Source: a virus
Reading direction: 5' to 3' (one strand)
DNA: 64,000 nt
Virus record (IMG/VR): IMGVR_UViG_3300031951_000028
The position numbers and the translations under genes were made by a program. Shown here one piece after another: positions 1-64,000 of the stretch. The notes beneath the pieces are model-generated. The model ran no database searches. It saw only the letters and a list, made by a program, of their open reading frames with translations, and was not told the origin of the DNA. Positions within the stretch are counted from its first letter, which is position 1, and each line of letters begins with the position of its first letter.

Positions 1-908
<908 letters not shown>

Positions 909-909
909 T

Positions 910-1203
910 TTAATTTACTCCGCCGCAGTCAAACGCTGGACCTTCTGTGTACACATTACTAGGGCTGCCACCATCAAAAATTATAGTAGATACTAAACCT
1001 GTCGCTCCAGTTAATCCAATAGGTCCTGTTGCACCAACTGGCCCAGTAGCACCAGGAGAACCATCTCCACCACCGCCTCCACCACCTGTGCATCCACATA
1101 TTCCAGAAGCTCCAGTTAATCCAATTGGACCTGTAGCTCCTCTAACTCCAGCTGTAATGCTTACTTCATATGGTGTTTCAGTAATACATATATTAGTTCG
1201 CAT
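910..1203 (-). CDS. Short collagen-repeat virion protein
   Basis: [10 protein letters not shown] repeats; C-terminal FDGG motif; located in the structural operon. Confidence 0.7.
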
Positions 1204-1534
1204 TTAATATGCTCCAAGTACCATAGATCCAAGTATAAACACCAGAATCATTTGTGGTAATTGTCATATCATAATTATATAACCCAGGATACCAATTTAT
1301 TACTTGTCTATCTATTTGAAATACACCGCCAGTATCATTTGTTATTGTTATTTCATCATCACTTGTTAAACTATATGTATAATTACTATTTGTTTCATTA
1401 ATGAAAGTAAAATCTATAGATGCGCCAGTTAAATCTAATGGGGCATCATTTAATCTAATAGTAAATACTGTTCCGGCAAATGTATCGCCAGAATAATGTG
1501 ATGGAAATGTATATTTTTGTCTAGCGCATGTCAT
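1193..1534 (-). CDS. BppU-N-like / Ig-like virion protein
   Basis: GDT...PLDLTGA...G.Y.YD pattern typical of baseplate-upper N-terminal domains. Confidence 0.5.
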
Positions 1535-2051
1535 TTGGGCACCATTGGCTATCTCTAAATCTATCATTAATAAATGGAGTTAATATTGCTTTAAAATATT
1601 CTCCACTTGTTAAACCAGACGTTTCTACTTTATATTTTAAATCTTTATACGCGGCACAAGGTCCTTCATCCATTAATATCTGCCAAGATCTTCCGCCTTC
1701 AGTCTTTGATATTTGAGCTGGTCCACATACCGCTCTTAAGCCATCTAGATTTGCTGCGGCTCTAAGTTCGGCATTTAATATTAAACAAGCTGCTTTAGTT
1801 ACTATCATAGAGCATAAAATATCAGAAGGGCTAGGGCAAATACTAAATTCGCCCACTCTTATATCTGGAATAGATATTTCATAAGTTGCTGCGCCAGTAT
1901 AAGTTTCTGATAAAACTATTCTAGAAGCTGTTGCTAGCAGTATTTTTATTTTTTGGTTAGTATATTCATAATCAGATGAATCTAAATCACCTATTATCGC
2001 ACGCAACATCATTACCATTAAATCAGAATCGCATGAATTACAATCTGACAT
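1521..2051 (-). CDS. Putative head-tail adaptor/connector
   Basis: Position directly after the capsid gene; LRAIIGD...Y.YT motif; size. Confidence 0.5.
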   Translation of the reverse strand: MSDCNSCDSDLMVMMLRAIIGDLDSSDYEYTNQKIKILLATASRIVLSETYTGAATYEISIPDIRVGEFSICPSPSDILCSMIVTKAACLILNAELRAAANLDGLRAVCGPAQISKTEGGRSWQILMDEGPCAAYKDLKYKVETSGLTSGEYFKAILTPFINDRFRDSQWCPNDMR

Positions 2052-2079
2052 TTTATCACTTTCAGTATAAAAGTATATA

Positions 2080-2110
2080 AAAAAAGCCGGGGCTTGCACC
2101 TCGGCCTTTA
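2080..2110 (-). terminator. Intrinsic terminator after the major capsid gene
   Basis: Minus strand GCCGAGG-TGCAAG-CCCCGGC imperfect hairpin followed by a T7 tract. Confidence 0.7.
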
Positions 2111-2133
2111 GGATAACAACTTACTAATTAATA

Positions 2134-3138
2134 TTAGTATGAGCCGAGCATAACTGCGCGAGCATCTAGTACGCCGAAACCAATTTCCATATCGCCATAA
2201 ACACCCCAGCGACCCATACGGTCAAGATAAGGATCTTGAGACATATTCATCTCTTGAGATACTGGCATTACGAAAGTATTTCGCTTGCTTAGATCAAGAC
2301 CGACGCACAATTCTACGTCAGTATGATTGTCGCCACCATTAACTGGCATCGAAATATTTAATGTATCTTCAGCAAACTCTTGAAGTTCTTGACCTACGCC
2401 AAGTTCATAAAGAACATGAAGATTAACATTGTGGAAACGAAGCATACCGTTGTTGGTAAATATTTCTCTACGAGTATATTCATCAACCTGATCAGTATTC
2501 CATGAACGAATATCGTTCATAGCTTCTAATGAAATTAGAAGATCAGTTAAACGGAAACCGCCCATGCTTGTGCTATTACCGCCACCATTACGAGCCATAG
2601 CAGTAATTAGTAAGTTCATCAAGCGCATGGTAAATTGACCTTCTGAAGCCTGATTGTCAGCAACAACTATGCCGCGTTCAGTACCAGCCTTCATCAAAAT
2701 ATGACCAGCGTCTTTATTTAGCTTATAAGTAAAACCAGCTTTATAAGCTTCTAACATATCTTGCATAACATCCCAACGAGCGCGTCTAATATAATGCTTA
2801 CAAGCATCAATTGAATTCGCTATGCGGTAGGTATGTATGTAGATGTCTTCGCCGCTAACAGTTCTGTAAGGAATAGCTCCACACTGAGGAACAGTATAGG
2901 CAGCGAATTCATTTTCTGAACCTGGGGTTAGAAAGTGAATTGGGAAACGTGGGCTAGGATCGTCTGGGGTTGATATTTTATTAAAAACCTTATCAAACAA
3001 AACTGGGCCGTCAAATATGCCTTTGCGGATGGGTACTTCTGCAGCTTTGCAGAACATTTGCTTAGCCTGAGCGGCTTCTGATAAATTTTCTGAAACGCTT
3101 TGCTTCAGATATTTCATTAACAATTCATGATTTTCCAT
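2134..3138 (-). CDS. Major capsid protein
   Basis: 334 aa; gene order terminase-portal-protease/scaffold-decoration-this gene; terminator follows. Confidence 0.7.
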   Translation of the reverse strand: MENHELLMKYLKQSVSENLSEAAQAKQMFCKAAEVPIRKGIFDGPVLFDKVFNKISTPDDPSPRFPIHFLTPGSENEFAAYTVPQCGAIPYRTVSGEDIYIHTYRIANSIDACKHYIRRARWDVMQDMLEAYKAGFTYKLNKDAGHILMKAGTERGIVVADNQASEGQFTMRLMNLLITAMARNGGGNSTSMGGFRLTDLLISLEAMNDIRSWNTDQVDEYTRREIFTNNGMLRFHNVNLHVLYELGVGQELQEFAEDTLNISMPVNGGDNHTDVELCVGLDLSKRNTFVMPVSQEMNMSQDPYLDRMGRWGVYGDMEIGFGVLDARAVMLGSY

Positions 3139-3160
3139 GATCTATATTACCTCTATATTA

Positions 3161-3613
3161 TTAGTACAATTGAATTCGGATACGAGCAAAACCGTTAACC
3201 TTGGCTGATTCGAATGTACCAACTCTTACGCTAGAGGTTGTAGTAGTAAACAAACCACCTGCGGTGAAGTGGGCGGCATTACCAGGAGCAGGACTTGAAC
3301 CAGTATGGATCATATCGGTGACAATCCAGCCACCTTTTAAGACTTCAACTTTAGAACCAACTTGAGTTTCCATCTTTGATTGCATCAATGGGCAAGTGGT
3401 TAAATCTTTATTGACAACGTCTTGCATAAGAACACCGCAAGGTTGACCAGTAGTTCCAGTAGGAACAGTCGCGGTATTAACATCAGTATCCAAACCTGGC
3501 TGACCAACAGCACCAGTAGGATAAATTAGAACAATACCAGCTTCAGCTACTTCATTTAAGTAGAATGAAACTTCGCTATCACCGCGATTGAAAAAACGAT
3601 CTCGTTTTAACAT
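3161..3613 (-). CDS. Capsid decoration/cement protein
   Basis: 150-aa Gly-rich beta protein immediately upstream of the MCP. Confidence 0.55.
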   Translation of the reverse strand: MLKRDRFFNRGDSEVSFYLNEVAEAGIVLIYPTGAVGQPGLDTDVNTATVPTGTTGQPCGVLMQDVVNKDLTTCPLMQSKMETQVGSKVEVLKGGWIVTDMIHTGSSPAPGNAAHFTAGGLFTTTTSSVRVGTFESAKVNGFARIRIQLY

Positions 3614-4944
3614 TAGTTTTTATCTCCGTCGATATTTACGTTTATTAAACTAGCTATAATTTTTTGCAATTCAGAATACTCTTCTTCTTTTGAGGAAGCA
3701 GTAGTATCTACATTAACCTGTGCCTGACTAGTATTTACAACTGGTTCAACACTGGCTAAAACTTGTTGAGGAGTTTGAGCACTGTTATCAACCACGGTAG
3801 AAGTCGAGCTTTTAGCTGCTGCAACTAAGGCCTCTTTTACAGGAGCCCATTGCTCATCAGTTAAATTTATATATAACTTAGCACTTGCTGAAGCCTTATC
3901 TTTACCAAGGCCTTCAGATGTAAGTTCTGTTTCGCGGGTAAGTGTTTGATATTCTGTTTTTAGATTATCAATTGATGCTTTCAATTCAATATTTTCTTTC
4001 TGAAAGGCTTCTAGTTCAACCTGAGCTTTAGTCTTAGTCTCTTCTAAGAGTGCGGCCAAGGCTTCTTTTTCTGACTTCAATGCTTCAAAACTTGCCTGAA
4101 GATTGGCAAACTCTTGCTTCAAAGCATCTAAATCAGTTTGAATAGTATCTGACATTGTTTTATTCTCCAATACATGTGCTACTAAAGATTGTACACCGTC
4201 TTCATAGTCCGATGGTGCTGGAATATTAGTAAAAATAATACTTCTTTTGTTTGCTGGATTGGTTGTAAAACCTTTTCCAGTAAAAATTATACCTCTTGGC
4301 GCTCTACCAACTCTATACTCGCCAAACATACCATTTCCTCCAAAACAGCGTAAATGATTGGATATTTCAGCTGTTTCTTCAGATCTTTTAACTACTTTAT
4401 ACTCTTCTTTAGAAGATAACACATAGTCAAAATCTTCAAACACACATTCCATAGAAACAAACATTTTATTTTCTTCTATAGAATTTATAAGACCCATTAC
4501 TTGGGTTGCTTTTTCTTCTTCATACCATGATGTATATACAACACTAGCATTAACTAGACTATATATAGCTGGTAGCTCATCAACAGGAGTTTCATCAGGT
4601 ATAATTTCACCATGATCGTTAACAGCCCATATATCAGTCATATGGCCAACTATAACATCTTGGTCATGATTTATATTCACTGGATGATGTATGGGTGTGT
4701 GTCTAGCTTGCCATACTTCATCTTTTAGAAAAACATCATCGTTCATATTCCACACTGTGGATACTAGAATTGATGTTACTGGATATAAATCTTTTGTTAA
4801 TTTTTTATTAGCTGTTGCAAAATTTTGCACAGCATCATTTATAAACTGAGCTTTATTATCATAAGTTAATTCAGTACAGTAAGATATAGATCTACTGTTA
4901 AGAATTTGCCCAGCTATATTACGTTCTGCTTTGTAAATTTTCAT
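3613..4944 (-). CDS. Prohead protease/scaffold fusion
   Basis: N-terminal NMNDDVF, NINH, VSMEC, F.GKG...NPA motifs; C-terminal coiled coil. Confidence 0.6.
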   Translation of the reverse strand: MKIYKAERNIAGQILNSRSISYCTELTYDNKAQFINDAVQNFATANKKLTKDLYPVTSILVSTVWNMNDDVFLKDEVWQARHTPIHHPVNINHDQDVIVGHMTDIWAVNDHGEIIPDETPVDELPAIYSLVNASVVYTSWYEEEKATQVMGLINSIEENKMFVSMECVFEDFDYVLSSKEEYKVVKRSEETAEISNHLRCFGGNGMFGEYRVGRAPRGIIFTGKGFTTNPANKRSIIFTNIPAPSDYEDGVQSLVAHVLENKTMSDTIQTDLDALKQEFANLQASFEALKSEKEALAALLEETKTKAQVELEAFQKENIELKASIDNLKTEYQTLTRETELTSEGLGKDKASASAKLYINLTDEQWAPVKEALVAAAKSSTSTVVDNSAQTPQQVLASVEPVVNTSQAQVNVDTTASSKEEEYSELQKIIASLINVNIDGDKN

Positions 4945-6880
4945 TATAAATTATAGTATAAATGTCTATTTTTTCTTCTTGAGACAACTCGCGAGACAAC
5001 GAAGACGCAATACTAGTTACTAAATTATTAATCTTTTTTAGAAAATCTCTGTTAATTTTTACACCAAGCAAGTTTTTAAGCTCTTCATCTCCTATTTTAG
5101 TAGGGTCTGATAAATTAAAAAACATAGTATTTCTTAAATCGTCGTAATCAGCATACTGCACGGTGGTTAAGTCTCTTAAAGCTTTCTTTTTATAAGCTTT
5201 TAATACTATTGGTTTTAAGAAATTACTAATTTTTTCATAAGCTATCTTAGACTGTAATTTATTACCCATAGAACCTATAGGATTAAACTTCTGTCTTTGT
5301 CTCTGTTTAGTATCTTTCTTATTTTTTGGACGGCCCGGTATACCCTGATTTTTATCAGGTTGAGGTAATGGTTTTAATTTAAAGTTATCTATAGTATCAA
5401 TACCAGTTTTACTCGGATTAATTAAACCTTTAGATATGGCATCTCTTAAAACCAACTTTTCAAAATCACCTTCATTGTAAGGGCCTGGTTTACGAGCTCT
5501 CTTACCTTTATCTCGCTGCTTCTCTTCTTTATTAATTCTAGCTCTTTCTAGTTCTGGATTATTATTAAACGCATGTTGCAATAGCTCATCAGAAATCAAG
5601 TTTCTATCAGCTAACTGTATTAGTAATGCTTTATAAGCAGTATCGTCTGTTAAATTAGAAAAATCAAATTCAACAATAGGTTCTTTTGAAAAACCCATCG
5701 CTTCTTGAACTTGTTTTAATTCATTCATCCAGAAATTAGATAATATCATTCTACCATGCTCTAATCTCTGCAATAAGGTTTTTAAGCTTATAAAGTTATT
5801 AGTTGAACCGGCACTATTGGTTGCCCCAGCTAAAGTAGATGGTATACCTAAACCTTGATAAATCTTTTCTAGGTGAGGGACATACTTTTCTTTTCCTAGG
5901 AATTGATGTACTGTAGTTTTACTCTCTTCTAGTTCTATAGCCTCATCCCAGATAATATCTATGGTACCACCAGGAGAATGAGATTGTAAAACATCATCTA
6001 ATCTTTGAAATAATGCTTCAGTAGGAATTAATTTCTTTTCTACATTACCAAGTTTAAATATTCTAATATTAGAAATTGCTCCATCTAAAGCTGTTCTATC
6101 GGCCAGTTCTAGTCTATAAAGCATATCTATATCTCTAAAAACAGAATATAAGATAGGTTTGGCCCATGAGCACCAATCATCTTTACGATAATGATAAACT
6201 ATAGTAGTGTCTGGTTCTAATGGTATTGGAGTCCCTTTTTTAATAGCTTCCCTTATATCTTTTTGTAAATCAGAATATTTTGGATTTTTGCTATTTCTAG
6301 TATCAAATGCTTGTGGGATAGTTATGACATATTTCTTTTCTTTATAGAAACATGAAAGGTCACCGCCTTCGACTTCAACAATAGCTGGATTAATAAAGGT
6401 ATAAGAATAAGGTATAATTTGACTGGCAGAGCTCATATCTTTTCTCTGCTTTTTGGTTATTTTTCCCATGCTCTTCTTGATAACAACATTAGCATAGCGA
6501 TATAAATAATTCGCAAATCTTTCAGTCACTTCTTGACCGTTTACATGCTTATACCAAGCGCGATAAAAACGCTCCACGCTTTTAACTGGATGTGAGATTC
6601 TTAATCCTTGCCCAGTAAAATCAGCCATTAAATCTATAATATTTCTAATTAAAGAGCAATCATAATACACCCAAGATGCCTTCATCATGATATCTGAGTG
6701 TTTTATAGGCTGGCCACCTCTTTGACTATCCCAATCTGCGCGATTAAAGCCATCTCTACCAGAAATATCTCCATCTACGCCATGATAAGTCTGTCTAAAA
6801 GATGCAAGAGCTTTATTTCTAGCGTCCATAACCTCTTTAGGCATCTCATCACCTTCCCAGCTTATATAATAATCTTTCAT
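4919..6880 (-). CDS. Portal protein
   Basis: 653 aa, directly downstream of the terminase; LIRNIIDLMADF and GLGIP motifs; basic C-terminal tail. Confidence 0.7.
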   Translation of the reverse strand: MKDYYISWEGDEMPKEVMDARNKALASFRQTYHGVDGDISGRDGFNRADWDSQRGGQPIKHSDIMMKASWVYYDCSLIRNIIDLMADFTGQGLRISHPVKSVERFYRAWYKHVNGQEVTERFANYLYRYANVVIKKSMGKITKKQRKDMSSASQIIPYSYTFINPAIVEVEGGDLSCFYKEKKYVITIPQAFDTRNSKNPKYSDLQKDIREAIKKGTPIPLEPDTTIVYHYRKDDWCSWAKPILYSVFRDIDMLYRLELADRTALDGAISNIRIFKLGNVEKKLIPTEALFQRLDDVLQSHSPGGTIDIIWDEAIELEESKTTVHQFLGKEKYVPHLEKIYQGLGIPSTLAGATNSAGSTNNFISLKTLLQRLEHGRMILSNFWMNELKQVQEAMGFSKEPIVEFDFSNLTDDTAYKALLIQLADRNLISDELLQHAFNNNPELERARINKEEKQRDKGKRARKPGPYNEGDFEKLVLRDAISKGLINPSKTGIDTIDNFKLKPLPQPDKNQGIPGRPKNKKDTKQRQRQKFNPIGSMGNKLQSKIAYEKISNFLKPIVLKAYKKKALRDLTTVQYADYDDLRNTMFFNLSDPTKIGDEELKNLLGVKINRDFLKKINNLVTSIASSLSRELSQEEKIDIYTIIYNENLQSRT

Positions 6881-6924
6881 TTGCGGCCTTTTTGTAATAG
6901 TATTGTAATAATATTATTACACCA

Positions 6925-8994
6925 CTATCGTCTAACTCTACCATAGAAATCTGGAGACATGTCTGTTAATGGCCCAGAAGCATATAATTTTTGATTCTTG
7001 TTAATAGGTTTATGAGATTGTGATCCAGATAAGAATCCAAGGATATTGTATGCTGGGGGAGCTATAGTAATTCTACCAGTAGTTCTTGCTCCCATATTGG
7101 CCATAACTAATGAACTATATCTATCTTTTCTCATTCTAGCTTTTTTACCAGTACCAACTTTAGTTTCTGGAGTGTCCCATCTTTCAGAGCCCGTGGGGGT
7201 TTTTGTATGAACTATACTTGCTAACTCAGATTTAAGTTCTTCTATTTCAAACATACAATCTTCAAGAGTATCATATAAACCTATTTTTTCTTCAATATCT
7301 CCATATTTGATACCTGAATCTTCTATCTTCTTCTTATCTTCTTGATGAGCAATAGCTAAGGTTACACTATCAAACTCAGGAAATAATAATAATTTTTGTT
7401 CAAAATCATATTTTAAACCATGATTTGCTTCTTGAACCCATTTTTGATTTACGAACTGGCACATAGTTAAAATATGCAAACCAGGTAAATCATCTGTTAT
7501 TTTTGGGTCTTCTTCATCAATTACTGGATAAATAGGCATAGACCCATCTCTTGGGGTAGCTAATGCCTGTTCTAAAGTACGGCCACCACCCTGCGCGTCC
7601 ATGTAAATACCAACACAGGGAAATACACTCATTAAATCTCTTATTTTCTGGACACAATACTGGAAATAATCATTTTCCTTAACTATCCCAGCTAGCACTT
7701 TCTGCTGATGCTTTTTTCTATTAATTGTCCAGCAATTAACAATTCTTGTGTGGTCTTCATGCAGTTCCAATACCGTGATCGCCATGTTATCAACTTCGGA
7801 TGCAGGATCGACACCAAAAACATACTTTAAATTTTTGTCACCAGCTATTTTAGCGGTATATATAATTTTTTTACCATTTATTGTAATACTATTTTTATGA
7901 CTTGCTACACAAGACCTTATTAAACTACTTCTAATAAAACCTGCAGAATCTTTGCTAAATACTGCTCCATACTCTCTATTATATGAGTCTGATGTCATGC
8001 TAGCTTTAGCTCTAGCAACTGTGCTGGCATCCATGATACCTGCTGGTATTAATTCATAAGGTATTCTTATAATAGAATAATCTTTCCAATTAAGTTTATG
8101 AATCTCTTCGTCACCCATTATACCTTCTAATTTTTTAACATCTCCACGGCTTTCTATAATACTTTTATAGACTTTCCAGTATCTAGCAAAATGCTCAAAA
8201 TCATAAGTACATGTTCCTGAAAGTATGGATTGGTTTCCGCCTTTAGAAGAAAAATTTTCTTCCATTTCTGCAGTCCAAGTACCTTCTTTTATCATATAAT
8301 CTCTTTTAAAGAACAAATTCATGTTCTCTATAGGATTTTTGGCTACGGCGCCGAAACCTGAAATAACAACTTCATATATTTCTGGATTAACTGACCCGAA
8401 TTCGTCCATGATAACTGTGTGTGCTCTTAAGCCTCTAATAGTTTGGCCATCTCCAACGGGAACGAAATGAGCTTCACTTTTCCCTATAAAGAAAGAGCAT
8501 TTATCTTGGAATGTATGTGGTCCGTCATTCCTGCCACATGTTGATCTATATACATCGCCCGCATCCCACATTTTATTAGCTTCTTGGAATACGAATTTTG
8601 ATTGTCTGTATGCCGCGCCGCAAACAACTATCTTAGAGCCTGGAACGAGCCTAAGCTTTAACATTACATAAAGAGCTAACAAAAAGGTTTTGCTGAAACC
8701 TCTACTGCCAATCAACATTGGGAACGGTCTTTTCCATAATTCTTCTAACACTAGTGCCTGCATTGGTGATAGAGTAATATTAAATAATATTTTTGCGGCC
8801 CACCATAGATAGTTAGATGTCGACATCAATCTGACAACATCATATGCAGGGATCTTACTAGTTTTTATATCTAATGGGTTAAAAGCTTTTGAAGCTGCTA
8901 TGAGTTGATTAGAATTAAGTCTTGTGTAGGCAAAATCCTTCATATCATATATTTCATTAGCTATTTTGAGGATTTTCTTATCCATTCTATCCAC
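6925..8994 (-). CDS. terL: Terminase large subunit
   Basis: Walker A GSRGFSKT, IRGLRA, Walker B VIMDE, RNase-H nuclease FGVDPA, C-terminal KDRYS. Confidence 0.9.
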   Translation of the reverse strand: MDRMDKKILKIANEIYDMKDFAYTRLNSNQLIAASKAFNPLDIKTSKIPAYDVVRLMSTSNYLWWAAKILFNITLSPMQALVLEELWKRPFPMLIGSRGFSKTFLLALYVMLKLRLVPGSKIVVCGAAYRQSKFVFQEANKMWDAGDVYRSTCGRNDGPHTFQDKCSFFIGKSEAHFVPVGDGQTIRGLRAHTVIMDEFGSVNPEIYEVVISGFGAVAKNPIENMNLFFKRDYMIKEGTWTAEMEENFSSKGGNQSILSGTCTYDFEHFARYWKVYKSIIESRGDVKKLEGIMGDEEIHKLNWKDYSIIRIPYELIPAGIMDASTVARAKASMTSDSYNREYGAVFSKDSAGFIRSSLIRSCVASHKNSITINGKKIIYTAKIAGDKNLKYVFGVDPASEVDNMAITVLELHEDHTRIVNCWTINRKKHQQKVLAGIVKENDYFQYCVQKIRDLMSVFPCVGIYMDAQGGGRTLEQALATPRDGSMPIYPVIDEEDPKITDDLPGLHILTMCQFVNQKWVQEANHGLKYDFEQKLLLFPEFDSVTLAIAHQEDKKKIEDSGIKYGDIEEKIGLYDTLEDCMFEIEELKSELASIVHTKTPTGSERWDTPETKVGTGKKARMRKDRYSSLVMANMGARTTGRITIAPPAYNILGFLSGSQSHKPINKNQKLYASGPLTDMSPDFYGRVRR

Positions 8995-9437
8995 ATCAAT
9001 CGCATCATTTGTGTAGTAATATAAGATGCTTTAGAGGCATCTCCAGCAAAAATTACAGGAATGTTTCTTGTAATTACAATATTGTTAAGCCAGCTGCTAA
9101 TAAACGGCCCGGTCACTTTTAATCTTTTTCTAATTTTACTACCAACAGGAAATTTAATTAAGTCAGCATATGAAAACTCACAGACAATAGCTTTATGCTT
9201 ATAGCATTGAAGCCTCATCAACACATTTTCCATTCTCTTTTGAAAAATATTACCAGCTATTTCTTCTATGCTCTTTTTTCTTTCAATACAAAAAATCTCT
9301 TCTAAACCAACTATAGAATAGTCGCCAGTATCCAACTTCTTCTTAATCGGATCATTACAATATTTTTTATCAAAGATTAAAGGTATTTGTTCACGCGTAT
9401 CAATTATTGGCGTAAACTTCTGTATCGATTGCGACAT
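8961..9437 (-). CDS. ERCC4-domain nuclease
   Basis: IIDTREQ, GDYS and IERK motifs. Confidence 0.85.
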   Translation of the reverse strand: MSQSIQKFTPIIDTREQIPLIFDKKYCNDPIKKKLDTGDYSIVGLEEIFCIERKKSIEEIAGNIFQKRMENVLMRLQCYKHKAIVCEFSYADLIKFPVGSKIRKRLKVTGPFISSWLNNIVITRNIPVIFAGDASKASYITTQMMRLMWIEWIRKSSK

Positions 9438-10533
9438 GCACTAACTCTTCTATAATATCATGAAACTTAATTTTATTTGCCCACCCAAGCTCTTTTTTAG
9501 CTTTGGTCGCATCTCCTTGTAGAAAATCTACTTCTCTTGGTCTATAGAATTTTGGATCAACTACCCAATAATTATTATAGTCTTTTATATGTATAGCACC
9601 AAAAGATATCTCAAGTACGTCTCGAATAGTGTGTCCTTCTCCAGAAGCTAACACAAAATCGTCTGGTTTTGAGTGATTTAATATATGCCACATTCCTTCA
9701 ACCATATCAGCAGCGTGGCTAAAATCTCTTACTGAATCAATATTACCAAGTCTTAGTTTTGGATACTCGCTACCATTATCAAATACGATATTCTCAGCAT
9801 TAAAGTCTACTGGAACTACTCTATTATCATTACAATGTTTCCAAAATTTAGCTATCCATTTAGCTATTTTTTGCTCAACAAATTGCTCGCCGCGCATTGG
9901 GGAAGTATGATTGTGTAAGATACCAGAACAAGCCCAGATATTATAGCTCTCACGATATAAACGAACTAAATGATGGGCTGAAAGCTTTGCTATTGCATAT
10001 GGAGAATTAGGTACAAACGGCGTAGACTCATCTTGATATTTAATTTCTTCATAAGACATGCCACCATAATCTATAAAATGCTTTTCATGAACACTAGTTA
10101 TAATATCTACATCTGCAACCTTAGTAGAATAGTTAGAGCCCCAAAGCTCTGAAGTACTCGCTTGGTAATACTTGGTACTAAGTGAATATTTCCTGATAGA
10201 CTCTAAAATATAGAGCGGGCCAAGGGAGTTTACTTCAAAAGAGGAAATCGGGTGCTCGAAGCTGTAATGGACATGAGATTTGGCCGCGAGGTTATAAAAC
10301 TCGTCTGGCTTAATTGTATTTATAAAGTTATTTACAGCAGAGCAGTCTGTTATATCTAATACTGCTAGGTTTAAATCTTTTAGATGGTCCCAATTTTTAA
10401 ATCTAAGAGAGATTGGGGTGCTGGAATATGTATGAGTAGCCCATACTTCATAACCTTTTGATAAAAGTAGCTTAGTAAGATAATAACTGTCTTGTCCTGG
10501 AGCTCCTGTAACGACCGCGATCTTATTACTCAT
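9400..10533 (-). CDS. gmd: GDP-mannose 4,6-dehydratase
   Basis: TGxxGQDxxYL, YNLAAKSHV, YQASTSE, SPYAIAK, LGNIDSVRD, YRPREVDFLQGD. Confidence 0.92.
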   Translation of the reverse strand: MSNKIAVVTGAPGQDSYYLTKLLLSKGYEVWATHTYSSTPISLRFKNWDHLKDLNLAVLDITDCSAVNNFINTIKPDEFYNLAAKSHVHYSFEHPISSFEVNSLGPLYILESIRKYSLSTKYYQASTSELWGSNYSTKVADVDIITSVHEKHFIDYGGMSYEEIKYQDESTPFVPNSPYAIAKLSAHHLVRLYRESYNIWACSGILHNHTSPMRGEQFVEQKIAKWIAKFWKHCNDNRVVPVDFNAENIVFDNGSEYPKLRLGNIDSVRDFSHAADMVEGMWHILNHSKPDDFVLASGEGHTIRDVLEISFGAIHIKDYNNYWVVDPKFYRPREVDFLQGDATKAKKELGWANKIKFHDIIEELVHVAIDTEVYANN

Positions 10534-11366
10534 TAGGTAATATCCTCTAAATTTTTGTTATCTAAAATTGCGATGGTGTCTGCATTTAATAATGGGATAT
10601 CTACTTCACCATCTACATAAGTATGATATTCAATTAACCTAGCTCTCTCTTTTTCCATAGCCGCGCGAAAGATATTCATCTTTGCACCTTCTCTTTCTCT
10701 GATTAACTCGTCTTCTAAAGATTCTATATAAGCGCCGAAAGAACTATTAGCCTCTTGGATATTTTTAGTTCTTTGCTCTCTAGTAATATTTAGATTCTTC
10801 CTCATCATCTCAAGCTTAGATTGTAGCTCTGAGGCTTCTTTGGCGAACGTGGCGAACGCGCTACTATATGCATTATATAATTCGTTTAAGTTTTTTAGCT
10901 CTTTTGGATCCGCGTTCCCAGATTTAGTTTCTTTCTCTATCTTCTGCTTGATCTTTTCCATTTCGTCGAGGTGTTCTTTTTGGCGCGCCATGCATCTATC
11001 TAATAGAATATCATTTCTAATTAAATGCATTAACTGCATTTTCTCTGTATGGGCTACCTTTGCTGTGCGCTCGAATTGGATAATATGTGCCGCGTATTGC
11101 TGAATAAAGTATTCTAACTCCGCTACACTCAGCTGCTTAACTAAAACAGGCCAGAAACTCTCGCCTTGGAGATCTGCCTTAACCATCTTGCGCCGCTTGT
11201 CATCTTCGTCGGTATTAGAATTTGGCCTTATATGATGCCGCTCACAAAACTGCCTAACTGCTGTTTCGGGCCGCTTGAGAATATCGGCCACCGCTGCATA
11301 ACCAAGATGAATATTTTCTTTAACTATTTGTAAATATTCTTTACTTATACGTCCACGCTTATTCAT
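10533..11366 (-). CDS. HTH/coiled-coil protein, possible small terminase
   Basis: N-terminal HTH-like segment, long coiled coil, position upstream of terL. Confidence 0.35.
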   Translation of the reverse strand: MNKRGRISKEYLQIVKENIHLGYAAVADILKRPETAVRQFCERHHIRPNSNTDEDDKRRKMVKADLQGESFWPVLVKQLSVAELEYFIQQYAAHIIQFERTAKVAHTEKMQLMHLIRNDILLDRCMARQKEHLDEMEKIKQKIEKETKSGNADPKELKNLNELYNAYSSAFATFAKEASELQSKLEMMRKNLNITREQRTKNIQEANSSFGAYIESLEDELIREREGAKMNIFRAAMEKERARLIEYHTYVDGEVDIPLLNADTIAILDNKNLEDIT

Positions 11367-11398
11367 AAAATCTACTAGGGATAAAATTTGATGTGGGG

Positions 11399-11950
11399 TT
11401 ACTGGTCACTATCATTATAGAGCGCGCGGACCGTTTCTATAAACTCAGTTTTATCTTTATCATTTATATACTCGTCAGCTTGCCAAGCTATCCATACACG
11501 GCGCATGCGCGCGTCCAGCTTGTGCTCTACTATTTCTATTATCTCATTTAGCTCCATGTTTTGGCTATCATAAACTAATAAAGAGCGATCCACGTGCTCA
11601 AAGTCATCATCTCTGTGGCTCACAATTATTGGAACTGCGCGCTTAACTGCTTTTTTAGCCTCTTGCCTCTTAATCCACGCCTCGCGCTTCTCGGGCTCGT
11701 TTTCGGGCGGCATATCAGCCCGCGACATATTATCGCGCTTAAAGTTTACGAGCCGGTTGTATACATGCCGCCAGATAAAGGTTTTTAATGAGCTTTTATC
11801 TTTGTCGTACCTTTCTAGCCCGTCCAAGATGATTATGGCAATTTCCTGTGATATATCGTCCGAGTCGTGGATATCGAACGCGAAGGTATAGGCAAACTTC
11901 GCGCAAATTTCCTTGTGCAACTCGCTAAATTCCTGCTCAGTTAACTTCAT
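11399..11950 (-). CDS. Sigma-70-family RNA polymerase sigma factor
   Basis: Region 2 signature DDISQE...LERYD...LKTFI...NRL.NFKRD. Confidence 0.75.
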   Translation of the reverse strand: MKLTEQEFSELHKEICAKFAYTFAFDIHDSDDISQEIAIIILDGLERYDKDKSSLKTFIWRHVYNRLVNFKRDNMSRADMPPENEPEKREAWIKRQEAKKAVKRAVPIIVSHRDDDFEHVDRSLLVYDSQNMELNEIIEIVEHKLDARMRRVWIAWQADEYINDKDKTEFIETVRALYNDSDQ

Positions 11951-12030
11951 AAATTTAAATTATTAAAAATTGACTAAAAAAACCGCTTATATATTAATAT
12001 ACCACGCGCCAGCTATTTTTTATATTATTT

Positions 12031-12477
12031 TTATATTTTTTTCCTAAAATAATAACAAAAAGGTTGGAGGCCCCACTTTTCTTGTGGAATATACAGCTCG
12101 TAACCGCATCTGATCAGGTTATTGGCGCTAGCTATATTTTCTGGACTAACATAAGTTACAATTGTGTGGACATTTTGTAAGCGGGCAAACTTTTCTCTCG
12201 CTTTTATAAAGCGTTGTTGGAGGCCTTGACCTCTAAAATCTTTTTTAACTACTGATCTAGCAAGGAATGCCCAGCCTGGGATCCAAATACTTAAGCAGGT
12301 AGCGCCAACTAATTTATTATTGTCTGTATCGAATGCTCCCCACCAATATGCAGTACTTTTATTATTAATTTTTGAATAAGGCGCATCTAACGGTAATACT
12401 TCTAGTTCGAGCGCCAAAATGCTTTCAAGGTTCTTTTCGGAACGTGGAAGTTTTCGTATACTAATGTGAGTAGACAT
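12031..12477 (-). CDS. GNAT acetyltransferase
   Basis: V..DFRGQGL motif A; N.AS.NNL..CGY. Confidence 0.85.
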   Translation of the reverse strand: MSTHISIRKLPRSEKNLESILALELEVLPLDAPYSKINNKSTAYWWGAFDTDNNKLVGATCLSIWIPGWAFLARSVVKKDFRGQGLQQRFIKAREKFARLQNVHTIVTYVSPENIASANNLIRCGYELYIPQEKWGLQPFCYYFRKKI

Positions 12478-12657
12478 AAAAGAACTTCATAGTTAGTAAA
12501 AGTATATGATAGATATTATACACCGGGGGAAGGAAGATAGTATAATAGCGTTTGTTAGCCTTTACAACTCTATGAGTTTCTGTGAGTTTTCGCGCGCACC
12601 ACCCCCGCCTGCGGCACTATGTCGCACCCTACCGGGGGAGGGAATTAAAATGGGGTC

Positions 12658-12762
12658 GGCGGTCGGCGGTCGGCGGTCGGCGGTCGGCGGTCGGCGGTCG
12701 GCGGTCGGCGGTCGGCGGTCGGCGGTCGGCGGTCGGCGGTCGGCGGTCGGCGGTCGGCGGTC
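12658..12762. repeat. (GGCGGTC)x15 perfect heptamer tandem repeat
   Basis: 105 bp of exact 7-mer units at the AT-rich to GC-rich transition. Confidence 0.95.
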
Positions 12763-13052
12763 CAGTCTCATTTCCAAAGTGTCCAGTAAGTTTCTCAAAA
12801 CTTTTTTTCTCGCGTTTTTCCCGTAAAAAGTGGGCAAAACAAAATAAAATTTTTTTTCCTTTACTTTTGGCGGCCACAAACCGATATAATACTTCACCGG
12901 GACAGCAAACCGGCCACACGGGAAACGTGTGGTAAAGCTCTTTGAAAATCTGGCGAATAACTAACCGCGTGTAACGGTTACACGTGGTCACAATCCGGCG
13001 ACATATCGCCAGCCCGGATTGTAGACAATGGCGATAATTGGAGAGAATTATC

Positions 13053-13583
13053 ATGTCGAATAAGCAAACAACTCTGTCGAAAATCCGCGAAACCGCTGCT
13101 GATTATGCCGCTGATTTTGAGGCTTTCAAGCGGTTGATGGAAGCTCAAGCTGACTGCGTGAAAGGGTTGATAGGTGAAGACGATGGTCGTGCAAGGTGGC
13201 TGAAAATCCTTGAAAACGATTTCGACGTTGACCGATTTTCACGGATTGGGACGTTTTACAATGCTCTGTGCGGCGGGGAAGACTTCCCCGGCTGGGTTAA
13301 CTGTTATCTGGAGAAGGTGAACCCTGATTACAGGAAAGATTTCAAGGATATTATTCCTGAAGCCTTCAGCGAAGCCTTGAAGCTCTGGGTTACTGAACTT
13401 TGCAGGATTCTCCCGCAGGGAATGAAGCGGAAGAAGGATATCACAGGCAAAAAGCCCCCTCTTCCTGTGAAGTTCGGACAATATTTCAGTGCGGTGCTGA
13501 AAACCTGTGTCGAAGAATTTGGCTGGGCCGACTCAGAGGCAGCTTCTGGAGAACATATCGAAAGCGAAAAGTGGGATATCTAA
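13053..13583 (+). CDS. Hypothetical protein (GC-rich codon usage)
   Basis: GGAGAG Shine-Dalgarno before ATG 13053; terminator follows. Confidence 0.75.
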   Translation: MSNKQTTLSKIRETAADYAADFEAFKRLMEAQADCVKGLIGEDDGRARWLKILENDFDVDRFSRIGTFYNALCGGEDFPGWVNCYLEKVNPDYRKDFKDIIPEAFSEALKLWVTELCRILPQGMKRKKDITGKKPPLPVKFGQYFSAVLKTCVEEFGWADSEAASGEHIESEKWDI

Positions 13584-13602
13584 CCCACTTCGACAGCCAA
13601 CC

Positions 13603-13635
13603 AGCCCATCGGCTAACCAGCCGGTGGGCTTTTTT
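13603..13635 (+). terminator. Intrinsic terminator
   Basis: AGCCCATCGGCT-AACC-AGCCGGTGGGCT followed by TTTTT. Confidence 0.85.
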
Positions 13636-14115
13636 CGTGCCCCTCGCCCGGAGGGGCTTTCCTGGCCGCCCACAGCCGGCTGTCAGGCCCAACAAACGCT
13701 TCTAATTAGGCGGAGGCGACCTTGATGAAAGGTCTCCGCCCCGGCCGAGCGTAGCGAGGCCGCTCTTCGCTGGCGCGCGAAGCATATCGCCAGCGGTCGA
13801 GCGAAGCGAGTCCTTTCCTCTTAGTCCTAGCGCAGGCCCCTTGAGGGGCCGAGCACAGCGAAGCGGGGGGTAGGCGCAGCCCCCGAGGGGGCGAGTATGC
13901 GACCAATGTGAGCGGGGCCGCTGGCGCGCAAGCACATCGAAGCGATCGATAGATCGCGTAGATACGTGCTTGCACATCGCCAGCGCTACGCGTGAGCGAT
14001 AGCGAACACTAAGGAGATGAGCGGCAGCGAATCTCCCTAGGCCTCGTCAGAGGCCGCGTATCGCCGCGCGCGACGGCGCGCATAAGCGATACGTCTTCGC
14101 TGGCGCGGCGCGATA

Positions 14116-14155
14116 GCAAGCGGCATGCCAGGGCTTTGACTGGCATGACGTTTGC
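14116..14155. promoter_or_regulatory. Inverted pair of sigma54 -24/-12 motifs forming a hairpin (copy 1)
   Basis: Plus strand TGGCATGACGTTTGC; minus strand TGGCATGCCGCTTGCT; both GG-N10-GC. Confidence 0.55.
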
Positions 14156-14208
14156 CGCGCCATATAGCCAGCGCTTCCGAGGCTTTGCGAGGGCAGTTGA
14201 TACAAACC

Positions 14209-14469
14209 GCGCAGGCCCCTTGAGGGGCCGAGCACAGCGAAGCGGGGGGTAGGCGCAGCCCCCGAGGGGGCGAGCATGCGACTTTGGAGCGGGGGGCGCA
14301 GGCCCCTTGAGGGGCCGAGCACAGCGAAGCGGGGGGTAGGCGCAGCCCCCGAGGGGGCGAGCATGCGACTTTGGAGCGGGGGGCGCAGGCCCCTTGAGGG
14401 GCCGAGCACAGCGAAGCGGGGGGTAGGCGCAGCCCCCGAGGGGGCGAGCATGCGACTTTGGAGCGGGGG
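14209..14469. repeat. Three tandem 87-bp palindrome-containing repeats (fourth partial copy at 13830-13903)
   Basis: Units start at 14209, 14296, 14383; each has GGCCCCTTGAGGGGCC, GCGAAGC and GCCCCCGAGGGGGC. Confidence 0.95.
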
Positions 14470-14486
14470 GCTGGCGCGGCGCGATA

Positions 14487-14526
14487 GCAAGCGGCATGCC
14501 AGGGCTTTGACTGGCATGACGTTTGC
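14487..14526. promoter_or_regulatory. Inverted pair of sigma54 -24/-12 motifs forming a hairpin (copy 2)
   Basis: Identical to 14116-14155. Confidence 0.55.
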
Positions 14527-14592
14527 AGCGCCATATAGCCAGCTCGTGCGAGGTTTTGCGAGCTCAGTTTTGTTTTTTTAACGGCTAGAGAT

Positions 14593-14615
14593 AAAAAAAG
14601 GAGCCTTTCGGCTCC
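14593..14615 (-). terminator. Intrinsic terminator of the 15091-14621 gene
   Basis: Minus strand GGAGCC-GAAA-GGCTCC followed by T7. Confidence 0.8.
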
Positions 14616-14620
14616 ACGGA

Positions 14621-15091
14621 CTAGTTGAAGCAGCCGAAAGTTTCGACTAACTGCACCATCCAGCCGCTTTCCCCATAGGTTCCGATGCAGCTGATGGCGT
14701 CTTTGGTAAAGACCCATTTGCCGCCGAACTGGGCGTCAGTCCGAACTGCGATAAGGCAGCGGCGGACTGGGATGTTGTGGACGCGGAGTTCCGCGTTTAG
14801 GAACTTGTCTTTCCGCGTGATGCGAACAGCCACTGCGGCTCCGCTAGGGGCAAGAAGGGGTTGGGAGCCTGCATCAAAGGAGACCATTTGGTCAGGCTCC
14901 AGCATACAAAGCACCCTAGGAACGGCAGACGTCCACTCCTCGGCGTTTTCTTGGTCTGCAGGACCCTGACTGACGCGGAAGTCAGACTCTTTTAGGACAG
15001 TCCGGCCCGTAATCAGGGCGTCGGAGGGGATGAAGCACCCTGTTTCTTGGCGTTCCGCAGCTTCCGTAACTCTACCATTTTTCCGTTTCAT
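14621..15091 (-). CDS. Hypothetical 156-aa protein (intact arm of the inverted duplication)
   Basis: AGGAGAG SD before ATG 15091, open frame, terminator downstream. Confidence 0.55.
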   Translation of the reverse strand: MKRKNGRVTEAAERQETGCFIPSDALITGRTVLKESDFRVSQGPADQENAEEWTSAVPRVLCMLEPDQMVSFDAGSQPLLAPSGAAVAVRITRKDKFLNAELRVHNIPVRRCLIAVRTDAQFGGKWVFTKDAISCIGTYGESGWMVQLVETFGCFN

Positions 15092-15357
15092 AAGCTCTCT
15101 CCTAGCAAGTGGGTCGAGAAGTTCGACCCTTCGCGGAAAAGGCGGACGATAGAGTATGAACAATAAAAAAATGCGTGCGAGGCTTTGCGAGCACTCATCT
15201 AGACCGTTACAAGTGTAAGTGGAGAGCGGAAAAAAATGCAAAATTTAAAAAAATTTGAGCTTTGACAAATTTTTTTAGTTATCTAATCGCCACTGTGTAG
15301 TTAAATCGCAGCCTAATTTTGTATTTTTTTAGCTTGCGGCCGCTCGTAACGGGTAAG

Positions 15358-15930
15358 CCGCCTAGCGAGGGTCGAACTTCTCGACACACTTGCGACCAAA
15401 GGAGAGAGCGTAATGAAACGAGAAAAATGGCAGAGTTACGGAAGCTTGTATTGCGGAACGACAAGAAACGGGGTGATTCAGACCCGGAGACCAATGCGTT
15501 ACGGGACGGACTGTCTTAAAAGAGGATGGCTTTCGCGTCACAAAAGGGTCTGGCAGAGCAAGAAAGCGTCGAGGAGTGGGCGTTTGCCGTTTCTAGGGTG
15601 TTTTGTATGTTGGAGCCCGACCAAATGGTATCATTTGATACAGGGGCCCGACGCCTTATTGTCACTAGTGGAGACGTAGTGGTTGTTCGCGTCACGTGGA
15701 AAGGCGAGTTTTTAAACGCGGGACTACGTGTCCACAATATTCCAGTCTGCCGCTGTCTTATCGCTGTTCGGAGTGGCTCCTAGTTTGGCGGCGAATTGGT
15801 CTTTGCCGAAGACGTTATCAGTTGTATCGGAACCGCCGGGGAAAGCGGCTGGATGGTACAGTTAGTCGAAACTTTCGGCTGCTTCAACTAGTCCGTTGAG
15901 ACGAAAGGATCCTTATTTTAGCTCTGGCCG
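15358..15930 (+). pseudogene. Degenerate inverted copy of the 14582-15145 gene unit (fold-back arm)
   Basis: About 84% identity over the gap-free core, 5' frameshifts, in-frame TAG at 15781, broken terminator stem. Confidence 0.8.
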
Positions 15931-16028
15931 CTTCTTCGCTGGCGTGGTGCGGTAGCACCATATAGCCAGCGTGTGCGAGCTTTGCGAGCTCCATTTTAAT
16001 GTCACGGTTAAAGTTCGCATCTAAATGC

Positions 16029-16170
16029 TTCAGCGGCCGCAAATAGAACGGTGCGAGGCTTTGCGAGCACTCGTTCAGGCCGCAGCGGCCGTAAGCGGCC
16101 AGCGACGACCCCCTGGAGGGGGTCTAGCATCGGGGGTGTTGCGTGCCTGTAGTCCGAGGCTTTGCGAGGA
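16029..16170. repeat. ~140-bp structured element, copy 1
   Basis: Direct repeat of 23310-23455: GAACGGTGCGAGGCTTTGCGAGCACTCGTTC...GACCCCCTGGA(TA)GGGGGTCTAGCAT. Confidence 0.85.
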
Positions 16171-16291
16171 TTACAGAACAGCACGCCGCTTGGCAAGGAC
16201 GCACGCTGCAGGAACGTCAGAGAAGCGGTGAAAGACGTCCCGCAGCGTTCCTTTTGCTGCTAAAGTGCGGCCAGGGTCTCGGTTGAGACAG

Positions 16292-16322
16292 AAAAAAAGG
16301 AGAATGTTTCCACTCTCCCTTT
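16292..16322 (-). terminator. Terminator ending the minus-strand early cluster
   Basis: Minus strand GGAGAGTG-GAAA-CATTCTCC followed by T7. Confidence 0.7.
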
Positions 16323-16329
16323 ATTTTAT

Positions 16330-16488
16330 TTAATAATCTTCTGGATGAGGAACTTCTGGTCCCGTATACGCTGGATTCTTAACCCATACATCATATGGTG
16401 TTAATATCCATGGTTGTTCTTTTCTTTCTTCAGCTACATTAGCTGCGAATTCTCGCATAGCATCTTGTTCTGTAGCCATTTCATCCAT
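16330..16488 (-). CDS. Small hypothetical protein
   Basis: AGGAGAG SD before MDEMATEQ; WILTPYDVW..NP.Y.GP..PHPE C-terminus. Confidence 0.65.
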   Translation of the reverse strand: MDEMATEQDAMREFAANVAEERKEQPWILTPYDVWVKNPAYTGPEVPHPEDY

Positions 16489-16501
16489 TTTCTCTCTCCT
16501 G

Positions 16502-16729
16502 TTAATATGTTTCCTTAATGAAATCAATGATTTTATCCACACTGTAATCCCAGAAGTATCCAGTCCTTCCTTCTGGGGGATTCAGTTCTTGAATTTCAAA
16601 ATACTCCGCAGTTCGGTGCATCTTGAATTTGATTCCTTTATACTCAATATTGGCAATGTGCATATCACCATGTTCATCTGGTAATACATCTTCTACTGCC
16701 GCAATCCAAATGTTGTCGTTTTGAAACAT
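16502..16729 (-). CDS. Small hypothetical protein
   Basis: AGGAGAGAG SD; ORF track. Confidence 0.65.
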   Translation of the reverse strand: MFQNDNIWIAAVEDVLPDEHGDMHIANIEYKGIKFKMHRTAEYFEIQELNPPEGRTGYFWDYSVDKIIDFIKETY

Positions 16730-16738
16730 TTCTCTCTC

Positions 16739-16936
16739 CTATTGATAAATCTCTCTGAACTGCCTTACAAACCACGGCTCTTTAATAAGAGCAAAGATAC
16801 CAGCAATATTATAATGAAATGTCACAAGATCACCAGTTGTTTTGTGGTACATCTCTACTGGCGACTCTCCATTAAGCATAATGACTACTTCATGCCCATG
16901 CAACCAAAAACTGCAGAAGAATGTAAAATTCTCCAT
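16739..16936 (-). CDS. Small hypothetical protein
   Basis: Purine-rich SD; packed with neighbouring genes. Confidence 0.55.
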   Translation of the reverse strand: MENFTFFCSFWLHGHEVVIMLNGESPVEMYHKTTGDLVTFHYNIAGIFALIKEPWFVRQFREIYQ

Positions 16937-17166
16937 CTTTTTCTCTCTTCTATTTTATTTACCAAAACCACCCATCAAATAACCAATATACAACTTGTCC
17001 TGTTGCATATCCTGCATGAGCACTAAACAACCACATAGTTAATATGTTTATTCCTTTGTCCACTGGGCAATGTCTTGGTTTTTTCCACTCTTGTTCACTC
17101 AAATACTGAGCAAATTCAATAAACTCATCCATGAGTTTCTCCTAGTGATAAAATTGATTCTCTGCT

Positions 17167-17385
17167 TTACAGATGGACGCGCACCCGACCCAAAGCCGTG
17201 TGCAAATCTTCTACCTTCCTGATAAATTCGTCCGAACAACAGCCCGGATTTGCAAGGATTCGATTACATCGAGCTTCAAGTTCTTTCAACACACGGAAAT
17301 CCGACGCCTTATCAATTGCCGGAGGTTGGTTAATTGTTTGATTTGGACTGGCCCAACGTTGCGTTTCATTCATGTCAAACTCCAT
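17167..17385 (-). CDS. Small hypothetical protein
   Basis: ORF track; same strand as the cluster. Confidence 0.5.
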   Translation of the reverse strand: MEFDMNETQRWASPNQTINQPPAIDKASDFRVLKELEARCNRILANPGCCSDEFIRKVEDLHTALGRVRVHL

Positions 17386-17500
17386 TCATGCTAATTAAAA
17401 CCAAACACAATGTACAAAAACCGGTACTCCCAGCAGAGGAGAGATAACTGCTTAGTTTCCCGGTACAACTTAGAGGGAGAGAATCTCTTAGTTGTTAAAA

Positions 17501-17576
17501 GGTGGGTGACGGGAGTCGAACCCGCATGGATTTGATTCACAGTCAAATTTCTGAAAACCACTACAGAACACCCAAC
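17501..17576 (-). tRNA. tRNA-His(GUG), slightly atypical
   Basis: Anticodon arm TTGA-CT-GTG-AA-TCAA; T arm GCGGG-TTCGACT-CCCGT. Confidence 0.75.
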
Positions 17577-17693
17577 ATAAAAAACAGCCTTGAGTAACCA
17601 CACTCTTACTGTACGGCCTTTAATTTCACTTACAAGTAACCAGCCTTCATTCTCAAGTTGAAGCATCTTGGCATTTTTTCTCTCCTTTATGAA

Positions 17694-17777
17694 TGGTTTC
17701 AGTGGGACTTGAACCCACACGGGATAATTCCCATAGGATTTTAAATCCTAGGTGTCTGCCGATTCCACCATGAAACC
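17694..17777 (-). tRNA. tRNA-Leu(UAA)
   Basis: GGTTTCA acceptor, GGCAGACAC D arm, TAGGA-TT-TAA-AA-TCCTA, long variable arm, GGTTCAAGTCC. Confidence 0.92.
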
Positions 17778-17784
17778 AAAAAAA

Positions 17785-17961
17785 CAGTTCTACTGGGATG
17801 GGCTTCAACCATCAATAGCTTAATAGGTTGTACAATTATTAGGTACATATCCCACCGGCCTTTTAGCTCCGGATTATTTTTTAGCTATTAGTCTTTCTGA
17901 TTTAAAAACCAAGTAGACTAGATATACACTCTACTGTGTCTGCCATTTCCGCCATAAAACC
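17785..17961 (-). ncRNA. tRNA-like RNA with ~100-nt internal expansion
   Basis: 5' GGTTTTATGGCGGAAATGGCAGACAC resembles the neighbouring tRNA-Leu; 3' GATGG-TTGAAGC-CCATC T-like arm and GTAGAACT acceptor complement. Confidence 0.5.
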
Positions 17962-17967
17962 AAAAAA

Positions 17968-18118
17968 CACGCGGGTTGGTTTTACACCAACTACTCTACT
18001 ATAGAGCGGTATGGGCTATTAGTATCCATTCAGGTTTGGTTCTGGCTTATTGCTAAACACCCTAACTGCGATACGCTGCACCCGCTTCCCTAGAAGGACC
18101 TAGTCCCTTGCACGCGTG
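17968..18118 (-). ncRNA. Putative structured RNA with a tRNA-like 3' end
   Basis: CACGCG/CGCGTG terminal stem, GTTGG-TGTAAAA-CCAAC T-like arm; T-rich spacers like those between adjacent tRNAs. Confidence 0.35.
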
Positions 18119-18205
18119 GTATATTTTACTGTTCATTACGCGAAATTTATTCTATTCTCCTTTGTCAAAGTTAAACACTGCAAATTAAGTGCAGCATGGG
18201 GCTAA

Positions 18206-18278
18206 TGAGACTGGCGAGATTCGAACTCACGACCAGTAAATTAAAAGTTTACTGCTCTACCAACTGAGCTACAGTCTC
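18206..18278 (-). tRNA. tRNA-Lys(UUU)
   Basis: GAGACTG acceptor, TAGCTCAGTTGGTAGAGC, GTAAA-CT-TTT-AA-TTTAC, GTTCGAATC. Confidence 0.92.
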
Positions 18279-18545
18279 CTTTTAAATAGCCGGGAGCACC
18301 AATCGGTAACTCTCAGCTTTAAAGCAGTTTTTCACCAGCTACTAAGAGCTATGAATTACCACTGCTTTGAATGATTTAAATCAGCAGGCGGGTCCCTGAA
18401 ACCACTTTAAAACCTGCTGTTTGGGAAGCTCACTGCGTTCGCCTAGAGATAAATTGACTCATTGCTGGGCCATATCTCAGGCGGGAACACTTTTAAATAC
18501 GACCGCATGAACCCTGCGACTTCTGGCAGCGGCTCATGTATCCTA

Positions 18546-19052
18546 TTATATAACAAGGTTAGATTCAAGTGTGATTACCTCCGTGGGAATATTATGCTGT
18601 TGGCAGTACTTGAATGCTTGTGCTGTTCCCCTGCTTGTGGGATTGAATACCCATACCTTATTAACGGAGTCCATCATCCACTCATTCCGTACAAAATTTG
18701 AATGTCGTCCGTTACTGTAGATACTGTCGCAGATGTATTGCGTGTCAGTCGATTGATTCACCAATTCTTGGAACTCTATCATCCGATTTCGTCCAGTTTG
18801 TGAAGTCTGACCCCAGTAATACTCGCCATACCCTGCATTTGGGATGGCTGCACACCAGTCAGTTCTGGTTAGAATGGCTGCTTTTGCCAATGCTTCATCA
18901 AATCCCTCTGCCATCCCGCTGATGACGTAATCCACACGGTCCGAAATGATTTTTCGTGTAAGCAGTTCAATCATTTCCGCCATGATGGCTGGTTTGGTTA
19001 CTAACGACCGACTTCCTGCTCCCGCAATCATATTGTTGTAAACGCAGTTCAT
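18546..19052 (-). CDS. SLOG/YspA (DUF1273-like) nucleotide-binding protein
   Basis: IAGAGSR, ISGMAEGFD, RNEWMMD, SRGT motifs. Confidence 0.75.
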   Translation of the reverse strand: MNCVYNNMIAGAGSRSLVTKPAIMAEMIELLTRKIISDRVDYVISGMAEGFDEALAKAAILTRTDWCAAIPNAGYGEYYWGQTSQTGRNRMIEFQELVNQSTDTQYICDSIYSNGRHSNFVRNEWMMDSVNKVWVFNPTSRGTAQAFKYCQQHNIPTEVITLESNLVI

Positions 19053-19090
19053 GTCACTCTCCTATTGTTGTGATAAGCCCACAAGACACA

Positions 19091-19264
19091 TCAAGCATTT
19101 TGAATATCTTCTTGAATATCTTGTAACCGTTCTGCCCAATCAATGGCTTCTTGAAGATTCGCAAACTCGTCAAAAATCTCATCATCAGTCATGGTCTCAA
19201 TGATCCAATGGCCACCTTCATCATAATTTGCCATTGCCCAATCTTTAATTTCTTGTACTTTCAT
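19091..19264 (-). CDS. Small hypothetical protein
   Basis: AGGAGAG SD before MKVQEIKDWAMANYDEGGHWIIET. Confidence 0.6.
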   Translation of the reverse strand: MKVQEIKDWAMANYDEGGHWIIETMTDDEIFDEFANLQEAIDWAERLQDIQEDIQNA

Positions 19265-19287
19265 CTTTTCTCTCCTTGTATTGTTTA

Positions 19288-19524
19288 TCACCAACCAACC
19301 CACCACTTATTATTAGATTCTTGCACTCCAAACCCTCTCTTTTTTAATTCTTCAATAGTTTGTGTATATGTTGATAAATCAATATAGATTCCTCTCATAC
19401 CTTCTTCAGCAGCTTCTTTGATTTTTTGAATTACTTCTTGGAGTTCTTCATGTACAATTTTTAATTTTACTTCATACGCAGTTTTTCTTGCTTGATTTAC
19501 ATCATATTCGATTGTCATATCCAA
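19288..19524 (-). CDS. Small hypothetical protein
   Basis: ORF track; SD AGGAG. Confidence 0.5.
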   Translation of the reverse strand: MDMTIEYDVNQARKTAYEVKLKIVHEELQEVIQKIKEAAEEGMRGIYIDLSTYTQTIEELKKRGFGVQESNNKWWVGW

Positions 19525-19544
19525 CTCCTGCTAATTAAATCCAG

Positions 19545-19618
19545 TAGGGCCGCCCAGACTCGAACTGGGAACCTAAAAATTATGAGTTTTTTGCTCTAAC
19601 CGATTGAGCTACGGCCCC
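19545..19618 (-). tRNA. tRNA(CAU), probably Ile2 (lysidine type)
   Basis: GGGGCCG acceptor, TAGCTCAATCGGTTAGAGC, AAAAA-CT-CAT-AA-TTTTT; lacks the initiator GGG/CCC anticodon stem. Confidence 0.85.
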
Positions 19619-19989
19619 ATTATTAATATACCCTAAGTCATCTTATTTCTGTCTAACAATTCCTGAATTTCCTGAGTTCTTTTCTTATTGGCCACTATCC
19701 AGACTGTTTTACCCCTGATAAATATTTTTCTCTCTTTTACGGGGTTTTTGAGCTTTTCGAAAAAATTTTGGACTTTTTTGACAATTTTGAGATTTTTCAT
19801 GCTTAAAAAGTGGTGTAAGTCACTACAATATATCGTTAACGTTCTTAGGACGAACGCTAACGCTGCTTTCAAGTCTTTATCGGTCCGCTTGAGAAACACC
19901 GAATTGAGACGGTTGTTAAAACAACACTTACATTTATCACCTGTAAGTATTCTACGTCTTTAAAGAACGTTATCAGTCTTTAGCGAACG

Positions 19990-20286
19990 TTAACGGTGCC
20001 CGCCCCGAATCTGTGCTGCTGTATCGTCAAAAACACGCCAAGCGTTAGCTAATGCTGTACCTACTCTCGCATCGTCGTAATAGATGCCAGTTTGCTCCAC
20101 TTCCTCGATAAAATGTCGAAATTCAGTAAGCAGCCTTTCAATTTTACAATTAACTTCCTCCCGCTCCGCCTTCCGTCCGGCAGTGTAGGCCGCTTGCCAA
20201 AACTGCCACGCAAAAATGTCGTCGCAAGATACCCTATACTCCTTAGCCCGCTTCTCAAACTTCGCTCGCATCTTGTCGTCGCTCAT
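19990..20286 (-). CDS. Hypothetical protein
   Basis: ORF track; AW..WQAA motif common in small phage proteins. Confidence 0.6.
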   Translation of the reverse strand: MSDDKMRAKFEKRAKEYRVSCDDIFAWQFWQAAYTAGRKAEREEVNCKIERLLTEFRHFIEEVEQTGIYYDDARVGTALANAWRVFDDTAAQIRGGHR

Positions 20287-20944
20287 TCGCCCCCATCCTT
20301 ATCACTTGAAATATCTTTCCGTGCCAAATACTTTGCGATTGCCGTTCCAAGCTGAAACGCACAAACTGTCGATACACCAATGGCTAATCCTGTTATAAAC
20401 GCATGGATTACTGACTGATACATTCCTCATCCTTTCCGCAGCGTGCGTCAGGCCACTCGCTTCATTGTTTTATTGCACTTGTGGCACTTTGGCTTTACAC
20501 CGTTCCACGCCCGCTCTGTGCGTTTGCACTTCGGGCACTTGTAGGTAGCTCCATTCATCTGCTTCGGCACATTAACCTCCCGAGCTAGAGAACAACGCGG
20601 CCCGCTTCGCCGCGTTCGCCTAGCCCAAATTTGACTTATACTGCACCGAAATGAAAAAGATGACCCAGAACACGCATTTTCAAAAATAACGCATTCTGGG
20701 TCAAATTTGACGGCTTTATGAGCACTTTAGGCTCGCTTAGCCAAATCCCTGACAGGAAACCATTCATTATGACCAGTGACCCAAAGACAAACTTTGGATT
20801 CTTTAGTCTCTCGGTTGGTTAATACCCGAGGTTCCGTCATGATTTTTCCGTTGGTGCCAGTGCTCTTTACGAACACTTTTCGGCCAATTGGAAGATTTTC
20901 ACTGACCCATTCCAAATCTTTAGTGATTTTTTCTGAGTTTGTGC

Positions 20945-21283
20945 TCATTCGTATCTTTTCCTTTGAATAACATTGTGGATTTGTTGCATTTGGCAAAACC
21001 TCTCAAGAATATGATAATCCCACCTTTCTTGAAAATGCTTCAAATACAGATTATTTACTCTGTTAAGTTCTTTGAAAGCTTTTTTGGGATTATTTTCCTT
21101 TTTGAATACTTCATCAGTTTGATGGAAATATTCTTTTCGCAGTTCAATAATATCCATATAGTCTTCTACATGAATATTGAACTTACGGAGCTTTGCCCCT
21201 CGTGTTTTTAGTACTACTGCGAGGATTCCCATGGCTCTCCCTTTTTTAGACATTTTGGGGTAACTTGATTCATCCAATTCCAC
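20945..21283 (-). CDS. Hypothetical protein
   Basis: ORF track. Confidence 0.5.
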   Translation of the reverse strand: MELDESSYPKMSKKGRAMGILAVVLKTRGAKLRKFNIHVEDYMDIIELRKEYFHQTDEVFKKENNPKKAFKELNRVNNLYLKHFQERWDYHILERFCQMQQIHNVIQRKRYE

Positions 21284-21385
21284 AAGTCAGCAGGTTTGCC
21301 CTGCTTAACTAACTTACTAGCTCCTTCAACAATCTTCCCATTCTTATCACGCGGATAAAGAACAAGGGTCGGCTTGGGGCTAGTT

Positions 21386-21916
21386 TCAGCTTTGGACATA
21401 CATTCTTCCTTTTTCTGAATCAAACACTTTTTCAAATGAGACACGAGACCCGTTTTTAATTACGAACCAATTGCGAGGAAAGCGGCCCTCTGTGGCATTT
21501 ACATACACTTCCCACATTTCATCTTGGCTCCATCCAGCATGCCCCGTGCCAATCGGAGCAATTAAAAAATTGAGGAAGGGCTTCCTTTTTGTATACGAAT
21601 ACAGCTCTTTAAGCTGTGCCTCTATTTCTTCAAGTGGCACGCTGCGGGGTTGGACTGCTGTAGTACACGTGAGGATACCCCACCCAATTCCATCTGTTCC
21701 AGCCATTAGCCCGCTGGATATTCGAAGGACAGCAAACAACCCTCTAACGCGATTGCCACTGTTCCATTGATTTTGAAATTTTTTATTATTTTCCCATCCT
21801 GATGCTCTGCCCATATAAGCCCATCCGGCACTACCAGCCCCATGAAAACCATTTTCATTTGTTTGAAAAACGAAAATATCTCTATGTCCAATAGCACCCA
21901 ATGCGGGCAGTTCCAT
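21386..21916 (-). CDS. Macro-domain-like phage protein (A1S_2505-like)
   Basis: IFVF.TN..G.HGAG.A and IGTGHAGW motifs. Confidence 0.6.
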   Translation of the reverse strand: MELPALGAIGHRDIFVFQTNENGFHGAGSAGWAYMGRASGWENNKKFQNQWNSGNRVRGLFAVLRISSGLMAGTDGIGWGILTCTTAVQPRSVPLEEIEAQLKELYSYTKRKPFLNFLIAPIGTGHAGWSQDEMWEVYVNATEGRFPRNWFVIKNGSRVSFEKVFDSEKGRMYVQS

Positions 21917-22097
21917 TTTATTCACTTCATTTGTTAGAGTAAAACAATGTAAGAAAAAAAAGGGTACTAAGCGTATATATGTGTTCACCGCCGTTCCCCT
22001 CTGATAAACTATAGTTTGTATCCAGTAGTTTCTTCAATATGAATGAGAATCATTTTGAAGATTGTAAAGAATACAATGAGTGGTAGGATAAACACTA

Positions 22098-22754
22098 CTA
22101 CTCGTCGCTGTCACCATCATCTTCGAGCGAGGCGAACAACTGTCCGAGAGTGTCCAGTCCCAATCCCGGTACCGACTCATCACCCTTCGAGTAAAGGATG
22201 TCGTCTAACCCATCAGCCTTCGCACGTCCCGGAGTCCAGTAGGTACCATCTTCGGAAGCACCAACAAAGCTGAGAATCGATTGCGACTCAGATTGAATCG
22301 CTTGCAGCTTTGGAATCTGAATCTTCATGGACTGGACCGTGTTCCGCCACATTTCTGACAGCGAAACCTTTTGTGCCTCAGCCGACGCGTGCAACTTGTT
22401 CATGAGAACTTCGTCGCCAATCTTGTCCTGCAACTCTTGGACAGTCCCAATCGCGGTGAGAGCCTCGAACTTCTCCAACTTTGCACTTGACAGTTGGTTG
22501 CGACGAATGGCTCGTGGGATAATACCCTCTGCCTTCGGGTTCGCTTCGTTCTTGGTAAAAATCTTGCGATAGAGTGCTTCAGCTACCGCCTGCCGGTCGT
22601 CATCCTTCAGTTCACGGTCGACAAACGTTGACTTGAGATAGTCAATCGCGTCCTTCTTGGACATGTCACCACGCTTCATCGCAGTGTACGATTCGAGAAG
22701 CTGCTCGTTAGAAACCTTGTTCACGTGAATGCTGTTTTTGCCTTTACGGGCCAT
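22098..22754 (-). CDS. Hypothetical protein (GC-rich codon usage)
   Basis: Long clean ORF with an acidic tail. Confidence 0.7.
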   Translation of the reverse strand: MARKGKNSIHVNKVSNEQLLESYTAMKRGDMSKKDAIDYLKSTFVDRELKDDDRQAVAEALYRKIFTKNEANPKAEGIIPRAIRRNQLSSAKLEKFEALTAIGTVQELQDKIGDEVLMNKLHASAEAQKVSLSEMWRNTVQSMKIQIPKLQAIQSESQSILSFVGASEDGTYWTPGRAKADGLDDILYSKGDESVPGLGLDTLGQLFASLEDDGDSDE

Positions 22755-23309
22755 GTGTGTAACCTTTGTAACAGATGTGAAAAACCAAAACAAAACTCAA
22801 AAATCAAAATCAACCATCGACCAATTTCTTACACTTTCAATTCTCCTTTTGACGAAGATACAACTTGCCACCACCTTTCACACGAAGATAGTGCAAATTT
22901 GTTAACTTACAGTCGCACAAATCCACCATCATCTGATGGTCTTCAACACTTTCAGGAAACTCCAATTTTACTGTCACTGGTGGATTATACAATCTCAAAG
23001 AAAGCTCATTATCTTGAATGTTCGTTTTCAACACTCCAATCTTACACGCCACTTCCAATATTGTTGCTGTCATTTTCTTTTTCCTTAAAACACTGACAAC
23101 CAATAAATTTATTTTTCTTTAATATTTCTTTTATTGTATTATCAGCTTCTTTAATTGTTTTTGCGACACACTCAAAAACTAATTTTTTATTTTCCCACCC
23201 GCCAGCATTATCATAATATTTAAATTTCATTTTTTTTCCTTTTTATTAAATCGCCCGACGATACACTACTTTTCATTTTTTTATTTTTATTTTTTTATTT
23301 TTTTATTTT

Positions 23310-23455
23310 TTCAGCGACCGCCAGAGGAACGGTGCGAGGCTTTGCGAGCACTCGTTCAGCCGGCAGCGGTCGCAATGGCCGGCCTAGCGACGACCCCCTG
23401 GATAGGGGGTCTAGCATTGGGGGTCGAGTCGAGACCGCAGACGAGGCTTTGCGAG
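23310..23455. repeat. ~140-bp structured element, copy 2
   Basis: Direct repeat of 16029-16170 with stem-preserving changes. Confidence 0.85.
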
Positions 23456-23584
23456 TCAAGGTCGAGACTTGCTTTTCCGCGTCGCATATTGATAAAAATA
23501 ATCTCAAAATAATACAGAAAATATATTAGAGGAAAAATTCCCGCCGTAAAGGCTGTTCAAGGGCTGTTAAAATTCCCTTAAGTC

Positions 23585-23600
23585 CGGCACGCTGTTTGCT
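23585..23600 (+). promoter_or_regulatory. Sigma54-type -24/-12 promoter
   Basis: CGGCACGCTGTTTGCT matches TGGCACG-N4-TTGCW, about 60 bp before the first plus-strand gene. Confidence 0.6.
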
Positions 23601-23662
23601 CTATAGTGGCCCGGCAAGTGCCGCATTTCCATTTTATAAATAAAAATAATAAATAAAATAAT

Positions 23663-24349
23663 ATGCAAAATAATAATTTTATTGTAGATAAAGTTCATGG
23701 TGAATTGTATAATAATATTTTATACTTTACCTTGGAAAAACGCGAAAGTTTAGAATATTTGTGGAATTTTCGTATCGAAAAGTCAAAGTTTAACAATAAT
23801 TTTGATAAATTTGCTAAGTTTTGCCGCGAAGTTACTAAAAAGACGGCCACGGAACTTAATAAGTACGTGGAAAATAAGGAAAAACTGCTCCCTATATTAG
23901 AATATAGTGGAAATAGCCCGCAAAAGTTAGAAATTCAGGCCAAACTTAATAAAATTATGCAAAATTTTGCTGAAATGGGCTTATTCCCATTAAAGCGTGT
24001 AGTTAAGTATAATCATATCCCGCTCAAGAAAAATATTACTGGATATGCTATCTTAGCTACTTCTACTTATAGTAATCAGTCTCATAATATTAATGCTGAG
24101 TATGAGCATCCGCGTGTTGCTATTGTAGAAGAAGAAAATAAAGAAGATAAAAAAGTTAGCTGGGAAATGGCCCCTCCCAAAAGAAAAGCCCCACGTAAGC
24201 GGCAATATACTAAAAGACGTGGGCCTTCTACTAATAATAAATATTTCACTATTGATACCCGCAGCTTAATTAAAGAAGATGAAGCTATGGGTATTGCTTA
24301 TAATGCAGAAAAGAATAATAGTATTAGTAAGTTGCTAGAGGATTTATAA
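23663..24349 (+). CDS. Hypothetical 228-aa protein heading the microprotein operon
   Basis: ORF track; its TAA overlaps the ATG of the first microprotein. Confidence 0.7.
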   Translation: MQNNNFIVDKVHGELYNNILYFTLEKRESLEYLWNFRIEKSKFNNNFDKFAKFCREVTKKTATELNKYVENKEKLLPILEYSGNSPQKLEIQAKLNKIMQNFAEMGLFPLKRVVKYNHIPLKKNITGYAILATSTYSNQSHNINAEYEHPRVAIVEEENKEDKKVSWEMAPPKRKAPRKRQYTKRRGPSTNNKYFTIDTRSLIKEDEAMGIAYNAEKNNSISKLLEDL

Positions 24350-24510
24350 TGGAATATAAAATTTCAGCCAGATTCTCAGATGCTAAAATGTTTATAATAT
24401 TAACGTGCAGCTCAGATAAATTAGTAGATGTAATTAGATTGAAAAGAAATCTTATATGTCGTTGGCTTATGAATAGTTTAATTATCAGAAAATATGAGAA
24501 TTTTAATTAA
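24349..24510 (+). CDS. Array microprotein MEYKISARFSDAKMFIILTCSSDKLVDVIRLKRNLICRW...
   Basis: Hand translation, 53 aa. Confidence 0.65.
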   Translation: MEYKISARFSDAKMFIILTCSSDKLVDVIRLKRNLICRWLMNSLIIRKYENFN

Positions 24511-24655
24511 ATACCGCAATTCCCGCATTTATTTATTTTTTAAAGATGAAAAAATGCGCAATATGGCATATACAAAACGTGGCATGATAAATTATCCCCA
24601 CCAAAGATTTTTCCTATTTACTCGCGGTGAATATGAGAGTATATGCACAAAATAA
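24494..24655 (+). CDS. Array microprotein MRILIKYRNSRIYLFFKDEKMRNMAYTKRGMINYP...
   Basis: Hand translation, 53 aa. Confidence 0.6.
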   Translation: MRILIKYRNSRIYLFFKDEKMRNMAYTKRGMINYPHQRFFLFTRGEYESICTK

Positions 24656-24792
24656 ATGTTAATTTTGACTCATGGGCGAATAGTTTTTGTCTGAAAACAG
24701 AAGATAAAATTATAATGGGTATGATAGTATTTAAAAGAATCATAATAATGCATCCACATATATCTAGTATTTATCTTTTAAAAACAATTTAA
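24643..24792 (+). CDS. Array microprotein MHKINVNFDSWANSFCLKTEDKIIMGMIVFKRIII...
   Basis: 49 aa; paralog of 26506. Confidence 0.65.
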   Translation: MHKINVNFDSWANSFCLKTEDKIIMGMIVFKRIIIMHPHISSIYLLKTI

Positions 24793-24793
24793 A

Positions 24794-24946
24794 ATGGATA
24801 AAATTCAAGTATATTATTCAGTAAGCCTAAAATGGTTTATATTGAAATATAGTTGCAAAAAAACCGCAGATGCTTTAAAAGATAGAATATATCTAATACA
24901 TATAGATACTCCAGTCTTATCAATGCGCCGCATACTTAAAGACTAA
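24794..24946 (+). CDS. Array microprotein MDKIQVYYSVSLKWFILKYSCKKTADALKDRIYLI...
   Basis: 50 aa. Confidence 0.6.
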   Translation: MDKIQVYYSVSLKWFILKYSCKKTADALKDRIYLIHIDTPVLSMRRILKD

Positions 24947-24949
24947 ATT

Positions 24950-25099
24950 ATGATTACAATAGTTCAAGACGAATCTACTCTAACGGCAATAAGCAAATAT
25001 AAATATATATCTTTAATCATGGGGATGAAGTTATTAATATTATCTAATACTGATAAGCTTATTGTTAAGGGCGGCGCTATTTTAGTTGAAATTGAATAA
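24950..25099 (+). CDS. Array microprotein MITIVQDESTLTAISKYKYISLIMGMKLLIL...
   Basis: 49 aa. Confidence 0.55.
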   Translation: MITIVQDESTLTAISKYKYISLIMGMKLLILSNTDKLIVKGGAILVEIE

Positions 25100-25101
25100 A
25101 T

Positions 25102-25251
25102 ATGTCAAATAAAATCATTGTTAGATACACCAGCAACCTTGATTTAATATCAATAATTTTCCCAGAAGATAAGATTTTTATGGTCGAAATATTACTAGAA
25201 AAACGGGCCGCAATTTCTCCTTTAGAAATAGCATTTTTAATTCAGACTTAA
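25102..25251 (+). CDS. Array microprotein MSNKIIVRYTSNLDLISIIFPEDKIFMVEILLEKRAAISP...
   Basis: 49 aa. Confidence 0.6.
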   Translation: MSNKIIVRYTSNLDLISIIFPEDKIFMVEILLEKRAAISPLEIAFLIQT

Positions 25252-25402
25252 AATAAATAGTCAAACTCAAACCACACTTTACGCCCGCCGAATTAAAGTA
25301 TGGCGTATGTATAAATATATACCTAGAAACAGTAGATTGGCATACTCTTGCAAGAAAAATTGCCACTATTGTAACATTTGATTATTATACTAGAATAATA
25401 AC

Positions 25403-25546
25403 ATGGCCAAGCCCATAAGAGTAAAATACTATCAATATACTTATCATTCTGATAGATATTTATATTTATCAATAAAAGATAAAGATATGTGGTTAAAAAT
25501 AAGGGCTAAAATAATTTGTATAAAGAATATCAGGTTTATAATATAA
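25403..25546 (+). CDS. Array microprotein MAKPIRVKYYQYTYHSDRYLYLSIKDKDMWLKIRAKIICI...
   Basis: 47 aa. Confidence 0.6.
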   Translation: MAKPIRVKYYQYTYHSDRYLYLSIKDKDMWLKIRAKIICIKNIRFII

Positions 25547-25585
25547 GTAAAAGGGACGCGGCCCGTAGATTTTTGACTGAATAAG

Positions 25586-25750
25586 ATGATTAATACTATA
25601 TATATAGATATAAACCCTCCAGGTATAGATTTACATATAAACAGTGAATCATTATTAAATACTATAACTCATAAAATACGTTGTCTTGGATATATGGAAA
25701 CTCCTCTTTATGTAAGATATCATGATAAACACTGTATATATAGACAATAA
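25586..25750 (+). CDS. Array microprotein, GID subfamily (MINTIYIDINPPGIDLHI...)
   Basis: 54 aa; clear paralog of 25722. Confidence 0.7.
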   Translation: MINTIYIDINPPGIDLHINSESLLNTITHKIRCLGYMETPLYVRYHDKHCIYRQ

Positions 25751-25940
25751 AGGTACAGGGATAGATATAGCCTGTACTGATAATACACTGGAGTTTGCAA
25801 ACAATATAAGGAAGAAATACCGTTTAATCCGAAATGGCCCGGTTATATCATTTAAAAATACACTCTATATTTTTTATTTTACTGAAGAAATGATGGAAAA
25901 AGCGCGGGAAAATGGCACTATTTATGAAAAACACGCGTAA
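25722..25940 (+). CDS. Array microprotein, GID subfamily (MINTVYIDNKGTGIDIAC...)
   Basis: ORF track, 72 aa. Confidence 0.7.
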   Translation: MINTVYIDNKGTGIDIACTDNTLEFANNIRKKYRLIRNGPVISFKNTLYIFYFTEEMMEKARENGTIYEKHA

Positions 25941-26335
25941 ATGAAGGGGATTTCGCGTTGATGAAGTTGGGCCCATAAATGATTATTATATACTTATCCC
26001 TATCCCCTCCCCCTCCCATAGGTTATTCTCCCCTTTATATATTCTATATATTGTATGGTATAATAGAGTATTATTCCCCTAGTAATATAATGATATATTC
26101 CCTGTGTTTTTGGGGGTAAAATGGGGAAATAGGTATTAGCTTTATGCAATATTTTAAAGTCGTTTTTCTCTATGGTATGGGCTATATTTTATACTGCCCG
26201 CACGACCAATATGCTATAAATTTACAGACAAAAAATTATTACGTATTTCCTAATCTATATTTAATTATATCAAAAGAGATATATAATAACACGATGAACA
26301 AAAGAATTATTTAACCAATTACCTATAATTCATTT

Positions 26336-26509
26336 ATGAAAATTAAAGTAAAAATAATCTACTTACTAAATCTTCGTTTTTGGACGCTTGATATCTACGG
26401 GCCGAGAAATTTTATAAAAAAAATGGAAGTAAAAAGGGGTTTGATGACTTCTTTTAATAAAACTTGTAGTATGTTAAATATTAATTTATTTTATTATAGA
26501 GATCAATGA
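26336..26509 (+). CDS. Array microprotein, GP subfamily (…LDIYGPRNFIKKMEVKRGLM…)
   Basis: 57 aa. Confidence 0.65.
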   Translation: MKIKVKIIYLLNLRFWTLDIYGPRNFIKKMEVKRGLMTSFNKTCSMLNINLFYYRDQ

Positions 26510-26667
26510 AAATAAAAGTTGAATTTGACTTACATGCAAATTGTTTTTGGCTCTCACCAAATAATAAATATGTATTGTCTATTATTATAGCTAAAAGATA
26601 TTTGATATGCAGCTGGAATACTCATGGGATTTTCCTTATGAATAAAAATTATGAATGCCAGATATAA
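26506..26667 (+). CDS. Array microprotein MKIKVEFDLHANCFWLSPNNKYVLSIIIAKRYLICSW...
   Basis: 53 aa; ATGA overlap. Confidence 0.65.
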   Translation: MKIKVEFDLHANCFWLSPNNKYVLSIIIAKRYLICSWNTHGIFLMNKNYECQI

Positions 26668-27370
26668 TAGAAAAATAAAAGCTTTTATAATAACTTTTAA
26701 TAAAAAGACCGGGGCGTATGCGAAAAACCTCTATCAGAAAAGGTTATTTCTTTATAAAACAGGAGCTGGTTTGAAAATATACGCAGAATATAAAAAATAA
26801 ATTATGAGAACAAGTAAAATATATGTAAGTTGGGATTATAATGTAAAATGTTATAGATTCGATGACCGTGATGGAGTATATATGTGGTTAATAGGGATGG
26901 TCAGGATTAAAAGAACATTCATTACCAAACACCATATCGGCCGCCACTCTTATCTTCATTTTCGCTAATGAATACAATACGGTTTAAATATTATAAAGCG
27001 CTCCGCTTATTCTTTTTTTACTTTCAAAACAAAAAACATGCAGAAAGTTTTAAAATAAAAAGTTATTTAATTGGTCGTTTTAAGATACACTCTCAATATG
27101 AAAATGATTTGGAATCTATATAATATTGACGCATCCTTCTGCGATTATGGTTGATTTTATTAGAAAGAAAAAGAATATGATAAACTGGTTTGTACGCTTG
27201 GGCGTATCGCAGAAACACAAACAAACATAATATGTTTTCAATAATTAATAATAAGTCAAGTTTAATCCTTATAACAATAGATAATTTAAAATATTATTAT
27301 ATAGTTTTAAATAAACTGACTGCAATGGTGGATAATTCTATTGTTCTAGAATATAGAAGCCCTAAGATAT

Positions 27371-27541
27371 ATGGCCGCAAGTAGTCAAACTCAAAACTCA
27401 CTTATCGCTTCCAGTATTAGAGTGTTGTGTTATGGCAAGTATTTATATTTAGAATCATTAGATTGGCTTAAAATTGATAATAAAATTGAATATATCAGGA
27501 AAAACAGAGGCGTAAGTAAAATAATGGCGTGGCCAAAATGA
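27371..27541 (+). CDS. Array microprotein (…YGKYLYLESLDWLKIDNKIEYI…MAWPK)
   Basis: 56 aa; paralog of the ATG-less frame at ~25257-25418. Confidence 0.6.
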   Translation: MAASSQTQNSLIASSIRVLCYGKYLYLESLDWLKIDNKIEYIRKNRGVSKIMAWPK

Positions 27542-27661
27542 TTAAAATAGACCGAGTTCATTATTATATACGTCTTAATATAACAGATAATAGATATATG
27601 TGTGGTTTATTATTTGCCCGCCTATTTTTGATTAAATATACTAAAATTCTAACAGAATCAT

Positions 27662-27850
27662 ATGATTGAACTAATAAATGTAAGAATTAGGCCGCGAAGA
27701 GGAATAGATTTATTGATATCTGTGGATTTTAAATGGTTTTATCAAAATATGAACAGTAAAATAATGTGTATTGAATATACTAAAACTGTTAATATATATC
27801 CATATTGGCCAATGTTCTCCGCGAGGCCATGCTCTCCGCGAGTCAAATAA
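27662..27850 (+). CDS. Array microprotein, GID subfamily
   Basis: RGIDLLI...NSKIMCI. Confidence 0.65.
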   Translation: MIELINVRIRPRRGIDLLISVDFKWFYQNMNSKIMCIEYTKTVNIYPYWPMFSARPCSPRVK

Positions 27851-28143
27851 AAGATAGACAAAATGTATATAAAAACTGATGGTGGTATAGGTATAGATAT
27901 ATATCTTAGTGAAGGGTGGACGAAAGTTACAGAGATGTTTTGGAAAAAGAAAAAACTTATCTATAGATTTACCTCAATATATTTTCATTCAAAAGATATA
28001 TGATTAAAGTAAAATTAGTAGATAGGCCTTATTCATTTATGATTCACTATATAGGGCCGCGAGATTCAATACGTCAAATATATTATAAAATAAATAAAAT
28101 CGGCTATTTTTCTAATTTATATTATAGTTGGTAGTGATATTAA

Positions 28144-28338
28144 ATGTATATTTCCTTTCCATCATCTGGTTATTATGTTCCTATAAATACTGGACATCTT
28201 AAATATATCGAACATCCAATATATTTTAATCTTATTTGGACCGATTCTGGCATGTATTATAAAAATATAATAGCCAAAAAAATAATACTTATTGCCCCAA
28301 GCCAAGATTGTAAGTTTATGAATTATTTTTATGAATAA
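28144..28338 (+). CDS. Array microprotein, GYY-HPI subfamily
   Basis: Paralog of 28719, 29061 and 29225. Confidence 0.7.
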   Translation: MYISFPSSGYYVPINTGHLKYIEHPIYFNLIWTDSGMYYKNIIAKKIILIAPSQDCKFMNYFYE

Positions 28339-28498
28339 TTTTCCACAAAAGTGTGTTAAAATAACAAAATCTATTTTACATGGTAGCTCTACAGAGGTCT
28401 TATTCATCGATGGGCCTAAGAATTTTATAAAAATGATAAAAAGAAAAGAAAATATGATATCTGATCTCCTGACCGGTCTAGAGTATCATGTCTATTAA
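28331..28498 (+). CDS. Array microprotein, KE.I(S)..GL.Y subfamily
   Basis: LFIDGPKNFIKMIKRKENMISDLLTGLEYH. Confidence 0.7.
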   Translation: MNNFPQKCVKITKSILHGSSTEVLFIDGPKNFIKMIKRKENMISDLLTGLEYHVY

Positions 28499-28570
28499 AA
28501 AAATTGAAGTAGAGAAAATGTATTTATAAATATGGATCTGTTATAAGTAAAACCACAATGATTGAAACCA

Positions 28571-28729
28571 ATGATTAGAATTACAAAAGAAAAGCTTTTA
28601 AGCTGGTCTAAAGAAATGTTATTTCTGGAAGCTTGTAATAAAAAAGGTGAGCAATTAGTAGAAATTATAGATAAAAAAGAAAATATAATTTCTATAAGAT
28701 TAAGTGGGTTAAATTATTATGTTAAATAA
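28571..28729 (+). CDS. Array microprotein, KE.I(S)..GL.Y subfamily
   Basis: EMLFLEA...DKKENIISIRLSGLNYY. Confidence 0.7.
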   Translation: MIRITKEKLLSWSKEMLFLEACNKKGEQLVEIIDKKENIISIRLSGLNYYVK

Positions 28730-28916
28730 AATGTTTATAAAATTTGGCTCCACATCTTATTATGTAACTCAAATAACTGGACCATATTATGTCTTAATAA
28801 GACATCCGATATGTATTTATTTTATAAAAGATGGTCAAACACACATGGCTAAACTTTTATTATTTTCAAAATTAAGAGCGATTCTTAAAAAAGACTCTAA
28901 GATTAGAATCTATTAA
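28719..28916 (+). CDS. Array microprotein, GYY-HPI subfamily
   Basis: ORF track. Confidence 0.7.
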   Translation: MLNKMFIKFGSTSYYVTQITGPYYVLIRHPICIYFIKDGQTHMAKLLLFSKLRAILKKDSKIRIY

Positions 28917-29224
28917 TATGTATTATTTTAAAATAGATTTTTGTAAAATGTGGTGCGAATGTGCACGGCCAATATTTTATATTAAAAATTATCAAAGTAG
29001 ATGCAACTTAGTTGCAAAATTATCTTATATAAAAATAAATATAGATATATGTGATATAAAATGCGAGTAATATATTATTCACCTGGCGTATATTATTTTG
29101 GTGATAGATGGCAATATCTACAATATCCACTAGTAATTAATACTAATGATTATTACAGTTATTATTTATTTGTAAAACTGACAAAAATTGCATATTTTAA
29201 ATCTAAAATCTTAATAAAAACTTT

Positions 29225-29407
29225 ATGAAAATATCTTTTATTCATACTGGATATTATCTTGCAATATTTAATTGGGGCTATATAAATTATCCAATACGTA
29301 TTTTAATTAGAAAAACTAATTCAGTTGATATATATGCTATATCAAAAATGAGAGAGATTATGCGTTCTGACTGTAAAATTATTATTACTTATGAAGTAGA
29401 TGATTAA
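29225..29407 (+). CDS. Array microprotein, GYY-HPI subfamily
   Basis: ORF track. Confidence 0.7.
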   Translation: MKISFIHTGYYLAIFNWGYINYPIRILIRKTNSVDIYAISKMREIMRSDCKIIITYEVDD

Positions 29408-29564
29408 AGTAACAAGAAGACTAGTATATGGGTTTTCAAGCAATAGAGAAACTTTATTTCTTGATGGTCCCCGTGAGTTAATGAACATCTTACTAAAAAA
29501 AGAAAAGATAATATCTCAGCGCTATAGTGGATTGGATTATTATACTTATTATGGTAGTAAATAA
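29400..29564 (+). CDS. Array microprotein, KE.I(S)..GL.Y subfamily
   Basis: ETLFLDGPRELMNILLKKEKIISQRYSGLDYY. Confidence 0.7.
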   Translation: MIKVTRRLVYGFSSNRETLFLDGPRELMNILLKKEKIISQRYSGLDYYTYYGSK

Positions 29565-30115
29565 TATAAACATATAGTGGCTAAAATGAAAATATTAATC
29601 AAAAATGAATATTATATAATACTTCTTTATTTTAAAAATGATGTTAATAGAAATCAGTGTAATATATGTTCAGTAAAATTTACAAACATATGTAATTTAT
29701 GGCCTCCTAAAGTGTTTGCCTGTTAATGATGTATAAAATCACAGTGGATAATATACAGACTAAAAAAGTCTTAATATATTCAAGCAGCCAAAAAATAGCT
29801 TTTGATGTTTGCAAGGTTAAATTGAATTATATCTGGCCTTGGGCAAAGCGTTTATATTTAATTAGAGATTTGAAGTGTAATGAGTTGATTTAGTAAAACC
29901 CAAATCTCACTTATCAGAACCACAATGATACAATGTATAAGGATTAACACCAACCATTATAATTTTTTATATGGGAGAATGTGCGGTGTTTATTGTTATG
30001 ATTATCAAATATACTATTTATTTAGAGATAAAATGCTAACTATTATACCTCATAAAGTCCATTATCATTATGATGTTTATGATAGATTTTATCTTTTTTT
30101 AGTGAATTAAGTTCT

Positions 30116-30328
30116 ATGTATATCAAAAATTCTTTATTTAAGATACATGGTAAAAGTCTTGTGGTTAAAAGACTATTTCCTACTGATGAAAATAAAATAT
30201 CAGTTTTTATAGAATCTACCGCTTTCTTATTTGGGAATAGTAGAATTGTCGAAGCTGAAATGTTTAATACTAAACTTCAATTAATGACTTGGTTAGGTAT
30301 TGATTTATTTATAGCCGAGGATAAGTAA
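30116..30328 (+). CDS. Array microprotein (P.D.NKI.V pair)
   Basis: Paralog of 30328. Confidence 0.65.
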   Translation: MYIKNSLFKIHGKSLVVKRLFPTDENKISVFIESTAFLFGNSRIVEAEMFNTKLQLMTWLGIDLFIAEDK

Positions 30329-30540
30329 TGTATGTTGTTAAGTTGTCTACTAAGACTAATAAATTTCTAGAACATATTTATCCAGAAGATAAAAATAAAA
30401 TAGGTGTGTCTACTAATCATTTGAATAAGGTATCTATATATTTTGGCGAGAATGTATTAAAAATAGGTGAGTCATTAATTGCAAAAGACGCATTTATACT
30501 AAATTATCCATTTAGAATCTTCATCTATCTAAATAGATAG
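30328..30540 (+). CDS. Array microprotein (P.D.NKI.V pair)
   Basis: Paralog of 30116; TAATG overlap. Confidence 0.65.
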   Translation: MYVVKLSTKTNKFLEHIYPEDKNKIGVSTNHLNKVSIYFGENVLKIGESLIAKDAFILNYPFRIFIYLNR

Positions 30541-30716
30541 TATTTTATGTTTAAAGAAAAACAAATATCTATAAAGATAGATGGCAAAGATATAATTTTA
30601 AATATAACTCTATATTCTTATAGAGAATATTCCAGTTCGCCCGCCAATATTATACGCACAAAAATTATAGCGGTCCACCCATCAACTAAAATCTTTAGTT
30701 TTCTAATCTATTCTAA

Positions 30717-30929
30717 TTGAAATGTATGAATTTAATCAAAGATAAAATTACTGTCAGATTAATAAAACCTAATATGAGTAGTTGGACTGTTGGTTTATTT
30801 ACTGACAATAGACAAACTCTTATAAAAAAAGTTCTTATGATTGTAGATTATGATGGCTATCAAGCACATAGTATTTTAGTTGAAACAAAAAAATGGCTTA
30901 ATAATTATGAGAACTGGTCTAAATTATAG
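30717..30929 (+). CDS. Array microprotein
   Basis: Paralog of 31304 (G.F..N...L..K...D.Y...IL.E.K.W). Confidence 0.65.
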   Translation: MKCMNLIKDKITVRLIKPNMSSWTVGLFTDNRQTLIKKVLMIVDYDGYQAHSILVETKKWLNNYENWSKL

Positions 30930-31303
30930 TAATAATTTAAAGCTTACCGTTATAATTCGATATTATGAAACACCAAAATTAACGTACATATGGATACATT
31001 CTAATACTTATTTTACAAATGACGCGTTAATACAAAAATTATACTACCTTGGAAGAGCAATGAGAAGGTTAAATTGTGCGCTGAAGCTGAAGGAGCTGAA
31101 TTAATGATTGAAGTATTTTTCGATTACGGAATGATATGTTTCACTTATAAATCAGGTATTGGTTTACCTTTTTTGTGGCCAAAATTGCTAAAAATAGATA
31201 TGAAATTTTTTAACCCTCATAGTAGAATTTTATTACGTAATGATCTTCAAGTTAGTTATAAGAATATTCAACGATTTGGTCTATCAAATTTTAGGTGAAA
31301 TAA

Positions 31304-31504
31304 ATGGATAAAATATTTGTTGAAATAAGGGAGATACCATATCTCAGGAATCTTCCTTCATCTATAGGCATCTTTTCTAAAAATCATGAACCTTTATTAG
31401 ATAAACTTATAAACGTTATTGGTATAGACGCATATCATAAGTGTAATATCTTAATCGAATCTAAAAACTGGTTCGAATATCAAAGACAATCATATGAAAA
31501 TTAG
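31304..31504 (+). CDS. Array microprotein
   Basis: Paralog of 30717. Confidence 0.65.
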   Translation: MDKIFVEIREIPYLRNLPSSIGIFSKNHEPLLDKLINVIGIDAYHKCNILIESKNWFEYQRQSYEN

Positions 31505-31708
31505 AGTGCAATCTACTCCATGCAGAATTAAGTTCTTATCACGTAAAAGAGGTAGATCTTTTCAAAAATGTAAAGTAGCATTTGTATTTTATTTTCCTCT
31601 TTTAGATAAGCCTTTTTTTAAAAGCGTTTTTAAACACTTTCCTAAAAAATTGCGTATACTCGATACTTCTCGACTTGATATAACTGAAACTTATAAATAT
31701 TTATAATA

Positions 31709-31846
31709 ATGATAAAAGTTGTGTTTATGCCAAAATACAGGATTTTTGATTTAATTTGCAGTGACCAAGCACTTTTTAATATGTGCGTGAATAAAGCAGG
31801 CTTAATACATTTTGATCTTGAGCGTCTCTTCTTTGTATATATCTAA
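31709..31846 (+). CDS. Array microprotein MIKVVFMPKYRIFDLICSDQALFNMCVNKAGLIH...
   Basis: 45 aa; resembles 35740. Confidence 0.6.
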   Translation: MIKVVFMPKYRIFDLICSDQALFNMCVNKAGLIHFDLERLFFVYI

Positions 31847-33616
31847 TGAATATAAAAATAACATTTAACAAAATAGATAAAGCATTAAATATATTAGTCA
31901 AAAGAAACCATAAATTATATAAATCTCTTATTAATAAGAAGCGCACCATCTTTAAAAAAGGGTTATGTATTCTTATTCATTATAAAGAAATTTAATTTTG
32001 AGACTTAAAAATTAATATGTTTAAAATTACAGCATATTGCTTTGAAAACGAATATTTTATATGTATTATATCTTCACAACCTTGTCCTTTATTAGAAAAG
32101 TTAATATTAATTAATCAATACATAGGTAATATTTATATCTATGATGGAACGTGGCTAGAAGAATGTCACATATAATTCTGGGTAAAATAATGACCTCAAA
32201 GTGGTATATCTTATTTAAAACAAAAGTCGAAATCAATTTTTTTATCCATATTTACATAGCTAGGAAAAAACATTTTCTAGCTTTAGAGAAAAAACTGAAT
32301 ATAATTAATGTAGGCAGAGATGATATTTATCACTGTGTCTATGGAAAATTCTGGCTTGTAGATACACGACAATGATTAAAGTAATACCTTCTACTGATCT
32401 TGATTATACTATAATACTTATAGATGAAGAATTTCTATCATATTATTTAGTATTAGAGAAAATGAATAAAATAAGTTATCTTTATCCTGGTGTTTGTATA
32501 ATGACTGAATCTCTATATTTAGATAGCCTTTAGTCTTGCTCAAAGTGAGTAGTCTAAACCATGACTCCGTATTTTAATATGGACAAATATAATAATACGG
32601 TATTCAAATGATAATCCATACATGTAGTATCCTCGACAATCGTATTTTTAATAGAAAATATCTAATTTTCTGTAAAGATAGAAAATTTTATGAAGCTTTA
32701 TCTGGAAAATGTTATCTTATTATTAAAAAATATTCGTTCAAAAATTTCGCAATAATTTTACAATCTTAAAAAAATAAAGATTGCTATATTGGTGATAAAA
32801 TTAGAATCATTGATTTATATTATAGATAATAATGTATATTACATATAGACAAGAATATCTTAGAAGACGTATAGAAATATATGTTAGTGTAGATTTTATT
32901 ACAAAAAAAAGTTTTCATATAAATGAATATAATATGTTATGGGAAAAATATCACACTATTCTACAATCGCCGGACAATGCGACATTAATCATAAGATGAA
33001 AGTATATTTATATTCTTTTAATGAAATATTTAAGCATCCTACTGGTTTTTTTATTTATACTGGCTCATATTTTAAAATATGCGTAGCAAAAATACAAACT
33101 ATAGATAAGAAATCAATAGTTTTACAATCCGCAAATAAAGATAATCATATATGCTGTAAGTGTTGCGGGGTTATGTACTGGAGTCTTTTCTGCGATGCGA
33201 AAGATTTTAATTCAACAAAGTATTAATGAGACTGGATTTTGTTTAGTTACTAATGATAATATTATATATCAAAAACTTAATTTAATTAAAAAAACTACAG
33301 GTATTGAAATCGATAAATATTATTGTAATAAACCATTGAAATGCGTTGGAAATAATAAATATAGCACTCCAATTTTGGTATATATTTATGATTTTTAGAC
33401 CAACTTTTAAAGTCAGAAATAGAAGATATTCATTTTATATTGTAAAATTTGATGCAGATAAATTAATAGATATTTTCAACTGCGACGGTGATTTATTTTA
33501 CAGATTAAATCTGATAAATATCAATAAACGCTATTTTGTGACTGGCAAGTATTATTTTTTAGGTAGAATATGTTTTCACAATTATTGTAAAAAAGCAATA
33601 TATTGGTGCGGATTTA

Positions 33617-33961
33617 ATGAATATAAATTTAGAAAATAAATTAATTAAAAAAATAGAATGTATACATCCAAAATACGTTGAATTTTTTAAGACGGTGAAT
33701 ACACTGGCTAAATCTTACCGTAAATTAATTATCGGTGAGACGTACTTAGTATTTTTTATGTTTTTAGTAATTATATTTCTAATATGTGTAATGATTTCTA
33801 TTATAGATAATCCAGAACAACCTATAGTTTCTGTTTTTATGGCAATATGTAGTATGGGTGCGCAGTTCGGTGTTAGTTGTGAAAAGCTTCTTGATTCTCA
33901 TGATAGATACGAATTCTATAATAATCAAAGAATGCGACCTTTTAAAGATTTTTTACGATGA
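33617..33961 (+). CDS. Membrane protein (two hydrophobic helices)
   Basis: LVFFMFLVIIFLICVMISII hydrophobic stretch. Confidence 0.6.
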   Translation: MNINLENKLIKKIECIHPKYVEFFKTVNTLAKSYRKLIIGETYLVFFMFLVIIFLICVMISIIDNPEQPIVSVFMAICSMGAQFGVSCEKLLDSHDRYEFYNNQRMRPFKDFLR

Positions 33962-34096
33962 TATTTAGATATAAAATAGAAAACAGTTTTGTTCCTGGCT
34001 GTCCATTTATAATAATTTGCGATATTAATACATATAATATTTTGCATCGTAAAGTACATCTAATAACTAAAACTATATTAAACCAATATAGTATTA

Positions 34097-34618
34097 TTGA
34101 TTATGCTAAAAAATCTGTGTGGATGTAAAACTTGTGTATGCACTACTGGCGGCTATCAAGTTCATATTACAATTGAAAATCTTAACGCAAAAGTATCAGC
34201 TTTTATTAATGAAAATGGCGGAGAGATAATTAAATTAAAAAATTATACAAATGACAGTTTTTATGAAGAAAATATAACTTCAAAGAACTATAATAAGTAT
34301 GAAGATGCTTATGAAGAAATGTATAAGTGGGATGAAATTATAAAAAGCTTGGGTAGTTCTGTTACTAGACTTAAAATTGAGTCACACCCAAAAGAAGCAT
34401 CTCAGTCACTCTATTACGAATATCATTATAAAATCTCAAGACAAGAAACTGAGCAGTATAAAAAACTTGGATGTTTTATTTCTGAAAATAGTAAAGGGAC
34501 TATATTTGCTACTAAGAGAAGTAAAGAACCAGTGAATCCTATTAAGCCTGAACATAGATTAGAAAAAGTTTGTATTGATTCAAATCCTGGTTTAGATAAA
34601 AGAATGATGTCTAAATAG
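34097..34618 (+). CDS. Hypothetical protein
   Basis: ORF track; start uncertain. Confidence 0.6.
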   Translation: MIMLKNLCGCKTCVCTTGGYQVHITIENLNAKVSAFINENGGEIIKLKNYTNDSFYEENITSKNYNKYEDAYEEMYKWDEIIKSLGSSVTRLKIESHPKEASQSLYYEYHYKISRQETEQYKKLGCFISENSKGTIFATKRSKEPVNPIKPEHRLEKVCIDSNPGLDKRMMSK

Positions 34619-34811
34619 ACTTATTTATGAAAAAATCTTTTTTAATAAAAAAAGGCATAGCAAATTATTATTATATATGTATTGAATGTTATAATACTCA
34701 ATATATAACATTAAGACAAAAACTAAATAAAATTAGTCCTTGTGTATGCAGAGGGCGTTATTGTTTTGAGAATAATTTTAGTTTAAGTCTTATAGCGCTA
34801 TATCAAAAATT

Positions 34812-35354
34812 ATGAAAATTACAAAACTTCCTAAAACATGCCATCTTGCCTTAAGTGGCGGAATTGATTCTATGTTTGGTTTGGTTTTTTTAATGAGCGG
34901 GCCGCCTAGAATTGAATCATGTATCCATATTAATCATGGAACTGAAAGAGCTAATGAATATGAAGATTTTTGCTCTAATATTTGTAATTATTATGGTATC
35001 AGACTTGATGTACATCACTATGATAAAAATAAACCAATGACTGAGGATGCTTGGCATTCTTTTAGATATGATATTTTCTCTTCCTATCCTAAAAAAGTAA
35101 TTGTTTGCCATCATAAAGATGATAATCTTGAAAACAAATTACTGTTTGGTAAGATTATGAAGCCCGAAAATGGTAATATTGTAAGACCTTTTTTGCAAGT
35201 TACTAAAGCAGAAATTAGAAATAGAATGGCTGGTTATGCGTATATTGAAGACCCGACCAATCTTGATGAAAATTTTACTAAAAGAAATAAAGTAAGACGA
35301 ATTATTCAAGAGTTAAAAGATATTGGTTGTGCATTAGATAGTTTACTACAATGA
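34812..35354 (+). CDS. tilS: tRNA(Ile)-lysidine synthetase (minimal, PP-loop domain only)
   Basis: ALSGGIDS, HINHG, HHKDDNLE, IVRPFL, EDPTN, RNKVR. Confidence 0.9.
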   Translation: MKITKLPKTCHLALSGGIDSMFGLVFLMSGPPRIESCIHINHGTERANEYEDFCSNICNYYGIRLDVHHYDKNKPMTEDAWHSFRYDIFSSYPKKVIVCHHKDDNLENKLLFGKIMKPENGNIVRPFLQVTKAEIRNRMAGYAYIEDPTNLDENFTKRNKVRRIIQELKDIGCALDSLLQ

Positions 35355-35739
35355 TAACAGTTCTTCCACAAAAAAATTCAAGTTTTTGTATGTTATTACA
35401 AATTAATTTTACACAATCTGAAGAAATAACAGATGAAGATAGATTAAAAATATTTTTGAAAAAAAGTATTAATGAGAAAATTGCCAATATAGAAACAATA
35501 AACTGGCCTTTACCAATAGTTGTACAATCATAGATGGAGATTAAATGTATACTGCACAAATTCTTTTGTTAATTTTGTTTATTTGTCGCTCGTTTTTAAC
35601 TATTGTTAATACTGCAAAAAATAACAGGAAATCAAATCTTTCAATGGGAGAGGATTTATTCGCATCAGTGATTGCTATAGGTGTTATTTATGCTTTATTG
35701 TATTATGCTGGTTCATTTAGTTTGATTTTTAAAAATTAA

Positions 35740-35880
35740 ATGATTGAGATTAGATTACCATACATAAGCGCTCGCAATATTGATTTATATTGTAAAGACT
35801 CAAGTGTATTTAATATTATATTTGATAAAATTGATCTAATTAATAAATATTATGTGACCTCAAAAATTCAAGTTTATTGA
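35740..35880 (+). CDS. Last array-type microprotein MIEIRLPYISARNIDLYCKDSSVFNIIFDKIDLINK...
   Basis: 46 aa. Confidence 0.6.
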   Translation: MIEIRLPYISARNIDLYCKDSSVFNIIFDKIDLINKYYVTSKIQVY

Positions 35881-35944
35881 TAAATATGATATGCTCGGTC
35901 ATACAAGAATAATAGATCATTTAATGTGTAATTATTAATTACCT

Positions 35945-36018
35945 CCGCCATTAGCTCAATCGGTTAGAGCAGGAAACTCATAATTTCAAGGTTCCAAGTT
36001 CGAGTCTTGGATGGCGGA
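35945..36018 (+). tRNA. tRNA(CAU), probably Ile2
   Basis: CCGCCAT/ATGGCGG acceptor, same D arm as 19545-19618, CT-CAT-AA loop; close to tilS. Confidence 0.85.
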
Positions 36019-36024
36019 CTATTT

Positions 36025-36096
36025 GCTCCCATAGCTCAAGGGATAGAGCAATGGATTTCTAATCCATCGATATAGGTTCGAATCCTATTGGGAGTA
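36025..36096 (+). tRNA. tRNA-Arg(UCU)
   Basis: GCTCCCA acceptor, ATGGA-TT-TCT-AA-TCCAT, GGTTCGAATCC. Confidence 0.92.
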
Positions 36097-36549
36097 TTTT
36101 TCTTTTTTTAGGAGATATTTATGAAAAAATCTTATCAAGAGTATTTAAAAGCATTAAACAAATCAATTCCATATGAACATCTGAGGGCTGGTCAACATGC
36201 AATGAACTTATTATATTCTCACAACTTAGAATTGTACGAAAAGATATTGGGTTCTAATATAGACCCATTTTATCTTAATAATAGACTTGGTTCTTTTTTC
36301 TCTCATTTAGAGGAGCATTGGGATGATTAGATTAGTAACTTTTAATCCTGGAAAACCTAGGACTACTAATGCAGATTTATCTGTTAGTAAAGGTGTTCCG
36401 TTTAAATGGATTTATGTAGATGAAAATACTGGTAAAACTTATAGCAGAAAAGAAGTTAAAAGAATTGCCAAAAAGACGAAAATGAAAATTGCCGGACTGT
36501 ATAACCCTTCTAGTTTTCTTAATTAATTATTTTTTGAGGTTTTGTTACT

Positions 36550-36870
36550 ATGAGCACTAATTTGGTAAAAGAAGTTCCTTACATGTATCTGACTAAGACC
36601 AGTGACCACGCAGCAATTAAGATGCTCGTTAAGAGTATTGACCAAGAAAAGGTTGCTGTTGATAAGGAATTGGTTGAAATGCCAGAAGGTCTTAATGTTA
36701 ATTATCTACTGTTTGTTTATCTCGGTAAATATGGAGAAAACTTTAGTGGAGTATTGACTTATAATCAAGAAATTGATGAGGCTAACGCTCCAAAGGCGGC
36801 TCATATGCTTGATTTTTCTAATTTTATTAAGGTATGTAAATACGAGCATGAGACGCAAACCGACTACTAA
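36550..36870 (+). CDS. Hypothetical protein
   Basis: GAGG SD; ORF track. Confidence 0.65.
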   Translation: MSTNLVKEVPYMYLTKTSDHAAIKMLVKSIDQEKVAVDKELVEMPEGLNVNYLLFVYLGKYGENFSGVLTYNQEIDEANAPKAAHMLDFSNFIKVCKYEHETQTDY

Positions 36871-37083
36871 TCAGAATAATTATTATTGTGTAGATATTAA
36901 GAAATTAGATAGTTCAGCAGTTGCAATGCTTCATAAAATGACAGGAATTCGTAGATATGAAGAAAGTAATCCTATGGGATTCTTCGTAGTAAGAATTGTT
37001 GGTATTAAACAATATGTGTACAGCACTAATTTTAGTGTTGGAGAAGAAGTAGATATAAGTAAATTTTTGGAGATCATCAAACA

Positions 37084-37743
37084 ATGATATTTGTTGGGGA
37101 TACTCATGGGAAATACTATGAGTATTATGATATAGTTAAAAATGAAAAGGCAAGTCTTCAACTAGGAGATTTTGGCTTTCAAAATAGTTGGAATAAATTA
37201 ATGTATTCCGATTTGAATCATGAGATGCATAAAGTTGGACAAGGCAACCACGACCCTCATGAATTTTTGACTAAAGATATGCCTTATTGGACTGGAAGAT
37301 TTGGAAAACTTTCTATAGATAAAAATGATATGTACTGGATTGGTGGAGCTTTATCCATAGATTTGGTATATAGAGTCGGTGATTGGCTTTCTAGAGAAAG
37401 AAATCCAATGTATAAAACTTGGTGGTCAAATGAGCAGCTTGATTTATTTGAAATGGAGGCTTGCAAAAAGGAATTTTTACAAGAAAAGCCGCGAATAGTA
37501 GTTTCTCATACTTGTCCATCAACAATAATTCCACTTTTTAATAATAATAAAAGTGGTAATATTATGGACCATTACGGCTGGGGTCATGGATATAATGATA
37601 TGACTAGTCAATTTTTACAAATATTGCTAGAACAATATCAACCAGAGCTTTGGTTGTTTGGGCATTTCCATAATAATTTTGAGTCTACTATAAATGGGAC
37701 AAAATTTATTTGCCTTGGAGAACTCCAAACGTATAAAATATGA
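37084..37743 (+). CDS. Calcineurin-like metallophosphoesterase
   Basis: GDTHG, LGDFG, GNHD, SHTCP, FGHFH. Confidence 0.9.
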   Translation: MIFVGDTHGKYYEYYDIVKNEKASLQLGDFGFQNSWNKLMYSDLNHEMHKVGQGNHDPHEFLTKDMPYWTGRFGKLSIDKNDMYWIGGALSIDLVYRVGDWLSRERNPMYKTWWSNEQLDLFEMEACKKEFLQEKPRIVVSHTCPSTIIPLFNNNKSGNIMDHYGWGHGYNDMTSQFLQILLEQYQPELWLFGHFHNNFESTINGTKFICLGELQTYKI

Positions 37744-37964
37744 TAATCTATGGAAAACAAGTTAGAGAAGTTCTAACAAAATTAAAAACCCCCAAATTTT
37801 TATGGGAGGATTGTTTTAGTGAAGGTTTGCTTTATGCGGTGATCGCTGCAAAAAAGTATGATAAAACTAAAGGCAGTCTTAATAATTGGATTAAAATATG
37901 CGTATTTCATAATATGAAAAGGTATTTAAATAATGAAAAGACTGCAAGGGGAATTGAAATCTGA
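37740..37964 (+). CDS. Stand-alone sigma region-2-like small protein
   Basis: EDCFSEGLL....AAKKYD..KGSL..W. Confidence 0.5.
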   Translation: MIIYGKQVREVLTKLKTPKFLWEDCFSEGLLYAVIAAKKYDKTKGSLNNWIKICVFHNMKRYLNNEKTARGIEI

Positions 37965-38483
37965 ATTTATTTCTTCTTTCAGGAAGATGCTTGATAAGTA
38001 TCCTTCTTTAAAAGAAATATATGAGGAGCGCTTGGAATTATCAGCACAAAGGGAAAAAATGTATGATAATTTAAGTGAGAGCGATTATAAAAATCCTGAA
38101 ATAATGGAAAGTTTTTTTAATGATGTCTCTGTTATTGTTCTTCTGGCTGTTTTAGAAGGTACTATATGAAAGTGCAAAATCCAGTTGTTGGTATTGGTAG
38201 TGTTGTTGATGGCAATCGTGTAACAAGCATTGATGGCCGTTGGCAAAATATCAATTTAGTAAATGAGTCTGGTGTTGTAAGTGTTATGAGTTTTCAGGAA
38301 GTTGAAAAATTTTATGAGCAACAAAGAAAGCAAGAACAACCAACAACATAAGGACAAAAAGAAAAAAGAAGCTGACGAACGTTCTTCAGCATCTAAAAGA
38401 AAGTTCAAGCGTGAAGTTCAAGAAGAGGAAACTCTACAAGAACTTAAAGATTTTTTAAAAGGTTTTTAGTATAGAGGTGTTTT

Positions 38484-38879
38484 ATGAATCGTCATAAGTT
38501 TAGTGGTTTTAAGTCAGAACGGCGTGAAGAAATGTTGGTAGAAGCTCTTGAGCACGATATGTCTAGCCAAGATTTGTTTGATAAGTATCAGACAGAATTG
38601 ACAACTTATGGTGTTACTACTTATCAAGAGTTGCATAGTGCTCTGTATCCTAAGTGTACTAAGCTTACTACTGATTTGAATCTTTACATTCAGAATCGTG
38701 AGAACATTCAAAAGATGTCATCCGAAAAGCGTGCTAAGGTCGAGCGTGTTATGGTTCGTTACCAAAAGATGGGTTTTAATTACGCTACACGCACAGCGAT
38801 TTATGAGAATCTTCGTAAGTCGTCTGGTACTGCCAAGGAATCTCTAGAAGATTTGTTGGCTGATTTTACTGTTGAATAG
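38484..38879 (+). CDS. Hypothetical protein
   Basis: GAGG SD; ORF track. Confidence 0.7.
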   Translation: MNRHKFSGFKSERREEMLVEALEHDMSSQDLFDKYQTELTTYGVTTYQELHSALYPKCTKLTTDLNLYIQNRENIQKMSSEKRAKVERVMVRYQKMGFNYATRTAIYENLRKSSGTAKESLEDLLADFTVE

Positions 38880-38902
38880 TTGGCACACTATTAACAGTTC
38901 CA

Positions 38903-38966
38903 TTTGCTATAGTTTAATCGGTAAAACATATTACAGTATATGCGGGTTCGAATCCTGTTAGCAAAT
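38903..38966 (+). ncRNA. tRNA-like RNA with a truncated anticodon arm
   Basis: TTTGCTA/TAGCAAA acceptor, GTTT-AATCGGTA-AAAC D arm, GCGGG-TTCGAAT-CCTGT T arm; only ~14 nt between D and T arms. Confidence 0.6.
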
Positions 38967-39262
38967 TTATTTTTCAATATGGAGATTTTTATTTCTAAAT
39001 TATTATTATGAATTACAAGCAAATGGTTTTAATATTGACTGCGTGCGGATGGACAAAAATTTCAAAACCTTATAGAATAGGATCTTCTGATTATAGAAAA
39101 AAAGATAAGACGTGCTATCTTGGATGGCATCTAGATTATTATAATCTGATAGAATATCGTTATACTTTAGAAAATGCAAAAAAAGCAATCCAAAAAATAA
39201 TGGTTTAAACATGACTTTACAAGATATATTCATATATAGTTCAATTCAACAAAGGATAATTA

Positions 39263-40129
39263 ATGATAGTATTGTATGCATATACTGGTTTGCAAATTCC
39301 ATATGAAATCTTAAACTTTCCAGACGGTGAAACTTTTGTAAAGTTGGCCGTATCAAAAGATGATAAGATATCTATACTATGGAAGTATGAGAACGACGGC
39401 GAATTATTTACTCTCGGTTTGTTAGCTGATGTTATCAAAAATAACAAAGCTTCATTAGAGAAAATCATAATTCCTTATTTTCCTCATGCTAGACAAGATA
39501 GGGCGACCGCACCTAATCAACCGTTCTCTCTGAAAGTTTTCATGGAGATTCTAAAGAGTATTATTGGTAAAGATTCTACGCAAATATATACTCTTGATAT
39601 TCATTCCAATACGCCATTCGATTTAATAAATCATGGTAGTCTAACAAATATAAGTTCATCAATACTAACCACTAATTTTAGTTTTAGTAATATAGATTGT
39701 TTAATTTGTCCAGATAAAGGGGCAAGGAGTAGAGTAGAGGAATGGGCGTTAATGTTAAATTTGCCAATTTTATATTGCGAAAAAACCCGCGACCCGTCAA
39801 CTGGCAAATTGAGTAATCCTACTGTAGTTAATAAAAGTAATCTTAAAGAAGATTGGAAATACTTATTAGTTGATGATATTGGTACAGGATTTGGAACTCA
39901 TATAGGATTAGCAAAAAGTATCAAAAGTTTAACAAACGTTTCTATTGAAATTGTTGTTTCTCATGCTGGATTCTCTAATGGAATAGAGCCAGTATTAGAG
40001 GTCTTTGACAAAATTTATACAACAGATAGTTTAATTAAGGGATATAATAAAATAAAAGATTCAGAAAGTTTCAATAGCCGTATATTTGTAATGCCAGTAG
40101 AAAAAGTTTTTAATTTGCCTACCGTATAA
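39263..40129 (+). CDS. PRPP-synthetase family protein (candidate Adps of NARP1)
   Basis: FPDGE, PYFPHARQDR, LDIHS, PDKGA, LVDDI motifs. Confidence 0.85.
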   Translation: MIVLYAYTGLQIPYEILNFPDGETFVKLAVSKDDKISILWKYENDGELFTLGLLADVIKNNKASLEKIIIPYFPHARQDRATAPNQPFSLKVFMEILKSIIGKDSTQIYTLDIHSNTPFDLINHGSLTNISSSILTTNFSFSNIDCLICPDKGARSRVEEWALMLNLPILYCEKTRDPSTGKLSNPTVVNKSNLKEDWKYLLVDDIGTGFGTHIGLAKSIKSLTNVSIEIVVSHAGFSNGIEPVLEVFDKIYTTDSLIKGYNKIKDSESFNSRIFVMPVEKVFNLPTV

Positions 40130-40141
40130 AGGAAAATATAA

Positions 40142-41605
40142 ATGAAAGTTTTACCAATTCTATTGTCTGATAGTTATAAACAATTTCATTGGATGATGTA
40201 CCCAAAAGGGATTACTAAACTTTATAGTAATATGACCCCAAGGAATTTTAAGCACTTAAAAACTGATAAGGCTGTTTTTTTTGGATTACAGTATTATGTC
40301 AAAGAATATCTAATGAAGCAGTGGAATGAAAACTTTTTTAATCAACCAAAAGAAAAGGTATTACAAGAGTTTAAGCGATTCCATAAATATTTTAGCAACT
40401 ATGATATGTCAACAGAACATATTGAAAAGTTGCATGATTTAGGTTATCTACCAATTTCCATTAAAGCTCTACCAGAAGGCAGTCTTGTTAAAGAAAAGAT
40501 TCCTTTCTTTACTATAACAAATACCCATCCTGATTTTGCCTGGTTAGTTAATTTCCTTGAAACTCAAATGAGTACTAGTATTTGGGATTGCTGTGTAGTT
40601 GCTACAATAGCATATGAATATAAAAAGATATTAAATAAATGGGCAGACCTTACTTGTGATGATAGAAGTTTTGTACAATGGCAGGGTCATGATTTTTCTC
40701 AAAGAGGAAGAAGTAGCCAAGAAAGTACATTAAATCAGGCTGGGCATCTTTTAAGTTTTACTGGCACTGATACTATTCCTAGCGTATTAATGCTAGAAGA
40801 ATATTATAATGCCAACATGGAAAATGAATTAATTGCCAGTAGCGTGCCAGCAACTGAACATTCAGTTATGACAAGTTATGGTAAAGAAAATGAAATCAAT
40901 GCATTCGAAAGAATTTTAGAACAATTCCCTACTGGGATAGTTTCTGTCGTAAGTGATAGTTTTGATTTGTGGGCAGTGTGTACTGACTTTTGCGTTAAGC
41001 TTAAAGATAAGATATTGAATAGAGATGGAAAGTTAGTTATCCGCCCTGATAGTGGAGATCCTGTTGATATTGTTTGTGGTTTAAATACTACAGATAAAGC
41101 ACATCAATTAGATCATCCTTCATCTAAAGGCGTTGTTGAACTTCTTTGGAATGTTTTCGGTGGAAAAATTAATAGCAAGGGTTATAAAGAATTAGACCCC
41201 CATATTGGTGTTATCTATGGTGATAGTATCAGCAGAGAAAGAGCAGAAGAAATTTGCAAGCGATTAGAACAAAAAGGTTTTGCAAGTAACAATATAGTTT
41301 TTGGTATAGGAAGCTATACTTATAACTATAATACTAGAGATAGTCTTGGGATAGCTGTTAAGAGCACTTATTGTGAAGTAGACGGAATCCCTAGAGAAAT
41401 CTTTAAGGACCCTGTCACCGATGATGGAATCAAAAAGAGCGCAAAGGGTTTGCTTAAAGTTAATAAAGACAATGGAGAATATTCTTTACAAGATATGGTT
41501 TCTCCAGAAGATGAAAAAGGAGGATTCTTAGATACAGTATTCCTGGATGGAAAATTGTTAATAGACCATCGTCTAGGAGATATTAGGTCAAGGTTACAAT
41601 CATAA
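40142..41605 (+). CDS. NAMPT family protein (candidate Namat of NARP1)
   Basis: DSYK..H..MYP, HDFS.RG, VPATEHSVM, SVVSDSFD, IRPDSGDP, IYGDSI, KDPVTDDG.KKS. Confidence 0.92.
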   Translation: MKVLPILLSDSYKQFHWMMYPKGITKLYSNMTPRNFKHLKTDKAVFFGLQYYVKEYLMKQWNENFFNQPKEKVLQEFKRFHKYFSNYDMSTEHIEKLHDLGYLPISIKALPEGSLVKEKIPFFTITNTHPDFAWLVNFLETQMSTSIWDCCVVATIAYEYKKILNKWADLTCDDRSFVQWQGHDFSQRGRSSQESTLNQAGHLLSFTGTDTIPSVLMLEEYYNANMENELIASSVPATEHSVMTSYGKENEINAFERILEQFPTGIVSVVSDSFDLWAVCTDFCVKLKDKILNRDGKLVIRPDSGDPVDIVCGLNTTDKAHQLDHPSSKGVVELLWNVFGGKINSKGYKELDPHIGVIYGDSISRERAEEICKRLEQKGFASNNIVFGIGSYTYNYNTRDSLGIAVKSTYCEVDGIPREIFKDPVTDDGIKKSAKGLLKVNKDNGEYSLQDMVSPEDEKGGFLDTVFLDGKLLIDHRLGDIRSRLQS

Positions 41606-41608
41606 GAG

Positions 41609-41824
41609 ATGAATAATATGATTCAATGTGCTATTTGTAAAGCTGAAATACCGCTAGAGCGTCTTGAGTGTGGTTTTAAGACTTGCATAAATTGTTCAAA
41701 TACGAAAAAAGTTGTAGGATTTATGTCGTACGGGCATAAAACTGCTGCTGAAGTTGTAATTATTCCATCTACAGATACTGAGTCTGTAAGACGAGCGAAT
41801 AATGCATTTAATAGAAAGCGTTAA
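41609..41824 (+). CDS. DksA/TraR-type C4 zinc-finger protein
   Basis: CAIC..EIP.ERLE....TCINC. Confidence 0.65.
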   Translation: MNNMIQCAICKAEIPLERLECGFKTCINCSNTKKVVGFMSYGHKTAAEVVIIPSTDTESVRRANNAFNRKR

Positions 41825-42100
41825 CGGAGGTTACTATGTCTTACAAGCAAGCATTACAAAATGTTAGTGCTGAAATTTTTGGCATTAGATTTTATCCAGT
41901 GATTCTATCATATGATGATGAATACGTTGCGTATAAAATCTCTTGGCACGCCCGAAATAGAGAAGGTATTTTAACTCCTCAAGTAAGTGAAGAGTTATTT
42001 TATGATGGCGAGCCACAATATGTAGTAGATAATTTTTTCAAAGAGCTTGAAAGAGTTCTATTGGAAGAATTAGATATTTCTTATAATCAGTATAGTATCA

Positions 42101-42508
42101 ATGAAGACCAAGAAATTAATTACACACTGTGAAAATATAGCCTCTGTTAATATTAATAAACATCCTTTATTTTATGATAGTGGAAGAAAATTGCATTTTT
42201 CTTTTATCATAGCTGATGGAGGTATTATTGAATGGGGTTGTAATATGTCTCACGTACCACCAATCCATATGGGATATTCTCAAAGGATTGGGGGGAATGA
42301 GCCAAAACTACATAGTGAACTTGTGGCTTATAATAAATCGAAAGGTTTACTTAAAAATAATTTTGATATAATTAATGTCAGATTTAATAGAGCGGGCCAG
42401 CTTAGAATAAGCATGCCCTGTTCTGTATGTTATTCAATCTTAAAAGGATTGGGTTGTAAAGTTTTTTTCTTCTCAAATGAAGATGGTACTTATGGAAAAA
42501 TTAGATAA
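42101..42508 (+). CDS. Zn-dependent deaminase-fold protein
   Basis: LHSE...MPCSVC. Confidence 0.7.
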   Translation: MKTKKLITHCENIASVNINKHPLFYDSGRKLHFSFIIADGGIIEWGCNMSHVPPIHMGYSQRIGGNEPKLHSELVAYNKSKGLLKNNFDIINVRFNRAGQLRISMPCSVCYSILKGLGCKVFFFSNEDGTYGKIR

Positions 42509-43640
42509 ATTTATTAGAAGATTGTGTTTTGAAGAAAGTTTCTTCTCAGCACTTTCAATTCACATTGATAAGCGATTTATCAAAGATGATAAAATTACAG
42601 CTTATGTGGCAGTAAAGAAAGACTCTGATATAGAGTTAGTAATTAACGAAAATTTTTGGGATACCTTAACTGAAGACCAAAAATATGGTATTATCAAACA
42701 TGAGTTGTATCACATCTCTTTTTTCCATTTATTTAAAATGATGGAAAATAAGGCCCTGGATAATATAGCTAAGGATATTGTTGTTAATCAATATATTCCA
42801 GCTAATATGCTTCCTCCCGGTGCGGCTACTATAGAGCAATTTGCTCATCTTAATTTACTACCTCTACAAGATTTCATGACTTATTATAATATTCTGATGC
42901 AAAATCAGGATGATAAGAAAGTTAAGCAATATACTGATGCTTATAATGAAATGGGGGGCGGTGATTTAAGAGAGTGCCAAGATGGTGATGAAGGTGAGCA
43001 GTCTGATGCTAAAAAGTATGGAGAAGCTCAACTAAAGAATAACATGAAGAAAATCTTCAATGATGTTCTTAAACGCAATCGTGGAAAAATTCCTGCCGGT
43101 CTTGAATCTATAATGGATTATGTTAATACTGCTGTTGTAGATGAATTGAATTGGAAAGAAAAGTTAAAGTATTTTGCTTCTGCTGCACGCAGAGTGAAAA
43201 TTCATTTAACACGAAATAAGCTAAATAAACGTCTAGGAATGGATTATCCTGGTACAAATATTAAGCGTAAAACAAAAGTGTTAGTTGCCATAGATACGTC
43301 TGGCTCAGTAGCTGACGAAGAATTAATGAAATTTATGGAACAAGTATACTTAATGAGCAAAACAGACTGCGAAATAACAATCGTAGAATGTGATGCTAAA
43401 ATGTATGAGCCTTGGTTATTTAATAAAAAACGTAAAATTAAGTTTAAAGGACGAGGTGGAACTTCTTTTGACCCTGTATTAGAATATTTTAACAAAGAAC
43501 CTTATAATGGCCTAATCTATTTCACAGATGGTTATTGTAGCACTAGCATTTCTACAAATAAGAAAATTTTGTGGGTTGTGACTAGTGGTGGAACAATGGA
43601 ATTTCAAGCTCCCGGCAATAAAGTACAGATTAAGAATTAA
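42492..43640 (+). CDS. DUF2201-like metallopeptidase + VWA protein (copy 1)
   Basis: KHELYH, DTSGS MIDAS, GRGGT.F, YFTDG. Confidence 0.85.
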   Translation: MEKLDKFIRRLCFEESFFSALSIHIDKRFIKDDKITAYVAVKKDSDIELVINENFWDTLTEDQKYGIIKHELYHISFFHLFKMMENKALDNIAKDIVVNQYIPANMLPPGAATIEQFAHLNLLPLQDFMTYYNILMQNQDDKKVKQYTDAYNEMGGGDLRECQDGDEGEQSDAKKYGEAQLKNNMKKIFNDVLKRNRGKIPAGLESIMDYVNTAVVDELNWKEKLKYFASAARRVKIHLTRNKLNKRLGMDYPGTNIKRKTKVLVAIDTSGSVADEELMKFMEQVYLMSKTDCEITIVECDAKMYEPWLFNKKRKIKFKGRGGTSFDPVLEYFNKEPYNGLIYFTDGYCSTSISTNKKILWVVTSGGTMEFQAPGNKVQIKN

Positions 43641-43665
43641 GTTTTTTAAAAAAAGGATAATAATT

Positions 43666-44808
43666 ATGAGTTCTTCGAAAGATATCCAAAATACTTTGAC
43701 TTACGTTTTCAATAATAATAAGGAGTTGGCAAAAAAGAATCGCCCACCAGTAGCACTAGAAATTATCGGTCCTGCTGGTATTGGTAAGACTAGCGTGATT
43801 ATTGATTTTTGCAAGTATAACTCTCTTGATTATGCTAAGATTAACTTAGCTCAAATGGATGAGTTGGCAGAACTTATTGGTTGGCAAGTTCGTGAATTCA
43901 AGACTGTTGATGGTGAATGGATTAACGAAAAGCAAACTGAAAATAATAAAGTTAAGTTGACTAACGAAACTCGTACTTCTTGGTGTCCTCCTAAATGGGT
44001 TCCTACTGATACTAAGGGTGGCGTACTAATTCTTGACGACTGGAATCGTGCTGACCCACGATTTACTCAAGCTGTTATGGAGTTGATTGACCGTGGAGAA
44101 TATGTTTCTTGGAAAATGCCACAGAATTGGACTATTGTATTAACGAGTAATCCTGATAATGGTGATTACTCTGTTAATACTGTTGACCCTGCTCAACGCA
44201 CTCGTTATTTGACTGTCGAAATGTCTTTCAACCACAAAGAATGGGCTACTTGGGCTGAATTTAATAATATTGATTCGCGTTGTATCAATTTCGTATTGAT
44301 GAATCCAGAAATCATTAATAATAAGAAGGTAAATCCTCGTGCAGCTACAAAGTTCTTCGATGTGATTTCTTCTATTAAAGACTTTTCTGATAATTTAGAT
44401 TTCATTTCTACTATTGGTCATGGATTAGGTGAAGAATTTACTACCTGTTTCATTTTGGCAGTTCAAAACCGCCAAGATAAAATCATTGATATCTCTGATA
44501 TCTTTGCACTGGATTTCCCATCTGTAAAGAATCAAATGAATGATTGTACTGGTTTTGGTAGTAAGAAGTATAAGAGCAGTGTTGGTGCAACTATTATTAC
44601 TCGTATGGTGAACTACCTTGCAAAACTTAATGTTGAAGGTAAGATTACTAAGAGTCATTATAATCGTTTGCGTGAATTTTGTGACACCGCTCTACTTCCA
44701 AAGGAAAATTATTCTTATCTTTTGAAGGAAATTGCAACCATTGATAATCCAATCACTGATGCAATTTATAAGTCTAACGACACGGTCTTTACTCAATATA
44801 TTCACTAA
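43666..44808 (+). CDS. MoxR-like AAA+ ATPase (copy 1)
   Basis: GPAGIGKT, LILDDWNRA, LTSNP, DPAQRTR. Confidence 0.85.
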   Translation: MSSSKDIQNTLTYVFNNNKELAKKNRPPVALEIIGPAGIGKTSVIIDFCKYNSLDYAKINLAQMDELAELIGWQVREFKTVDGEWINEKQTENNKVKLTNETRTSWCPPKWVPTDTKGGVLILDDWNRADPRFTQAVMELIDRGEYVSWKMPQNWTIVLTSNPDNGDYSVNTVDPAQRTRYLTVEMSFNHKEWATWAEFNNIDSRCINFVLMNPEIINNKKVNPRAATKFFDVISSIKDFSDNLDFISTIGHGLGEEFTTCFILAVQNRQDKIIDISDIFALDFPSVKNQMNDCTGFGSKKYKSSVGATIITRMVNYLAKLNVEGKITKSHYNRLREFCDTALLPKENYSYLLKEIATIDNPITDAIYKSNDTVFTQYIH

Positions 44809-44811
44809 TTT

Positions 44812-45219
44812 TTGAATTTAATTTTATTTTTTTTATTTTTTTTATTTTTTGCTACGAGGATAATATATATGTCTACTTCTACTATTCATGATTTGCGGCG
44901 TGCTGGTTACAAAGTTCATGTTGACCATTACCGATATTTTATCGAAGATGTAACTTGTGATTATATCTTTACTGATAAAATCAGGAAGCGTACTAAGACC
45001 CATAAGATTCCAGTGCTAAAGAAATATAGTATGTCAACTATTACGAAAGATCGTAAGAAAGATGTGTTCGCACGCGGAGGTGAAACTGTTGTAACTATTA
45101 CAACTAATGCTGGTACTTTTAGTAGCAATGTTCATTGTTCAATTGATGATAATTATAATAAAAAGGAAGGTGCAAGTCAAGCTCTAACCAAGCTTCTCGC
45201 TGCCATAAAGTTATCATAA
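44812..45219 (+). CDS. Conserved phage hypothetical protein
   Basis: RGG.T.V...CS.DDNYNKK.G motif; probable start at MSTS. Confidence 0.6.
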   Translation: MNLILFFLFFLFFATRIIYMSTSTIHDLRRAGYKVHVDHYRYFIEDVTCDYIFTDKIRKRTKTHKIPVLKKYSMSTITKDRKKDVFARGGETVVTITTNAGTFSSNVHCSIDDNYNKKEGASQALTKLLAAIKLS

Positions 45220-45300
45220 CATGACTCTACAAGACGTTTTTTATATCTCCGCCCTTATTACTTTATGCATCAATATTTTATTCAATAAAAAGGATTATCA

Positions 45301-46164
45301 ATGAGTATTTTTAAACCAGAGCTAAACAAAACATATTTTGTTAACAAAGATATTACCAGTCTATTTACTTATGTTGAAAATCAGCGTAAGACTAAGACCC
45401 AAAAAGTTTTACTTAAAGGACCTCATGGTGCTGGTAAAACTGAAATGGCGATGCATTATGCTGCTGTAAATAAGCTACCAATGCTAATTATGGATTGTGC
45501 TAATTTGCGTGAGCCAAGAGATTGGTTTGGATATAAGAAGATTGAGAAGTCTAAGATTGTTTGGCATGAAAGTCAATTTGATAAGACTTTAGGCGAAGGT
45601 AATGTTGTTGTATTATTGGATGAGATTAATCGTGTACATCCAAGTATTCTGAATACTCTACTCCCATTGCTAGATAATCGTGGATTCACGTATCTAGAAG
45701 AAAAAGGTTCTAATATTGTTGTTGGACCTGGAGTTGTATTTTTTGCTACTATGAATGAAGGGGCTGTTTATACTGGCACTACTTCTATTGACGTTGCTTT
45801 AAAAGATAGATTTCCTCGTATTATCGAAGTAAAATATCTGGAAGCTGACAAGGAAGTAGAATTGTTAGTTAAACGCACTGGTATAGAGCAAGATGATGCC
45901 ACAAGTCTAGTACATATTGCTAACCAAATTAGAGAAAAAAGCTCTGGTATTTCTTCATCTTTTTCTAATACTATGTCTACTCGTCAACTATTAGCTGCGG
46001 CTGAAGATTTTGTTGATGGTGGAGTTGATAGTTTAACATTTACTATTACTAATTTGTTCTCACCAGAAGGTGGAACATCTAGCGAACGAGCCTCTGTATT
46101 ACAATTAATACAAGGTAAGTTTGGTGGAGTGCGTTCTAAGGCTAAGTCTCGTCTAAGTAAGTGA
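45301..46164 (+). CDS. CbbQ/NirQ/CobS-type AAA+ ATPase
   Basis: GPHGAGKT, LLDEINR, ATMNEG..YTGT, ALKDRF, STRQL. Confidence 0.88.
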   Translation: MSIFKPELNKTYFVNKDITSLFTYVENQRKTKTQKVLLKGPHGAGKTEMAMHYAAVNKLPMLIMDCANLREPRDWFGYKKIEKSKIVWHESQFDKTLGEGNVVVLLDEINRVHPSILNTLLPLLDNRGFTYLEEKGSNIVVGPGVVFFATMNEGAVYTGTTSIDVALKDRFPRIIEVKYLEADKEVELLVKRTGIEQDDATSLVHIANQIREKSSGISSSFSNTMSTRQLLAAAEDFVDGGVDSLTFTITNLFSPEGGTSSERASVLQLIQGKFGGVRSKAKSRLSK

Positions 46165-46168
46165 AAAA

Positions 46169-47959
46169 ATGTCTAAGAATTATAAAAAAAAGTGGTGGTA
46201 CGATAAGTACGACTTTGATGATGAATTTTATAAGAAAGAACAAAAAAAAGATGATGATTTTAGCTCATCTTCTTGGTGGAAAACATCTTATAAGAATCCA
46301 ACCAAAAGTTGGATGTCTAAATTAGGTGGCTACACTTATTCTTTTGGAGAATCTTCTGATGAGAAGTATCATAAAGTATTAAAACAATTACAAACATCAA
46401 TTAATATTATTAATAATAATGATATTGTTGTAAAATGGAGTGATAATACTAACAAAAATAAACATGATGATAATATTGTTTATTTGTCGCCTAATAATTT
46501 ATTAAAAGGTGGAGAAATAGATGATAATGAAATTGATGTTCTTACTGGAGAAGTTTATTTATCTAGAATGATTAAAGAGCAATCTAATAAAGACTATGAT
46601 GCAAAAAAAACTGTGTCTGAGTCAGCTTTATGGAAAGCTCTTGAGATAAATATCGCTAAAACTAATCTTGAAAAAGATTGGCCTGGTTTTATTCCTAATG
46701 TTTTGAAAAATTTAGATAATAAAAACTGTGATAAAACAAAAGTTGAAAATGTTTTAAATGCAGAAACAGTATCTATAGAAGCTATAACATCAGGTTTAAG
46801 CTGGAATTTAGTTAATCCTCATGATATGGTAGAAATACCAGAAAAATATAATGCTTGTTTAGATGCGGCGTCAGAAATATTAGCGGATGATAAAGTCGAG
46901 TATAATAGATTAGACGCTTGTAAACAAATTATAAAAAAGATTAAAGAAATTCTTGGTGTAGATGAAGATTTTGAAAAAGATTTACCTGCCCCAAAATTAG
47001 AAAGATTGTTTGGTGAAGAAAGAATATCTAATACTATTGGAGAAGGATTAAAAAATCAATCTGCTGAATCTAAAACGGATGATTTAGGTTCGCCAAAAGT
47101 TGAAGGAACTTTGGCTAAACAAGAATTATATGCTCATTTTACTTTAATGAAAAATAGAAGAATAGGCATATATGAAAAACAGGCTAGAGAATTAACAAAT
47201 CAAATTAATCATATCAAAAATAATTTGATGTTTATGGATAATAAAATGCACAATCATTCTTTTGGGCATTTATCTGGAGATATAGATGAAAATTCTCTTT
47301 TTAAAATTAAATTAAAAGATGAAAGATTAATGTCTAGACCAGATATTTTATCTAGAAAGCAGAATGCATTTTGCTTTTTATTAGATGAAAGTGGTTCAAT
47401 GGGTTGTGATAATAGAATTAGTGAAGCGCGAAAAGTATTAATTACATTAACAGAGGCGTTAAAAGATAAATTTAATATTTCTGTTTATGGGCATACTGCA
47501 GAAGGTAACGCTCCTGATGGACGTTTTATTCGCGGCACTATAATTAATGAATATTATTCTCCAAGAAATTCTGATTATAAAAGTATAATTGAAGCAAAAG
47601 CAAGACACCAAAATTTTGATGGTATGGCCATTAAACAATGTGGAAAAAGGCTTTTGCAAGATTATCCAGAATCTAGAAAAATCTTATTCCATATAGCAGA
47701 TGGTAAACCATATACTAACTATATGTATGGAGAAAAAGCAGAACAATATGTAAAAGAAGTATCTGATGAATTAAAAAAGAAAGGTGTTGAAGTTTATTGT
47801 ATAGGTATTTGTAACGCCTTCCATCGAACAGAAGGTGAAAAAATGTACGGAAAAGATCGTTTCGTTATAATAAACGATGTCGCTTCATCCGTAGGTATTT
47901 TATCAAGATTTATTCAACAAATTTGCAACAAGAGTATAGCCGCTTATGTACAAAGTTAA
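46169..47959 (+). CDS. CobT-like VWA domain protein
   Basis: LLDESGSM MIDAS, NFDG, IADGKP, IGI. Confidence 0.8.
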   Translation: MSKNYKKKWWYDKYDFDDEFYKKEQKKDDDFSSSSWWKTSYKNPTKSWMSKLGGYTYSFGESSDEKYHKVLKQLQTSINIINNNDIVVKWSDNTNKNKHDDNIVYLSPNNLLKGGEIDDNEIDVLTGEVYLSRMIKEQSNKDYDAKKTVSESALWKALEINIAKTNLEKDWPGFIPNVLKNLDNKNCDKTKVENVLNAETVSIEAITSGLSWNLVNPHDMVEIPEKYNACLDAASEILADDKVEYNRLDACKQIIKKIKEILGVDEDFEKDLPAPKLERLFGEERISNTIGEGLKNQSAESKTDDLGSPKVEGTLAKQELYAHFTLMKNRRIGIYEKQARELTNQINHIKNNLMFMDNKMHNHSFGHLSGDIDENSLFKIKLKDERLMSRPDILSRKQNAFCFLLDESGSMGCDNRISEARKVLITLTEALKDKFNISVYGHTAEGNAPDGRFIRGTIINEYYSPRNSDYKSIIEAKARHQNFDGMAIKQCGKRLLQDYPESRKILFHIADGKPYTNYMYGEKAEQYVKEVSDELKKKGVEVYCIGICNAFHRTEGEKMYGKDRFVIINDVASSVGILSRFIQQICNKSIAAYVQS

Positions 47960-48562
47960 AATATTAAATCCTTTAAAATTTAAAAAGATAATTAATAAAG
48001 CGATTTTAATATCTAAAACTTTAGACGAAGTAAGATTCTTTTATAAGAATGAATTTTATTTAAGCGTCTTACCAGATGGTTATATTCTAGATGTAAAAGA
48101 TAAAACTTTTTCGATATCTAAAAATTTAGATTATTATATTGCTTACAATGGTTCTAAAGAAGATTTTCAACATTTCATTAACATAGTGAGAAAAGAATAT
48201 GCACCCAGAAAATTGGCCTAACTCGATTAAGGAAAGCGAATATTTTTGCATTTCTGATTTAAGTTCTGAAGTTTCAACTCCAGTAGACCAAGCGCATGTA
48301 ATGGATTTATTCAAGTATGTTGGATATCCATTTAAGTTTGAAGGATTTTATGCTGGTAGTATGATTTTGGCCTCTGATAAGAAAGGTCCTCTTCCAATTA
48401 AGCTAAAGTATATTGAACGAGTGACAAAAATTTCTAATGAAGAAGTTGAAAAATTCTTTAACTGCATGAATTCTGCTCAGGATGATACTGTTGATAAGTT
48501 GAAAGGCTTATTTTCAAAGATGGTTAATCCTCAAGAACCTCCAAAAGAAGAAGGAAGCGAAG

Positions 48563-49378
48563 ATGATACTATACAAGGATAGATTGTTCTTTACAATTCC
48601 TCCAAAAGAATCTGAAATTGGTTTGACTTCTAATCATTTCTATTTTGTGAAAGGTACTGTTGGATGCCGCGAAACCCATAAGCATTTATATAGCAAATAT
48701 ATGATTAAAGAAGTAGAAAATATTATAAATGCAGATATGATTGTTATGGAGTGGCCATCATTTAAGTCTCATCATATAGATGTTAAAACAGATGATTTTA
48801 AAATGATTGAAAAATTCTATGCTATAGAACATAGCAAATTATATTTTCATGAAGTAGAAAAAATTTGGAAAGAATTTTTTGATAAACCAAAAATAAGTAT
48901 AAATACTTTTTTATCTTATTTTTTATCTGACAGAGAAGAATTGACTAAAGATACTTTTTTAGATTTGTATAATAAATGTTTACGCTGTTCTACTCCTGAA
49001 TCACTAAATGTTTTATTATCTAAAATTGTAAATATAGATATTAAATATAAACATTTAATAGGCTGTCTTAATTTTGCTATTGATAGTTCTTCTTGTGGAA
49101 GATATGGGGCGTCAGGTAATACTTTCTTTAGAAAGAGCGCTCACTCAAATATAAGGAGACTTTCTCCATGGCATTTGTTTAACGCCTATCATAATGAAGA
49201 ATTCGCTCAAGAAGAAAACAATATCATTGAACAAATTTTAAATAATGATAAAGATTTCTTTCTAGAGGAACTAGAGCTTAAAAAGAGATATCCGCATTTA
49301 GAATTGAGTATTTCTAAAAAGAAAAAAATGGAAGTGGAACAACCAATAGCCGCTTCTACTTCATGGGGTGATTTTTAA
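48563..49378 (+). CDS. Hypothetical protein
   Basis: ORF track. Confidence 0.65.
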   Translation: MILYKDRLFFTIPPKESEIGLTSNHFYFVKGTVGCRETHKHLYSKYMIKEVENIINADMIVMEWPSFKSHHIDVKTDDFKMIEKFYAIEHSKLYFHEVEKIWKEFFDKPKISINTFLSYFLSDREELTKDTFLDLYNKCLRCSTPESLNVLLSKIVNIDIKYKHLIGCLNFAIDSSSCGRYGASGNTFFRKSAHSNIRRLSPWHLFNAYHNEEFAQEENNIIEQILNNDKDFFLEELELKKRYPHLELSISKKKKMEVEQPIAASTSWGDF

Positions 49379-50565
49379 TGAGTTATAATGTCTATGATGC
49401 CATCAAAGATTTGATGTTATTAGACCCATTTTATGGCAATCTATCCATTCAGTTAGATAAATATATGACTGAATCTGTAGATACTGCCTGCGTGTCCTTG
49501 AAAAAGGATAAGATGAATATTGATTTATTAGTAAGCCCAAAATATTGGGATAAACTTAGTAATAATTTACGTCTTGGTCTAATTAAGCATGAAATGCTTC
49601 ATGTGGCATTCTTTCATCTATTTCTTGTACCTGGATATGAAGATAAAAAATTATTCAATATTGCTGCTGATTTGTGCGTGAACCAATATATTGACGCAAA
49701 TCAAGTAGGTGATAACTGGATTACTTTTAAGTCTTTTCCAGACATATCTTTTAAACCAAAAGAAAGCACAGATTATTATTATAATGTTTTAGAACAAAAT
49801 AAAAATAATCCAACTGTAAAATCTTTATTAGACCATTTAAATGCTGGAAAACCAGCAGTATGTTCTCATAAAGGTTGGGAAGGTATTCAAGATGTACCAG
49901 AAGAAATGAGAGAATTGGCCAAAAAACAACTTGAGTATCAGATGAAAGATATTTTTGATAATATCTTAAATAAAAATAGAGGTTTATTACCCGGTCATTT
50001 GGCTGGTTTGATAGACAGTTTTGGAAAAATTCAGCCTCCTATATTAGATTGGAAGCAAGCTATACGTAGATTTGCTACTGGTTCTAATAAAATTAAGTTT
50101 AAGTTAAACAAAAACAAACTTAATAAAAGATATGAAGGTTGTGATTTTCCTGGCTCTATTATTAAAAGAAAGCGAAAATTACTTGTTGCAATAGATACTT
50201 CTGGTTCAGTTTCAGGAGAAGAATTAAAGCAATTCTTAACACAAATACATCATATTTGGCGAACTGATACTGAAATCGATATTATCCAATGCGATGCTAA
50301 AATCCAGAATATTGCTAAGTATACTGGTAAAACAGTAGATTTTAAAATATTTGGAAGAGGTGGTACTGCTTTTGACCCTCCAGTGCAATATTTAAATGAA
50401 AATAACTACAATGGTTTAATTTATTTTACTGATGGAGCAGGTAGCTGCAGTGTCAAAACATTAAAACCAATTCTATGGGTTATATCTGGAAGAAATCCAT
50501 CTCATTATGGAGTATCTCAGTATATAGACCAATTACCCGGAAAGAAAGTGTTTATAGAGAAATAA
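49378..50565 (+). CDS. DUF2201-like metallopeptidase + VWA protein (copy 2)
   Basis: KHEMLH, NIAAD..VNQ, DTSGS, GRGGT.F, YFTDG. Confidence 0.85.
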   Translation: MSYNVYDAIKDLMLLDPFYGNLSIQLDKYMTESVDTACVSLKKDKMNIDLLVSPKYWDKLSNNLRLGLIKHEMLHVAFFHLFLVPGYEDKKLFNIAADLCVNQYIDANQVGDNWITFKSFPDISFKPKESTDYYYNVLEQNKNNPTVKSLLDHLNAGKPAVCSHKGWEGIQDVPEEMRELAKKQLEYQMKDIFDNILNKNRGLLPGHLAGLIDSFGKIQPPILDWKQAIRRFATGSNKIKFKLNKNKLNKRYEGCDFPGSIIKRKRKLLVAIDTSGSVSGEELKQFLTQIHHIWRTDTEIDIIQCDAKIQNIAKYTGKTVDFKIFGRGGTAFDPPVQYLNENNYNGLIYFTDGAGSCSVKTLKPILWVISGRNPSHYGVSQYIDQLPGKKVFIEK

Positions 50566-50566
50566 T

Positions 50567-50791
50567 ATGGATTTTAGAAAACATGTTGACGAACAGTTAG
50601 AGAAAAACAGACATAAAAAGAAAATAACCTCTGTTCATGAAGGTTATGGTCTTTTGATAGAAGAAGTAGATGAGTTTTTTGATGAAGTAAAAAAGAAAAC
50701 ATCTGTAAGATTTAGAGAAGATGTTGTAAAAGAACTCGCTCAAATAGCAGCAATGTGTGAACGTATCTATAATGATTTGTATAAAGGGTAA
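50567..50791 (+). CDS. MazG-like (all-alpha NTP pyrophosphatase fold) small protein
   Basis: EEVDE...KELAQIAAM. Confidence 0.5.
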   Translation: MDFRKHVDEQLEKNRHKKKITSVHEGYGLLIEEVDEFFDEVKKKTSVRFREDVVKELAQIAAMCERIYNDLYKG

Positions 50792-50796
50792 TAAAT

Positions 50797-51963
50797 ATGC
50801 ATAAAGTATCTGTCTCTTATAAGCCGTCTGAAGTCCGGAGCTTGCTCCAACATATTGTTAATAATAATCAATACTTGGTTGAAAATGATTTACAACCATT
50901 AGCTATTGAAATTGTTGGTGAGCCTGGAATTGGTAAGACAACTCTAGTAATAGATGAGGCAAAAAGATTAGGTTTAGATTATTATAAACTATCTATGTCT
51001 CAAACAGATGAATTATCTGATTTAGTTGGTTTTCCTATTCGTGAGTTTAAAACAAATACTGGAGAATGGATTAGTGAAAAACAGCTAAATTCTTCTCACG
51101 AATTAAGTGGTGAAGCTCGCACAGCATGGTGTCCACCTAAGTGGGTTCCAAATGATGAAAATAGTAAAGGAGTATTGATTCTAGACGATTGGACTCGTGC
51201 TGATTCTAGATTTGCTCAAGCCACAATGGAATTAATTGAGAAATCAGAATATATGAGCTGGAAATTGCCAAAGGGCTGGAGTATTGTATTAACAAGCAAT
51301 CCAGATAATGGTGATTATGCTGTTAATAGCCTAGATACTGCGCAAAAAACACGCTATCTCTCTATCAATATGAAATATGATAAGGATGATTGGGCGGAGT
51401 GGGCGGAAGCAAATAGTATTGACTCTCGTTGTATTAACTTTGTGCTTCTTAATCCTGAAGTTCTAGATGTAAATAAGAATTTGAACGCAAGAATTGTAAC
51501 TAAATTTTTCAATTCAATTTCATCTATTAGTTCTTTTAAGGGAAATCTTAGACTTATTAGAACTCTTGGAGAAGCCTCTGTTGGTTCAGATTTTGTTGAA
51601 AGATTCTTAGTCTTTATTAATAATGAGCAAGATAGAATTCCATCTCCTCATGAAATACTAACTCATGATAATGAAGAATATATTATTGGTAAAATTAAGC
51701 AGGTATCAGGAGATAGAGAAGACACTTCTTATAAAGCTGCGGTTGCCGGGACTATTGCTGCAAGATTAGTTAATTATATTAAATATTCAGTTACTGAACC
51801 TAAAAAGTTCAAGAAAAAGGCTTTTACTGAACGTATTAAGAATATAATGTTAGCTAAATTATTCCATGATGATACTAATTATTATCTAACAGCATCATTT
51901 TCTGTAATTCCTCAATTTGAAGCGTTCTTGCAAGATCCTCATATTAAGCAATTTATTAGGTAA
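50797..51963 (+). CDS. MoxR-like AAA+ ATPase (copy 2)
   Basis: GEPGIGKT, LILDDWTRA; clear paralog of 43666. Confidence 0.85.
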   Translation: MHKVSVSYKPSEVRSLLQHIVNNNQYLVENDLQPLAIEIVGEPGIGKTTLVIDEAKRLGLDYYKLSMSQTDELSDLVGFPIREFKTNTGEWISEKQLNSSHELSGEARTAWCPPKWVPNDENSKGVLILDDWTRADSRFAQATMELIEKSEYMSWKLPKGWSIVLTSNPDNGDYAVNSLDTAQKTRYLSINMKYDKDDWAEWAEANSIDSRCINFVLLNPEVLDVNKNLNARIVTKFFNSISSISSFKGNLRLIRTLGEASVGSDFVERFLVFINNEQDRIPSPHEILTHDNEEYIIGKIKQVSGDREDTSYKAAVAGTIAARLVNYIKYSVTEPKKFKKKAFTERIKNIMLAKLFHDDTNYYLTASFSVIPQFEAFLQDPHIKQFIR

Positions 51964-52774
51964 TAAAATGGACTATAAAAATCATTTTATAATTATACCA
52001 AATGAAAAAGCAAGATTAGCCCTCAGATGGTATGGAAGTAGTTCACAAACAGAGTCATCACGCTATGGTACGCCTTTGATAGAACAAGAATTAAATGACG
52101 CTTTAACAGAAGTATCCAAGAGAAAAATTGATATTACAAATAAAACAATTTTTTTCTTAAATGGTATTGAAATAAAGCAAGAATTATATAAAAAAAATTA
52201 TAATCTTAAAACTACTAAAGACCCCGAAAAAGCTGATTATATTGTCTTTGGTCAAAGACATATTCATAAAAATTATTGGGGATATGGATATTACCATATA
52301 AATAAAAATATTATTGATATATGTAAAAAATATCATGATAAGTTTTTAGATTATAGAAACATTATGGCTGCGGCAACTAAACAACAAACTTTAACTCATG
52401 AAAATGCGTTAAAACTTTTTAGAATGTCGTGTGCTGAAGATGATGTAAATGCTAAATTATTAAAAACATTAGTAATTGATATAGATTATAATGAATATCC
52501 TCTTCTTATGTCAATTTTATTAAGGAAAATAAGAACTAGAACGAGTGATGGAATATTTTTAAATTATTACAATCAATTTAGAGCAAGTAGTGCCTATATA
52601 AATTTAGGTAATGTATATTCTAACCATATTGATTTAAAATGGATAATTGATAATGTTGGTGCAAAAGATTTAGAATTGGTTATTGGCTTATTTAATGAGC
52701 AAATACCAGACTTTCAATTAGTCAGAAAGAATCCAGCACCGGCTTTGACTGAAACTAATAAATGGGATTTATGA
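51917..52774 (+). CDS. Hypothetical protein
   Basis: ORF track. Confidence 0.6.
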   Translation: MKRSCKILILSNLLGNKMDYKNHFIIIPNEKARLALRWYGSSSQTESSRYGTPLIEQELNDALTEVSKRKIDITNKTIFFLNGIEIKQELYKKNYNLKTTKDPEKADYIVFGQRHIHKNYWGYGYYHINKNIIDICKKYHDKFLDYRNIMAAATKQQTLTHENALKLFRMSCAEDDVNAKLLKTLVIDIDYNEYPLLMSILLRKIRTRTSDGIFLNYYNQFRASSAYINLGNVYSNHIDLKWIIDNVGAKDLELVIGLFNEQIPDFQLVRKNPAPALTETNKWDL

Positions 52775-53133
52775 TATATATAGTAAATCATTCTATTAAA
52801 AAAGGCACTGAAATTATTTTAAAAAATAAATTACATTATTCTAAGAAAATTTCAGGTATATATGAAGATTTAACTAAAAATAAAGTAGACTCTAGGTATA
52901 TTTATATTGCTTATGATGGAGATATACCTATCGGTTGTGCTTTATCTAGTACTAATGCGACAGCAATGGTTTTCATATCGCCTAAATATAGGCGTAAAGG
53001 TTTAGGTACTTTATTAATTACAAAATTATGCGAAGAAAACAAAAAAAATTATTTTCTTTCTGTAGACAAAACCAGTTCAAAAAGTAAAAAACATTTTTGG
53101 GATTATGTTAAAAATAAGATATATAAATGTTGA
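52762..53133 (+). CDS. GNAT acetyltransferase
   Basis: FISPKYRRKGLGT.L. Confidence 0.8.
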   Translation: MGFMIYIVNHSIKKGTEIILKNKLHYSKKISGIYEDLTKNKVDSRYIYIAYDGDIPIGCALSSTNATAMVFISPKYRRKGLGTLLITKLCEENKKNYFLSVDKTSSKSKKHFWDYVKNKIYKC

Positions 53134-53377
53134 ATGTGATAAATGTGGCGAAGTTATTTTACCTTATAATAAAATTATAGAATGTCGATGTGGACAAAAA
53201 ATTAAATATACTTATAAAGTAGAAAAAAGCCCAATGGATTTAGCATTTTCAACACTAATATCTTTAGGTTATTCTAACAATGAAATTAGAAATGCGATAC
53301 ATAACTCATACTTTTTGACACCTCAAGATATGATTGAGCATGTAAAAAAATATGTTAATAGGACAAAACAAGGTTAA
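53105..53377 (+). CDS. Zn-ribbon + RuvA C-terminal-domain-like protein
   Basis: CDKC...CRCG, then AFSTLISLGYSNNEIRNAI. Confidence 0.5.
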   Translation: MLKIRYINVECDKCGEVILPYNKIIECRCGQKIKYTYKVEKSPMDLAFSTLISLGYSNNEIRNAIHNSYFLTPQDMIEHVKKYVNRTKQG

Positions 53378-54212
53378 AAAACAAATAGAGTTAATAACTC
53401 AAAATGAATTTAAACCGACTTTAATATGCGGGCCGAGCGGTTATGGTAAAACCACGTTCGCCAGCTATATTTCAGAATCATTAAATCAAGATATTACGGT
53501 GATAAATTGCGCAACAAAAACAAACAAGCAGGATATTATCAAAGATATCCTTAGAGTGTCAAAATATTCTTGTGTATTATTAGATGAGATTCATTCATTA
53601 CCTAATTCTTACCAGGAAATAGTTTATTCTTTTTTGGATAAGCAGCAAATAAATTTTAATAAATTAAAATTGGACGTTTCAACTATTAATTTTATAGGAG
53701 CGACAACCGATGAAGGCTCTTTACTAGAGCCTCTCTTAAATAGATTTGTTTATAAACTTAGATTAGATAATTATACTGATGATGATTTAGGTCATATTAT
53801 TTATAATTATTTACAGCAAGCATATAATAAAGACGATTGTTTTGCTTTAGGTAAAACAGCTAGAGGTTGCCCACGTGTTGCAATAGCCAGAGCTAATGCT
53901 TTTAAAATCAGTAAAAGTTTAAGTAATTTTTTTGAATATTGGGATGTTTCTCCAGAAGGTTTTGAAAAGCCAGATTATCAATATTTAGAATTATTGCGAG
54001 ACAATTATCCAAAACCAGTCTCTCTTAAAACAATAGAACAAAAATTAAAAATGTCTTCTGATTCTGTAGTTAATAATATTGAATCTTTTTTGATTCATAA
54101 AGACTTAATTATAAAATCTTCTAAGGGTAGAGAGCTGACTAGAAAAGGGTTGGATTTTATGAATATTGATAATATTGATAAATTTCTACAAAACGATTTA
54201 AGCTGGTTATAA
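53352..54212 (+). CDS. ruvB: RuvB-like Holliday junction branch-migration ATPase
   Basis: IGQ, GPSGYGKTT, LDEIH, IGATT..G.L..PL..RF, RGCPR.A, E.FL...LI..SSKGR. Confidence 0.88.
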   Translation: MLIGQNKVKKQIELITQNEFKPTLICGPSGYGKTTFASYISESLNQDITVINCATKTNKQDIIKDILRVSKYSCVLLDEIHSLPNSYQEIVYSFLDKQQINFNKLKLDVSTINFIGATTDEGSLLEPLLNRFVYKLRLDNYTDDDLGHIIYNYLQQAYNKDDCFALGKTARGCPRVAIARANAFKISKSLSNFFEYWDVSPEGFEKPDYQYLELLRDNYPKPVSLKTIEQKLKMSSDSVVNNIESFLIHKDLIIKSSKGRELTRKGLDFMNIDNIDKFLQNDLSWL

Positions 54213-54231
54213 AATAACGCGCCTGCTTCGC

Positions 54232-54287
54232 AAAAACGGCCCGTCTGCGCATTTCTTTTGAGATTGCGTGGTCCGGGCCGTTTTTTT
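54232..54287 (+). terminator. Long GC hairpin + T tract after ruvB
   Basis: AAAAACGGCCCG...CGGGCCGTTTTTTT. Confidence 0.65.
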
Positions 54288-54629
54288 ATGTAAACGCATT
54301 ATAAACGAAATTTGGAGTTTTATGAATATTTTTATTCTTAAAGAAGATTTTTTCTTGTTAACTAAAATCTTTCTTACATTCCCTAAATCTTACATAATTT
54401 TTAACAGTTCTTATCTATATCCTTCAGATCATGCATTATTATCGTTACTAAATAAAATATATAGTAGATATTCCAAGATATATTTTAAAGAATATGTTAA
54501 ACAACAAGAATATTCTTTACACGCCTTTGAATTAAAATTACTTAAAAGTATTAGTGAAGCTCGTCATGCTTGGGTGTCAAGCCAAATTCTCCCTTCTCAA
54601 TCTAAACTTTTCTTTAAATTGGTGGTCGA

Positions 54630-54959
54630 ATGAAAACAAAAATGAAAAAGAAACAAATAATAGTTGATCATATGTTTATTCAAGAATTATGTCATTTTAA
54701 TTCTATTAGAGAAGCATTAACTTATTACGCGCAAATATATATAAGTGGGTATGATAAATTAGATTATGATGATTTTAACGATTTGATTGCTTGTAAAACG
54801 CGAGAAGAAACTGATGAAGAGTTTAATAAACGTATAAAGAATGAAAAAGAAAAAAGAGCAAAACGCAATGCACAAATTAAAAGAGAAAAAGAGCAACAAA
54901 AAGAAAAAAGACGCGAGCAATATGAAAAATTAAAAAAGGAATTTGAAGATGAAGCCTGA
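54630..54959 (+). CDS. Hypothetical coiled-coil protein (paralog of next gene)
   Basis: ACK.REETD.E...YEKLKK.FE shared with 54943-55239. Confidence 0.7.
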   Translation: MKTKMKKKQIIVDHMFIQELCHFNSIREALTYYAQIYISGYDKLDYDDFNDLIACKTREETDEEFNKRIKNEKEKRAKRNAQIKREKEQQKEKRREQYEKLKKEFEDEA

Positions 54960-55239
54960 AAAAATAATAAAAATGTTTGAAGAAAAATATCTAGATTTAG
55001 AAGGAGATATTAAAGATGCGTTGATAACACTATCTAAATTATTAGGTGAAGGTTTTACTAAAATAGATACTGAATACGATGATGATACTAAAAAATTCTA
55101 TGCGTGTAAATACAGAGAAGAAACTGATGCGGAATATGAAGAAAGAATGCAATCAGAAGAAAAACAAAGACAAAGAACTTTATATTATGAAAAACAGATG
55201 TATGAAAAATTGAAGAAAAAATTTGAAAATGAGGGATGA
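54943..55239 (+). CDS. Hypothetical coiled-coil protein (paralog of previous gene)
   Basis: Same motif as 54630-54959. Confidence 0.7.
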   Translation: MKMKPEKIIKMFEEKYLDLEGDIKDALITLSKLLGEGFTKIDTEYDDDTKKFYACKYREETDAEYEERMQSEEKQRQRTLYYEKQMYEKLKKKFENEG

Positions 55240-55689
55240 AAATGTCAAGAGTTGACGATCAGTTTAATTCTGGAGTTTTATGTACAATTTGTATAGTTTT
55301 ATTTTTTCTTATTGAAATAATGATAGTTTATACTACTCATTGTATTACTCATTATCAAATTTGGAATGAGGCTGTGCATTATGGCCACGCTATAAAAATT
55401 AAAACAAATGAAGGTGATTCTTTTATTTGGAAAAAAGCTGAAGAGGTAAAAGAATGATAAAATGTTATGATGTAACTATTAAAATACTCCATAAAAAACA
55501 TTTACCATCTATATTAAAAAAAAATAATATTGAAAATTTATTAGTTCCGTTTTTTGAACCTGATAAAGATATAAATGAAATAATAAAACGTATGGTTCAG
55601 TATGCTCCTGAGAGTGAAAATATATGTTATTGTTTTTATGAAAATAATGAATGGGGTTTTGTTTGTTTTAAGGATGATGAGGTTTAAAA

Positions 55690-56073
55690 ATGTTTACTGT
55701 TGATGAAGCTAGAGAGTTCCTATTAAAGGCTCATATTTGTTTTGGTGTTGATGAAGATGGTATTTATGATGAAGCAGAAAACGACCCAAAGTGGAATCAA
55801 ACAATTAATTTAAATGACGCTATGCATTGGGCTATGTCAGATATGCAATATATAGAAGATGAAGAATTACCTAGAGTTGCACGATTGTTTTGGTTATATG
55901 GTTGGGCCGGTATTTTATATTGGGTTTGTAAAGAAAAGCGTAAAAATGAAATGCCAACATTTGAAGACGCAAAAAGACAAATTCAATTTGTTGAAAACGA
56001 AGAAAATATAATGAAAGAATGTCCAGAGTCTTCTAAGAGAGCTTACTTAAAGAGACAGTATACTATAGGATAA
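55690..56073 (+). CDS. Hypothetical protein
   Basis: ORF track. Confidence 0.65.
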   Translation: MFTVDEAREFLLKAHICFGVDEDGIYDEAENDPKWNQTINLNDAMHWAMSDMQYIEDEELPRVARLFWLYGWAGILYWVCKEKRKNEMPTFEDAKRQIQFVENEENIMKECPESSKRAYLKRQYTIG

Positions 56074-56628
56074 ATTTAATTATGATAAAAATTACTAAAA
56101 AAGGTGATAGCAATATTACTCATATCAAAATGGTTGATATGTTAAATTATCCAAATGAAGTATTTCAAGAATATTCTAAAGGGAAGCCTCAAGAATGGTA
56201 TTTTATTAATCCTGGAATTAACGAAAAAAATCTTATTGTTATTTGGTATGATGATGAAGATAAGGAATACAAGTTATCGACTGAAGATAAAAAAGGATTA
56301 AAAGAATATAATTCTTTTGTTACTGCGGTAAAAGTCACTGACAATATTGATATTTCAATTAATATTGAGAAAAAATAATGGAAAATATAGAATTTACTTT
56401 TAAAGTGTATGATGAACCTTTTTTTAAATTATCCGCAAGAAAAAATTTTCCAAATAGATGGGGCGTAAGTATTATATTAGGTAAATATACTTATGGAGGT
56501 TGCCAATTATTATGGGAATTAGCAGTTCTTTATGATGATGAGATAAATTATACATCTATGTTGACTTCTGATGTAATAGGATATTTGACTATGACTGAAG
56601 TACAAGAACTTACAAAACAAGTAGCTAG

Positions 56629-57063
56629 TTGGTAGAATATAAAATGTATAAATTTAGAATTTGGGATAAAACTAATAAAGTTTTTGTGTATATGGATTTT
56701 CACCGTATTAAAGCGCAAAACGTCAACAGATATACAGATGGTAAAATTCGCTTACAATTAGAGTTTAAATATACAAATCAATTTGCTCCAGAAGTTAAAA
56801 ATTTACATCAACAAGAAGATAATTATGTGATTCAAATTTATACTGGGAAAAAAGATAAGCATGGTAAAGAAATCTATGAAGGAGATATAATTGAATGCTA
56901 TCATTGGTTTGATGGATTAGAATCAAAAGCAACAGAAAAATCTAAAATACCAGTCACATGTTCTATTAGTAGTTCTTTAGACCCAGAATATTCCACTTGT
57001 TATGATGGTGTCGACCATTTTGAAGATATAGAAATTATTGGGCACATTTTTGAAGAAAAATAA
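56629..57063 (+). CDS. YopX family protein
   Basis: KFRIWDK, YTG.KDK.GKEIYEGDI, EIIGHIFE. Confidence 0.85.
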   Translation: MVEYKMYKFRIWDKTNKVFVYMDFHRIKAQNVNRYTDGKIRLQLEFKYTNQFAPEVKNLHQQEDNYVIQIYTGKKDKHGKEIYEGDIIECYHWFDGLESKATEKSKIPVTCSISSSLDPEYSTCYDGVDHFEDIEIIGHIFEEK

Positions 57064-57065
57064 AT

Positions 57066-57395
57066 ATGTTTATTACATTTATACAAAATAATCCTGGCGG
57101 AAAATTTATTGGACCTACAACTGTAGTTATTGAGGGAAATTCTTATGCTGATATATTAGATAGCGCAGAAGATTATGGAATTTATTTTGATGGAGTAGAA
57201 GAAGGCACTGATTGTAAATGTTGTGGTGATAGATGGAATTGTCCAAGCGAATCAAAAATGAATAAAAATATAATGTTTTATGGTAAAGAAATTGATATGT
57301 TAAAAAGCTACATAATTTTTGGAAAAAATTTATTTTTAAATTCTGAAGGTAATCGTGATTTTATAATAATCCCAAAAAATAAAAATGAAAAGTAA
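57066..57395 (+). CDS. Conserved phage hypothetical protein
   Basis: QNNPGG...GIYFDG....DC.CCGDRW. Confidence 0.65.
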   Translation: MFITFIQNNPGGKFIGPTTVVIEGNSYADILDSAEDYGIYFDGVEEGTDCKCCGDRWNCPSESKMNKNIMFYGKEIDMLKSYIIFGKNLFLNSEGNRDFIIIPKNKNEK

Positions 57396-58131
57396 AATTT
57401 ATTGCCCGCGCTCTGGTTGTGGCAAAGCAAATGGGGCCGCTCCGCCATGTCCAGTGAAGTGTAAAAATTGTGGATATGGTACTTATGAAAAACCTTATGT
57501 ATTAACTAATGTTGACAAAATTTGTATAAAATGTAAATATTGCTTATCGTGTGGAAGAATTAGTAAAAAAGAGTATTATAATAATGTATGAGAATTATAG
57601 TGGTCCAGGCAAAAGTGAAAAAATATTTATAATATCTATTATCATATTATCATTTTTATTCAATTTTTTATTAATGTGTAATATCATTTCCATTCTAAAT
57701 AGGAATGAGAATTTTGGTGGTATACCGATATTATTATTTATATATATAATAATGGGGGTATTTCTGGGTAATTTAATACCTATATATAATGTGGTATCTA
57801 AAGATTATATAGAAGAGATGTGTTTTTTTAAGTTGCGTATAATTAAGCCCACCCACAACACTCATATTCCTTTAACCATAGGAATGAGTTATTCTCATAC
57901 TAACATTATCGTTCATTTAAAACCCTTACCAAGTTATTTTCTGCAAAATTCTTAAATTTCTTATTTTCTTTGTTAAATTAGAGCAGTTCTCTTTATAATA
58001 TCTATGTCGCCCCGTCGAGCGTTATAGTATATATACTACATTTCCCTGGCGGACTGTAAGTATTATAAAGACAAGTGCTCCATATTTTCAAAAAATATTG
58101 TCTATTTTAAAAAAATAAAGGAAAAAATAAA

Positions 58132-59373
58132 ATGCTGAATATTGTTAATAATGACGCGAACTATTGCGGGACGATAGTTAAAGTTAAAGAGTTGAATGAT
58201 ATTCCAAATATGGACAACTGTTTGTCTATGCCTATATTTGGATATAACGCTATAGTTAGTAAGACAACTAAGATAGGAGACTATGGAATAGTATTTGGTC
58301 CAGAGACTCAACTATCAGAAGCATTTTGCCATTTTAATAATTTATTTTCTAATGCAGAAGAAAATACAGATAAAAATATAAAAGGCTATCTTGGTGCTAA
58401 TAGACGGGTCCGCTCTATAAAATTACGCGGAAATTTTTCTACTTGTTTATTTATGCCGATATCTGCTTTAGCATACTTAGGAGTATCTTTAGAAGATATA
58501 AAAGAAGGTGACTCGTTCACTTCTATAAACGGTGTTGAAATATGCAAGAAGTATTTTATACAAGAAAAAACTCAACACGGGGCTCATAATAAAAAGTTTA
58601 AGGAAAGAATAGACGATAGATTATTTCCAAAACATATCAAGACTCTACATTTAATGAAAGAGTTAGATAAGTTTGATGCTGAAGATGATATAGTTGTTAC
58701 ATGTAAGCTACACGGCACTTCTGGCCGCTTCACTCATCAATTAATTGATAGAAAACTTTCTTTGATGGAAAGATTCTTATCTATGTTTGTGAATATAAAT
58801 AAGAAACAATATGAATTATTTTGTGGTACGCGTAATACAATAAAATATGATAGTAAATTTGACCAAAACTTTTATGGCCATGATGTATGGCAAGAAACTT
58901 TAAATAAAATTAAAGATAAAATTCCTAAGAACTATGTTATATATGGAGAAATAATTGGTTGGGCTGGTGAAAAAGAGATACAGAAAAATTATACATACTG
59001 TTTACCAAAAAATCATAATGAGTTCTATGTATATAGAATATCAATAGTTAATGAAGATGGTATTCAATCTGATTTATCTTGGGACCAGCTTAAGACTTTT
59101 TGCGCAGAGAAAAATTTAAAAGTTGTTCCAGAAGTTTGGAGAGGTAAGTTTAAAAACTTTGACCACTCTATTTATGAAAATAAAAACTTTTATGAAGAAC
59201 TTGGTTTTAAACAATGTTTAAGATTAGATTCTAATTCTCCTTGCGATGAGGGTGTAGTAGTTAGAAAAGATGGAGTAATACCATTCTTAACTAAGTTTAA
59301 ATCACCCAAGTTTTTAATTATGGAAACCAAATTATTAGACGAGAATGTAGTGTCTATGGAGGATGAAAGCTAA
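58132..59373 (+). CDS. RNA ligase (DRB0094/Rnl-like with N-terminal OB domain)
   Basis: IKLRG..S, KLHGTS adenylation motif, YGEIIG, EGVVVR, KFKS. Confidence 0.8.
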   Translation: MLNIVNNDANYCGTIVKVKELNDIPNMDNCLSMPIFGYNAIVSKTTKIGDYGIVFGPETQLSEAFCHFNNLFSNAEENTDKNIKGYLGANRRVRSIKLRGNFSTCLFMPISALAYLGVSLEDIKEGDSFTSINGVEICKKYFIQEKTQHGAHNKKFKERIDDRLFPKHIKTLHLMKELDKFDAEDDIVVTCKLHGTSGRFTHQLIDRKLSLMERFLSMFVNINKKQYELFCGTRNTIKYDSKFDQNFYGHDVWQETLNKIKDKIPKNYVIYGEIIGWAGEKEIQKNYTYCLPKNHNEFYVYRISIVNEDGIQSDLSWDQLKTFCAEKNLKVVPEVWRGKFKNFDHSIYENKNFYEELGFKQCLRLDSNSPCDEGVVVRKDGVIPFLTKFKSPKFLIMETKLLDENVVSMEDES

Positions 59374-60684
59374 TATTTGCGGTGTATACTATTTTAGTTA
59401 TTTTTTTAACATAGTTTTTATTTTATGCTAAAATGATTAAAATACCTCAATATGTTATTGAGGATAAGTATACGTCAGAATTGATAGCTATTTATAATGA
59501 AACTCATTCTTTTTGTTTTGGCGAAATAATAGTATCAAAAGATTCAAAACGTATAGGATTAACTTATGTAGCCTACAAAGCTAATATAAAAGCTATGTAC
59601 GGTGAACGATATGATTTTATGAAAGGGATAAATTATGGATAATTGCTGCAATGGTCAAATTCAAAATTTTGACGAAAATAATAAGTGTTGTAAAGGTAAA
59701 GGGACGCAACTCGACGTTCAACAAACCTATTACGACTTAGGTTTTAATTCTGGCAGACAGACTATTAAGAATGAGATTAAGAAAATAATTGATTCTGGTA
59801 TGACTGATACTGCTATTGTTCATTGGCTAAAGGGCTTAATATCTTGATGATGAAAAGCTGTAAGTGTGGGCATCAAGTTAGGATTGCTAGAAAAAAGTGT
59901 CCTAAATGTGCTTACAAGTTTAAACAGGATGATAAATTCTACTCTAAAGAAGAAATTATAGTAAAAAAATACTGTAGCAAAATAGGCGCAAAACAAGGAG
60001 ACGTAATTACGCACTGCCCTAGTGTTGATTTATCTGAGATACCAGAATTTCAACCTGAAGAAGGCTGGGTTAATGAAATCATTGAGATGTTCTTAGAAAG
60101 AAAAAGAATATTAATGCCTGAAGCAATAGTATATATAGCCGCAAGGAAATATGGATATAAGAGCGATACTTTTATGAAGATAATAGAAGAGGCTTCTGAA
60201 GTATTCGATGAATTTGAGATATTGGATAGTAGATTATGAAGTGTAAATTTAAAAAAGGGATGCTGTAATTTTAGATTAGCTACAGAGGAAGAGTTATAAT
60301 GCCAAAGATTAAATTAATTAGAATCCATGATAGTTCTTATTATGAAGACATAAATATAAGTCAATCAGATCTTTCTGATTGGGAAGAAGTTTCTCAAGAA
60401 GATTTAGATTATTTATTGTCATGGGAATCTATGTCAGTTTTTGTTAAAGATAGAATTAAAATAGTAGTATTAGAAGATGTCACATCAAAAGAAAATATTC
60501 GTGGATATATAAAAAATATTAAAAATTTTATCAAAGAACAGCAAATAAAACAAGAAGAAAAAGCTAAAAAATATAAAGCTGCCGAAGCTAAAAGAAAAGC
60601 AGAGGCCGAAAAAAAGAAACTAGAAAAAGCCAAGAAATTACTTGAAAAAAGTGGTTTAAAAATTATTCAAGATAAGGTATAGTA

Positions 60685-61524
60685 ATGAGTGATAATTTAC
60701 AAAACGAAATAGTTGATAATCTAAAAAAGATAGCTGGTATTACTGAGTATAATGAAGAATGGGATGAGTTTATCTCAGAAGCAGAAGTTGAAGAGATATA
60801 TGATGAAAACGATGTAATAATTGCTGAAGAAAAAGGTAAAAAGAAAGTAAAACTTAATAAACCTTTTAGAACACCTGACGGGCCAAAAAAATTTAGTGTT
60901 TATGTTAAAAACGACAAAGGAAATGTTGTTAAGGTAAATTTTGGTGACCCTAATATGGAAATTAAAAGAGATGACCCAGAACGTAGGAAAAGTTTTAGAG
61001 CAAGGCATAATTGCGATAACCCCGGTCCAAAATATAAAGCAAGATATTGGTCTTGTAAAATGTGGGAAAGTAATAAGAGTGTAACAGATTATACAAGTGG
61101 TGAAGATTCTTATATGACAAGAGAAGAAATTTTATCAGAAGCTGAAAAAAAGAAACCTGGCTTATGGGATAATATTCGCAAGAAGAAAGAAAAGATGGGT
61201 AAAAGATATCGTCCAGCCCGTCCCGGTTCTCCAGATAGACCAGACCCAAAACAATGGGATAAGCTCACAAAAAGTGAAGATGTTGAAGAAAATGAAAATG
61301 AAACAGTAGAACAAGAATTTCAAGAATATAAAGATGATTTTCTCGGCATGATTATCGGTTCTTTAGAAAGTATTAAGGCTCACACTGAACAAATTCTAAT
61401 GAATATTGAAAATCCTCAAGTAAGAGAAAATCTTACAGAACCATTTCTACAGCAGGCTGCTGTATTAGCTGAAGATTATATTTTGACAATACATAATTAC
61501 GTGATGTTTAATAAAGAAAGTTAA
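60685..61524 (+). CDS. Conserved phage protein with KKF.VYV...VNFGDP...SFRARH.C...YWSC domain
   Basis: Recognisable widespread phage domain of unknown function. Confidence 0.65.
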   Translation: MSDNLQNEIVDNLKKIAGITEYNEEWDEFISEAEVEEIYDENDVIIAEEKGKKKVKLNKPFRTPDGPKKFSVYVKNDKGNVVKVNFGDPNMEIKRDDPERRKSFRARHNCDNPGPKYKARYWSCKMWESNKSVTDYTSGEDSYMTREEILSEAEKKKPGLWDNIRKKKEKMGKRYRPARPGSPDRPDPKQWDKLTKSEDVEENENETVEQEFQEYKDDFLGMIIGSLESIKAHTEQILMNIENPQVRENLTEPFLQQAAVLAEDYILTIHNYVMFNKES

Positions 61525-61526
61525 AA

Positions 61527-62036
61527 ATGACAGAGCAAGAAAAATATCAAGCAGTAAAAGAATTTGGCGATGATATTATTCATGATACAGAATTTTTTCA
61601 AACATATTATAATCCAAAAGCGGAGGAAGTACTTTTTGTACTACCAAATTCTTCTAAAGGAATTGGCGAGCAGAAACTAAAAAAGCCATTATTAAATGAG
61701 AATGGCTGGATTAGGAAAATAAAATTCTTATATGAGGAATTTCCCACTAAAGATTCTGGTTTTCATCTAGTCTCTAATGGTTCTCAAGAAACAGTAATTG
61801 AAGAAGTGGTGGAAACCACAACTACTATTGCTCCAGAAATAGCGAAAAGAGACCAAATGCTAATACCTATTCAAACTAAATTTCCATGCGGGAATTTTAG
61901 AGCAAATCCAGACGACCCCAAATCTATTATTGGTTCTAGAAAAAACGGCGCCAATTATGAAGTTGTAGTGCCACCAGATTTACGCGAGAATTTTATATAT
62001 TTATTAAACCAAGTCAACACTTTGCTTAAGCTATAA
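61527..62036 (+). CDS. Hypothetical protein
   Basis: ORF track. Confidence 0.6.
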   Translation: MTEQEKYQAVKEFGDDIIHDTEFFQTYYNPKAEEVLFVLPNSSKGIGEQKLKKPLLNENGWIRKIKFLYEEFPTKDSGFHLVSNGSQETVIEEVVETTTTIAPEIAKRDQMLIPIQTKFPCGNFRANPDDPKSIIGSRKNGANYEVVVPPDLRENFIYLLNQVNTLLKL

Positions 62037-62387
62037 TATGAATGAAGATTTTAATAAACTTTTATATGAAAAAACAAAAAGAGATTATATTTTACAATTA
62101 ATAAGACAAATATCTCAACCAACTTTTAATAAGAAAAATTTATCTAAAACAGACTTGGAATATTGGGATGAAACTTGTGAGCTAATATATCGACAAAAAA
62201 TTTTTCTAGAAAAAGAATTAGTTAAAGTTAATCAACAATATAAAGAATTACTTATTAAAAAAACAAATTATATGAATCCTAGTTATATGTCAACAGTTTA
62301 TTATAAACAAGACCCAAATAATCCTTATGGAATGATAAAAATAACAGACAGTTGGGGCACTAGCTGGGGAAGGAACTCTACTGAATA

Positions 62388-62996
62388 ATGAAATATTTTA
62401 TATCAGATTTACATTTTGGCCACCATAAGATGGTCACTTTTCCTGGAAGAACATCTTTTACATTAGAACAATGGGAGAAGATGTATTTAGATATAATCAA
62501 TAGTAAACTTACTAAAGACGATTTTTTATATTTACTAGGTGATTTTGCTTTTAAACCAGAAAAAGTTAAACACAAAATTAAAAATAAAAATGTTGTGCTG
62601 ATTCATGGTAACCACGACCCGTCTTATGAAAAATGTGTGCGTGTATTTGGTAAGTCAAATTTCTTTATAACAAAAGATATAAAGATAAAAGATAAGAACG
62701 TTTTCTTATCTCATTATCCACACTTGGCTTGGCCAGCATCTCACCATGGTACTTTCCATTTATATGGACATGTTCATGATCAAAGAAGCGAATATTGGCA
62801 GCAAATTCCAGAATTAAGTGAAATGCGCAGTATGGATGTATCACCAGAATCGTATTTTAGGCAATATAGTGAGTTTGGAATTTTTTCTGAAGAACAAGTA
62901 TATGAGACTTTATCTAAGCTAAAAGGGCATGATAATGTCGAATGGTATAATAAAAGAAATGGAAAATATGAGAAAAAGGGTGCTAATAGCATGTGA
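62388..62996 (+). CDS. Calcineurin-like metallophosphoesterase
   Basis: SDLHFGH, LGDF, GNHD, SHYP, YGHVH. Confidence 0.9.
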   Translation: MKYFISDLHFGHHKMVTFPGRTSFTLEQWEKMYLDIINSKLTKDDFLYLLGDFAFKPEKVKHKIKNKNVVLIHGNHDPSYEKCVRVFGKSNFFITKDIKIKDKNVFLSHYPHLAWPASHHGTFHLYGHVHDQRSEYWQQIPELSEMRSMDVSPESYFRQYSEFGIFSEEQVYETLSKLKGHDNVEWYNKRNGKYEKKGANSM

Positions 62997-63564
62997 AGAA
63001 TCTCAAACGCTTACTATAGAATTTAGACTTCTAGGTATAGAAGCTTTCTCTTGCGATATTGTACCAACTAGCGGCCCGCATAAAGAATGGCATTTACAAC
63101 AAGATGTAATTCCATTACTTAAAGAAAAATGGGACGCTATTTTTGCTTTTCCTCCTTGCACTCATTTAGCATCTTCTGGTGCTAGATGGTTTAAACAAAA
63201 ACAAAAAGATGGTAGGCAAAAACAAGGTATAGATTTTTTCATGTCGATAGCAAATGCTGATTGCGACAAAATCTTGATAGAAAATCCTGTAGGTATAATG
63301 TCTAGTATTTTTAGAAAACCAGACCAAGTCATTCATCCTTGGATGTTTGGACATAAAGAAAATAAAGCAACGTGCTTATGGTTAAAAAATTTACCACTAT
63401 TAAAACCAACAAGAAATGTGCAACATTTAATGAAAAGTTTACCTAAAAGTAAAACAGATAAGATTTGGTATATGTCTCCTGGACCAGATAGAGCAAGACT
63501 AAGAAGTAAAACATATAGTGGAATAGCAAAAGCTATAGCTAAACAATATTATTCAATAATATAA
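62968..63564 (+). CDS. DNA cytosine methyltransferase (short phage type)
   Basis: VLIACEES, SCDI, FPPCTHL, IENPV, RSKT. Confidence 0.8.
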   Translation: MRKRVLIACEESQTLTIEFRLLGIEAFSCDIVPTSGPHKEWHLQQDVIPLLKEKWDAIFAFPPCTHLASSGARWFKQKQKDGRQKQGIDFFMSIANADCDKILIENPVGIMSSIFRKPDQVIHPWMFGHKENKATCLWLKNLPLLKPTRNVQHLMKSLPKSKTDKIWYMSPGPDRARLRSKTYSGIAKAIAKQYYSII

Positions 63565-63769
63565 ATGGAAAGTAGTAAAAATATGAGAGATTTTGTAATA
63601 CTTGCTATCATAGTATGGTCAATTTTACTTTCAATTGAATTAATTTTTGGTAAATTAGATTATGAAAAAATAACATTTTGGTGTCTACTAATGTATTTTA
63701 TCTTAGATAATTTAGAGATGCTTGTCGATTATTTAAAAAATCGAAAAAACTTAAATAAACAGGATTAAA

Positions 63770-64000
63770 ATGAAAGAAAGAGGATTGGATTATAAAGATA
63801 TACATTTATTACCACATGAAGTATCATCTTTCTCGTCTAGAGACGATGTGTCAACAGATATAATATTTTGCGGACAAAAACTAAAATTTGGAATTCTCGC
63901 TGCCCCTATGCCAGATGTTTCAGACGGAGCTTTCTGTTATGAATTACATAAGTTTGGAGGATTCGGTTTTATACACAGATTTCAAGAAATAGCAACGCAA
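63770..64000 (+). CDS. IMP dehydrogenase/GMP reductase family (partial, runs off window)
   Basis: LDYKDIHLLP...SR.DV...ILAAPM.DV...GGFGFIHRF. Confidence 0.75.
   Translation, partial: MKERGLDYKDIHLLPHEVSSFSSRDDVSTDIIFCGQKLKFGILAAPMPDVSDGAFCYELHKFGGFGFIHRFQEIATQ

Follow-up and report, generated by a model that had tools for sequence, protein, structure and literature searches.

The window, by which we mean the whole 64-kb stretch of viral DNA analyzed here, belongs to a large, AT-rich tailed phage (about 30% GC) and encodes a large terminase, a small sigma-70-family sigma factor, NAD salvage genes, an RNA ligase, and six tRNAs. The packaging genes and the large terminase are those of a tailed double-stranded DNA (dsDNA) phage, which is without close cultured relatives, its terminase being at most 26% identical to those of cultured phages. 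In two close relatives (L124, positions 3482-6832, and the same gene in L125), the terminase large subunit is a single 1116-aa frame, which relative to the 689-aa protein of the window has approximately 1.3 kb of extra sequence between residues 114 and 115; this insert, which is missing from the window phage, looks like an intein.

The hairpins considered here sit in a 3.7-kb, hairpin-dense island with a GC content of 55-66% (approximately 12560-16290), bordered by minus-strand packaging and late genes on one side and by tRNA and early blocks on the other, i.e. at the late/early boundary. Within it are a (GGTCGGC)15 tract, numerous palindromes, and two small genes that belong to no known family; one of these genes faces its own frameshifted inverted copy. 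The 15 exact GGTCGGC heptamers (12656-12762) form the left edge of the island, and mini-hairpins of the types GCGAAGC, GCGTAGC, and GCGATAGC are densely packed in the region 13740-14100; d(GCGAAGC) is an unusually stable DNA mini-hairpin. Farther to the right, the 156-aa gene and its frameshifted copy form the two sides of a 386-nt inverted repeat (14582-15930). The mismatches of this repeat include 43 transitions that yield G.T on the + strand, 7 that yield G.T on the - strand, and 49 transversions, a bias that fits either folding of the + strand or mutation with a strand bias. A GC-rich structured element of approximately 140 nt is present twice (16029-16170 and 23310-23455), on either side of the minus-strand gene/tRNA block, and each copy carries a GACCCCC...GGGGGTC palindrome and two GCTTTG hairpins.

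Searched against plasmids and GenBank phages at near and distant sensitivity, the island returned no match. The neighboring 176-aa and 156-aa proteins match no family and have no relative in IMG/VR; for the 156-aa protein there is no Pfam or PHROG family and no Atlas hit, and its AlphaFold model has a pLDDT of 34. Four protein relatives were found at 56-92% identity, those at 56% and 59% being relatives of the 156-aa protein. Over approximately 14405-17390, as far as tested, the window is matched colinearly by an independent JGI contig, L123, which also reproduces the right-hand junction of the island; the island is therefore not an assembly artefact.

Anatomy of the hairpin modules

The initial annotation described a 40-nt palindrome seen twice, at 14116-14155 and 14487-14526, and its sequence and coordinates proved exact, as did the mismatches listed for the folded + strand (one G.T pair and one unpaired G/A). 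In copy 1, the left arm GCAAGCGGCATGCCAG (14116-14131) and the right arm CTGGCATGACGTTTGC (14140-14155) enclose the centre ggctttga; copy 2 is offset from copy 1 by 371 nt. The 40-mer folds into 7 + 8 pairs on the + strand, with an energy of -15.1 kcal/mol (z -5.2), compared with -11.0 kcal/mol for the - strand. Both copies lie inside a 100-nt direct repeat (14099-14198 and 14470-14569, 93% identical) and are thus not independent of each other. The direct repeat flanks three exact 87-bp tandem units, which are members of repeat family D1; a fourth copy of this unit is located at 13830-13918.

The hairpin is longer than first noted, the palindrome being nested within a basal stem (GCTGGCGCGGCGC ... 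GCGCC-ATATA-GCCAGC) to give a module of about 75 nt in total (Table 1). This basal stem recurs with different apical contents at 13769-13795 and 13919-13985. In L123, an empty form (loop GGTA) and a filled form (GATA, the palindrome, and C) share identical basal arms, indicating that the palindrome behaves as a 41-nt insert in the loop. We considered an integron attC site or an IS200/IS605-type hairpin and rejected both, as on inspection the basal stem is without the attC core (RYYYAAC / GTTRRRY); the ORFs searched around the island gave no match to recombinase or transposase families.

Table 1. Positions of the hairpin modules, their repeats, and the sigma-54-type boxes in the window.
Feature	Position	Strand	Remarks
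Copy 1 left-arm box CTGGCATGCCGCTTGCT, leftward	14115..14131	-	Strict match; 15.9 of 16.9; 14.4 bits
Copy 1 centre/loop GGCTTTGA	14132..14139	+	GCTTTG loop family member
Copy 1 right-arm box CTGGCATGACGTTTGCC, rightward into the 87-bp repeats	14140..14156	+	15.5 of 16.9; 15.3 bits
Copy 1 whole module, basal stem GCTGGCGCGGCGC / GCGCC-ATATA-GCCAGC around the palindrome	14099..14173	+	Fold -33.3 kcal/mol, z -3.8
GCTTTG-loop hairpin after module 1	14174..14192	+	
Three exact 87-bp tandem units between the modules	14209..14471		Each with palindromes GGCCCCTTGAGGGGCC and GCCCCCGAGGGGGC
Copy 2 left-arm box CTGGCATGCCGCTTGCT, leftward into the 87-bp repeats	14486..14502	-	Strict match; consensus and matrix scores
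Copy 2 centre/loop GGCTTTGA	14503..14510	+	GCTTTG loop family member
Copy 2 right-arm box CTGGCATGACGTTTGCA, best match in the window	14511..14527	+	Strict match; 16.2 of 16.9
Copy 2 whole module, same basal stem	14470..14544	+	Conserved in the independent contig L123
GTTTTG-loop hairpin and T run after module 2, intrinsic-terminator-like	14541..14576	+	Terminator-like site 14541-14564 plus T run
Empty basal stem, loop GGTA, without palindrome	15937..15971	+	
Separate sigma-54-like box CCGGCACGCTGTTTGCT	23584..23600	+	Consensus score and relatives' matrix

L123 is the only true homologue of the element that was compared, and across the module it is 97% identical to the window, with a single change in the palindrome (the G/A mismatch becomes A/A), so that the comparative test of the element itself is minimal. 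Elsewhere in the island, both partners of a base pair differ between the window and L123: a T-A pair of the empty basal stem is replaced by C-G in L123, and an A-T pair of an AT-rich hairpin at 15245-15278 by T-A. These compensated changes indicate that the hairpins of the island are under selection as hairpins, on the + strand.

The centre of the palindrome belongs to a family of GCTTTG loops with at least ten members, all of them on the + strand, closed by unrelated stems that covary. A loop of the same form, RGCTTTGA, also closes the AT-rich stem at 15245-15278, which is unrelated to that of the palindrome. Membership in a family that is confined to the + strand and has covarying stems speaks for the folded form being of importance as well, and the GCTTTG centre is a hint that the element has an additional role as a hairpin. 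The motif CGAGGCTTTGCGAG is found at seven to eight sites between 14177 and 23455, only on the + strand and usually as a 12-nt loop closed by unrelated stems. In IMG/VR, the 14-nt GCTTTG motif gave single chance matches only, and the apex pattern retrieved just five terminator-like hairpins, which are unrelated.

The region 14166-14580 folds at -218 kcal/mol on the + strand versus -175 kcal/mol on the - strand. This preference, that of the 40-mer, the G.T bias of the 386-nt inverted repeat, the compensated changes in other island stems, the family loop, and the near-continuous stem of the palindrome all favor a different explanation of the element, namely that it works only when folded, either as RNA, within a + strand transcript of the island, or as extruded or replicative single-stranded DNA (ssDNA), and is read via the GCTTTG loop, with any likeness to a sigma-54 promoter being incidental. 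We regard this as possible but on the unlikely side. No Rfam family matches the element (over 12000-17000 the search yielded chance-level matches only, all below the gathering scores), and the composition of the arms, described in the next section, also speaks against a purely structural role.

Sigma-54-type boxes in the palindrome arms

Enhancer-dependent sigma-54 (RpoN) promoters of bacteria follow the consensus TGGCAC-N5-TTGCW. As the initial annotation had proposed, both arms of the palindrome fit the GG-N10-GC core, and they fit the extended consensus as well, all four arms of the two copies scoring 15.5-16.2 of 16.9. The match reaches the semi-conserved positions, i.e. the Y before TGG, CAC/CAT-G, and the W after TTGC. 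TGGCAY-N5-TTGCW is found three times in the 64-kb window, each time in the hairpins, compared with 0.15 matches expected from shuffles; the fourth arm, which ends in TTGCC, falls outside the strict pattern. Given the duplication and the palindromy, these box matches count as one independent event, not four.

A stem free to take any sequence would match TGGCAY-N5-TTGC very rarely, roughly 2 in a million per register, which is difficult to reconcile with an element that is functional only as a fold. The pattern of variation is likewise that expected of boxes rather than of a stem: the variable arm positions of the window (two arm differences and the one change in L123) all fall inside N5, for which the chance is about 0.03, and none of them is compensated. 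On the other side, 14 of the 16 arm positions are in agreement, which exceeds what selection on boxes alone would need, and this counts against the box reading.

On balance, we favor, with modest confidence, a palindrome that is a head-to-head pair of sigma-54-type (-24/-12) boxes acting on dsDNA, this phage's form of a control module that its relatives (next section) have at the same late/early boundary, upstream of the late sigma-factor gene; sigma-54 would be the reader of the boxes. We also tried a sigma-70 reading, with TTGACT in the centre and CATATA downstream, and rejected it, as the spacing of 19-21 nt is not workable; no sigma-70-type site was found at the palindrome modules.

Boxes in phages that share the late sigma-factor gene

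Because L123, at 97% identity, is uninformative on the boxes, we instead examined phages that share the neighboring late sigma-factor gene (22 IMG/VR loci, 19 of them non-redundant, with shared proteins 27-43% identical). The 19 non-redundant contigs contain 15 matches to TGGCA[CT]-N5-TTGC, all of which are located in the 61 kb upstream of the sigma gene, compared with 0.59 in block shuffles (about 25-fold enrichment); the other 177 kb contain none. The matches are textbook sites such as TTGGCACGGGATTTGCT, mostly single, asymmetric, and oriented, and three of them lie at promoter distance from genes. No box is present in most of the 22 loci, and many of these boxless loci have very short upstream flanks. 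In approximately half of the 22 loci (L148-L169), the contig stops 0-4 kb upstream of the late sigma gene, the boundary being either the end of a genome or repeat-rich DNA at which assemblies break.

That related phages carry these boxes at the same boundary of the genome indicates that the boxes are probably real control signals on dsDNA and not a promoter formed by fold-back of a single strand. It also leaves an element that is functional only as a fold with an enrichment that it does not explain, since the relatives' boxes occur without hairpins or with unpaired spacers. A weight-matrix scan, which the initial annotation had called for, was run with a matrix built from the relatives' sites alone, and it placed the four arms among the six best matches of the window; eight window matches reach at least 14 bits, compared with 0.29 expected. 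The remaining two of the six are the site at 23584-23600 and an intragenic site. The latter (21536-21552, - strand) scores well as a sigma-54 site but lies in a coding frame, has ATGC at the -12 position, and is probably a chance match.

The most elaborate arrangement among the relatives is found in L169. Three boxes each lead, after approximately 35 nt, to a ribosome-binding site rich in purines and then to an ATG, and two of these three gene-proximal boxes have three 14-bp repeats and an A-tract upstream; judged by layout, they look like complete enhancer-dependent promoters. L169 also contains head-to-head box pairs at 6213-6250 and 7620-7657. TGGCA and TTTGC are kept between the copies and between the arms of these pairs, the N5 spacers and the centre differ, and the pairs fold through the boxes only, at -8 to -9.5 kcal/mol versus -15.1 kcal/mol in the window. 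In L169, L159, and L160, further boxes are oriented toward hairpin pairs that lie a constant distance away. The two L169 pairs are part of a module of approximately 400 bp present in two copies (5861-6251 and 7260-7658, 75% identical), each of which holds a sigma-54 core with a gene, an A-tract, three repeats of the GTAGCATTTTGCAAC type, a box pointing backward, a double hairpin containing G.T pairs, and the head-to-head box pair; this makes it well suited to defining the control module of the clade.

The initial annotation had regarded homologous hairpins that keep the stem but lose GG/GC as evidence against a promoter; we observed the opposite, in that the relatives keep GG/GC and lose the stem. 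Accordingly, its suggestion of back-to-back divergent sigma-54-type sites in duplex DNA is borne out by three lines of evidence, namely the fit to the consensus, the enrichment of boxes at the boundary in relatives, and the persistence of the boxes where the pairing of the spacers is lost.

Boxes in duplex DNA could instead be bound by a dimeric protein other than sigma-54, of phage or host origin, with a half-site that happens to resemble TGGCA-N5-TTGC, in which case the palindrome would be an operator or a boundary mark rather than a site for RNA polymerase. Its two-fold symmetry would suit a dimer, no gene lies downstream of the boxes, and no activator is encoded nearby. Moreover, palindromes of the GGCAA-N4-TTGCC type form tandem arrays resembling binding sites in unrelated viral contigs; such arrays, together with intragenic matches, make up most of the 21 loci that a generic head-to-head pattern retrieved from IMG/VR, a number at about chance level. 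One look-alike from this class, in L146, was discarded because it lies inside an ORF. A dimeric reader nevertheless seems improbable to us: it does not account for relatives' boxes that are mostly single and oriented, some of them at promoter distance, nor for a match that extends to the semi-conserved positions of the sigma-54 consensus, and no candidate binding protein was found, the 176-aa and 156-aa neighbors having no family match.

Possible output of the boxes and comparison with known systems

If the palindrome is a pair of sigma-54-type boxes, host sigma-54 RNA polymerase could dock on one arm at a time, since the -24 boxes of a pair are just 15 bp apart. The two outward-facing boxes of the locus have the palindromic 87-bp repeats approximately 95-170 bp upstream by our estimate, the usual distance of an enhancer, and from this position the 87-bp units bracketed by the two copies may serve as candidate enhancer sites. 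No credible ORF was found downstream of any of the four boxes. The right-arm box of copy 2 has a predicted start near 14538, approximately 3 nt before the terminator-like hairpin, and beyond that, transcription would be antisense to the 156-aa gene; from the leftward box of copy 1 it would be antisense to the 176-aa gene, toward the acetyltransferase and sigma-factor genes 1.6 kb away. The bound holoenzyme, together with an activator, might produce non-coding or antisense transcripts. Alternatively, it could remain parked in a closed complex, marking and insulating the boundary. The predicted start is covered by the 3' arm of the basal stem, and an RNA initiated at these boxes therefore cannot contain the basal hairpin, a point in favor of a hairpin that functions without them. 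In the reading that we favor, the near-continuous stem, the GCTTTG centre, and the basal stem show that the boxes arose within a hairpin scaffold, or were inserted into one, and that this scaffold has its own function.

A search of all frames of the 64 kb for the GAFTGA activator motif found none, and the window encodes no RpoN box; the AAA+ genes that are present are MoxR/CbbQ-like. Contigs of distant relatives were binned in six MAGs, assigned to Chitinophagia, Flavobacteriales, Smithella, Phycisphaerales, Proteobacteria, and Saccharibacteria. A sigma-54 DNA-binding domain is encoded in four of the five MAGs searched; for the host of the window phage this is a weak hint, showing only that nothing points to a host without rpoN.

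Bacterial sigma-54 promoters, including divergent pairs that share one enhancer, resemble the phage element in the GG-N10-GC core and extended consensus of each arm and in the palindromic repeats upstream of its outward-facing boxes; in the relatives, repeats and an A-tract upstream of the boxes and a gene located at promoter distance add to the similarity. In contrast to the bacterial promoters, the boxes of the window are head-to-head, with closely set -24 boxes, and together make up an almost perfect palindrome inside a larger stem. They also differ in having no downstream gene and no activator gene in the 64 kb.

The initial annotation had put forward a second possibility, modeled on the Frpo / ssi elements of F-like plasmids, which have sigma-70-type -35/-10 boxes and lie in the leading region that enters the cell as ssDNA. 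In this case the single-stranded + strand would fold back so that the stem recreates a sigma-54 promoter, which would prime or transcribe leftwards on ssDNA. The likeness lies in a long imperfect hairpin whose stem could recreate a promoter and in the preference for one strand; the phage hairpin is stable, with the + strand form favored by one G.T pair. Furthermore, the folded form has a 3-nt bulge (ATA) just past the -12 GC, loosely like the fork junction that sigma-54 binds. This reading is poorly supported, and we consider it highly improbable. None of the defining features of Frpo / ssi (sigma-70-type boxes, a plasmid leading region, entry as ssDNA) applies to the phage palindrome, around which there are no -35/-10 boxes at a workable spacing. 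With its packaging genes and large terminase, the window is a tailed dsDNA phage rather than a conjugative leading region or an ssDNA replicon, and no single-stranded entry stage is expected; to our knowledge, none is known for tailed dsDNA phages. The island, as noted, has no plasmid match. In addition, each arm is already a complete box in ordinary duplex, the arm differences are uncompensated, and the relatives carry boxes without the hairpin.

Among phages, sigma-54 promoters are almost unstudied. Our literature search returned one worked example, Pseudomonas phage YuA, and no paired or palindromic sigma-54 boxes in phages. As reported by Ceyssens 2008 (cited in PMC10914365), YuA has a sigma-54-like promoter with a consistent mapped start site. 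It is likewise a phage that depends on a promoter of the host sigma-54 type; the YuA site is a single conventional promoter in an unrelated phage, whereas here a palindromic pair is set inside a hairpin scaffold. Boxes with no gene behind them have a counterpart in E. coli, where PMC4591121 describes sigma-54 holoenzyme sitting inactive at sites that drive no gene. By that description the E. coli sites are mostly intragenic, single, and chromosomal; the phage modules are repeated and intergenic. The promoter-early stem-loop (PeSL) cassettes of the T4-type phages RB49 and phi1 combine strong sigma-70-like promoters with a terminator stem-loop (PMC2839356). They too are small, repeated cassettes of promoter and stem-loop at the gene-cassette borders of a large phage, but in PeSL the sigma-70-like promoter adjoins the stem-loop, whereas here the -24/-12-type boxes form the stem themselves (PMC2839356). 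What is new here is a sigma-54-type box pair that forms a nearly perfect hairpin stem, with a family-type loop, in a modular stem.

A broader generalization, about which we are doubtful, is that widespread, uncultured large phages use head-to-head box pairs beside palindromes to dock or trap sigma-54 holoenzyme, as a closed complex, at cassette and late/early boundaries, and that in the window the pair has been fused into a hairpin scaffold, giving a dual element acting both as duplex and, through its GCTTTG loop, as a folded strand. If so, phages would use the host's sigma-54 polymerase in an undescribed way. Binding of the host holoenzyme by the boxes would constitute a new layer of phage-host control, in which a broad set of uncultured freshwater and marine phages would tie part of their programme to an activator-dependent polymerase or, alternatively, sequester it. 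The variant in the window connects boxes of the sigma-54 type with the GC-rich hairpin island, itself unexplained, and it provides a clean test object, in that the same 40-mer can be compared as a duplex and folded.

Finally, the separate sigma-54-like box of the window lies approximately 64 nt before the ATG at 23664, which begins the first gene of an array of small genes on the + strand. Over the 14 kb from 23500 to 37500, sigma-70-type sites are not in excess (110 found, 108 expected), and the box may therefore be the promoter of the array.

Follow-up and report, generated by a model that had tools for sequence, protein, structure and literature searches.

In a 64,000-nucleotide stretch of DNA from a large freshwater phage (hereafter the window), we identified a complete small gene that sits head-to-head with a broken mirror copy of itself. 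The two halves have stayed complementary through heavy sequence change in six phage lineages, and their mismatches spare only one strand, i.e., the + strand of the window, which is antisense to the gene. This points to an undescribed gene-length fold-back of RNA or single-stranded DNA (ssDNA). The original prediction had described the inverted copies and the tolerance of mismatches on the + strand only, and this observation was confirmed and holds up better than when it was first reported. Its interpretation, according to which folding of the + strand as ssDNA would rebuild a double-stranded, transcribable gene, was only partly supported.

A repeat search of the window returned a gap-free core of 14582-14967 against 15545-15930 (386 nt, 84% complementarity) and four shorter collinear segments that reach 15130/15368. 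A gapped alignment of the gene-sense strand of arm 1 (14582-15145) against the + strand of arm 2 (15358-15930) comprised 558 aligned positions with 84.4% identity and 21 gap columns, and spans the terminator, the ORF, the Shine-Dalgarno (SD) site, and 54 nt of leader. From gene to copy, we counted 26 C>T and 15 A>G changes against three T>C and three G>A changes (binomial p = 2e-7), as well as 19 C>A, seven T>G, and five C>G changes against three G>T, one A>C, and no G>C changes. On the + strand, this corresponds to 41 G.T, 26 G.A, five G.G, six A.C, four C.T, four A.A, and one T.T mismatches. Within the coding part of the gap-free core (14621-14967, 347 nt), 35 of 56 differences are G.T-forming, four are opposite transitions, and 13 of the 17 transversions give G.A or G.G, which is almost exactly what the original prediction had counted. 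Differences fall on codon positions 1, 2, and 3 as 25, 22, and 30, and a new TAG lies at 15781-15783. Folding energies differed in the predicted direction: with RNA parameters, the + strand gave −984 and the − strand −814 kcal/mol, and with DNA parameters, the values were −559 and −463 kcal/mol. No other long inverted repeat was found in the window.

The structure is not an assembly artefact, one of the outcomes that had been named beforehand as refuting the prediction. A 1265-bp unitig covering 14624-15888 is identical in runs from different studies, and fourteen studies hold the stretch. Five other assemblies carry 14575-15937 at 100% identity, of which four hold all 1363 bp, while the fifth contig ends after 1320 bp. 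As all assemblies of the same phage compared are identical in this region, they yielded no population-level variants and gave no sign of ongoing hypermutation.

Arm 1 (− strand) is the complete expression unit of the gene. It comprises a leader with the palindrome GGGTCGA-N5-TCGACCC (15111-15129), the SD site, an intact ORF of 156 aa (14621-15091), and an intrinsic terminator (14592-14615; GGAGCC-GAAA-GGCTCC followed by a T7 run). This architecture is conserved in L001-L008 (our handles for the relatives from metagenomes). Five homologues of the protein were found, at 56-94% identity, and dN/dS values of 0.09-0.25 show that the gene is truly coding and under purifying selection. Searches for its function returned no Pfam, PHROG, PADLOC, or PDB relative, and the ESM Atlas gave no lead. 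An AlphaFold2 model built from five sequences had a pLDDT of 34 and is uninformative. An exhaustive HMMER search found only the family itself, ORF fragments from the copies, and weak hits to Ig-like or RCC1 repeat proteins, which we regard as uninformative, and scans of viral contigs found no relative of the gene. On the DNA level, neither the region nor the first 12 kb of the window had a match in 50,697 GenBank phage records, and the terminase is only about 25% identical to those of Bacillus phages.

Arm 2 (+ strand) is a non-coding mirror copy that keeps the SD site and the ATG (15413). It carries a +1 insertion after codon 3, a 6-nt insertion, a second +1 insertion, a diverged patch of roughly 20 nt, the TAG at 15781-15783, and a disabled terminator at 15896-15922. 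The same copy-specific indels occur in the window, L001, L003, and L006, and the terminator stem and T-run of the copy are broken in every lineage. The region between the arms (15146-15357) is better conserved than the arms and is itself mostly palindromic. An apex hairpin lies at 15247-15276 (A7TTTG / AGCTTTGA loop / CAAAT7), and positions 15230-15246 pair with 15315-15330 through one G.T. The window and L003/4 carry an inserted 48-nt GCTTTG-loop module at about 15165-15212. A consensus fold of this spacer, with a compensated TTTG/CAAA to TTCG/CGAA change in L006, gave −24.5 kcal/mol on the + strand against −17.4 kcal/mol on the − strand.

The flanks are structured as well. A module at 14470-14581 (+ strand) forms a hairpin whose two arms carry sigma-54-like TGGCAT-N5-TTGC motifs (four matches against 0.17 expected in a pattern search), with the + strand motif at 14512-14526 pointing into arm 1; it is followed by a terminator-like hairpin and T-run at 14541-14580. 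The same motifs lie 54-320 nt from the arm in the relatives. A shorter module in direct orientation follows arm 2 (15933-15997, + strand). Its stem covaries (GTGGTGC/GCACCAT against GCGGCGC/GCGCCAT), and it ends in a weak terminator-like hairpin at 15977-15991. The flanking hairpins and the spacer also carry their G.T/G.A mismatches and covariation on the + strand. A scan of 12000-17000 against Rfam 15 returned only sub-threshold chance hits.

The same layout and the same bias recur independently in the five other lineages, all from metagenomes, down to 56% protein identity. G.U-type against A.C-type differences are 41:6 in the window and 51:7, 43:7, 55:12, 56:4, and 23:2 in the relatives; binomial tests covered the five lineages other than L008. 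The + strand fold is 21-30% more stable in all five lineages tested. Each copy is 78-83% identical to its own gene, but only 51-73% identical to the copies of other lineages, and compensated double changes are seen at 206 of 558 pair positions. Between the window and L006, 177 pair positions changed on both sides and 150 of them remain paired, whereas only 21 positions changed in the gene arm alone. In total, 91.4% of cells are paired, and this figure falls to about 40% when the partner is slid by 1-3 columns. Pairing survives saturated synonymous change (dS above 1.5) in a gene that is clearly coding, and the condition that the arms should not co-evolve in relatives, which would have spoken against the prediction, does not hold.

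We polarised the changes by parsimony with a saturated outgroup. Of 44 polarised gene-arm changes, 29 are accompanied by a change at the paired copy position, and 27 of the 29 are the identical change. By type, seven of nine A.C-type transitions, 11 of 16 G.U-type transitions, and 11 of 16 transversions are mirrored, so the copying, which affects about 70% of gene substitutions, is blind to type. This is what template switching predicts, with the 5' arm templating the 3' arm (PMC8794818), and short-patch conversion would fit as well. In contrast, copy-only changes from Watson-Crick to G.U number 27 against seven to A.C (p = 8e-4), while mirrored changes have a different, symmetric spectrum (Fisher p = 0.006). 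Much of the complementarity is therefore kept by a DNA-level process that needs no selection at each pair, which the original prediction did not foresee.

Several controls speak against mutation bias as the cause. The phage's genome-wide neutral composition does not reproduce the bias. At 4-fold sites, the sense strand is G-poor and AT-rich (GC skew −0.11 and −0.19, 16-27% G+C), the bias is equal at all three codon positions, which also rules out relaxed codon usage in the copy, and the gene arm shows no comparable bias (17 against 11 in + strand terms). A single process of C loss on the + strand in both arms was rejected, because polarised changes show A>G about as often as C>T in both arms. 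Spontaneous ssDNA deamination was rejected as the sole cause, because A>G/C>T is about 0.6, whereas adenine deaminates far more slowly than cytosine. The right flank was too conserved to yield enough substitutions for a neutral spectrum from unpaired DNA.

Taken together, a constraint acting on the + strand is the best reading, and we regard the segment as an old, selectively maintained fold-back of this strand. The alignments show that the duplication predates the split of at least five lineages (the sixth, L007, is covered only in part and lacks the +1 insertion), that the copy never became identical to the gene but retains its conserved indels, an ancient frameshift, and a dead terminator, and that it nevertheless tracks the gene's substitutions site by site. 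What we infer from the sequence alone is that gene changes are written into the copy by replication template switching or short-patch conversion, and that selection then removes most new mismatches and lets through those that still pair or nearly pair on the + strand (G.U/G.T, G.A, and G.G). As the most likely mechanism, but only tentatively, we suggest a functional pairing between RNAs, in which the copy's sense-like transcript pairs with the antisense transcript of the gene. This could happen in cis, as a G.U-rich hairpin RNA of about 1.35 kb, or in trans, with the copy acting as a target mimic that soaks up antisense RNA, and either form would set when the 156-aa protein is made. Keeping the arms at about 83% identity with few long identical runs plausibly protects the DNA palindrome from recombination and cleavage, while RNA pairing survives through wobble pairs. 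The sigma-54-like motif pointing into arm 1 and a conserved + strand ORF in the surrounding island make + strand transcription plausible. However, a terminator-like hairpin with a conserved T-run lies on the + strand directly before arm 1 in four of five lineages, which argues against read-through RNA, and no sigma-70-type promoter was found for either strand. The excess of G.A over C.U mismatches (41 against three, pooled) is predicted by DNA mismatch stabilities or by a plain 'lose C, gain G' pressure, but not by RNA thermodynamics. Moreover, the mechanical part of the compensation is not evidence of selection at each pair, and a 560-bp dsRNA has no known function in a bacterium. Among the public runs, no RNA dataset was listed as holding the stretch; the one run labelled RNA-Seq holds 0.07 of the sampled words, is probably DNA, and comes from a relative.

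A fold-back of the + strand as ssDNA is less likely but cannot be dismissed. The + strand is the template strand of this gene and of all neighbouring minus-strand genes, and its fold could be a structural or entry signal or, as originally proposed, could rebuild a duplex promoter-gene-terminator unit that can be transcribed while the region is single-stranded, in the manner of Frpo or of N4 template-strand hairpin promoters. The dominance of G-containing mismatches (G.T 41, G.A 26, and G.G five of 87) follows the known order of DNA mismatch stability, the energy asymmetry is as large with DNA as with RNA parameters, and GCGNAGC, the very stable DNA mini-hairpin motif (PMC13037366), occurs 12 times on the + strand and twice on the − strand between 13369 and 14844. 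The palindromic spacer means that a fold would also make the region upstream of the gene double-stranded, so the geometry does not exclude this reading, and the terminator-like element before arm 1 again speaks against a read-through RNA. Yet there is no evidence for the specific mechanism of a transcribable gene rebuilt from ssDNA. The phage carries a large terminase and capsid genes and packages dsDNA, no ssDNA stage is known, and a 1.35-kb hairpin would need long-lived ssDNA free of SSB. If replication starts at the GC-skew minimum near 23-24 kb, a leftward fork would expose the − strand, not the + strand, as lagging-strand template. A promoter scan found no sigma-70-type site that could drive the gene; its only match in the arms is a weak + strand site inside arm 2 (15635-15662), and two sites in 3 kb is within chance expectation, in a phage that encodes its own sigma-70-family protein (11399-11950) and whose host and promoter type are unknown. 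The alternative named in the original prediction, a G.U-rich dsRNA, is at least as likely.

We consider it similarly doubtful that no single-strand pairing is selected at all. In this view, the arms would stay alike passively through template switching or gene conversion, the copy would persist for another reason, for example as a transcribed decoy of the mRNA's 5' region or as part of a DNA-level palindrome, and its 'lose C, gain G' drift would reflect selection on the composition of an untranslated + strand RNA, such as avoidance of C-rich Rho entry sites, or a local strand-specific mutation process. In favour, all five enriched classes (C>T, C>A, C>G, A>G, and T>G) are C-loss or G-gain and all five depleted classes are the reverse; every segment of the island has positive GC skew on the + strand, from +0.03 (arm 1) to +0.19, with +0.10 to +0.17 in the unpaired segments; mirroring is blind to type; and the best-conserved part of the copy is the leader, SD site, and start codon. 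On the other hand, the copy evolves at less than half the synonymous rate (copy-to-copy distance 13% against pS 27% for window-L001, and 45% against saturated dS for window-L006), the outermost 60 bp are nearly perfectly paired in every lineage although their sequences differ, and the spacer and flanking hairpins covary as hairpins. A>G against strong AT pressure is not a known mutational outcome, and the gene arm, which is also transcribed, lacks the bias. A silent cassette for switching or diversification of the gene, as in the Borrelia vls or Neisseria pilS loci, or promoter inversion between inverted homologues as in Campylobacter fetus sap, is very unlikely and already largely refuted. 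The head-to-head layout in a GC-rich, GC-skewed island of an AT-rich genome resembles the vls locus, and the copy is frameshifted as a silent cassette would be. However, the window and the five other assemblies, from different samples, are identical over the stretch they cover, no inversion junction appears in the contigs, the gene is under purifying and not diversifying selection, the spectrum of mirrored changes resembles gene substitutions and not copy-only changes, indicating a flow of information from gene to copy, and the strand asymmetry would remain unexplained. An assembly artefact or chance similarity is all but excluded, as six diverged lineages share the architecture.

We further compared the element with known systems. 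Integron attC sites and the F-plasmid Frpo/ssi single-stranded promoters are likewise imperfect inverted repeats that function on one strand only, with mismatches of the kind tolerated on that strand and a sequence that drifts while the structure is kept. This tolerance on one strand is shared by the element described here. Those elements are, however, 60-330 nt long and non-coding, and lie on DNA that demonstrably passes through a single-stranded stage (conjugation, or cassette excision by IntI). The fold found here spans 1349 nt with 558 aligned pairs, in contrast to the roughly 57-141 nt with R''/L''-L'/R' boxes of an attC site, and one arm is a complete functional gene. No relaxase or conjugation context was seen, and no integrase was found among the 26 window ORFs scanned against Pfam, with 64 kb of a genome of at least 149 kb covered. 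A diversity-generating retroelement does not fit, as differences involve all four bases with C most often changed and are not confined to adenines of a template repeat, five further assemblies are identical over the stretch they cover, no reverse transcriptase was seen among the ORFs scanned, and the repeats are inverted and span the whole gene. Hairpin-RNA loci born by inverted duplication of a target gene (Drosophila hpRNAs and young plant MIRNA genes) and engineered G:U hairpin transgenes also give a long dsRNA from an inverted duplicate of a coding sequence, and C>T/A>G changes in one arm keep RNA pairing through G.U while making the DNA repeat imperfect. Those loci act through Dicer and Argonaute, which are not known from bacteria, and both of their arms are non-coding copies located away from the target, whereas here the functional gene itself is one arm.

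Quasipalindrome correction by replication template switching (Ripley; Lovett; Monttinen and Loytynoja 2022, PMC8794818) accounts for the type-blind mirroring and the apparently simultaneous compensatory substitutions. It explains neither the 4-7-fold strand bias of the remaining mismatches nor why a 570-bp non-coding arm is kept in a phage genome. RNA sponges, target mimics, and fold-back inhibition of mRNAs (prophage anti-sRNAs such as AgvB, hok mRNA fbi, and IS10 protection from outside transcription) control a message through a non-coding RNA segment that resembles or pairs with part of it, and some are phage-encoded, but the known examples pair over 10-100 nt, and in fold-back inhibition the pairing is on the mRNA strand. 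Here, the mRNA-sense strand is the poorly pairing one (84% Watson-Crick, 1% G.U, and 15% mismatches), with a fold weaker by 161-235 kcal/mol, which also does not fit a cis-antisense or type I toxin-antitoxin RNA pair. Coding palindromes in Nematomorpha mitochondrial genes (PMC6649704) are long inverted repeats that involve protein-coding sequence and are maintained over evolutionary time, but they are perfect, lie inside genes, and encode protein in both arms, while here one arm is non-coding and the arms differ by 17%, with strand-biased differences.

It is possible, although we consider it unlikely, that the locus represents a new class of phage element, a gene-length single-strand fold-back in which a working gene and its non-coding mirror form one hairpin of about 620 bp that is read as a structure on the gene's template strand. 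Such a fold would let the gene be expressed or controlled from a single-stranded intermediate, extending ssDNA promoter logic to a whole gene, or would produce a deliberate long G.U-rich dsRNA with a role in the conflict between phage and host. If the constraint on the + strand is real, this is the longest covariation-supported nucleic-acid helix that we know of in a phage or bacterium, and it would be the first in which one arm is a functional protein-coding gene; our search of the literature library for precedents found none. The locus offers a natural experiment on how long inverted repeats survive in bacterial DNA, on how template switching and selection share the work of keeping helices paired, and on whether bacteria and phages use long dsRNA or ssDNA hairpins for gene control or counter-defence. 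The surrounding GC-rich island is full of + strand-specific hairpin modules and is more conserved than the coding genes, which suggests a wider, undescribed layer of structured nucleic acid in a widespread group of freshwater phages.

The window derives from a large, AT-rich phage of about 30% G+C, with a genome of at least 149 kb and no close relative among GenBank phages. It encodes a large terminase (6925-8994), capsid cement and minor capsid proteins, NAMPT, an RNA ligase, and six tRNAs. At one edge of the window, an ORF that runs off the end (3-908, minus strand) carries an Mtd_N domain, i.e., the N-terminal domain of the major tropism determinant of the Bordetella phage DGR, followed by collagen repeats, so that a diversity-generating retroelement may lie outside the window. 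The inverted repeat itself lies in a GC-rich island of 50-63% G+C at about 12.5-16.3 kb, which is packed with direct repeats and hairpin modules and is bounded on the right by a bidirectional terminator (16295-16322). Directly beside the island, a 183-aa protein with a sigma-70 region 2 domain is encoded (11399-11950, minus strand), which is probably a phage sigma factor that could read promoters not recognized by our sigma-70 scan. The only + strand ORF of the island (13053-13583; 176 aa, no known family) is conserved, with a 57% identical homologue, and was found on 19 contigs, making + strand transcription of part of the island likely. Furthermore, the region 13830-14471 comprises 87-bp tandem units and 371-bp units containing the R hairpin module. 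The distance between the ORF at 13053 and the 156-aa gene varies from 1197 to 1568 bp among assemblies of the otherwise identical phage, so that either repeat copy number varies or the repeats collapse in assembly.

The original prediction of a giant fold-back, in which a whole gene is paired with a degenerate inverted copy, was confirmed as an observation, and its mismatch counts proved accurate. Arm 1 (14582-15145) holds the terminator, the 156-aa ORF on the minus strand, the Shine-Dalgarno site, and 54 nt of leader, whereas arm 2 (15358-15930) is the mirror copy. The arms align over 558 positions at 84.4% identity. Read from gene to copy, transitions comprise 26 C>T and 15 A>G changes against 3 T>C and 3 G>A, and transversions comprise 19 C>A, 7 T>G, and 5 C>G changes against 3 G>T, 1 A>C, and 0 G>C. 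On the + strand, 72 of the 87 mismatches therefore contain G (G.T 41, G.A 26, G.G 5), while the same positions are A.C, C.T, and C.C on the - strand. Folding of both strands showed the + strand fold to be stronger by 170 kcal/mol with RNA parameters and by 95 kcal/mol with DNA parameters. The structure is not an assembly artefact. A 1265-bp unitig across both inner arms is identical in runs from different studies, the stretch occurs in fourteen studies, and five further assemblies of the same phage carry 14575-15937 without a single difference (all 1363 bp in four of them, and 1320 bp in the fifth, where the contig ends).

Homologues of the 156-aa protein were identified at 94, 92, 84, 59, and 56% identity on metagenome contigs, which are syntenic pieces of related phages (designated L001, L003, L004, L006, L007, and L008; WIN denotes the window). 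Every contig that reaches far enough upstream carries the same inverted, degenerate copy at 78-85% identity to its own gene, and every one shows the same bias. The ratio of C>T plus A>G to T>C plus G>A is 43:7 in L001, 51:7 in L008, 55:12 in L003, 56:4 in L006, and 23:2 in L007, which is covered only partially. WIN and L006 share only 7 unchanged mismatches, so that these are largely independent replicates.

Comparison of the lineages revealed that the two arms co-evolve. Each copy is 78-83% identical to its own gene, but only 51-73% identical to the copies of other lineages, with the exception of the close WIN/L001 pair (87%), while the genes themselves are 61-92% identical. Between WIN and L006, 177 of 558 pair positions changed on both sides, of which 150 are still paired in both, and only 21 changed in the gene arm alone. 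In total, 206 positions carry a compensated double change across four lineages, and 91.4% of cells are Watson-Crick or G.U, a value that falls to about 40% when the partner is slid by 1-3 columns. The gene is genuinely coding (dN/dS 0.09-0.25), and as dS runs from 0.34 to beyond saturation, complementarity has survived complete turnover of synonymous sites. The copy is old and was never fully homogenized. It has a +1 insertion after codon 3, a 6-nt insertion, a second +1 insertion, a diverged patch of about 20 nt, and a broken terminator, and these features are shared by WIN, L001, L003, and, for the most part, L006. Several single mismatches sit at the same position in all lineages, next to sites that covary.

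To examine how complementarity is kept, changes on three branches were polarized by parsimony. Of 44 gene-arm changes, 29 are accompanied by a change at the paired copy position, and 27 of those 29 are the identical change. The mirrored fraction is the same for changes that would have given A.C (7 of 9), for those that would have given a harmless G.U (11 of 16), and for transversions (11 of 16). Such type-blind copying is what replication template switching, or short-patch conversion in a quasipalindrome, produces, and in the intrastrand form the 5' arm templates the 3' arm (PMC8794818). Mirrored changes are scattered singly or in pairs and do not form long tracts. Their spectrum is symmetric and differs from that of the copy-only changes (Fisher p = 0.006), which argues for flow from gene to copy and not the reverse.

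Copy-only changes from a Watson-Crick ancestor, in contrast, give G.U 27 times (C>T 17, A>G 10) and A.C 7 times (p = 8e-4), and we tested the obvious neutral explanations for this asymmetry. With regard to genome-wide mutation pressure, the sense strands of the phage are G-poor and C>G at 4-fold sites (skew -0.11 and -0.19), with only 16-27% G+C, so that a free-running pseudogene should gain A and T and lose G. The copy instead gains G, with A>G against G>A being 15:3 in WIN, 24:3 in L008, and 19:3 in L006. Relaxed codon usage does not account for the bias either, since 22-24% of gene Cs are T in the copy at each of the three codon positions, and 11-18% of As are G. A regional or transcription-linked strand bias is not reflected by the gene arm's own, mostly synonymous, substitutions, which show 17:11 in + strand terms and not 4:1. 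Ongoing hypermutation is contradicted by the identity of the copy in six assemblies of the same phage (the window plus five others), and a single process of cytosine loss on the + strand by polarization, which shows A>G about as often as C>T in both arms. The copy also evolves at less than half the synonymous rate, and the outermost 60 bp of the helix are almost perfectly paired in every lineage although their sequences differ. We therefore infer that the + strand is under a selective constraint. However, every enriched class is a loss of C or a gain of G and every depleted class is the reverse, and every island segment has positive + strand GC skew, from +0.03 in arm 1 to +0.19, with +0.10 to +0.17 in the unpaired segments. 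Selection on the composition of a + strand RNA could therefore contribute, and cannot be separated from tolerance of G-containing mismatches with the present data.

Beyond the arms, the 212-nt spacer is better conserved than the arms and is itself mostly palindromic. An apex hairpin with an AGCTTTGA loop lies at 15247-15276 and covaries in L006, where TTTG/CAAA becomes TTCG/CGAA, and positions 15230-15246 pair with 15315-15330 through one G.T. The whole locus therefore looks like a palindromic duplication about a short hairpin, later decorated with inserted modules. A 48-nt module with the GAGGCTTTGCGA loop (15165-15212) is present in the spacer of WIN and L003/4 but absent from L001 and L006, and reads on the minus strand as a hairpin plus T-run placed between the apex and the gene. 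In the leader of both the gene and the copy (15111-15129 and 15369-15387), there is a perfect 7-bp inverted repeat with a 5-nt gap (GGGTCGA-N5-TCGACCC), which is replaced by GGCCAAA-N5-TTTGGCC in L007, and which could be an operator or an RNA stem-loop that covaries. The non-coding structured flank to the right of arm 2 (16029-16290; also in L003, L004, and L008) is about 95% identical between WIN, L008, and L003, whereas the adjacent protein-coding gene is only 81% identical, so that this flank is one of the most constrained sequences of the locus.

On the + strand, the fold is bracketed by directly repeated R/R' modules. The R hairpin carries sigma-54-like TGGCAT-N5-TTGC motifs in both arms, each reading as a -24/-12 promoter. 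Four such motifs occur in the window against 0.17 expected, all inside R hairpins (14116-14155 and 14487-14526), and the hairpins are conserved in all related loci. One motif points into arm 1 from 54-56 nt away in WIN, L001, and L008, and from 184-317 nt away in L003 and L006. L006 has an extra R hairpin inside the spacer of its fold-back (L006 2176-2215), with motifs aimed at both the gene and the copy, which reads as the better consensus TGGCAC-N5-TTGCA. Between the motif that points into arm 1 and the arm itself, there is a terminator-like hairpin and a conserved T-run, which is the main sequence-level argument against a read-through + strand RNA.

Regarding known systems, the element appears to work most like the one-strand hairpins of plasmids and integrons, or like hairpin-RNA loci born from inverted gene duplicates, but it fails the defining features of each. 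Its size and its replicon type rule out attC and Frpo, the lack of adenine specificity and of variability rules out DGRs, the pairing is on the wrong strand for cis-antisense RNAs or fold-back inhibition, and there is no Rfam match. Template switching in quasipalindromes is the one known process whose signature was found, but it is a mechanism of maintenance and not a function. A literature search yielded no description of a gene-length, covariation-supported hairpin that has a functional gene as one arm, and the phenomenon is robust and unusual. The interpretation put forward in the original prediction is supported only in part, as the strand-specific constraint holds, whereas the rebuilding of a transcribable gene from ssDNA remains a hypothesis, and the dsRNA that it offered as an alternative is at least as likely.

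Taken as demonstrated by these data are an ancient, real fold-back, the co-evolution of its arms, the type-blind mirroring of gene changes, a strand-biased filter on the residual mismatches, and a coding gene with a non-coding copy, whereas template switching as the copying process and selection on the + strand are inferred, and any function is a matter of hypothesis. A + strand ssDNA fold is an unlikely but possible reading. It fits the excess of G.A and G.G mismatches, the terminator-like element before arm 1, and the distribution of GCGNAGC, the motif of a very stable DNA mini-hairpin (PMC13037366), which occurs 12 times on the + strand (13369-14433) and has only two - strand matches in the island (13985-13991 and 14838-14844); however, it lacks any known single-stranded stage. 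A reading without pairing, meaning passive concerted evolution plus compositional selection, is considered equally unlikely, a switching or silent-cassette locus is very improbable, and some small room is left for an explanation not yet conceived. The best single reading, which we favor only tentatively, is an RNA-level pairing between the antisense transcript of the gene and the sense-like transcript of the copy, either in cis, as a long G.U-rich hairpin, or in trans, as a target mimic. In this view, the pairing would control expression of the 156-aa protein, and keeping the DNA arms at about 83% identity, with longest identical runs of only 23-40 bp, would also protect the palindrome from recombination.

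Follow-up and report, generated by a model that had tools for sequence, protein, structure and literature searches.

Phages take over their hosts with modules of small early genes such as gp37-gp60 of SPO1, the pre-early genes of T5 and the class I genes of T7, and large DNA viruses carry multigene families with host-interaction roles, among them MGF110/360/505 of ASFV and the gene accordions of poxviruses. Anti-CRISPR and other anti-defence loci comprise a handful of unrelated genes for small, fast-evolving proteins without detectable homologs, and their content varies in related phages; phage small proteins in general are reviewed in PMC11323111. T4-type phages possess ORFan-rich hyperplastic regions, in which small, mostly ORFan and presumably non-essential genes are clustered, whole genes are inserted, deleted or replaced among close relatives, and cassettes are shuffled by PeSLs, each a strong sigma70-like early promoter with a stem-loop terminator (Arbiol et al. 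2010, PMC2839356; Comeau et al. 2014, PMC4122927).

The locus described here lies in a window of 64,000 nucleotides (the whole stretch of DNA that was analysed) from an uncultured, AT-rich freshwater phage with contigs of up to ~149 kb. It is a run of ~55 back-to-back genes in 11.5 kb (24349-35880: 57 plus-strand micro-ORFs and two ordinary genes), whose products are basic and 43-83 residues long, and it takes to an extreme the hyperplastic, ORFan-rich early regions known from large phages (Table 1). The sequence-only reading had claimed that such a locus was without precedent, which was too strong given the T4-type regions: here, too, small ORFan genes are clustered and whole genes come and go among close relatives (L005 and L013, below). 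Unlike those regions, the array is one unbroken run of ~55 genes with much paralogy, and it leaves no room for PeSL cassettes because its junctions are mostly stop/start overlaps. Within the array, neither sigma70-like promoter sites (110 against 105+-10 expected) nor terminator-like sites (7 against 4.3+-2) are enriched, and the sole repeated intergenic element, present in three copies, is unlike PeSL in sequence. That 25-nt element (Table 1; three matches against 0.22 expected) is absent from the rest of the window, and in two of its copies the TAG terminates the gene before it. No T4 core gene, structural genes included, was found within the window.

The SPO1, T5 and T7 modules resemble the array as runs of small, early-positioned genes heading a transcription block, their products acting on host machinery; they differ in comprising ~10-24 unrelated genes, not diverged copies, and early expression of the array would follow from its position. 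The ASFV and poxvirus families are likewise tandem paralog arrays in a variable region, with copy number and content that vary by isolate, but they belong to eukaryotic viruses, encode larger proteins and have no sequence relationship to the array. With anti-defence loci the array shares its small, fast-evolving, homolog-poor products and variable content, although it holds dozens of paralogs; neither a known Acr or anti-defence family nor an associated HTH regulator was found in it.

Table 1. Features of the array and its borders in the window.
Feature	Position	Strand	Remarks
228-aa gene, no known family	23663..24349	+	Conserved anchor; no Pfam or PHROG match
Core array, 53 contiguous micro-ORFs (43-83 aa), mostly stop/start coupled	24349..34128	+	
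One-gene-sized gap: open 49-codon frame without start codon	25252..25402	+	
25-nt repeated element, starting TAGTCAAACTCAAA	25258..25282	+	Also present at 27382-27406 and 29891-29915
Subfamily A member (D-G-P turn, K-[KR]-E-x-[IM]-I-S helix)	26336..26509	+	BLAST at most 45 bits; alignment A1
26506 gene, representative of 38-member alignment A3	26506..26667	+	
Block with subfamily D	28144..29407	+	Subfamily A genes and gene 28918 lie in between
Subfamily D members	28144-28338, 28719-28916, 29061-29228, 29225-29407	+	
Further subfamily A members	28331-28498, 28571-28729, 29400-29564	+	
114-aa membrane protein inside core array	33617-33961	+	
173-aa gene, no known family, inside array	34097..34618	+	No Pfam or PHROG match
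Micro-gene, 62 aa, Cys-rich	34627..34815	+	Relative present in L012
PP-loop ATPase, 180 aa, TilS/MesJ-type N-terminal domain only, inside array	34812..35354	+	PF01171, E 9.5e-24
Last three micro-genes	35351-35533, 35545-35739 (membrane), 35740-35880	+	
tRNA(CAT) and tRNA-Arg(TCT), closing end of array	35945..36097	+	

The array heads a plus-strand block directly after a divergent intergenic region and is followed by genes for NAMPT, PRPP synthetase, CobS/CobT-like proteins, a clamp loader and RNA ligase; these downstream genes are ones of nucleotide metabolism and replication. The ORF density that the sequence-only reading had described as wall-to-wall indeed exceeds composition-matched chance: the plus strand of 24349-35880 carries 59 ATG ORFs of at least 40 aa with 93.6% coverage, against 4.8+-2.2 and 7.6+-2.5 ORFs in first- and second-order Markov shuffles (coverage 6-10%) and 9 ORFs on the minus strand (12%). 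All but one (~25257, see below) of the 54 starts listed in that reading match an ORF with a start codon, the listed 30717 being a TTG alternative to the ATG at 30726. To its list we added four ORFs, at 25979, 32832, 33617 (a membrane protein of 114 aa) and 35545 (a membrane protein of 64 aa). Coupling through ATGA and short overlaps was also read correctly, since half of the junctions are stop/start overlaps (28 of 56: 7 ATGA, 5 single-base); with gaps of 0-6 nt in 11 more, 39 of 56 overlap or lie at most 6 nt apart. The ~150-bp period of the first genes arises because the gene lengths are equal; Tandem Repeats Finder detected no DNA-level tandem repeat behind it. The frame switches at nearly all junctions. 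An alternative genetic code with stop-recoded long genes was rejected: TGA or TAG recoding barely extends the longest frames, and TAA recoding extends some array frames, none beyond 212 codons. Shine-Dalgarno-like sites were found at only 16% of the micro-genes against 45% of larger genes, and translation must therefore use coupling or unstructured AT-rich leaders. The micro-proteins have a median pI of 9.4, a mean net charge of +4.1 against +0.1 in other proteins, and 8.2% Tyr; several are acidic.

Judged by comparison among relatives, the array ORFs are real genes that have been kept open, as the earlier reading supposed. Their frames are open in relatives at 40-97% amino acid identity, with full-length orthologs (41-97%) in L005, L007 and L011-L013. 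Within the array of L005 (95% nucleotide identity), an indel of 6 nt preserves the frame, and a +1 shift is offset by a -1 shift. Their dN/dS is below 1, yet 2-5 times that of neighbouring genes: 0.37-0.78 in diverged pairs (0.37-0.62 in most of the more diverged ones) and 0.58 pooled against L007, compared with 0.12-0.26 for the 228-aa gene. The closest comparison, L005 with 41 substitutions, gave a pooled dN/dS of 0.92, indistinguishable from neutrality. Nonsynonymous evolution of the micro-genes, still constrained, is 3-6 times that of the flanking 228-aa gene (dN of 0.092 against 0.027 in L013, 0.49-0.69 against 0.095 in L011, and 0.28-0.44 against 0.114 in L012). Some micro-proteins nevertheless retain 80-90% identity in comparisons that give the PP-loop enzyme no more than 62-63%.

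Many members are paralogous, as had been proposed: 13 BLAST pairs reach at least 24 bits against 0.2 in shuffles, and ~21-25 members, falling into some 9-10 small groups, are proven paralogs by pairwise similarity. Strict BLAST clustering gives groups of 2-5 only and leaves 21-25 singletons; ~20 members have no demonstrable link to others, and at least three differ in kind, being membrane or hydrophobic proteins. A plain leave-one-out profile placed 30 of 55 members above the 99th percentile of decoys; after removal of close paralogs and neighbours and realignment of the training set, 17 of 55 exceeded the 99th percentile and 27 the 95th, and other proteins of the window scored 6 bits at most. 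The product of 35740-35880 is a strong family member by profile, and gene 32372-32533 also falls in the subfamily D cluster. Both motifs picked out from the sequence (K-x-x-[LIM]-I and M-x-K-I/V) proved enriched: K..[LIMV]I occurs at residues 24-40, in the helix, in 17 of 57 members against 3.8+-1.8 in shuffles (maximum 10 over 1000) and 2 of 77 other window proteins, and an M-x-[KR]-[IV] start in 11 of 57 against 1.6 expected. Moreover, an N-terminal beta-strand signal (z down to -4.8) is specific to the micro-protein set. Roughly half of the members combine an N-terminal beta-hairpin with a helix, in which [LIM]-I comes after a nearly invariant Lys, and with an aromatic strand at the C-terminus. 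The proposed single scaffold is thus partly supported, by a profile common to about half, and may not extend to the rest, given the singletons and the HHalign comparison between subfamilies, where the excess over reversed controls is modest (22 real against 10 control pairs beyond the control 95th percentile). Lenient iterative HMMs of the micro-proteins also pull in decoys.

The AlphaFold model of the 26506 protein (pLDDT about 73) has strands at 4-8 and 13-17, a helix at 21-34 and a strand at 42-45, close to the beta-beta-alpha guess of the first reading; that of 29225 (pLDDT 73.5) has four strands, a helix at 33-46 and a strand at 52-56, its group being modelled with two extra strands. With moderate confidence, the two models represent related, non-identical small sheet-helix-strand folds; their weak PDB match lists have ~12 of 50 entries in common. 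Foldseek of both models against PDB and BFVD gave no match at E <= 0.001, and the best VIA-align wide Z scores (3.9 and 4.3) lie below a meaningful level. Top weak matches of the 29225 model include de novo designed mini-binders, an analogy only. A GIY-YIG or beta-beta-alpha-metal nuclease core, considered from the strand-strand-helix order, is unsupported: we found no Pfam match, His/Tyr/Arg/Glu are not conserved as a set, and none of the matches listed has such a fold.

No relative of the micro-proteins outside the phage clade was found in Pfam, PHROGs, protein sets, PDB or BFVD. A scan of 38 members gave no PHROG match and a single chance-level Pfam-A match (E 0.005), and subfamily A retrieved from 5.8 billion proteins solely its own phage and near-identical variants. 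The 38-member profile found six matches of 46-72 aa among 1.84 billion representatives; one is the close variant P0004, and the other five resemble members of this array or near relatives of them. The array DNA had no near-identical match in 50,697 phage records, IMG/VR scans with the PP-loop and 228-aa proteins returned no relative, the ESM Atlas contains the 29400 protein without a model or a usable neighbour, and an Rfam scan of the GC-rich leader (23100-23750) gave no match. Similarity of the RNA ligase did not point to a host. Contigs from four sequencing runs (80% likeness) belonged to the same phage at low depth, without informative variants. The phage is common, because it recurs almost unchanged in freshwater metagenomes from 14 studies.

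Related phages carry the same type of array after the same 228-aa gene, with content largely different and reordered. Homologs of this gene are 58-95% identical, and micro-genes directly follow it in every relative found; they also flank homologs of the PP-loop ATPase (56-77% identity). Whole micro-genes are gained and lost exactly at gene boundaries, the stop/start junctions: in L005 a new gene of 51 aa separates 29225 from 29400 and three other genes stand in place of 29586, and L013, whose flanking gene is 95% identical, has a new gene directly after the anchor. L007 carries its orthologs of 30726-32999 on the downstream side of the PP-loop gene, not upstream, and L010, L012 and L014 have few detectable orthologs of window genes, with the same gene size and a K-L-x-x-I helix motif. 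Within the array itself, the 49-codon frame at ~25257 contains no ATG, GTG or TTG, yet its sequence is family-like and resembles the 27371 gene (direct repeat D3 pairs 25255-25306 with 27379-27430); it is probably a decaying gene copy. All together, these comparisons show that births and deaths of genes expand and contract the array: small paralog groups arise by local duplication, and one slot is probably decaying. A diversity-generating retroelement was rejected: there is no template/variable repeat pair, and no reverse transcriptase among the scanned window ORFs.

The reading that we favour, at an even chance, is a co-oriented, coupled array of ~55 genuine micro-genes for early, dispensable small binders or inhibitors diversified by an arms race. 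The array opens the rightward gene block of the phage, translation would be coupled gene to gene, and the content changes through local duplication and through insertion, replacement or loss of whole genes at stop/start junctions. The products would be small accessory proteins made early (a timing taken from array position only), none of them indispensable by itself; each would stoichiometrically bind or inhibit a component of the host or one of its defences, and an arms race would keep the repertoire diverse. Their role is most plausibly early host manipulation. That the array is a natural mini-binder library, one ~50-residue alpha/beta scaffold with >35 specificities per phage and hundreds across the clade, each neutralising a different host defence or factor, seems unlikely to us; tandem duplication, the exchange of cassettes and rapidly evolving surfaces would then drive the diversification.

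There is some, if limited, likelihood that the locus is an ordinary hyperplastic region, a heterogeneous ORFan collection of unrelated tiny genes with diverse functions and a few recent duplicates, the common profile reflecting convergence under a codon usage of extreme AT richness (Ile, Lys, Asn, Tyr, Phe) and under the folding needs of 50 residues. The small strict BLAST groups and many singletons, the modest HHalign excess, the recruitment of decoys and the differing strand number of the two models would all fit; however, neither same-composition shuffles nor other window proteins reproduce the profile and the positional Lys motif, the beta-strand signal is specific to the set, and non-orthologous members in relatives have the same architecture. 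It is quite improbable that the products are nucleic-acid-binding proteins or interchangeable homo- or hetero-oligomer subunits, such as a DNA/RNA coat, instead of inhibitors of separate targets. Their basic, aromatic composition and nearly invariant helix Lys are consistent with this, as are edge strands in the models that could extend a sheet between subunits, but no known nucleic-acid-binding fold or family matched, several members are acidic, and single members are gained and lost between near-identical strains, which speaks against subunits that are obligatory. Very improbable, finally, is that the peptides are irrelevant, the frames being open for ribosome cover of an early transcript (Rho/RNase protection, timing) or as a near-neutral gene nursery: near-neutral dN/dS in L005, few ribosome-binding sites with tight coupling and very rapid content turnover point that way, against which stand the lower dN/dS of most of the more diverged pairs, the members better conserved than the PP-loop enzyme, and a position-specific conserved motif with its hydrophobic pattern.

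The phage spends ~8% of its ~149-kb genome on tiny proteins that databases do not recognise. A good part of these genes escapes standard gene callers, roughly a quarter in the single long contig examined, and such repertoires are therefore under-counted. A mini-binder library, if true, would be to phages what multigene families are to large eukaryotic viruses. Should the products be diversified binders of host proteins, the array would offer a compact source of new inhibitors of bacterial defences or core machinery, and a model for phage gene invention by duplication and cassette exchange.

Within the flagged stretch, the plus strand carries 59 ATG-initiated ORFs of at least 40 aa that cover 93.6% of the bases, against 5-8 ORFs and 6-10% coverage in first- and second-order Markov shuffles of matched composition, which bears out the ORF density claimed by the sequence-only reading. 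The minus strand carries 9 ORFs (12% coverage). Stop triplets are, if anything, commoner on the plus strand and must therefore be kept out of the reading frames. Curation yielded 57 micro-ORFs with lengths of 43-83 aa and a further one with 114 aa (members are named by start coordinate), and 53 of the 54 starts proposed earlier coincide with curated ORFs. Near 25257, where a start had also been placed, a family-like 49-codon frame related to 27371 is indeed open; however, it has no ATG, GTG or TTG start and may be either a decaying pseudogene or a gene with a non-canonical start. An alternative genetic code was excluded, since the reading frame differs across almost every junction and reading through one stop codon fuses no ORFs into long genes. 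Half of the 56 junctions (28) are overlaps, including 7 ATGA and 5 single-base overlaps, and 11 more have gaps of 0-6 nt. Shine-Dalgarno-like sites precede 16% of micro-genes versus 45% of larger genes and 7% of random positions; with so few sites, micro-gene translation would need either coupling or AT-rich leaders free of structure.

Contigs from several metagenomes, the longest ~149 kb, carry the window DNA at 100% identity, and runs from 14 studies, mostly freshwater and some labelled fungus metagenome, contain the phage. The phage is essentially clonal: copies on four contigs (L001-L004) drawn from separate ENA and JGI metagenomes match at 99.99-100%, three of them perfectly (100%) and the fourth with one mismatch. 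Diverged relatives comprise L005 (~95% DNA identity), L007 (PP-loop homolog at 62% identity) and L010-L014 (upstream 228-aa gene 58-95% identical). The micro-ORFs are open in all of them, with orthologs at 41% to 97% aa identity, and L005 keeps the frame through a deletion of 6 nt and a compensated +1/-1 pair. The dN/dS comparison that had been proposed gave 0.37-0.78 for micro-genes in diverged pairs (pooled, 0.58 against L007 and 0.92 against L005, the latter resting on 41 substitutions only), 0.12-0.26 for the 228-aa gene and 0.21 for the PP-loop gene; within a given genome pair, micro-gene dN exceeded that of the flanking gene 3- to 6-fold. The open frames, the dN/dS values and this dN excess all indicate that the micro-ORFs are coding, constrained and fast-evolving.

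Array content also varies among related phages, as the sequence-only reading had proposed to check: genes are inserted, replaced and relocated. In L005 the orthologs of 29225 and 29400 are separated by a new 51-aa gene, whose ATG lies in the tail of the gene before it and whose own end overlaps the following gene by ATGA. Three L005 genes stand in place of 29586; two of the three are paralogous to 28719/28918, which are neighbours in the window, so a two-gene unit was duplicated. L013 has a new gene directly after the 228-aa anchor, and the orthologs of 30726-32999, upstream of the PP-loop gene in the window, lie downstream of it in L007. Few recognisable orthologs occur in L010, L012 and L014, which retain the gene size, AT-richness and K-L-x-x-I helix motif. 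The array thus evolves by birth and death: genes are duplicated locally, and cassettes are exchanged exactly at gene boundaries. A ~50-nt element precedes both the start-less copy and gene 27371. Three copies of a 25-nt element that starts with TAGTCAAACTCAAA (0.22 expected) lie ~2.1-2.5 kb apart; within the window the element is confined to the array, and it is conserved in L005. It could be a phage-specific promoter, processing site or recombination site. L010, whose anchor gene is 62% identical, has three genes for HNH endonucleases in its leftward block, beside the array start; they are possible drivers of local rearrangement.

Features of the array and its surroundings (window coordinates unless a contig is named)
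Feature	Position	Strand	Remarks
G+C island	12000-16000		50-56% G+C; rest of window 25-44%
G+C-rich non-coding stretch	23310-23560		in AT-rich divergent region, just upstream of 228-aa gene and array
228-aa gene (anchor)	23663-24349	+	directly upstream of array
Micro-gene array	24349-35880	+	
Start-less frame	25252-25402		
25-nt element, copy 1	25258-25282	+	
25-nt element, copy 2	27382-27406	+	
25-nt element, copy 3	29891-29915	+	
Embedded 173-aa gene			within array; unknown family
Embedded PP-loop ATPase gene	34812-35354	+	180 aa; TilS-type catalytic domain only
tRNA(CAT) and tRNA-Arg(TCT)	35945-36097		after PP-loop ATPase
Neighbourhood of PP-loop homolog	L008 6328-9018		PP-loop homolog, 34% identity, between a Mom-like gene and a Lar-like anti-restriction gene
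HNH endonuclease genes	L010 2972-6242		

It had been claimed that ~50-55 microproteins share one scaffold. Pairwise BLAST gave 13 pairs of at least 24 bits (0.2 in shuffles). When proteins of the relatives were included in the clustering and thresholds calibrated on shuffles, 21-25 window members shared a group with another: four in subfamily A (26336, 28331, 28571, 29400), five in a second group (28144, 28719, 29061, 29225, 32372) and the remainder in seven or eight pairs. Another 21-25 members were left as singletons. The proposed strand-strand-helix-tail architecture is apparent in a 38-member alignment, in which a first strand M-x-K-I/V precedes a second, hydrophobic strand that frequently closes with D, N or G-P; the helix has a Lys conserved in 90% or more of the rows, with x-x-[LIM]-I after it, and the C-terminal strand is aromatic. 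K..[LIMV]I falls at residues 24-40 in 17 of 57 members (3.8+-1.8 in shuffles; 2 of 77 other proteins). An alternating hydrophobic pattern of beta type marks the first ~11 residues in this set specifically (z down to -4.8). Profiles showed wider kinship than pairwise comparison: in a leave-one-out test, 30 of 55 members scored above the 99th percentile of decoys; with every BLAST neighbour removed and the training set realigned, 17 did so, 27 exceeded the 95th percentile and 10 every decoy. HHalign between shallow subfamily profiles showed only a modest excess over reversed controls (22 versus 10 above the control 95th percentile; top links 24643/26506 with 24349/29726, 25586/25722 with 31709/35740, and 30116 with 30328). 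N-terminal and internal fragments of the 77 other window proteins scored at most 6 bits against the array profile.

AlphaFold predicted for 26506 (38-row alignment) strands at 4-8 and 13-17, a helix at 21-34 and a strand at 42-45 (pLDDT 72.9), and for 29225 (five-row group) four strands, a helix at 33-46 and a strand at 52-56 (pLDDT 73.5, the other four models being much lower). Each is a small sheet packed on one helix, but the two are not identical. From the profile, motif, HHalign and model results, a single scaffold is plausible for perhaps 35-40 members and proven for fewer; it is wrong for at least the membrane proteins 33617 and 35545 and the Pro-rich hydrophobic 25979. The 38 micro-proteins scanned gave no meaningful match in Pfam or PHROGs, and subfamily A, searched against 5.8 billion proteins, returned only this phage lineage. 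Against 1.84 billion representatives, the 38-member profile found six proteins of 46-72 aa, one a known close variant and five that look like the array's own members or close relatives. Neither Foldseek against PDB and BFVD nor VIA-align (best Z 3.9 and 4.3) gave a meaningful match to the two models.

The phage genome to which the window belongs is large and AT-rich. Up to ~23100 the genes lie on the minus strand, and a divergent intergenic region comes next; the plus-strand genes from 23663 on, with tRNA genes scattered among them, include NAMPT, PRPP synthetase, CobS/CobT-like proteins, a clamp loader and RNA ligase. The array stands at the head of this rightward block, at 25-29% G+C versus 30-34% downstream. 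The G+C-rich non-coding stretch has a predicted fold of -115 kcal/mol (z -2.1 versus shuffles), matched no Rfam family, and may be a leader or regulatory RNA. ATA codons number 73 per 1000 in micro-genes versus 30 in larger genes, and the PP-loop ATPase and tRNA(CAT) may form a phage-encoded AUA-decoding module (lysidine tRNA-Ile2). The neighbourhood in L008, a distant phage from a stromatolite metagenome, hints at a PP-loop protein within a DNA-modification or anti-restriction setting.

The singletons would suit a heterogeneous collection of ORFans with convergent composition; the profile and motif results speak against this reading, which is the less likely one. The micro-proteins are basic (median pI 9.4; mean net charge +4.1 versus +0.1 for other proteins), and a role as nucleic-acid binders or interchangeable subunits is improbable. 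Slightly less probable still is that the open frames serve the transcript and not the peptide, as the peptides themselves are constrained.

Among described concepts, the hyperplastic region of T4-type phages comes closest; there, small ORFan genes are shuffled among relatives via promoter-plus-stem-loop cassettes, PeSLs (PMC2839356, PMC4122927). Both share ORFan content and cassette-like turnover; this array, however, is far longer and richer in paralogs and is without PeSLs, as matches to promoters and terminators show no enrichment and the junctions are too tight to fit them. Host-takeover modules, anti-defence clusters and viral multigene families offer functional analogies only. A narrow literature search turned up no account of a phage operon containing so many related micro-genes. 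What the sequence-only reading observed is confirmed, and its interpretation is supported in part. The array is a conserved locus type in this phage clade, encoding real, fast-evolving basic miniproteins at the head of a rightward block, an anatomical and evolutionary description in which we have high confidence. More tentatively, we favour a host-directed role: the micro-genes may be expressed early, each product would be a small stoichiometric binder or inhibitor, and an arms race would maintain their diversity.
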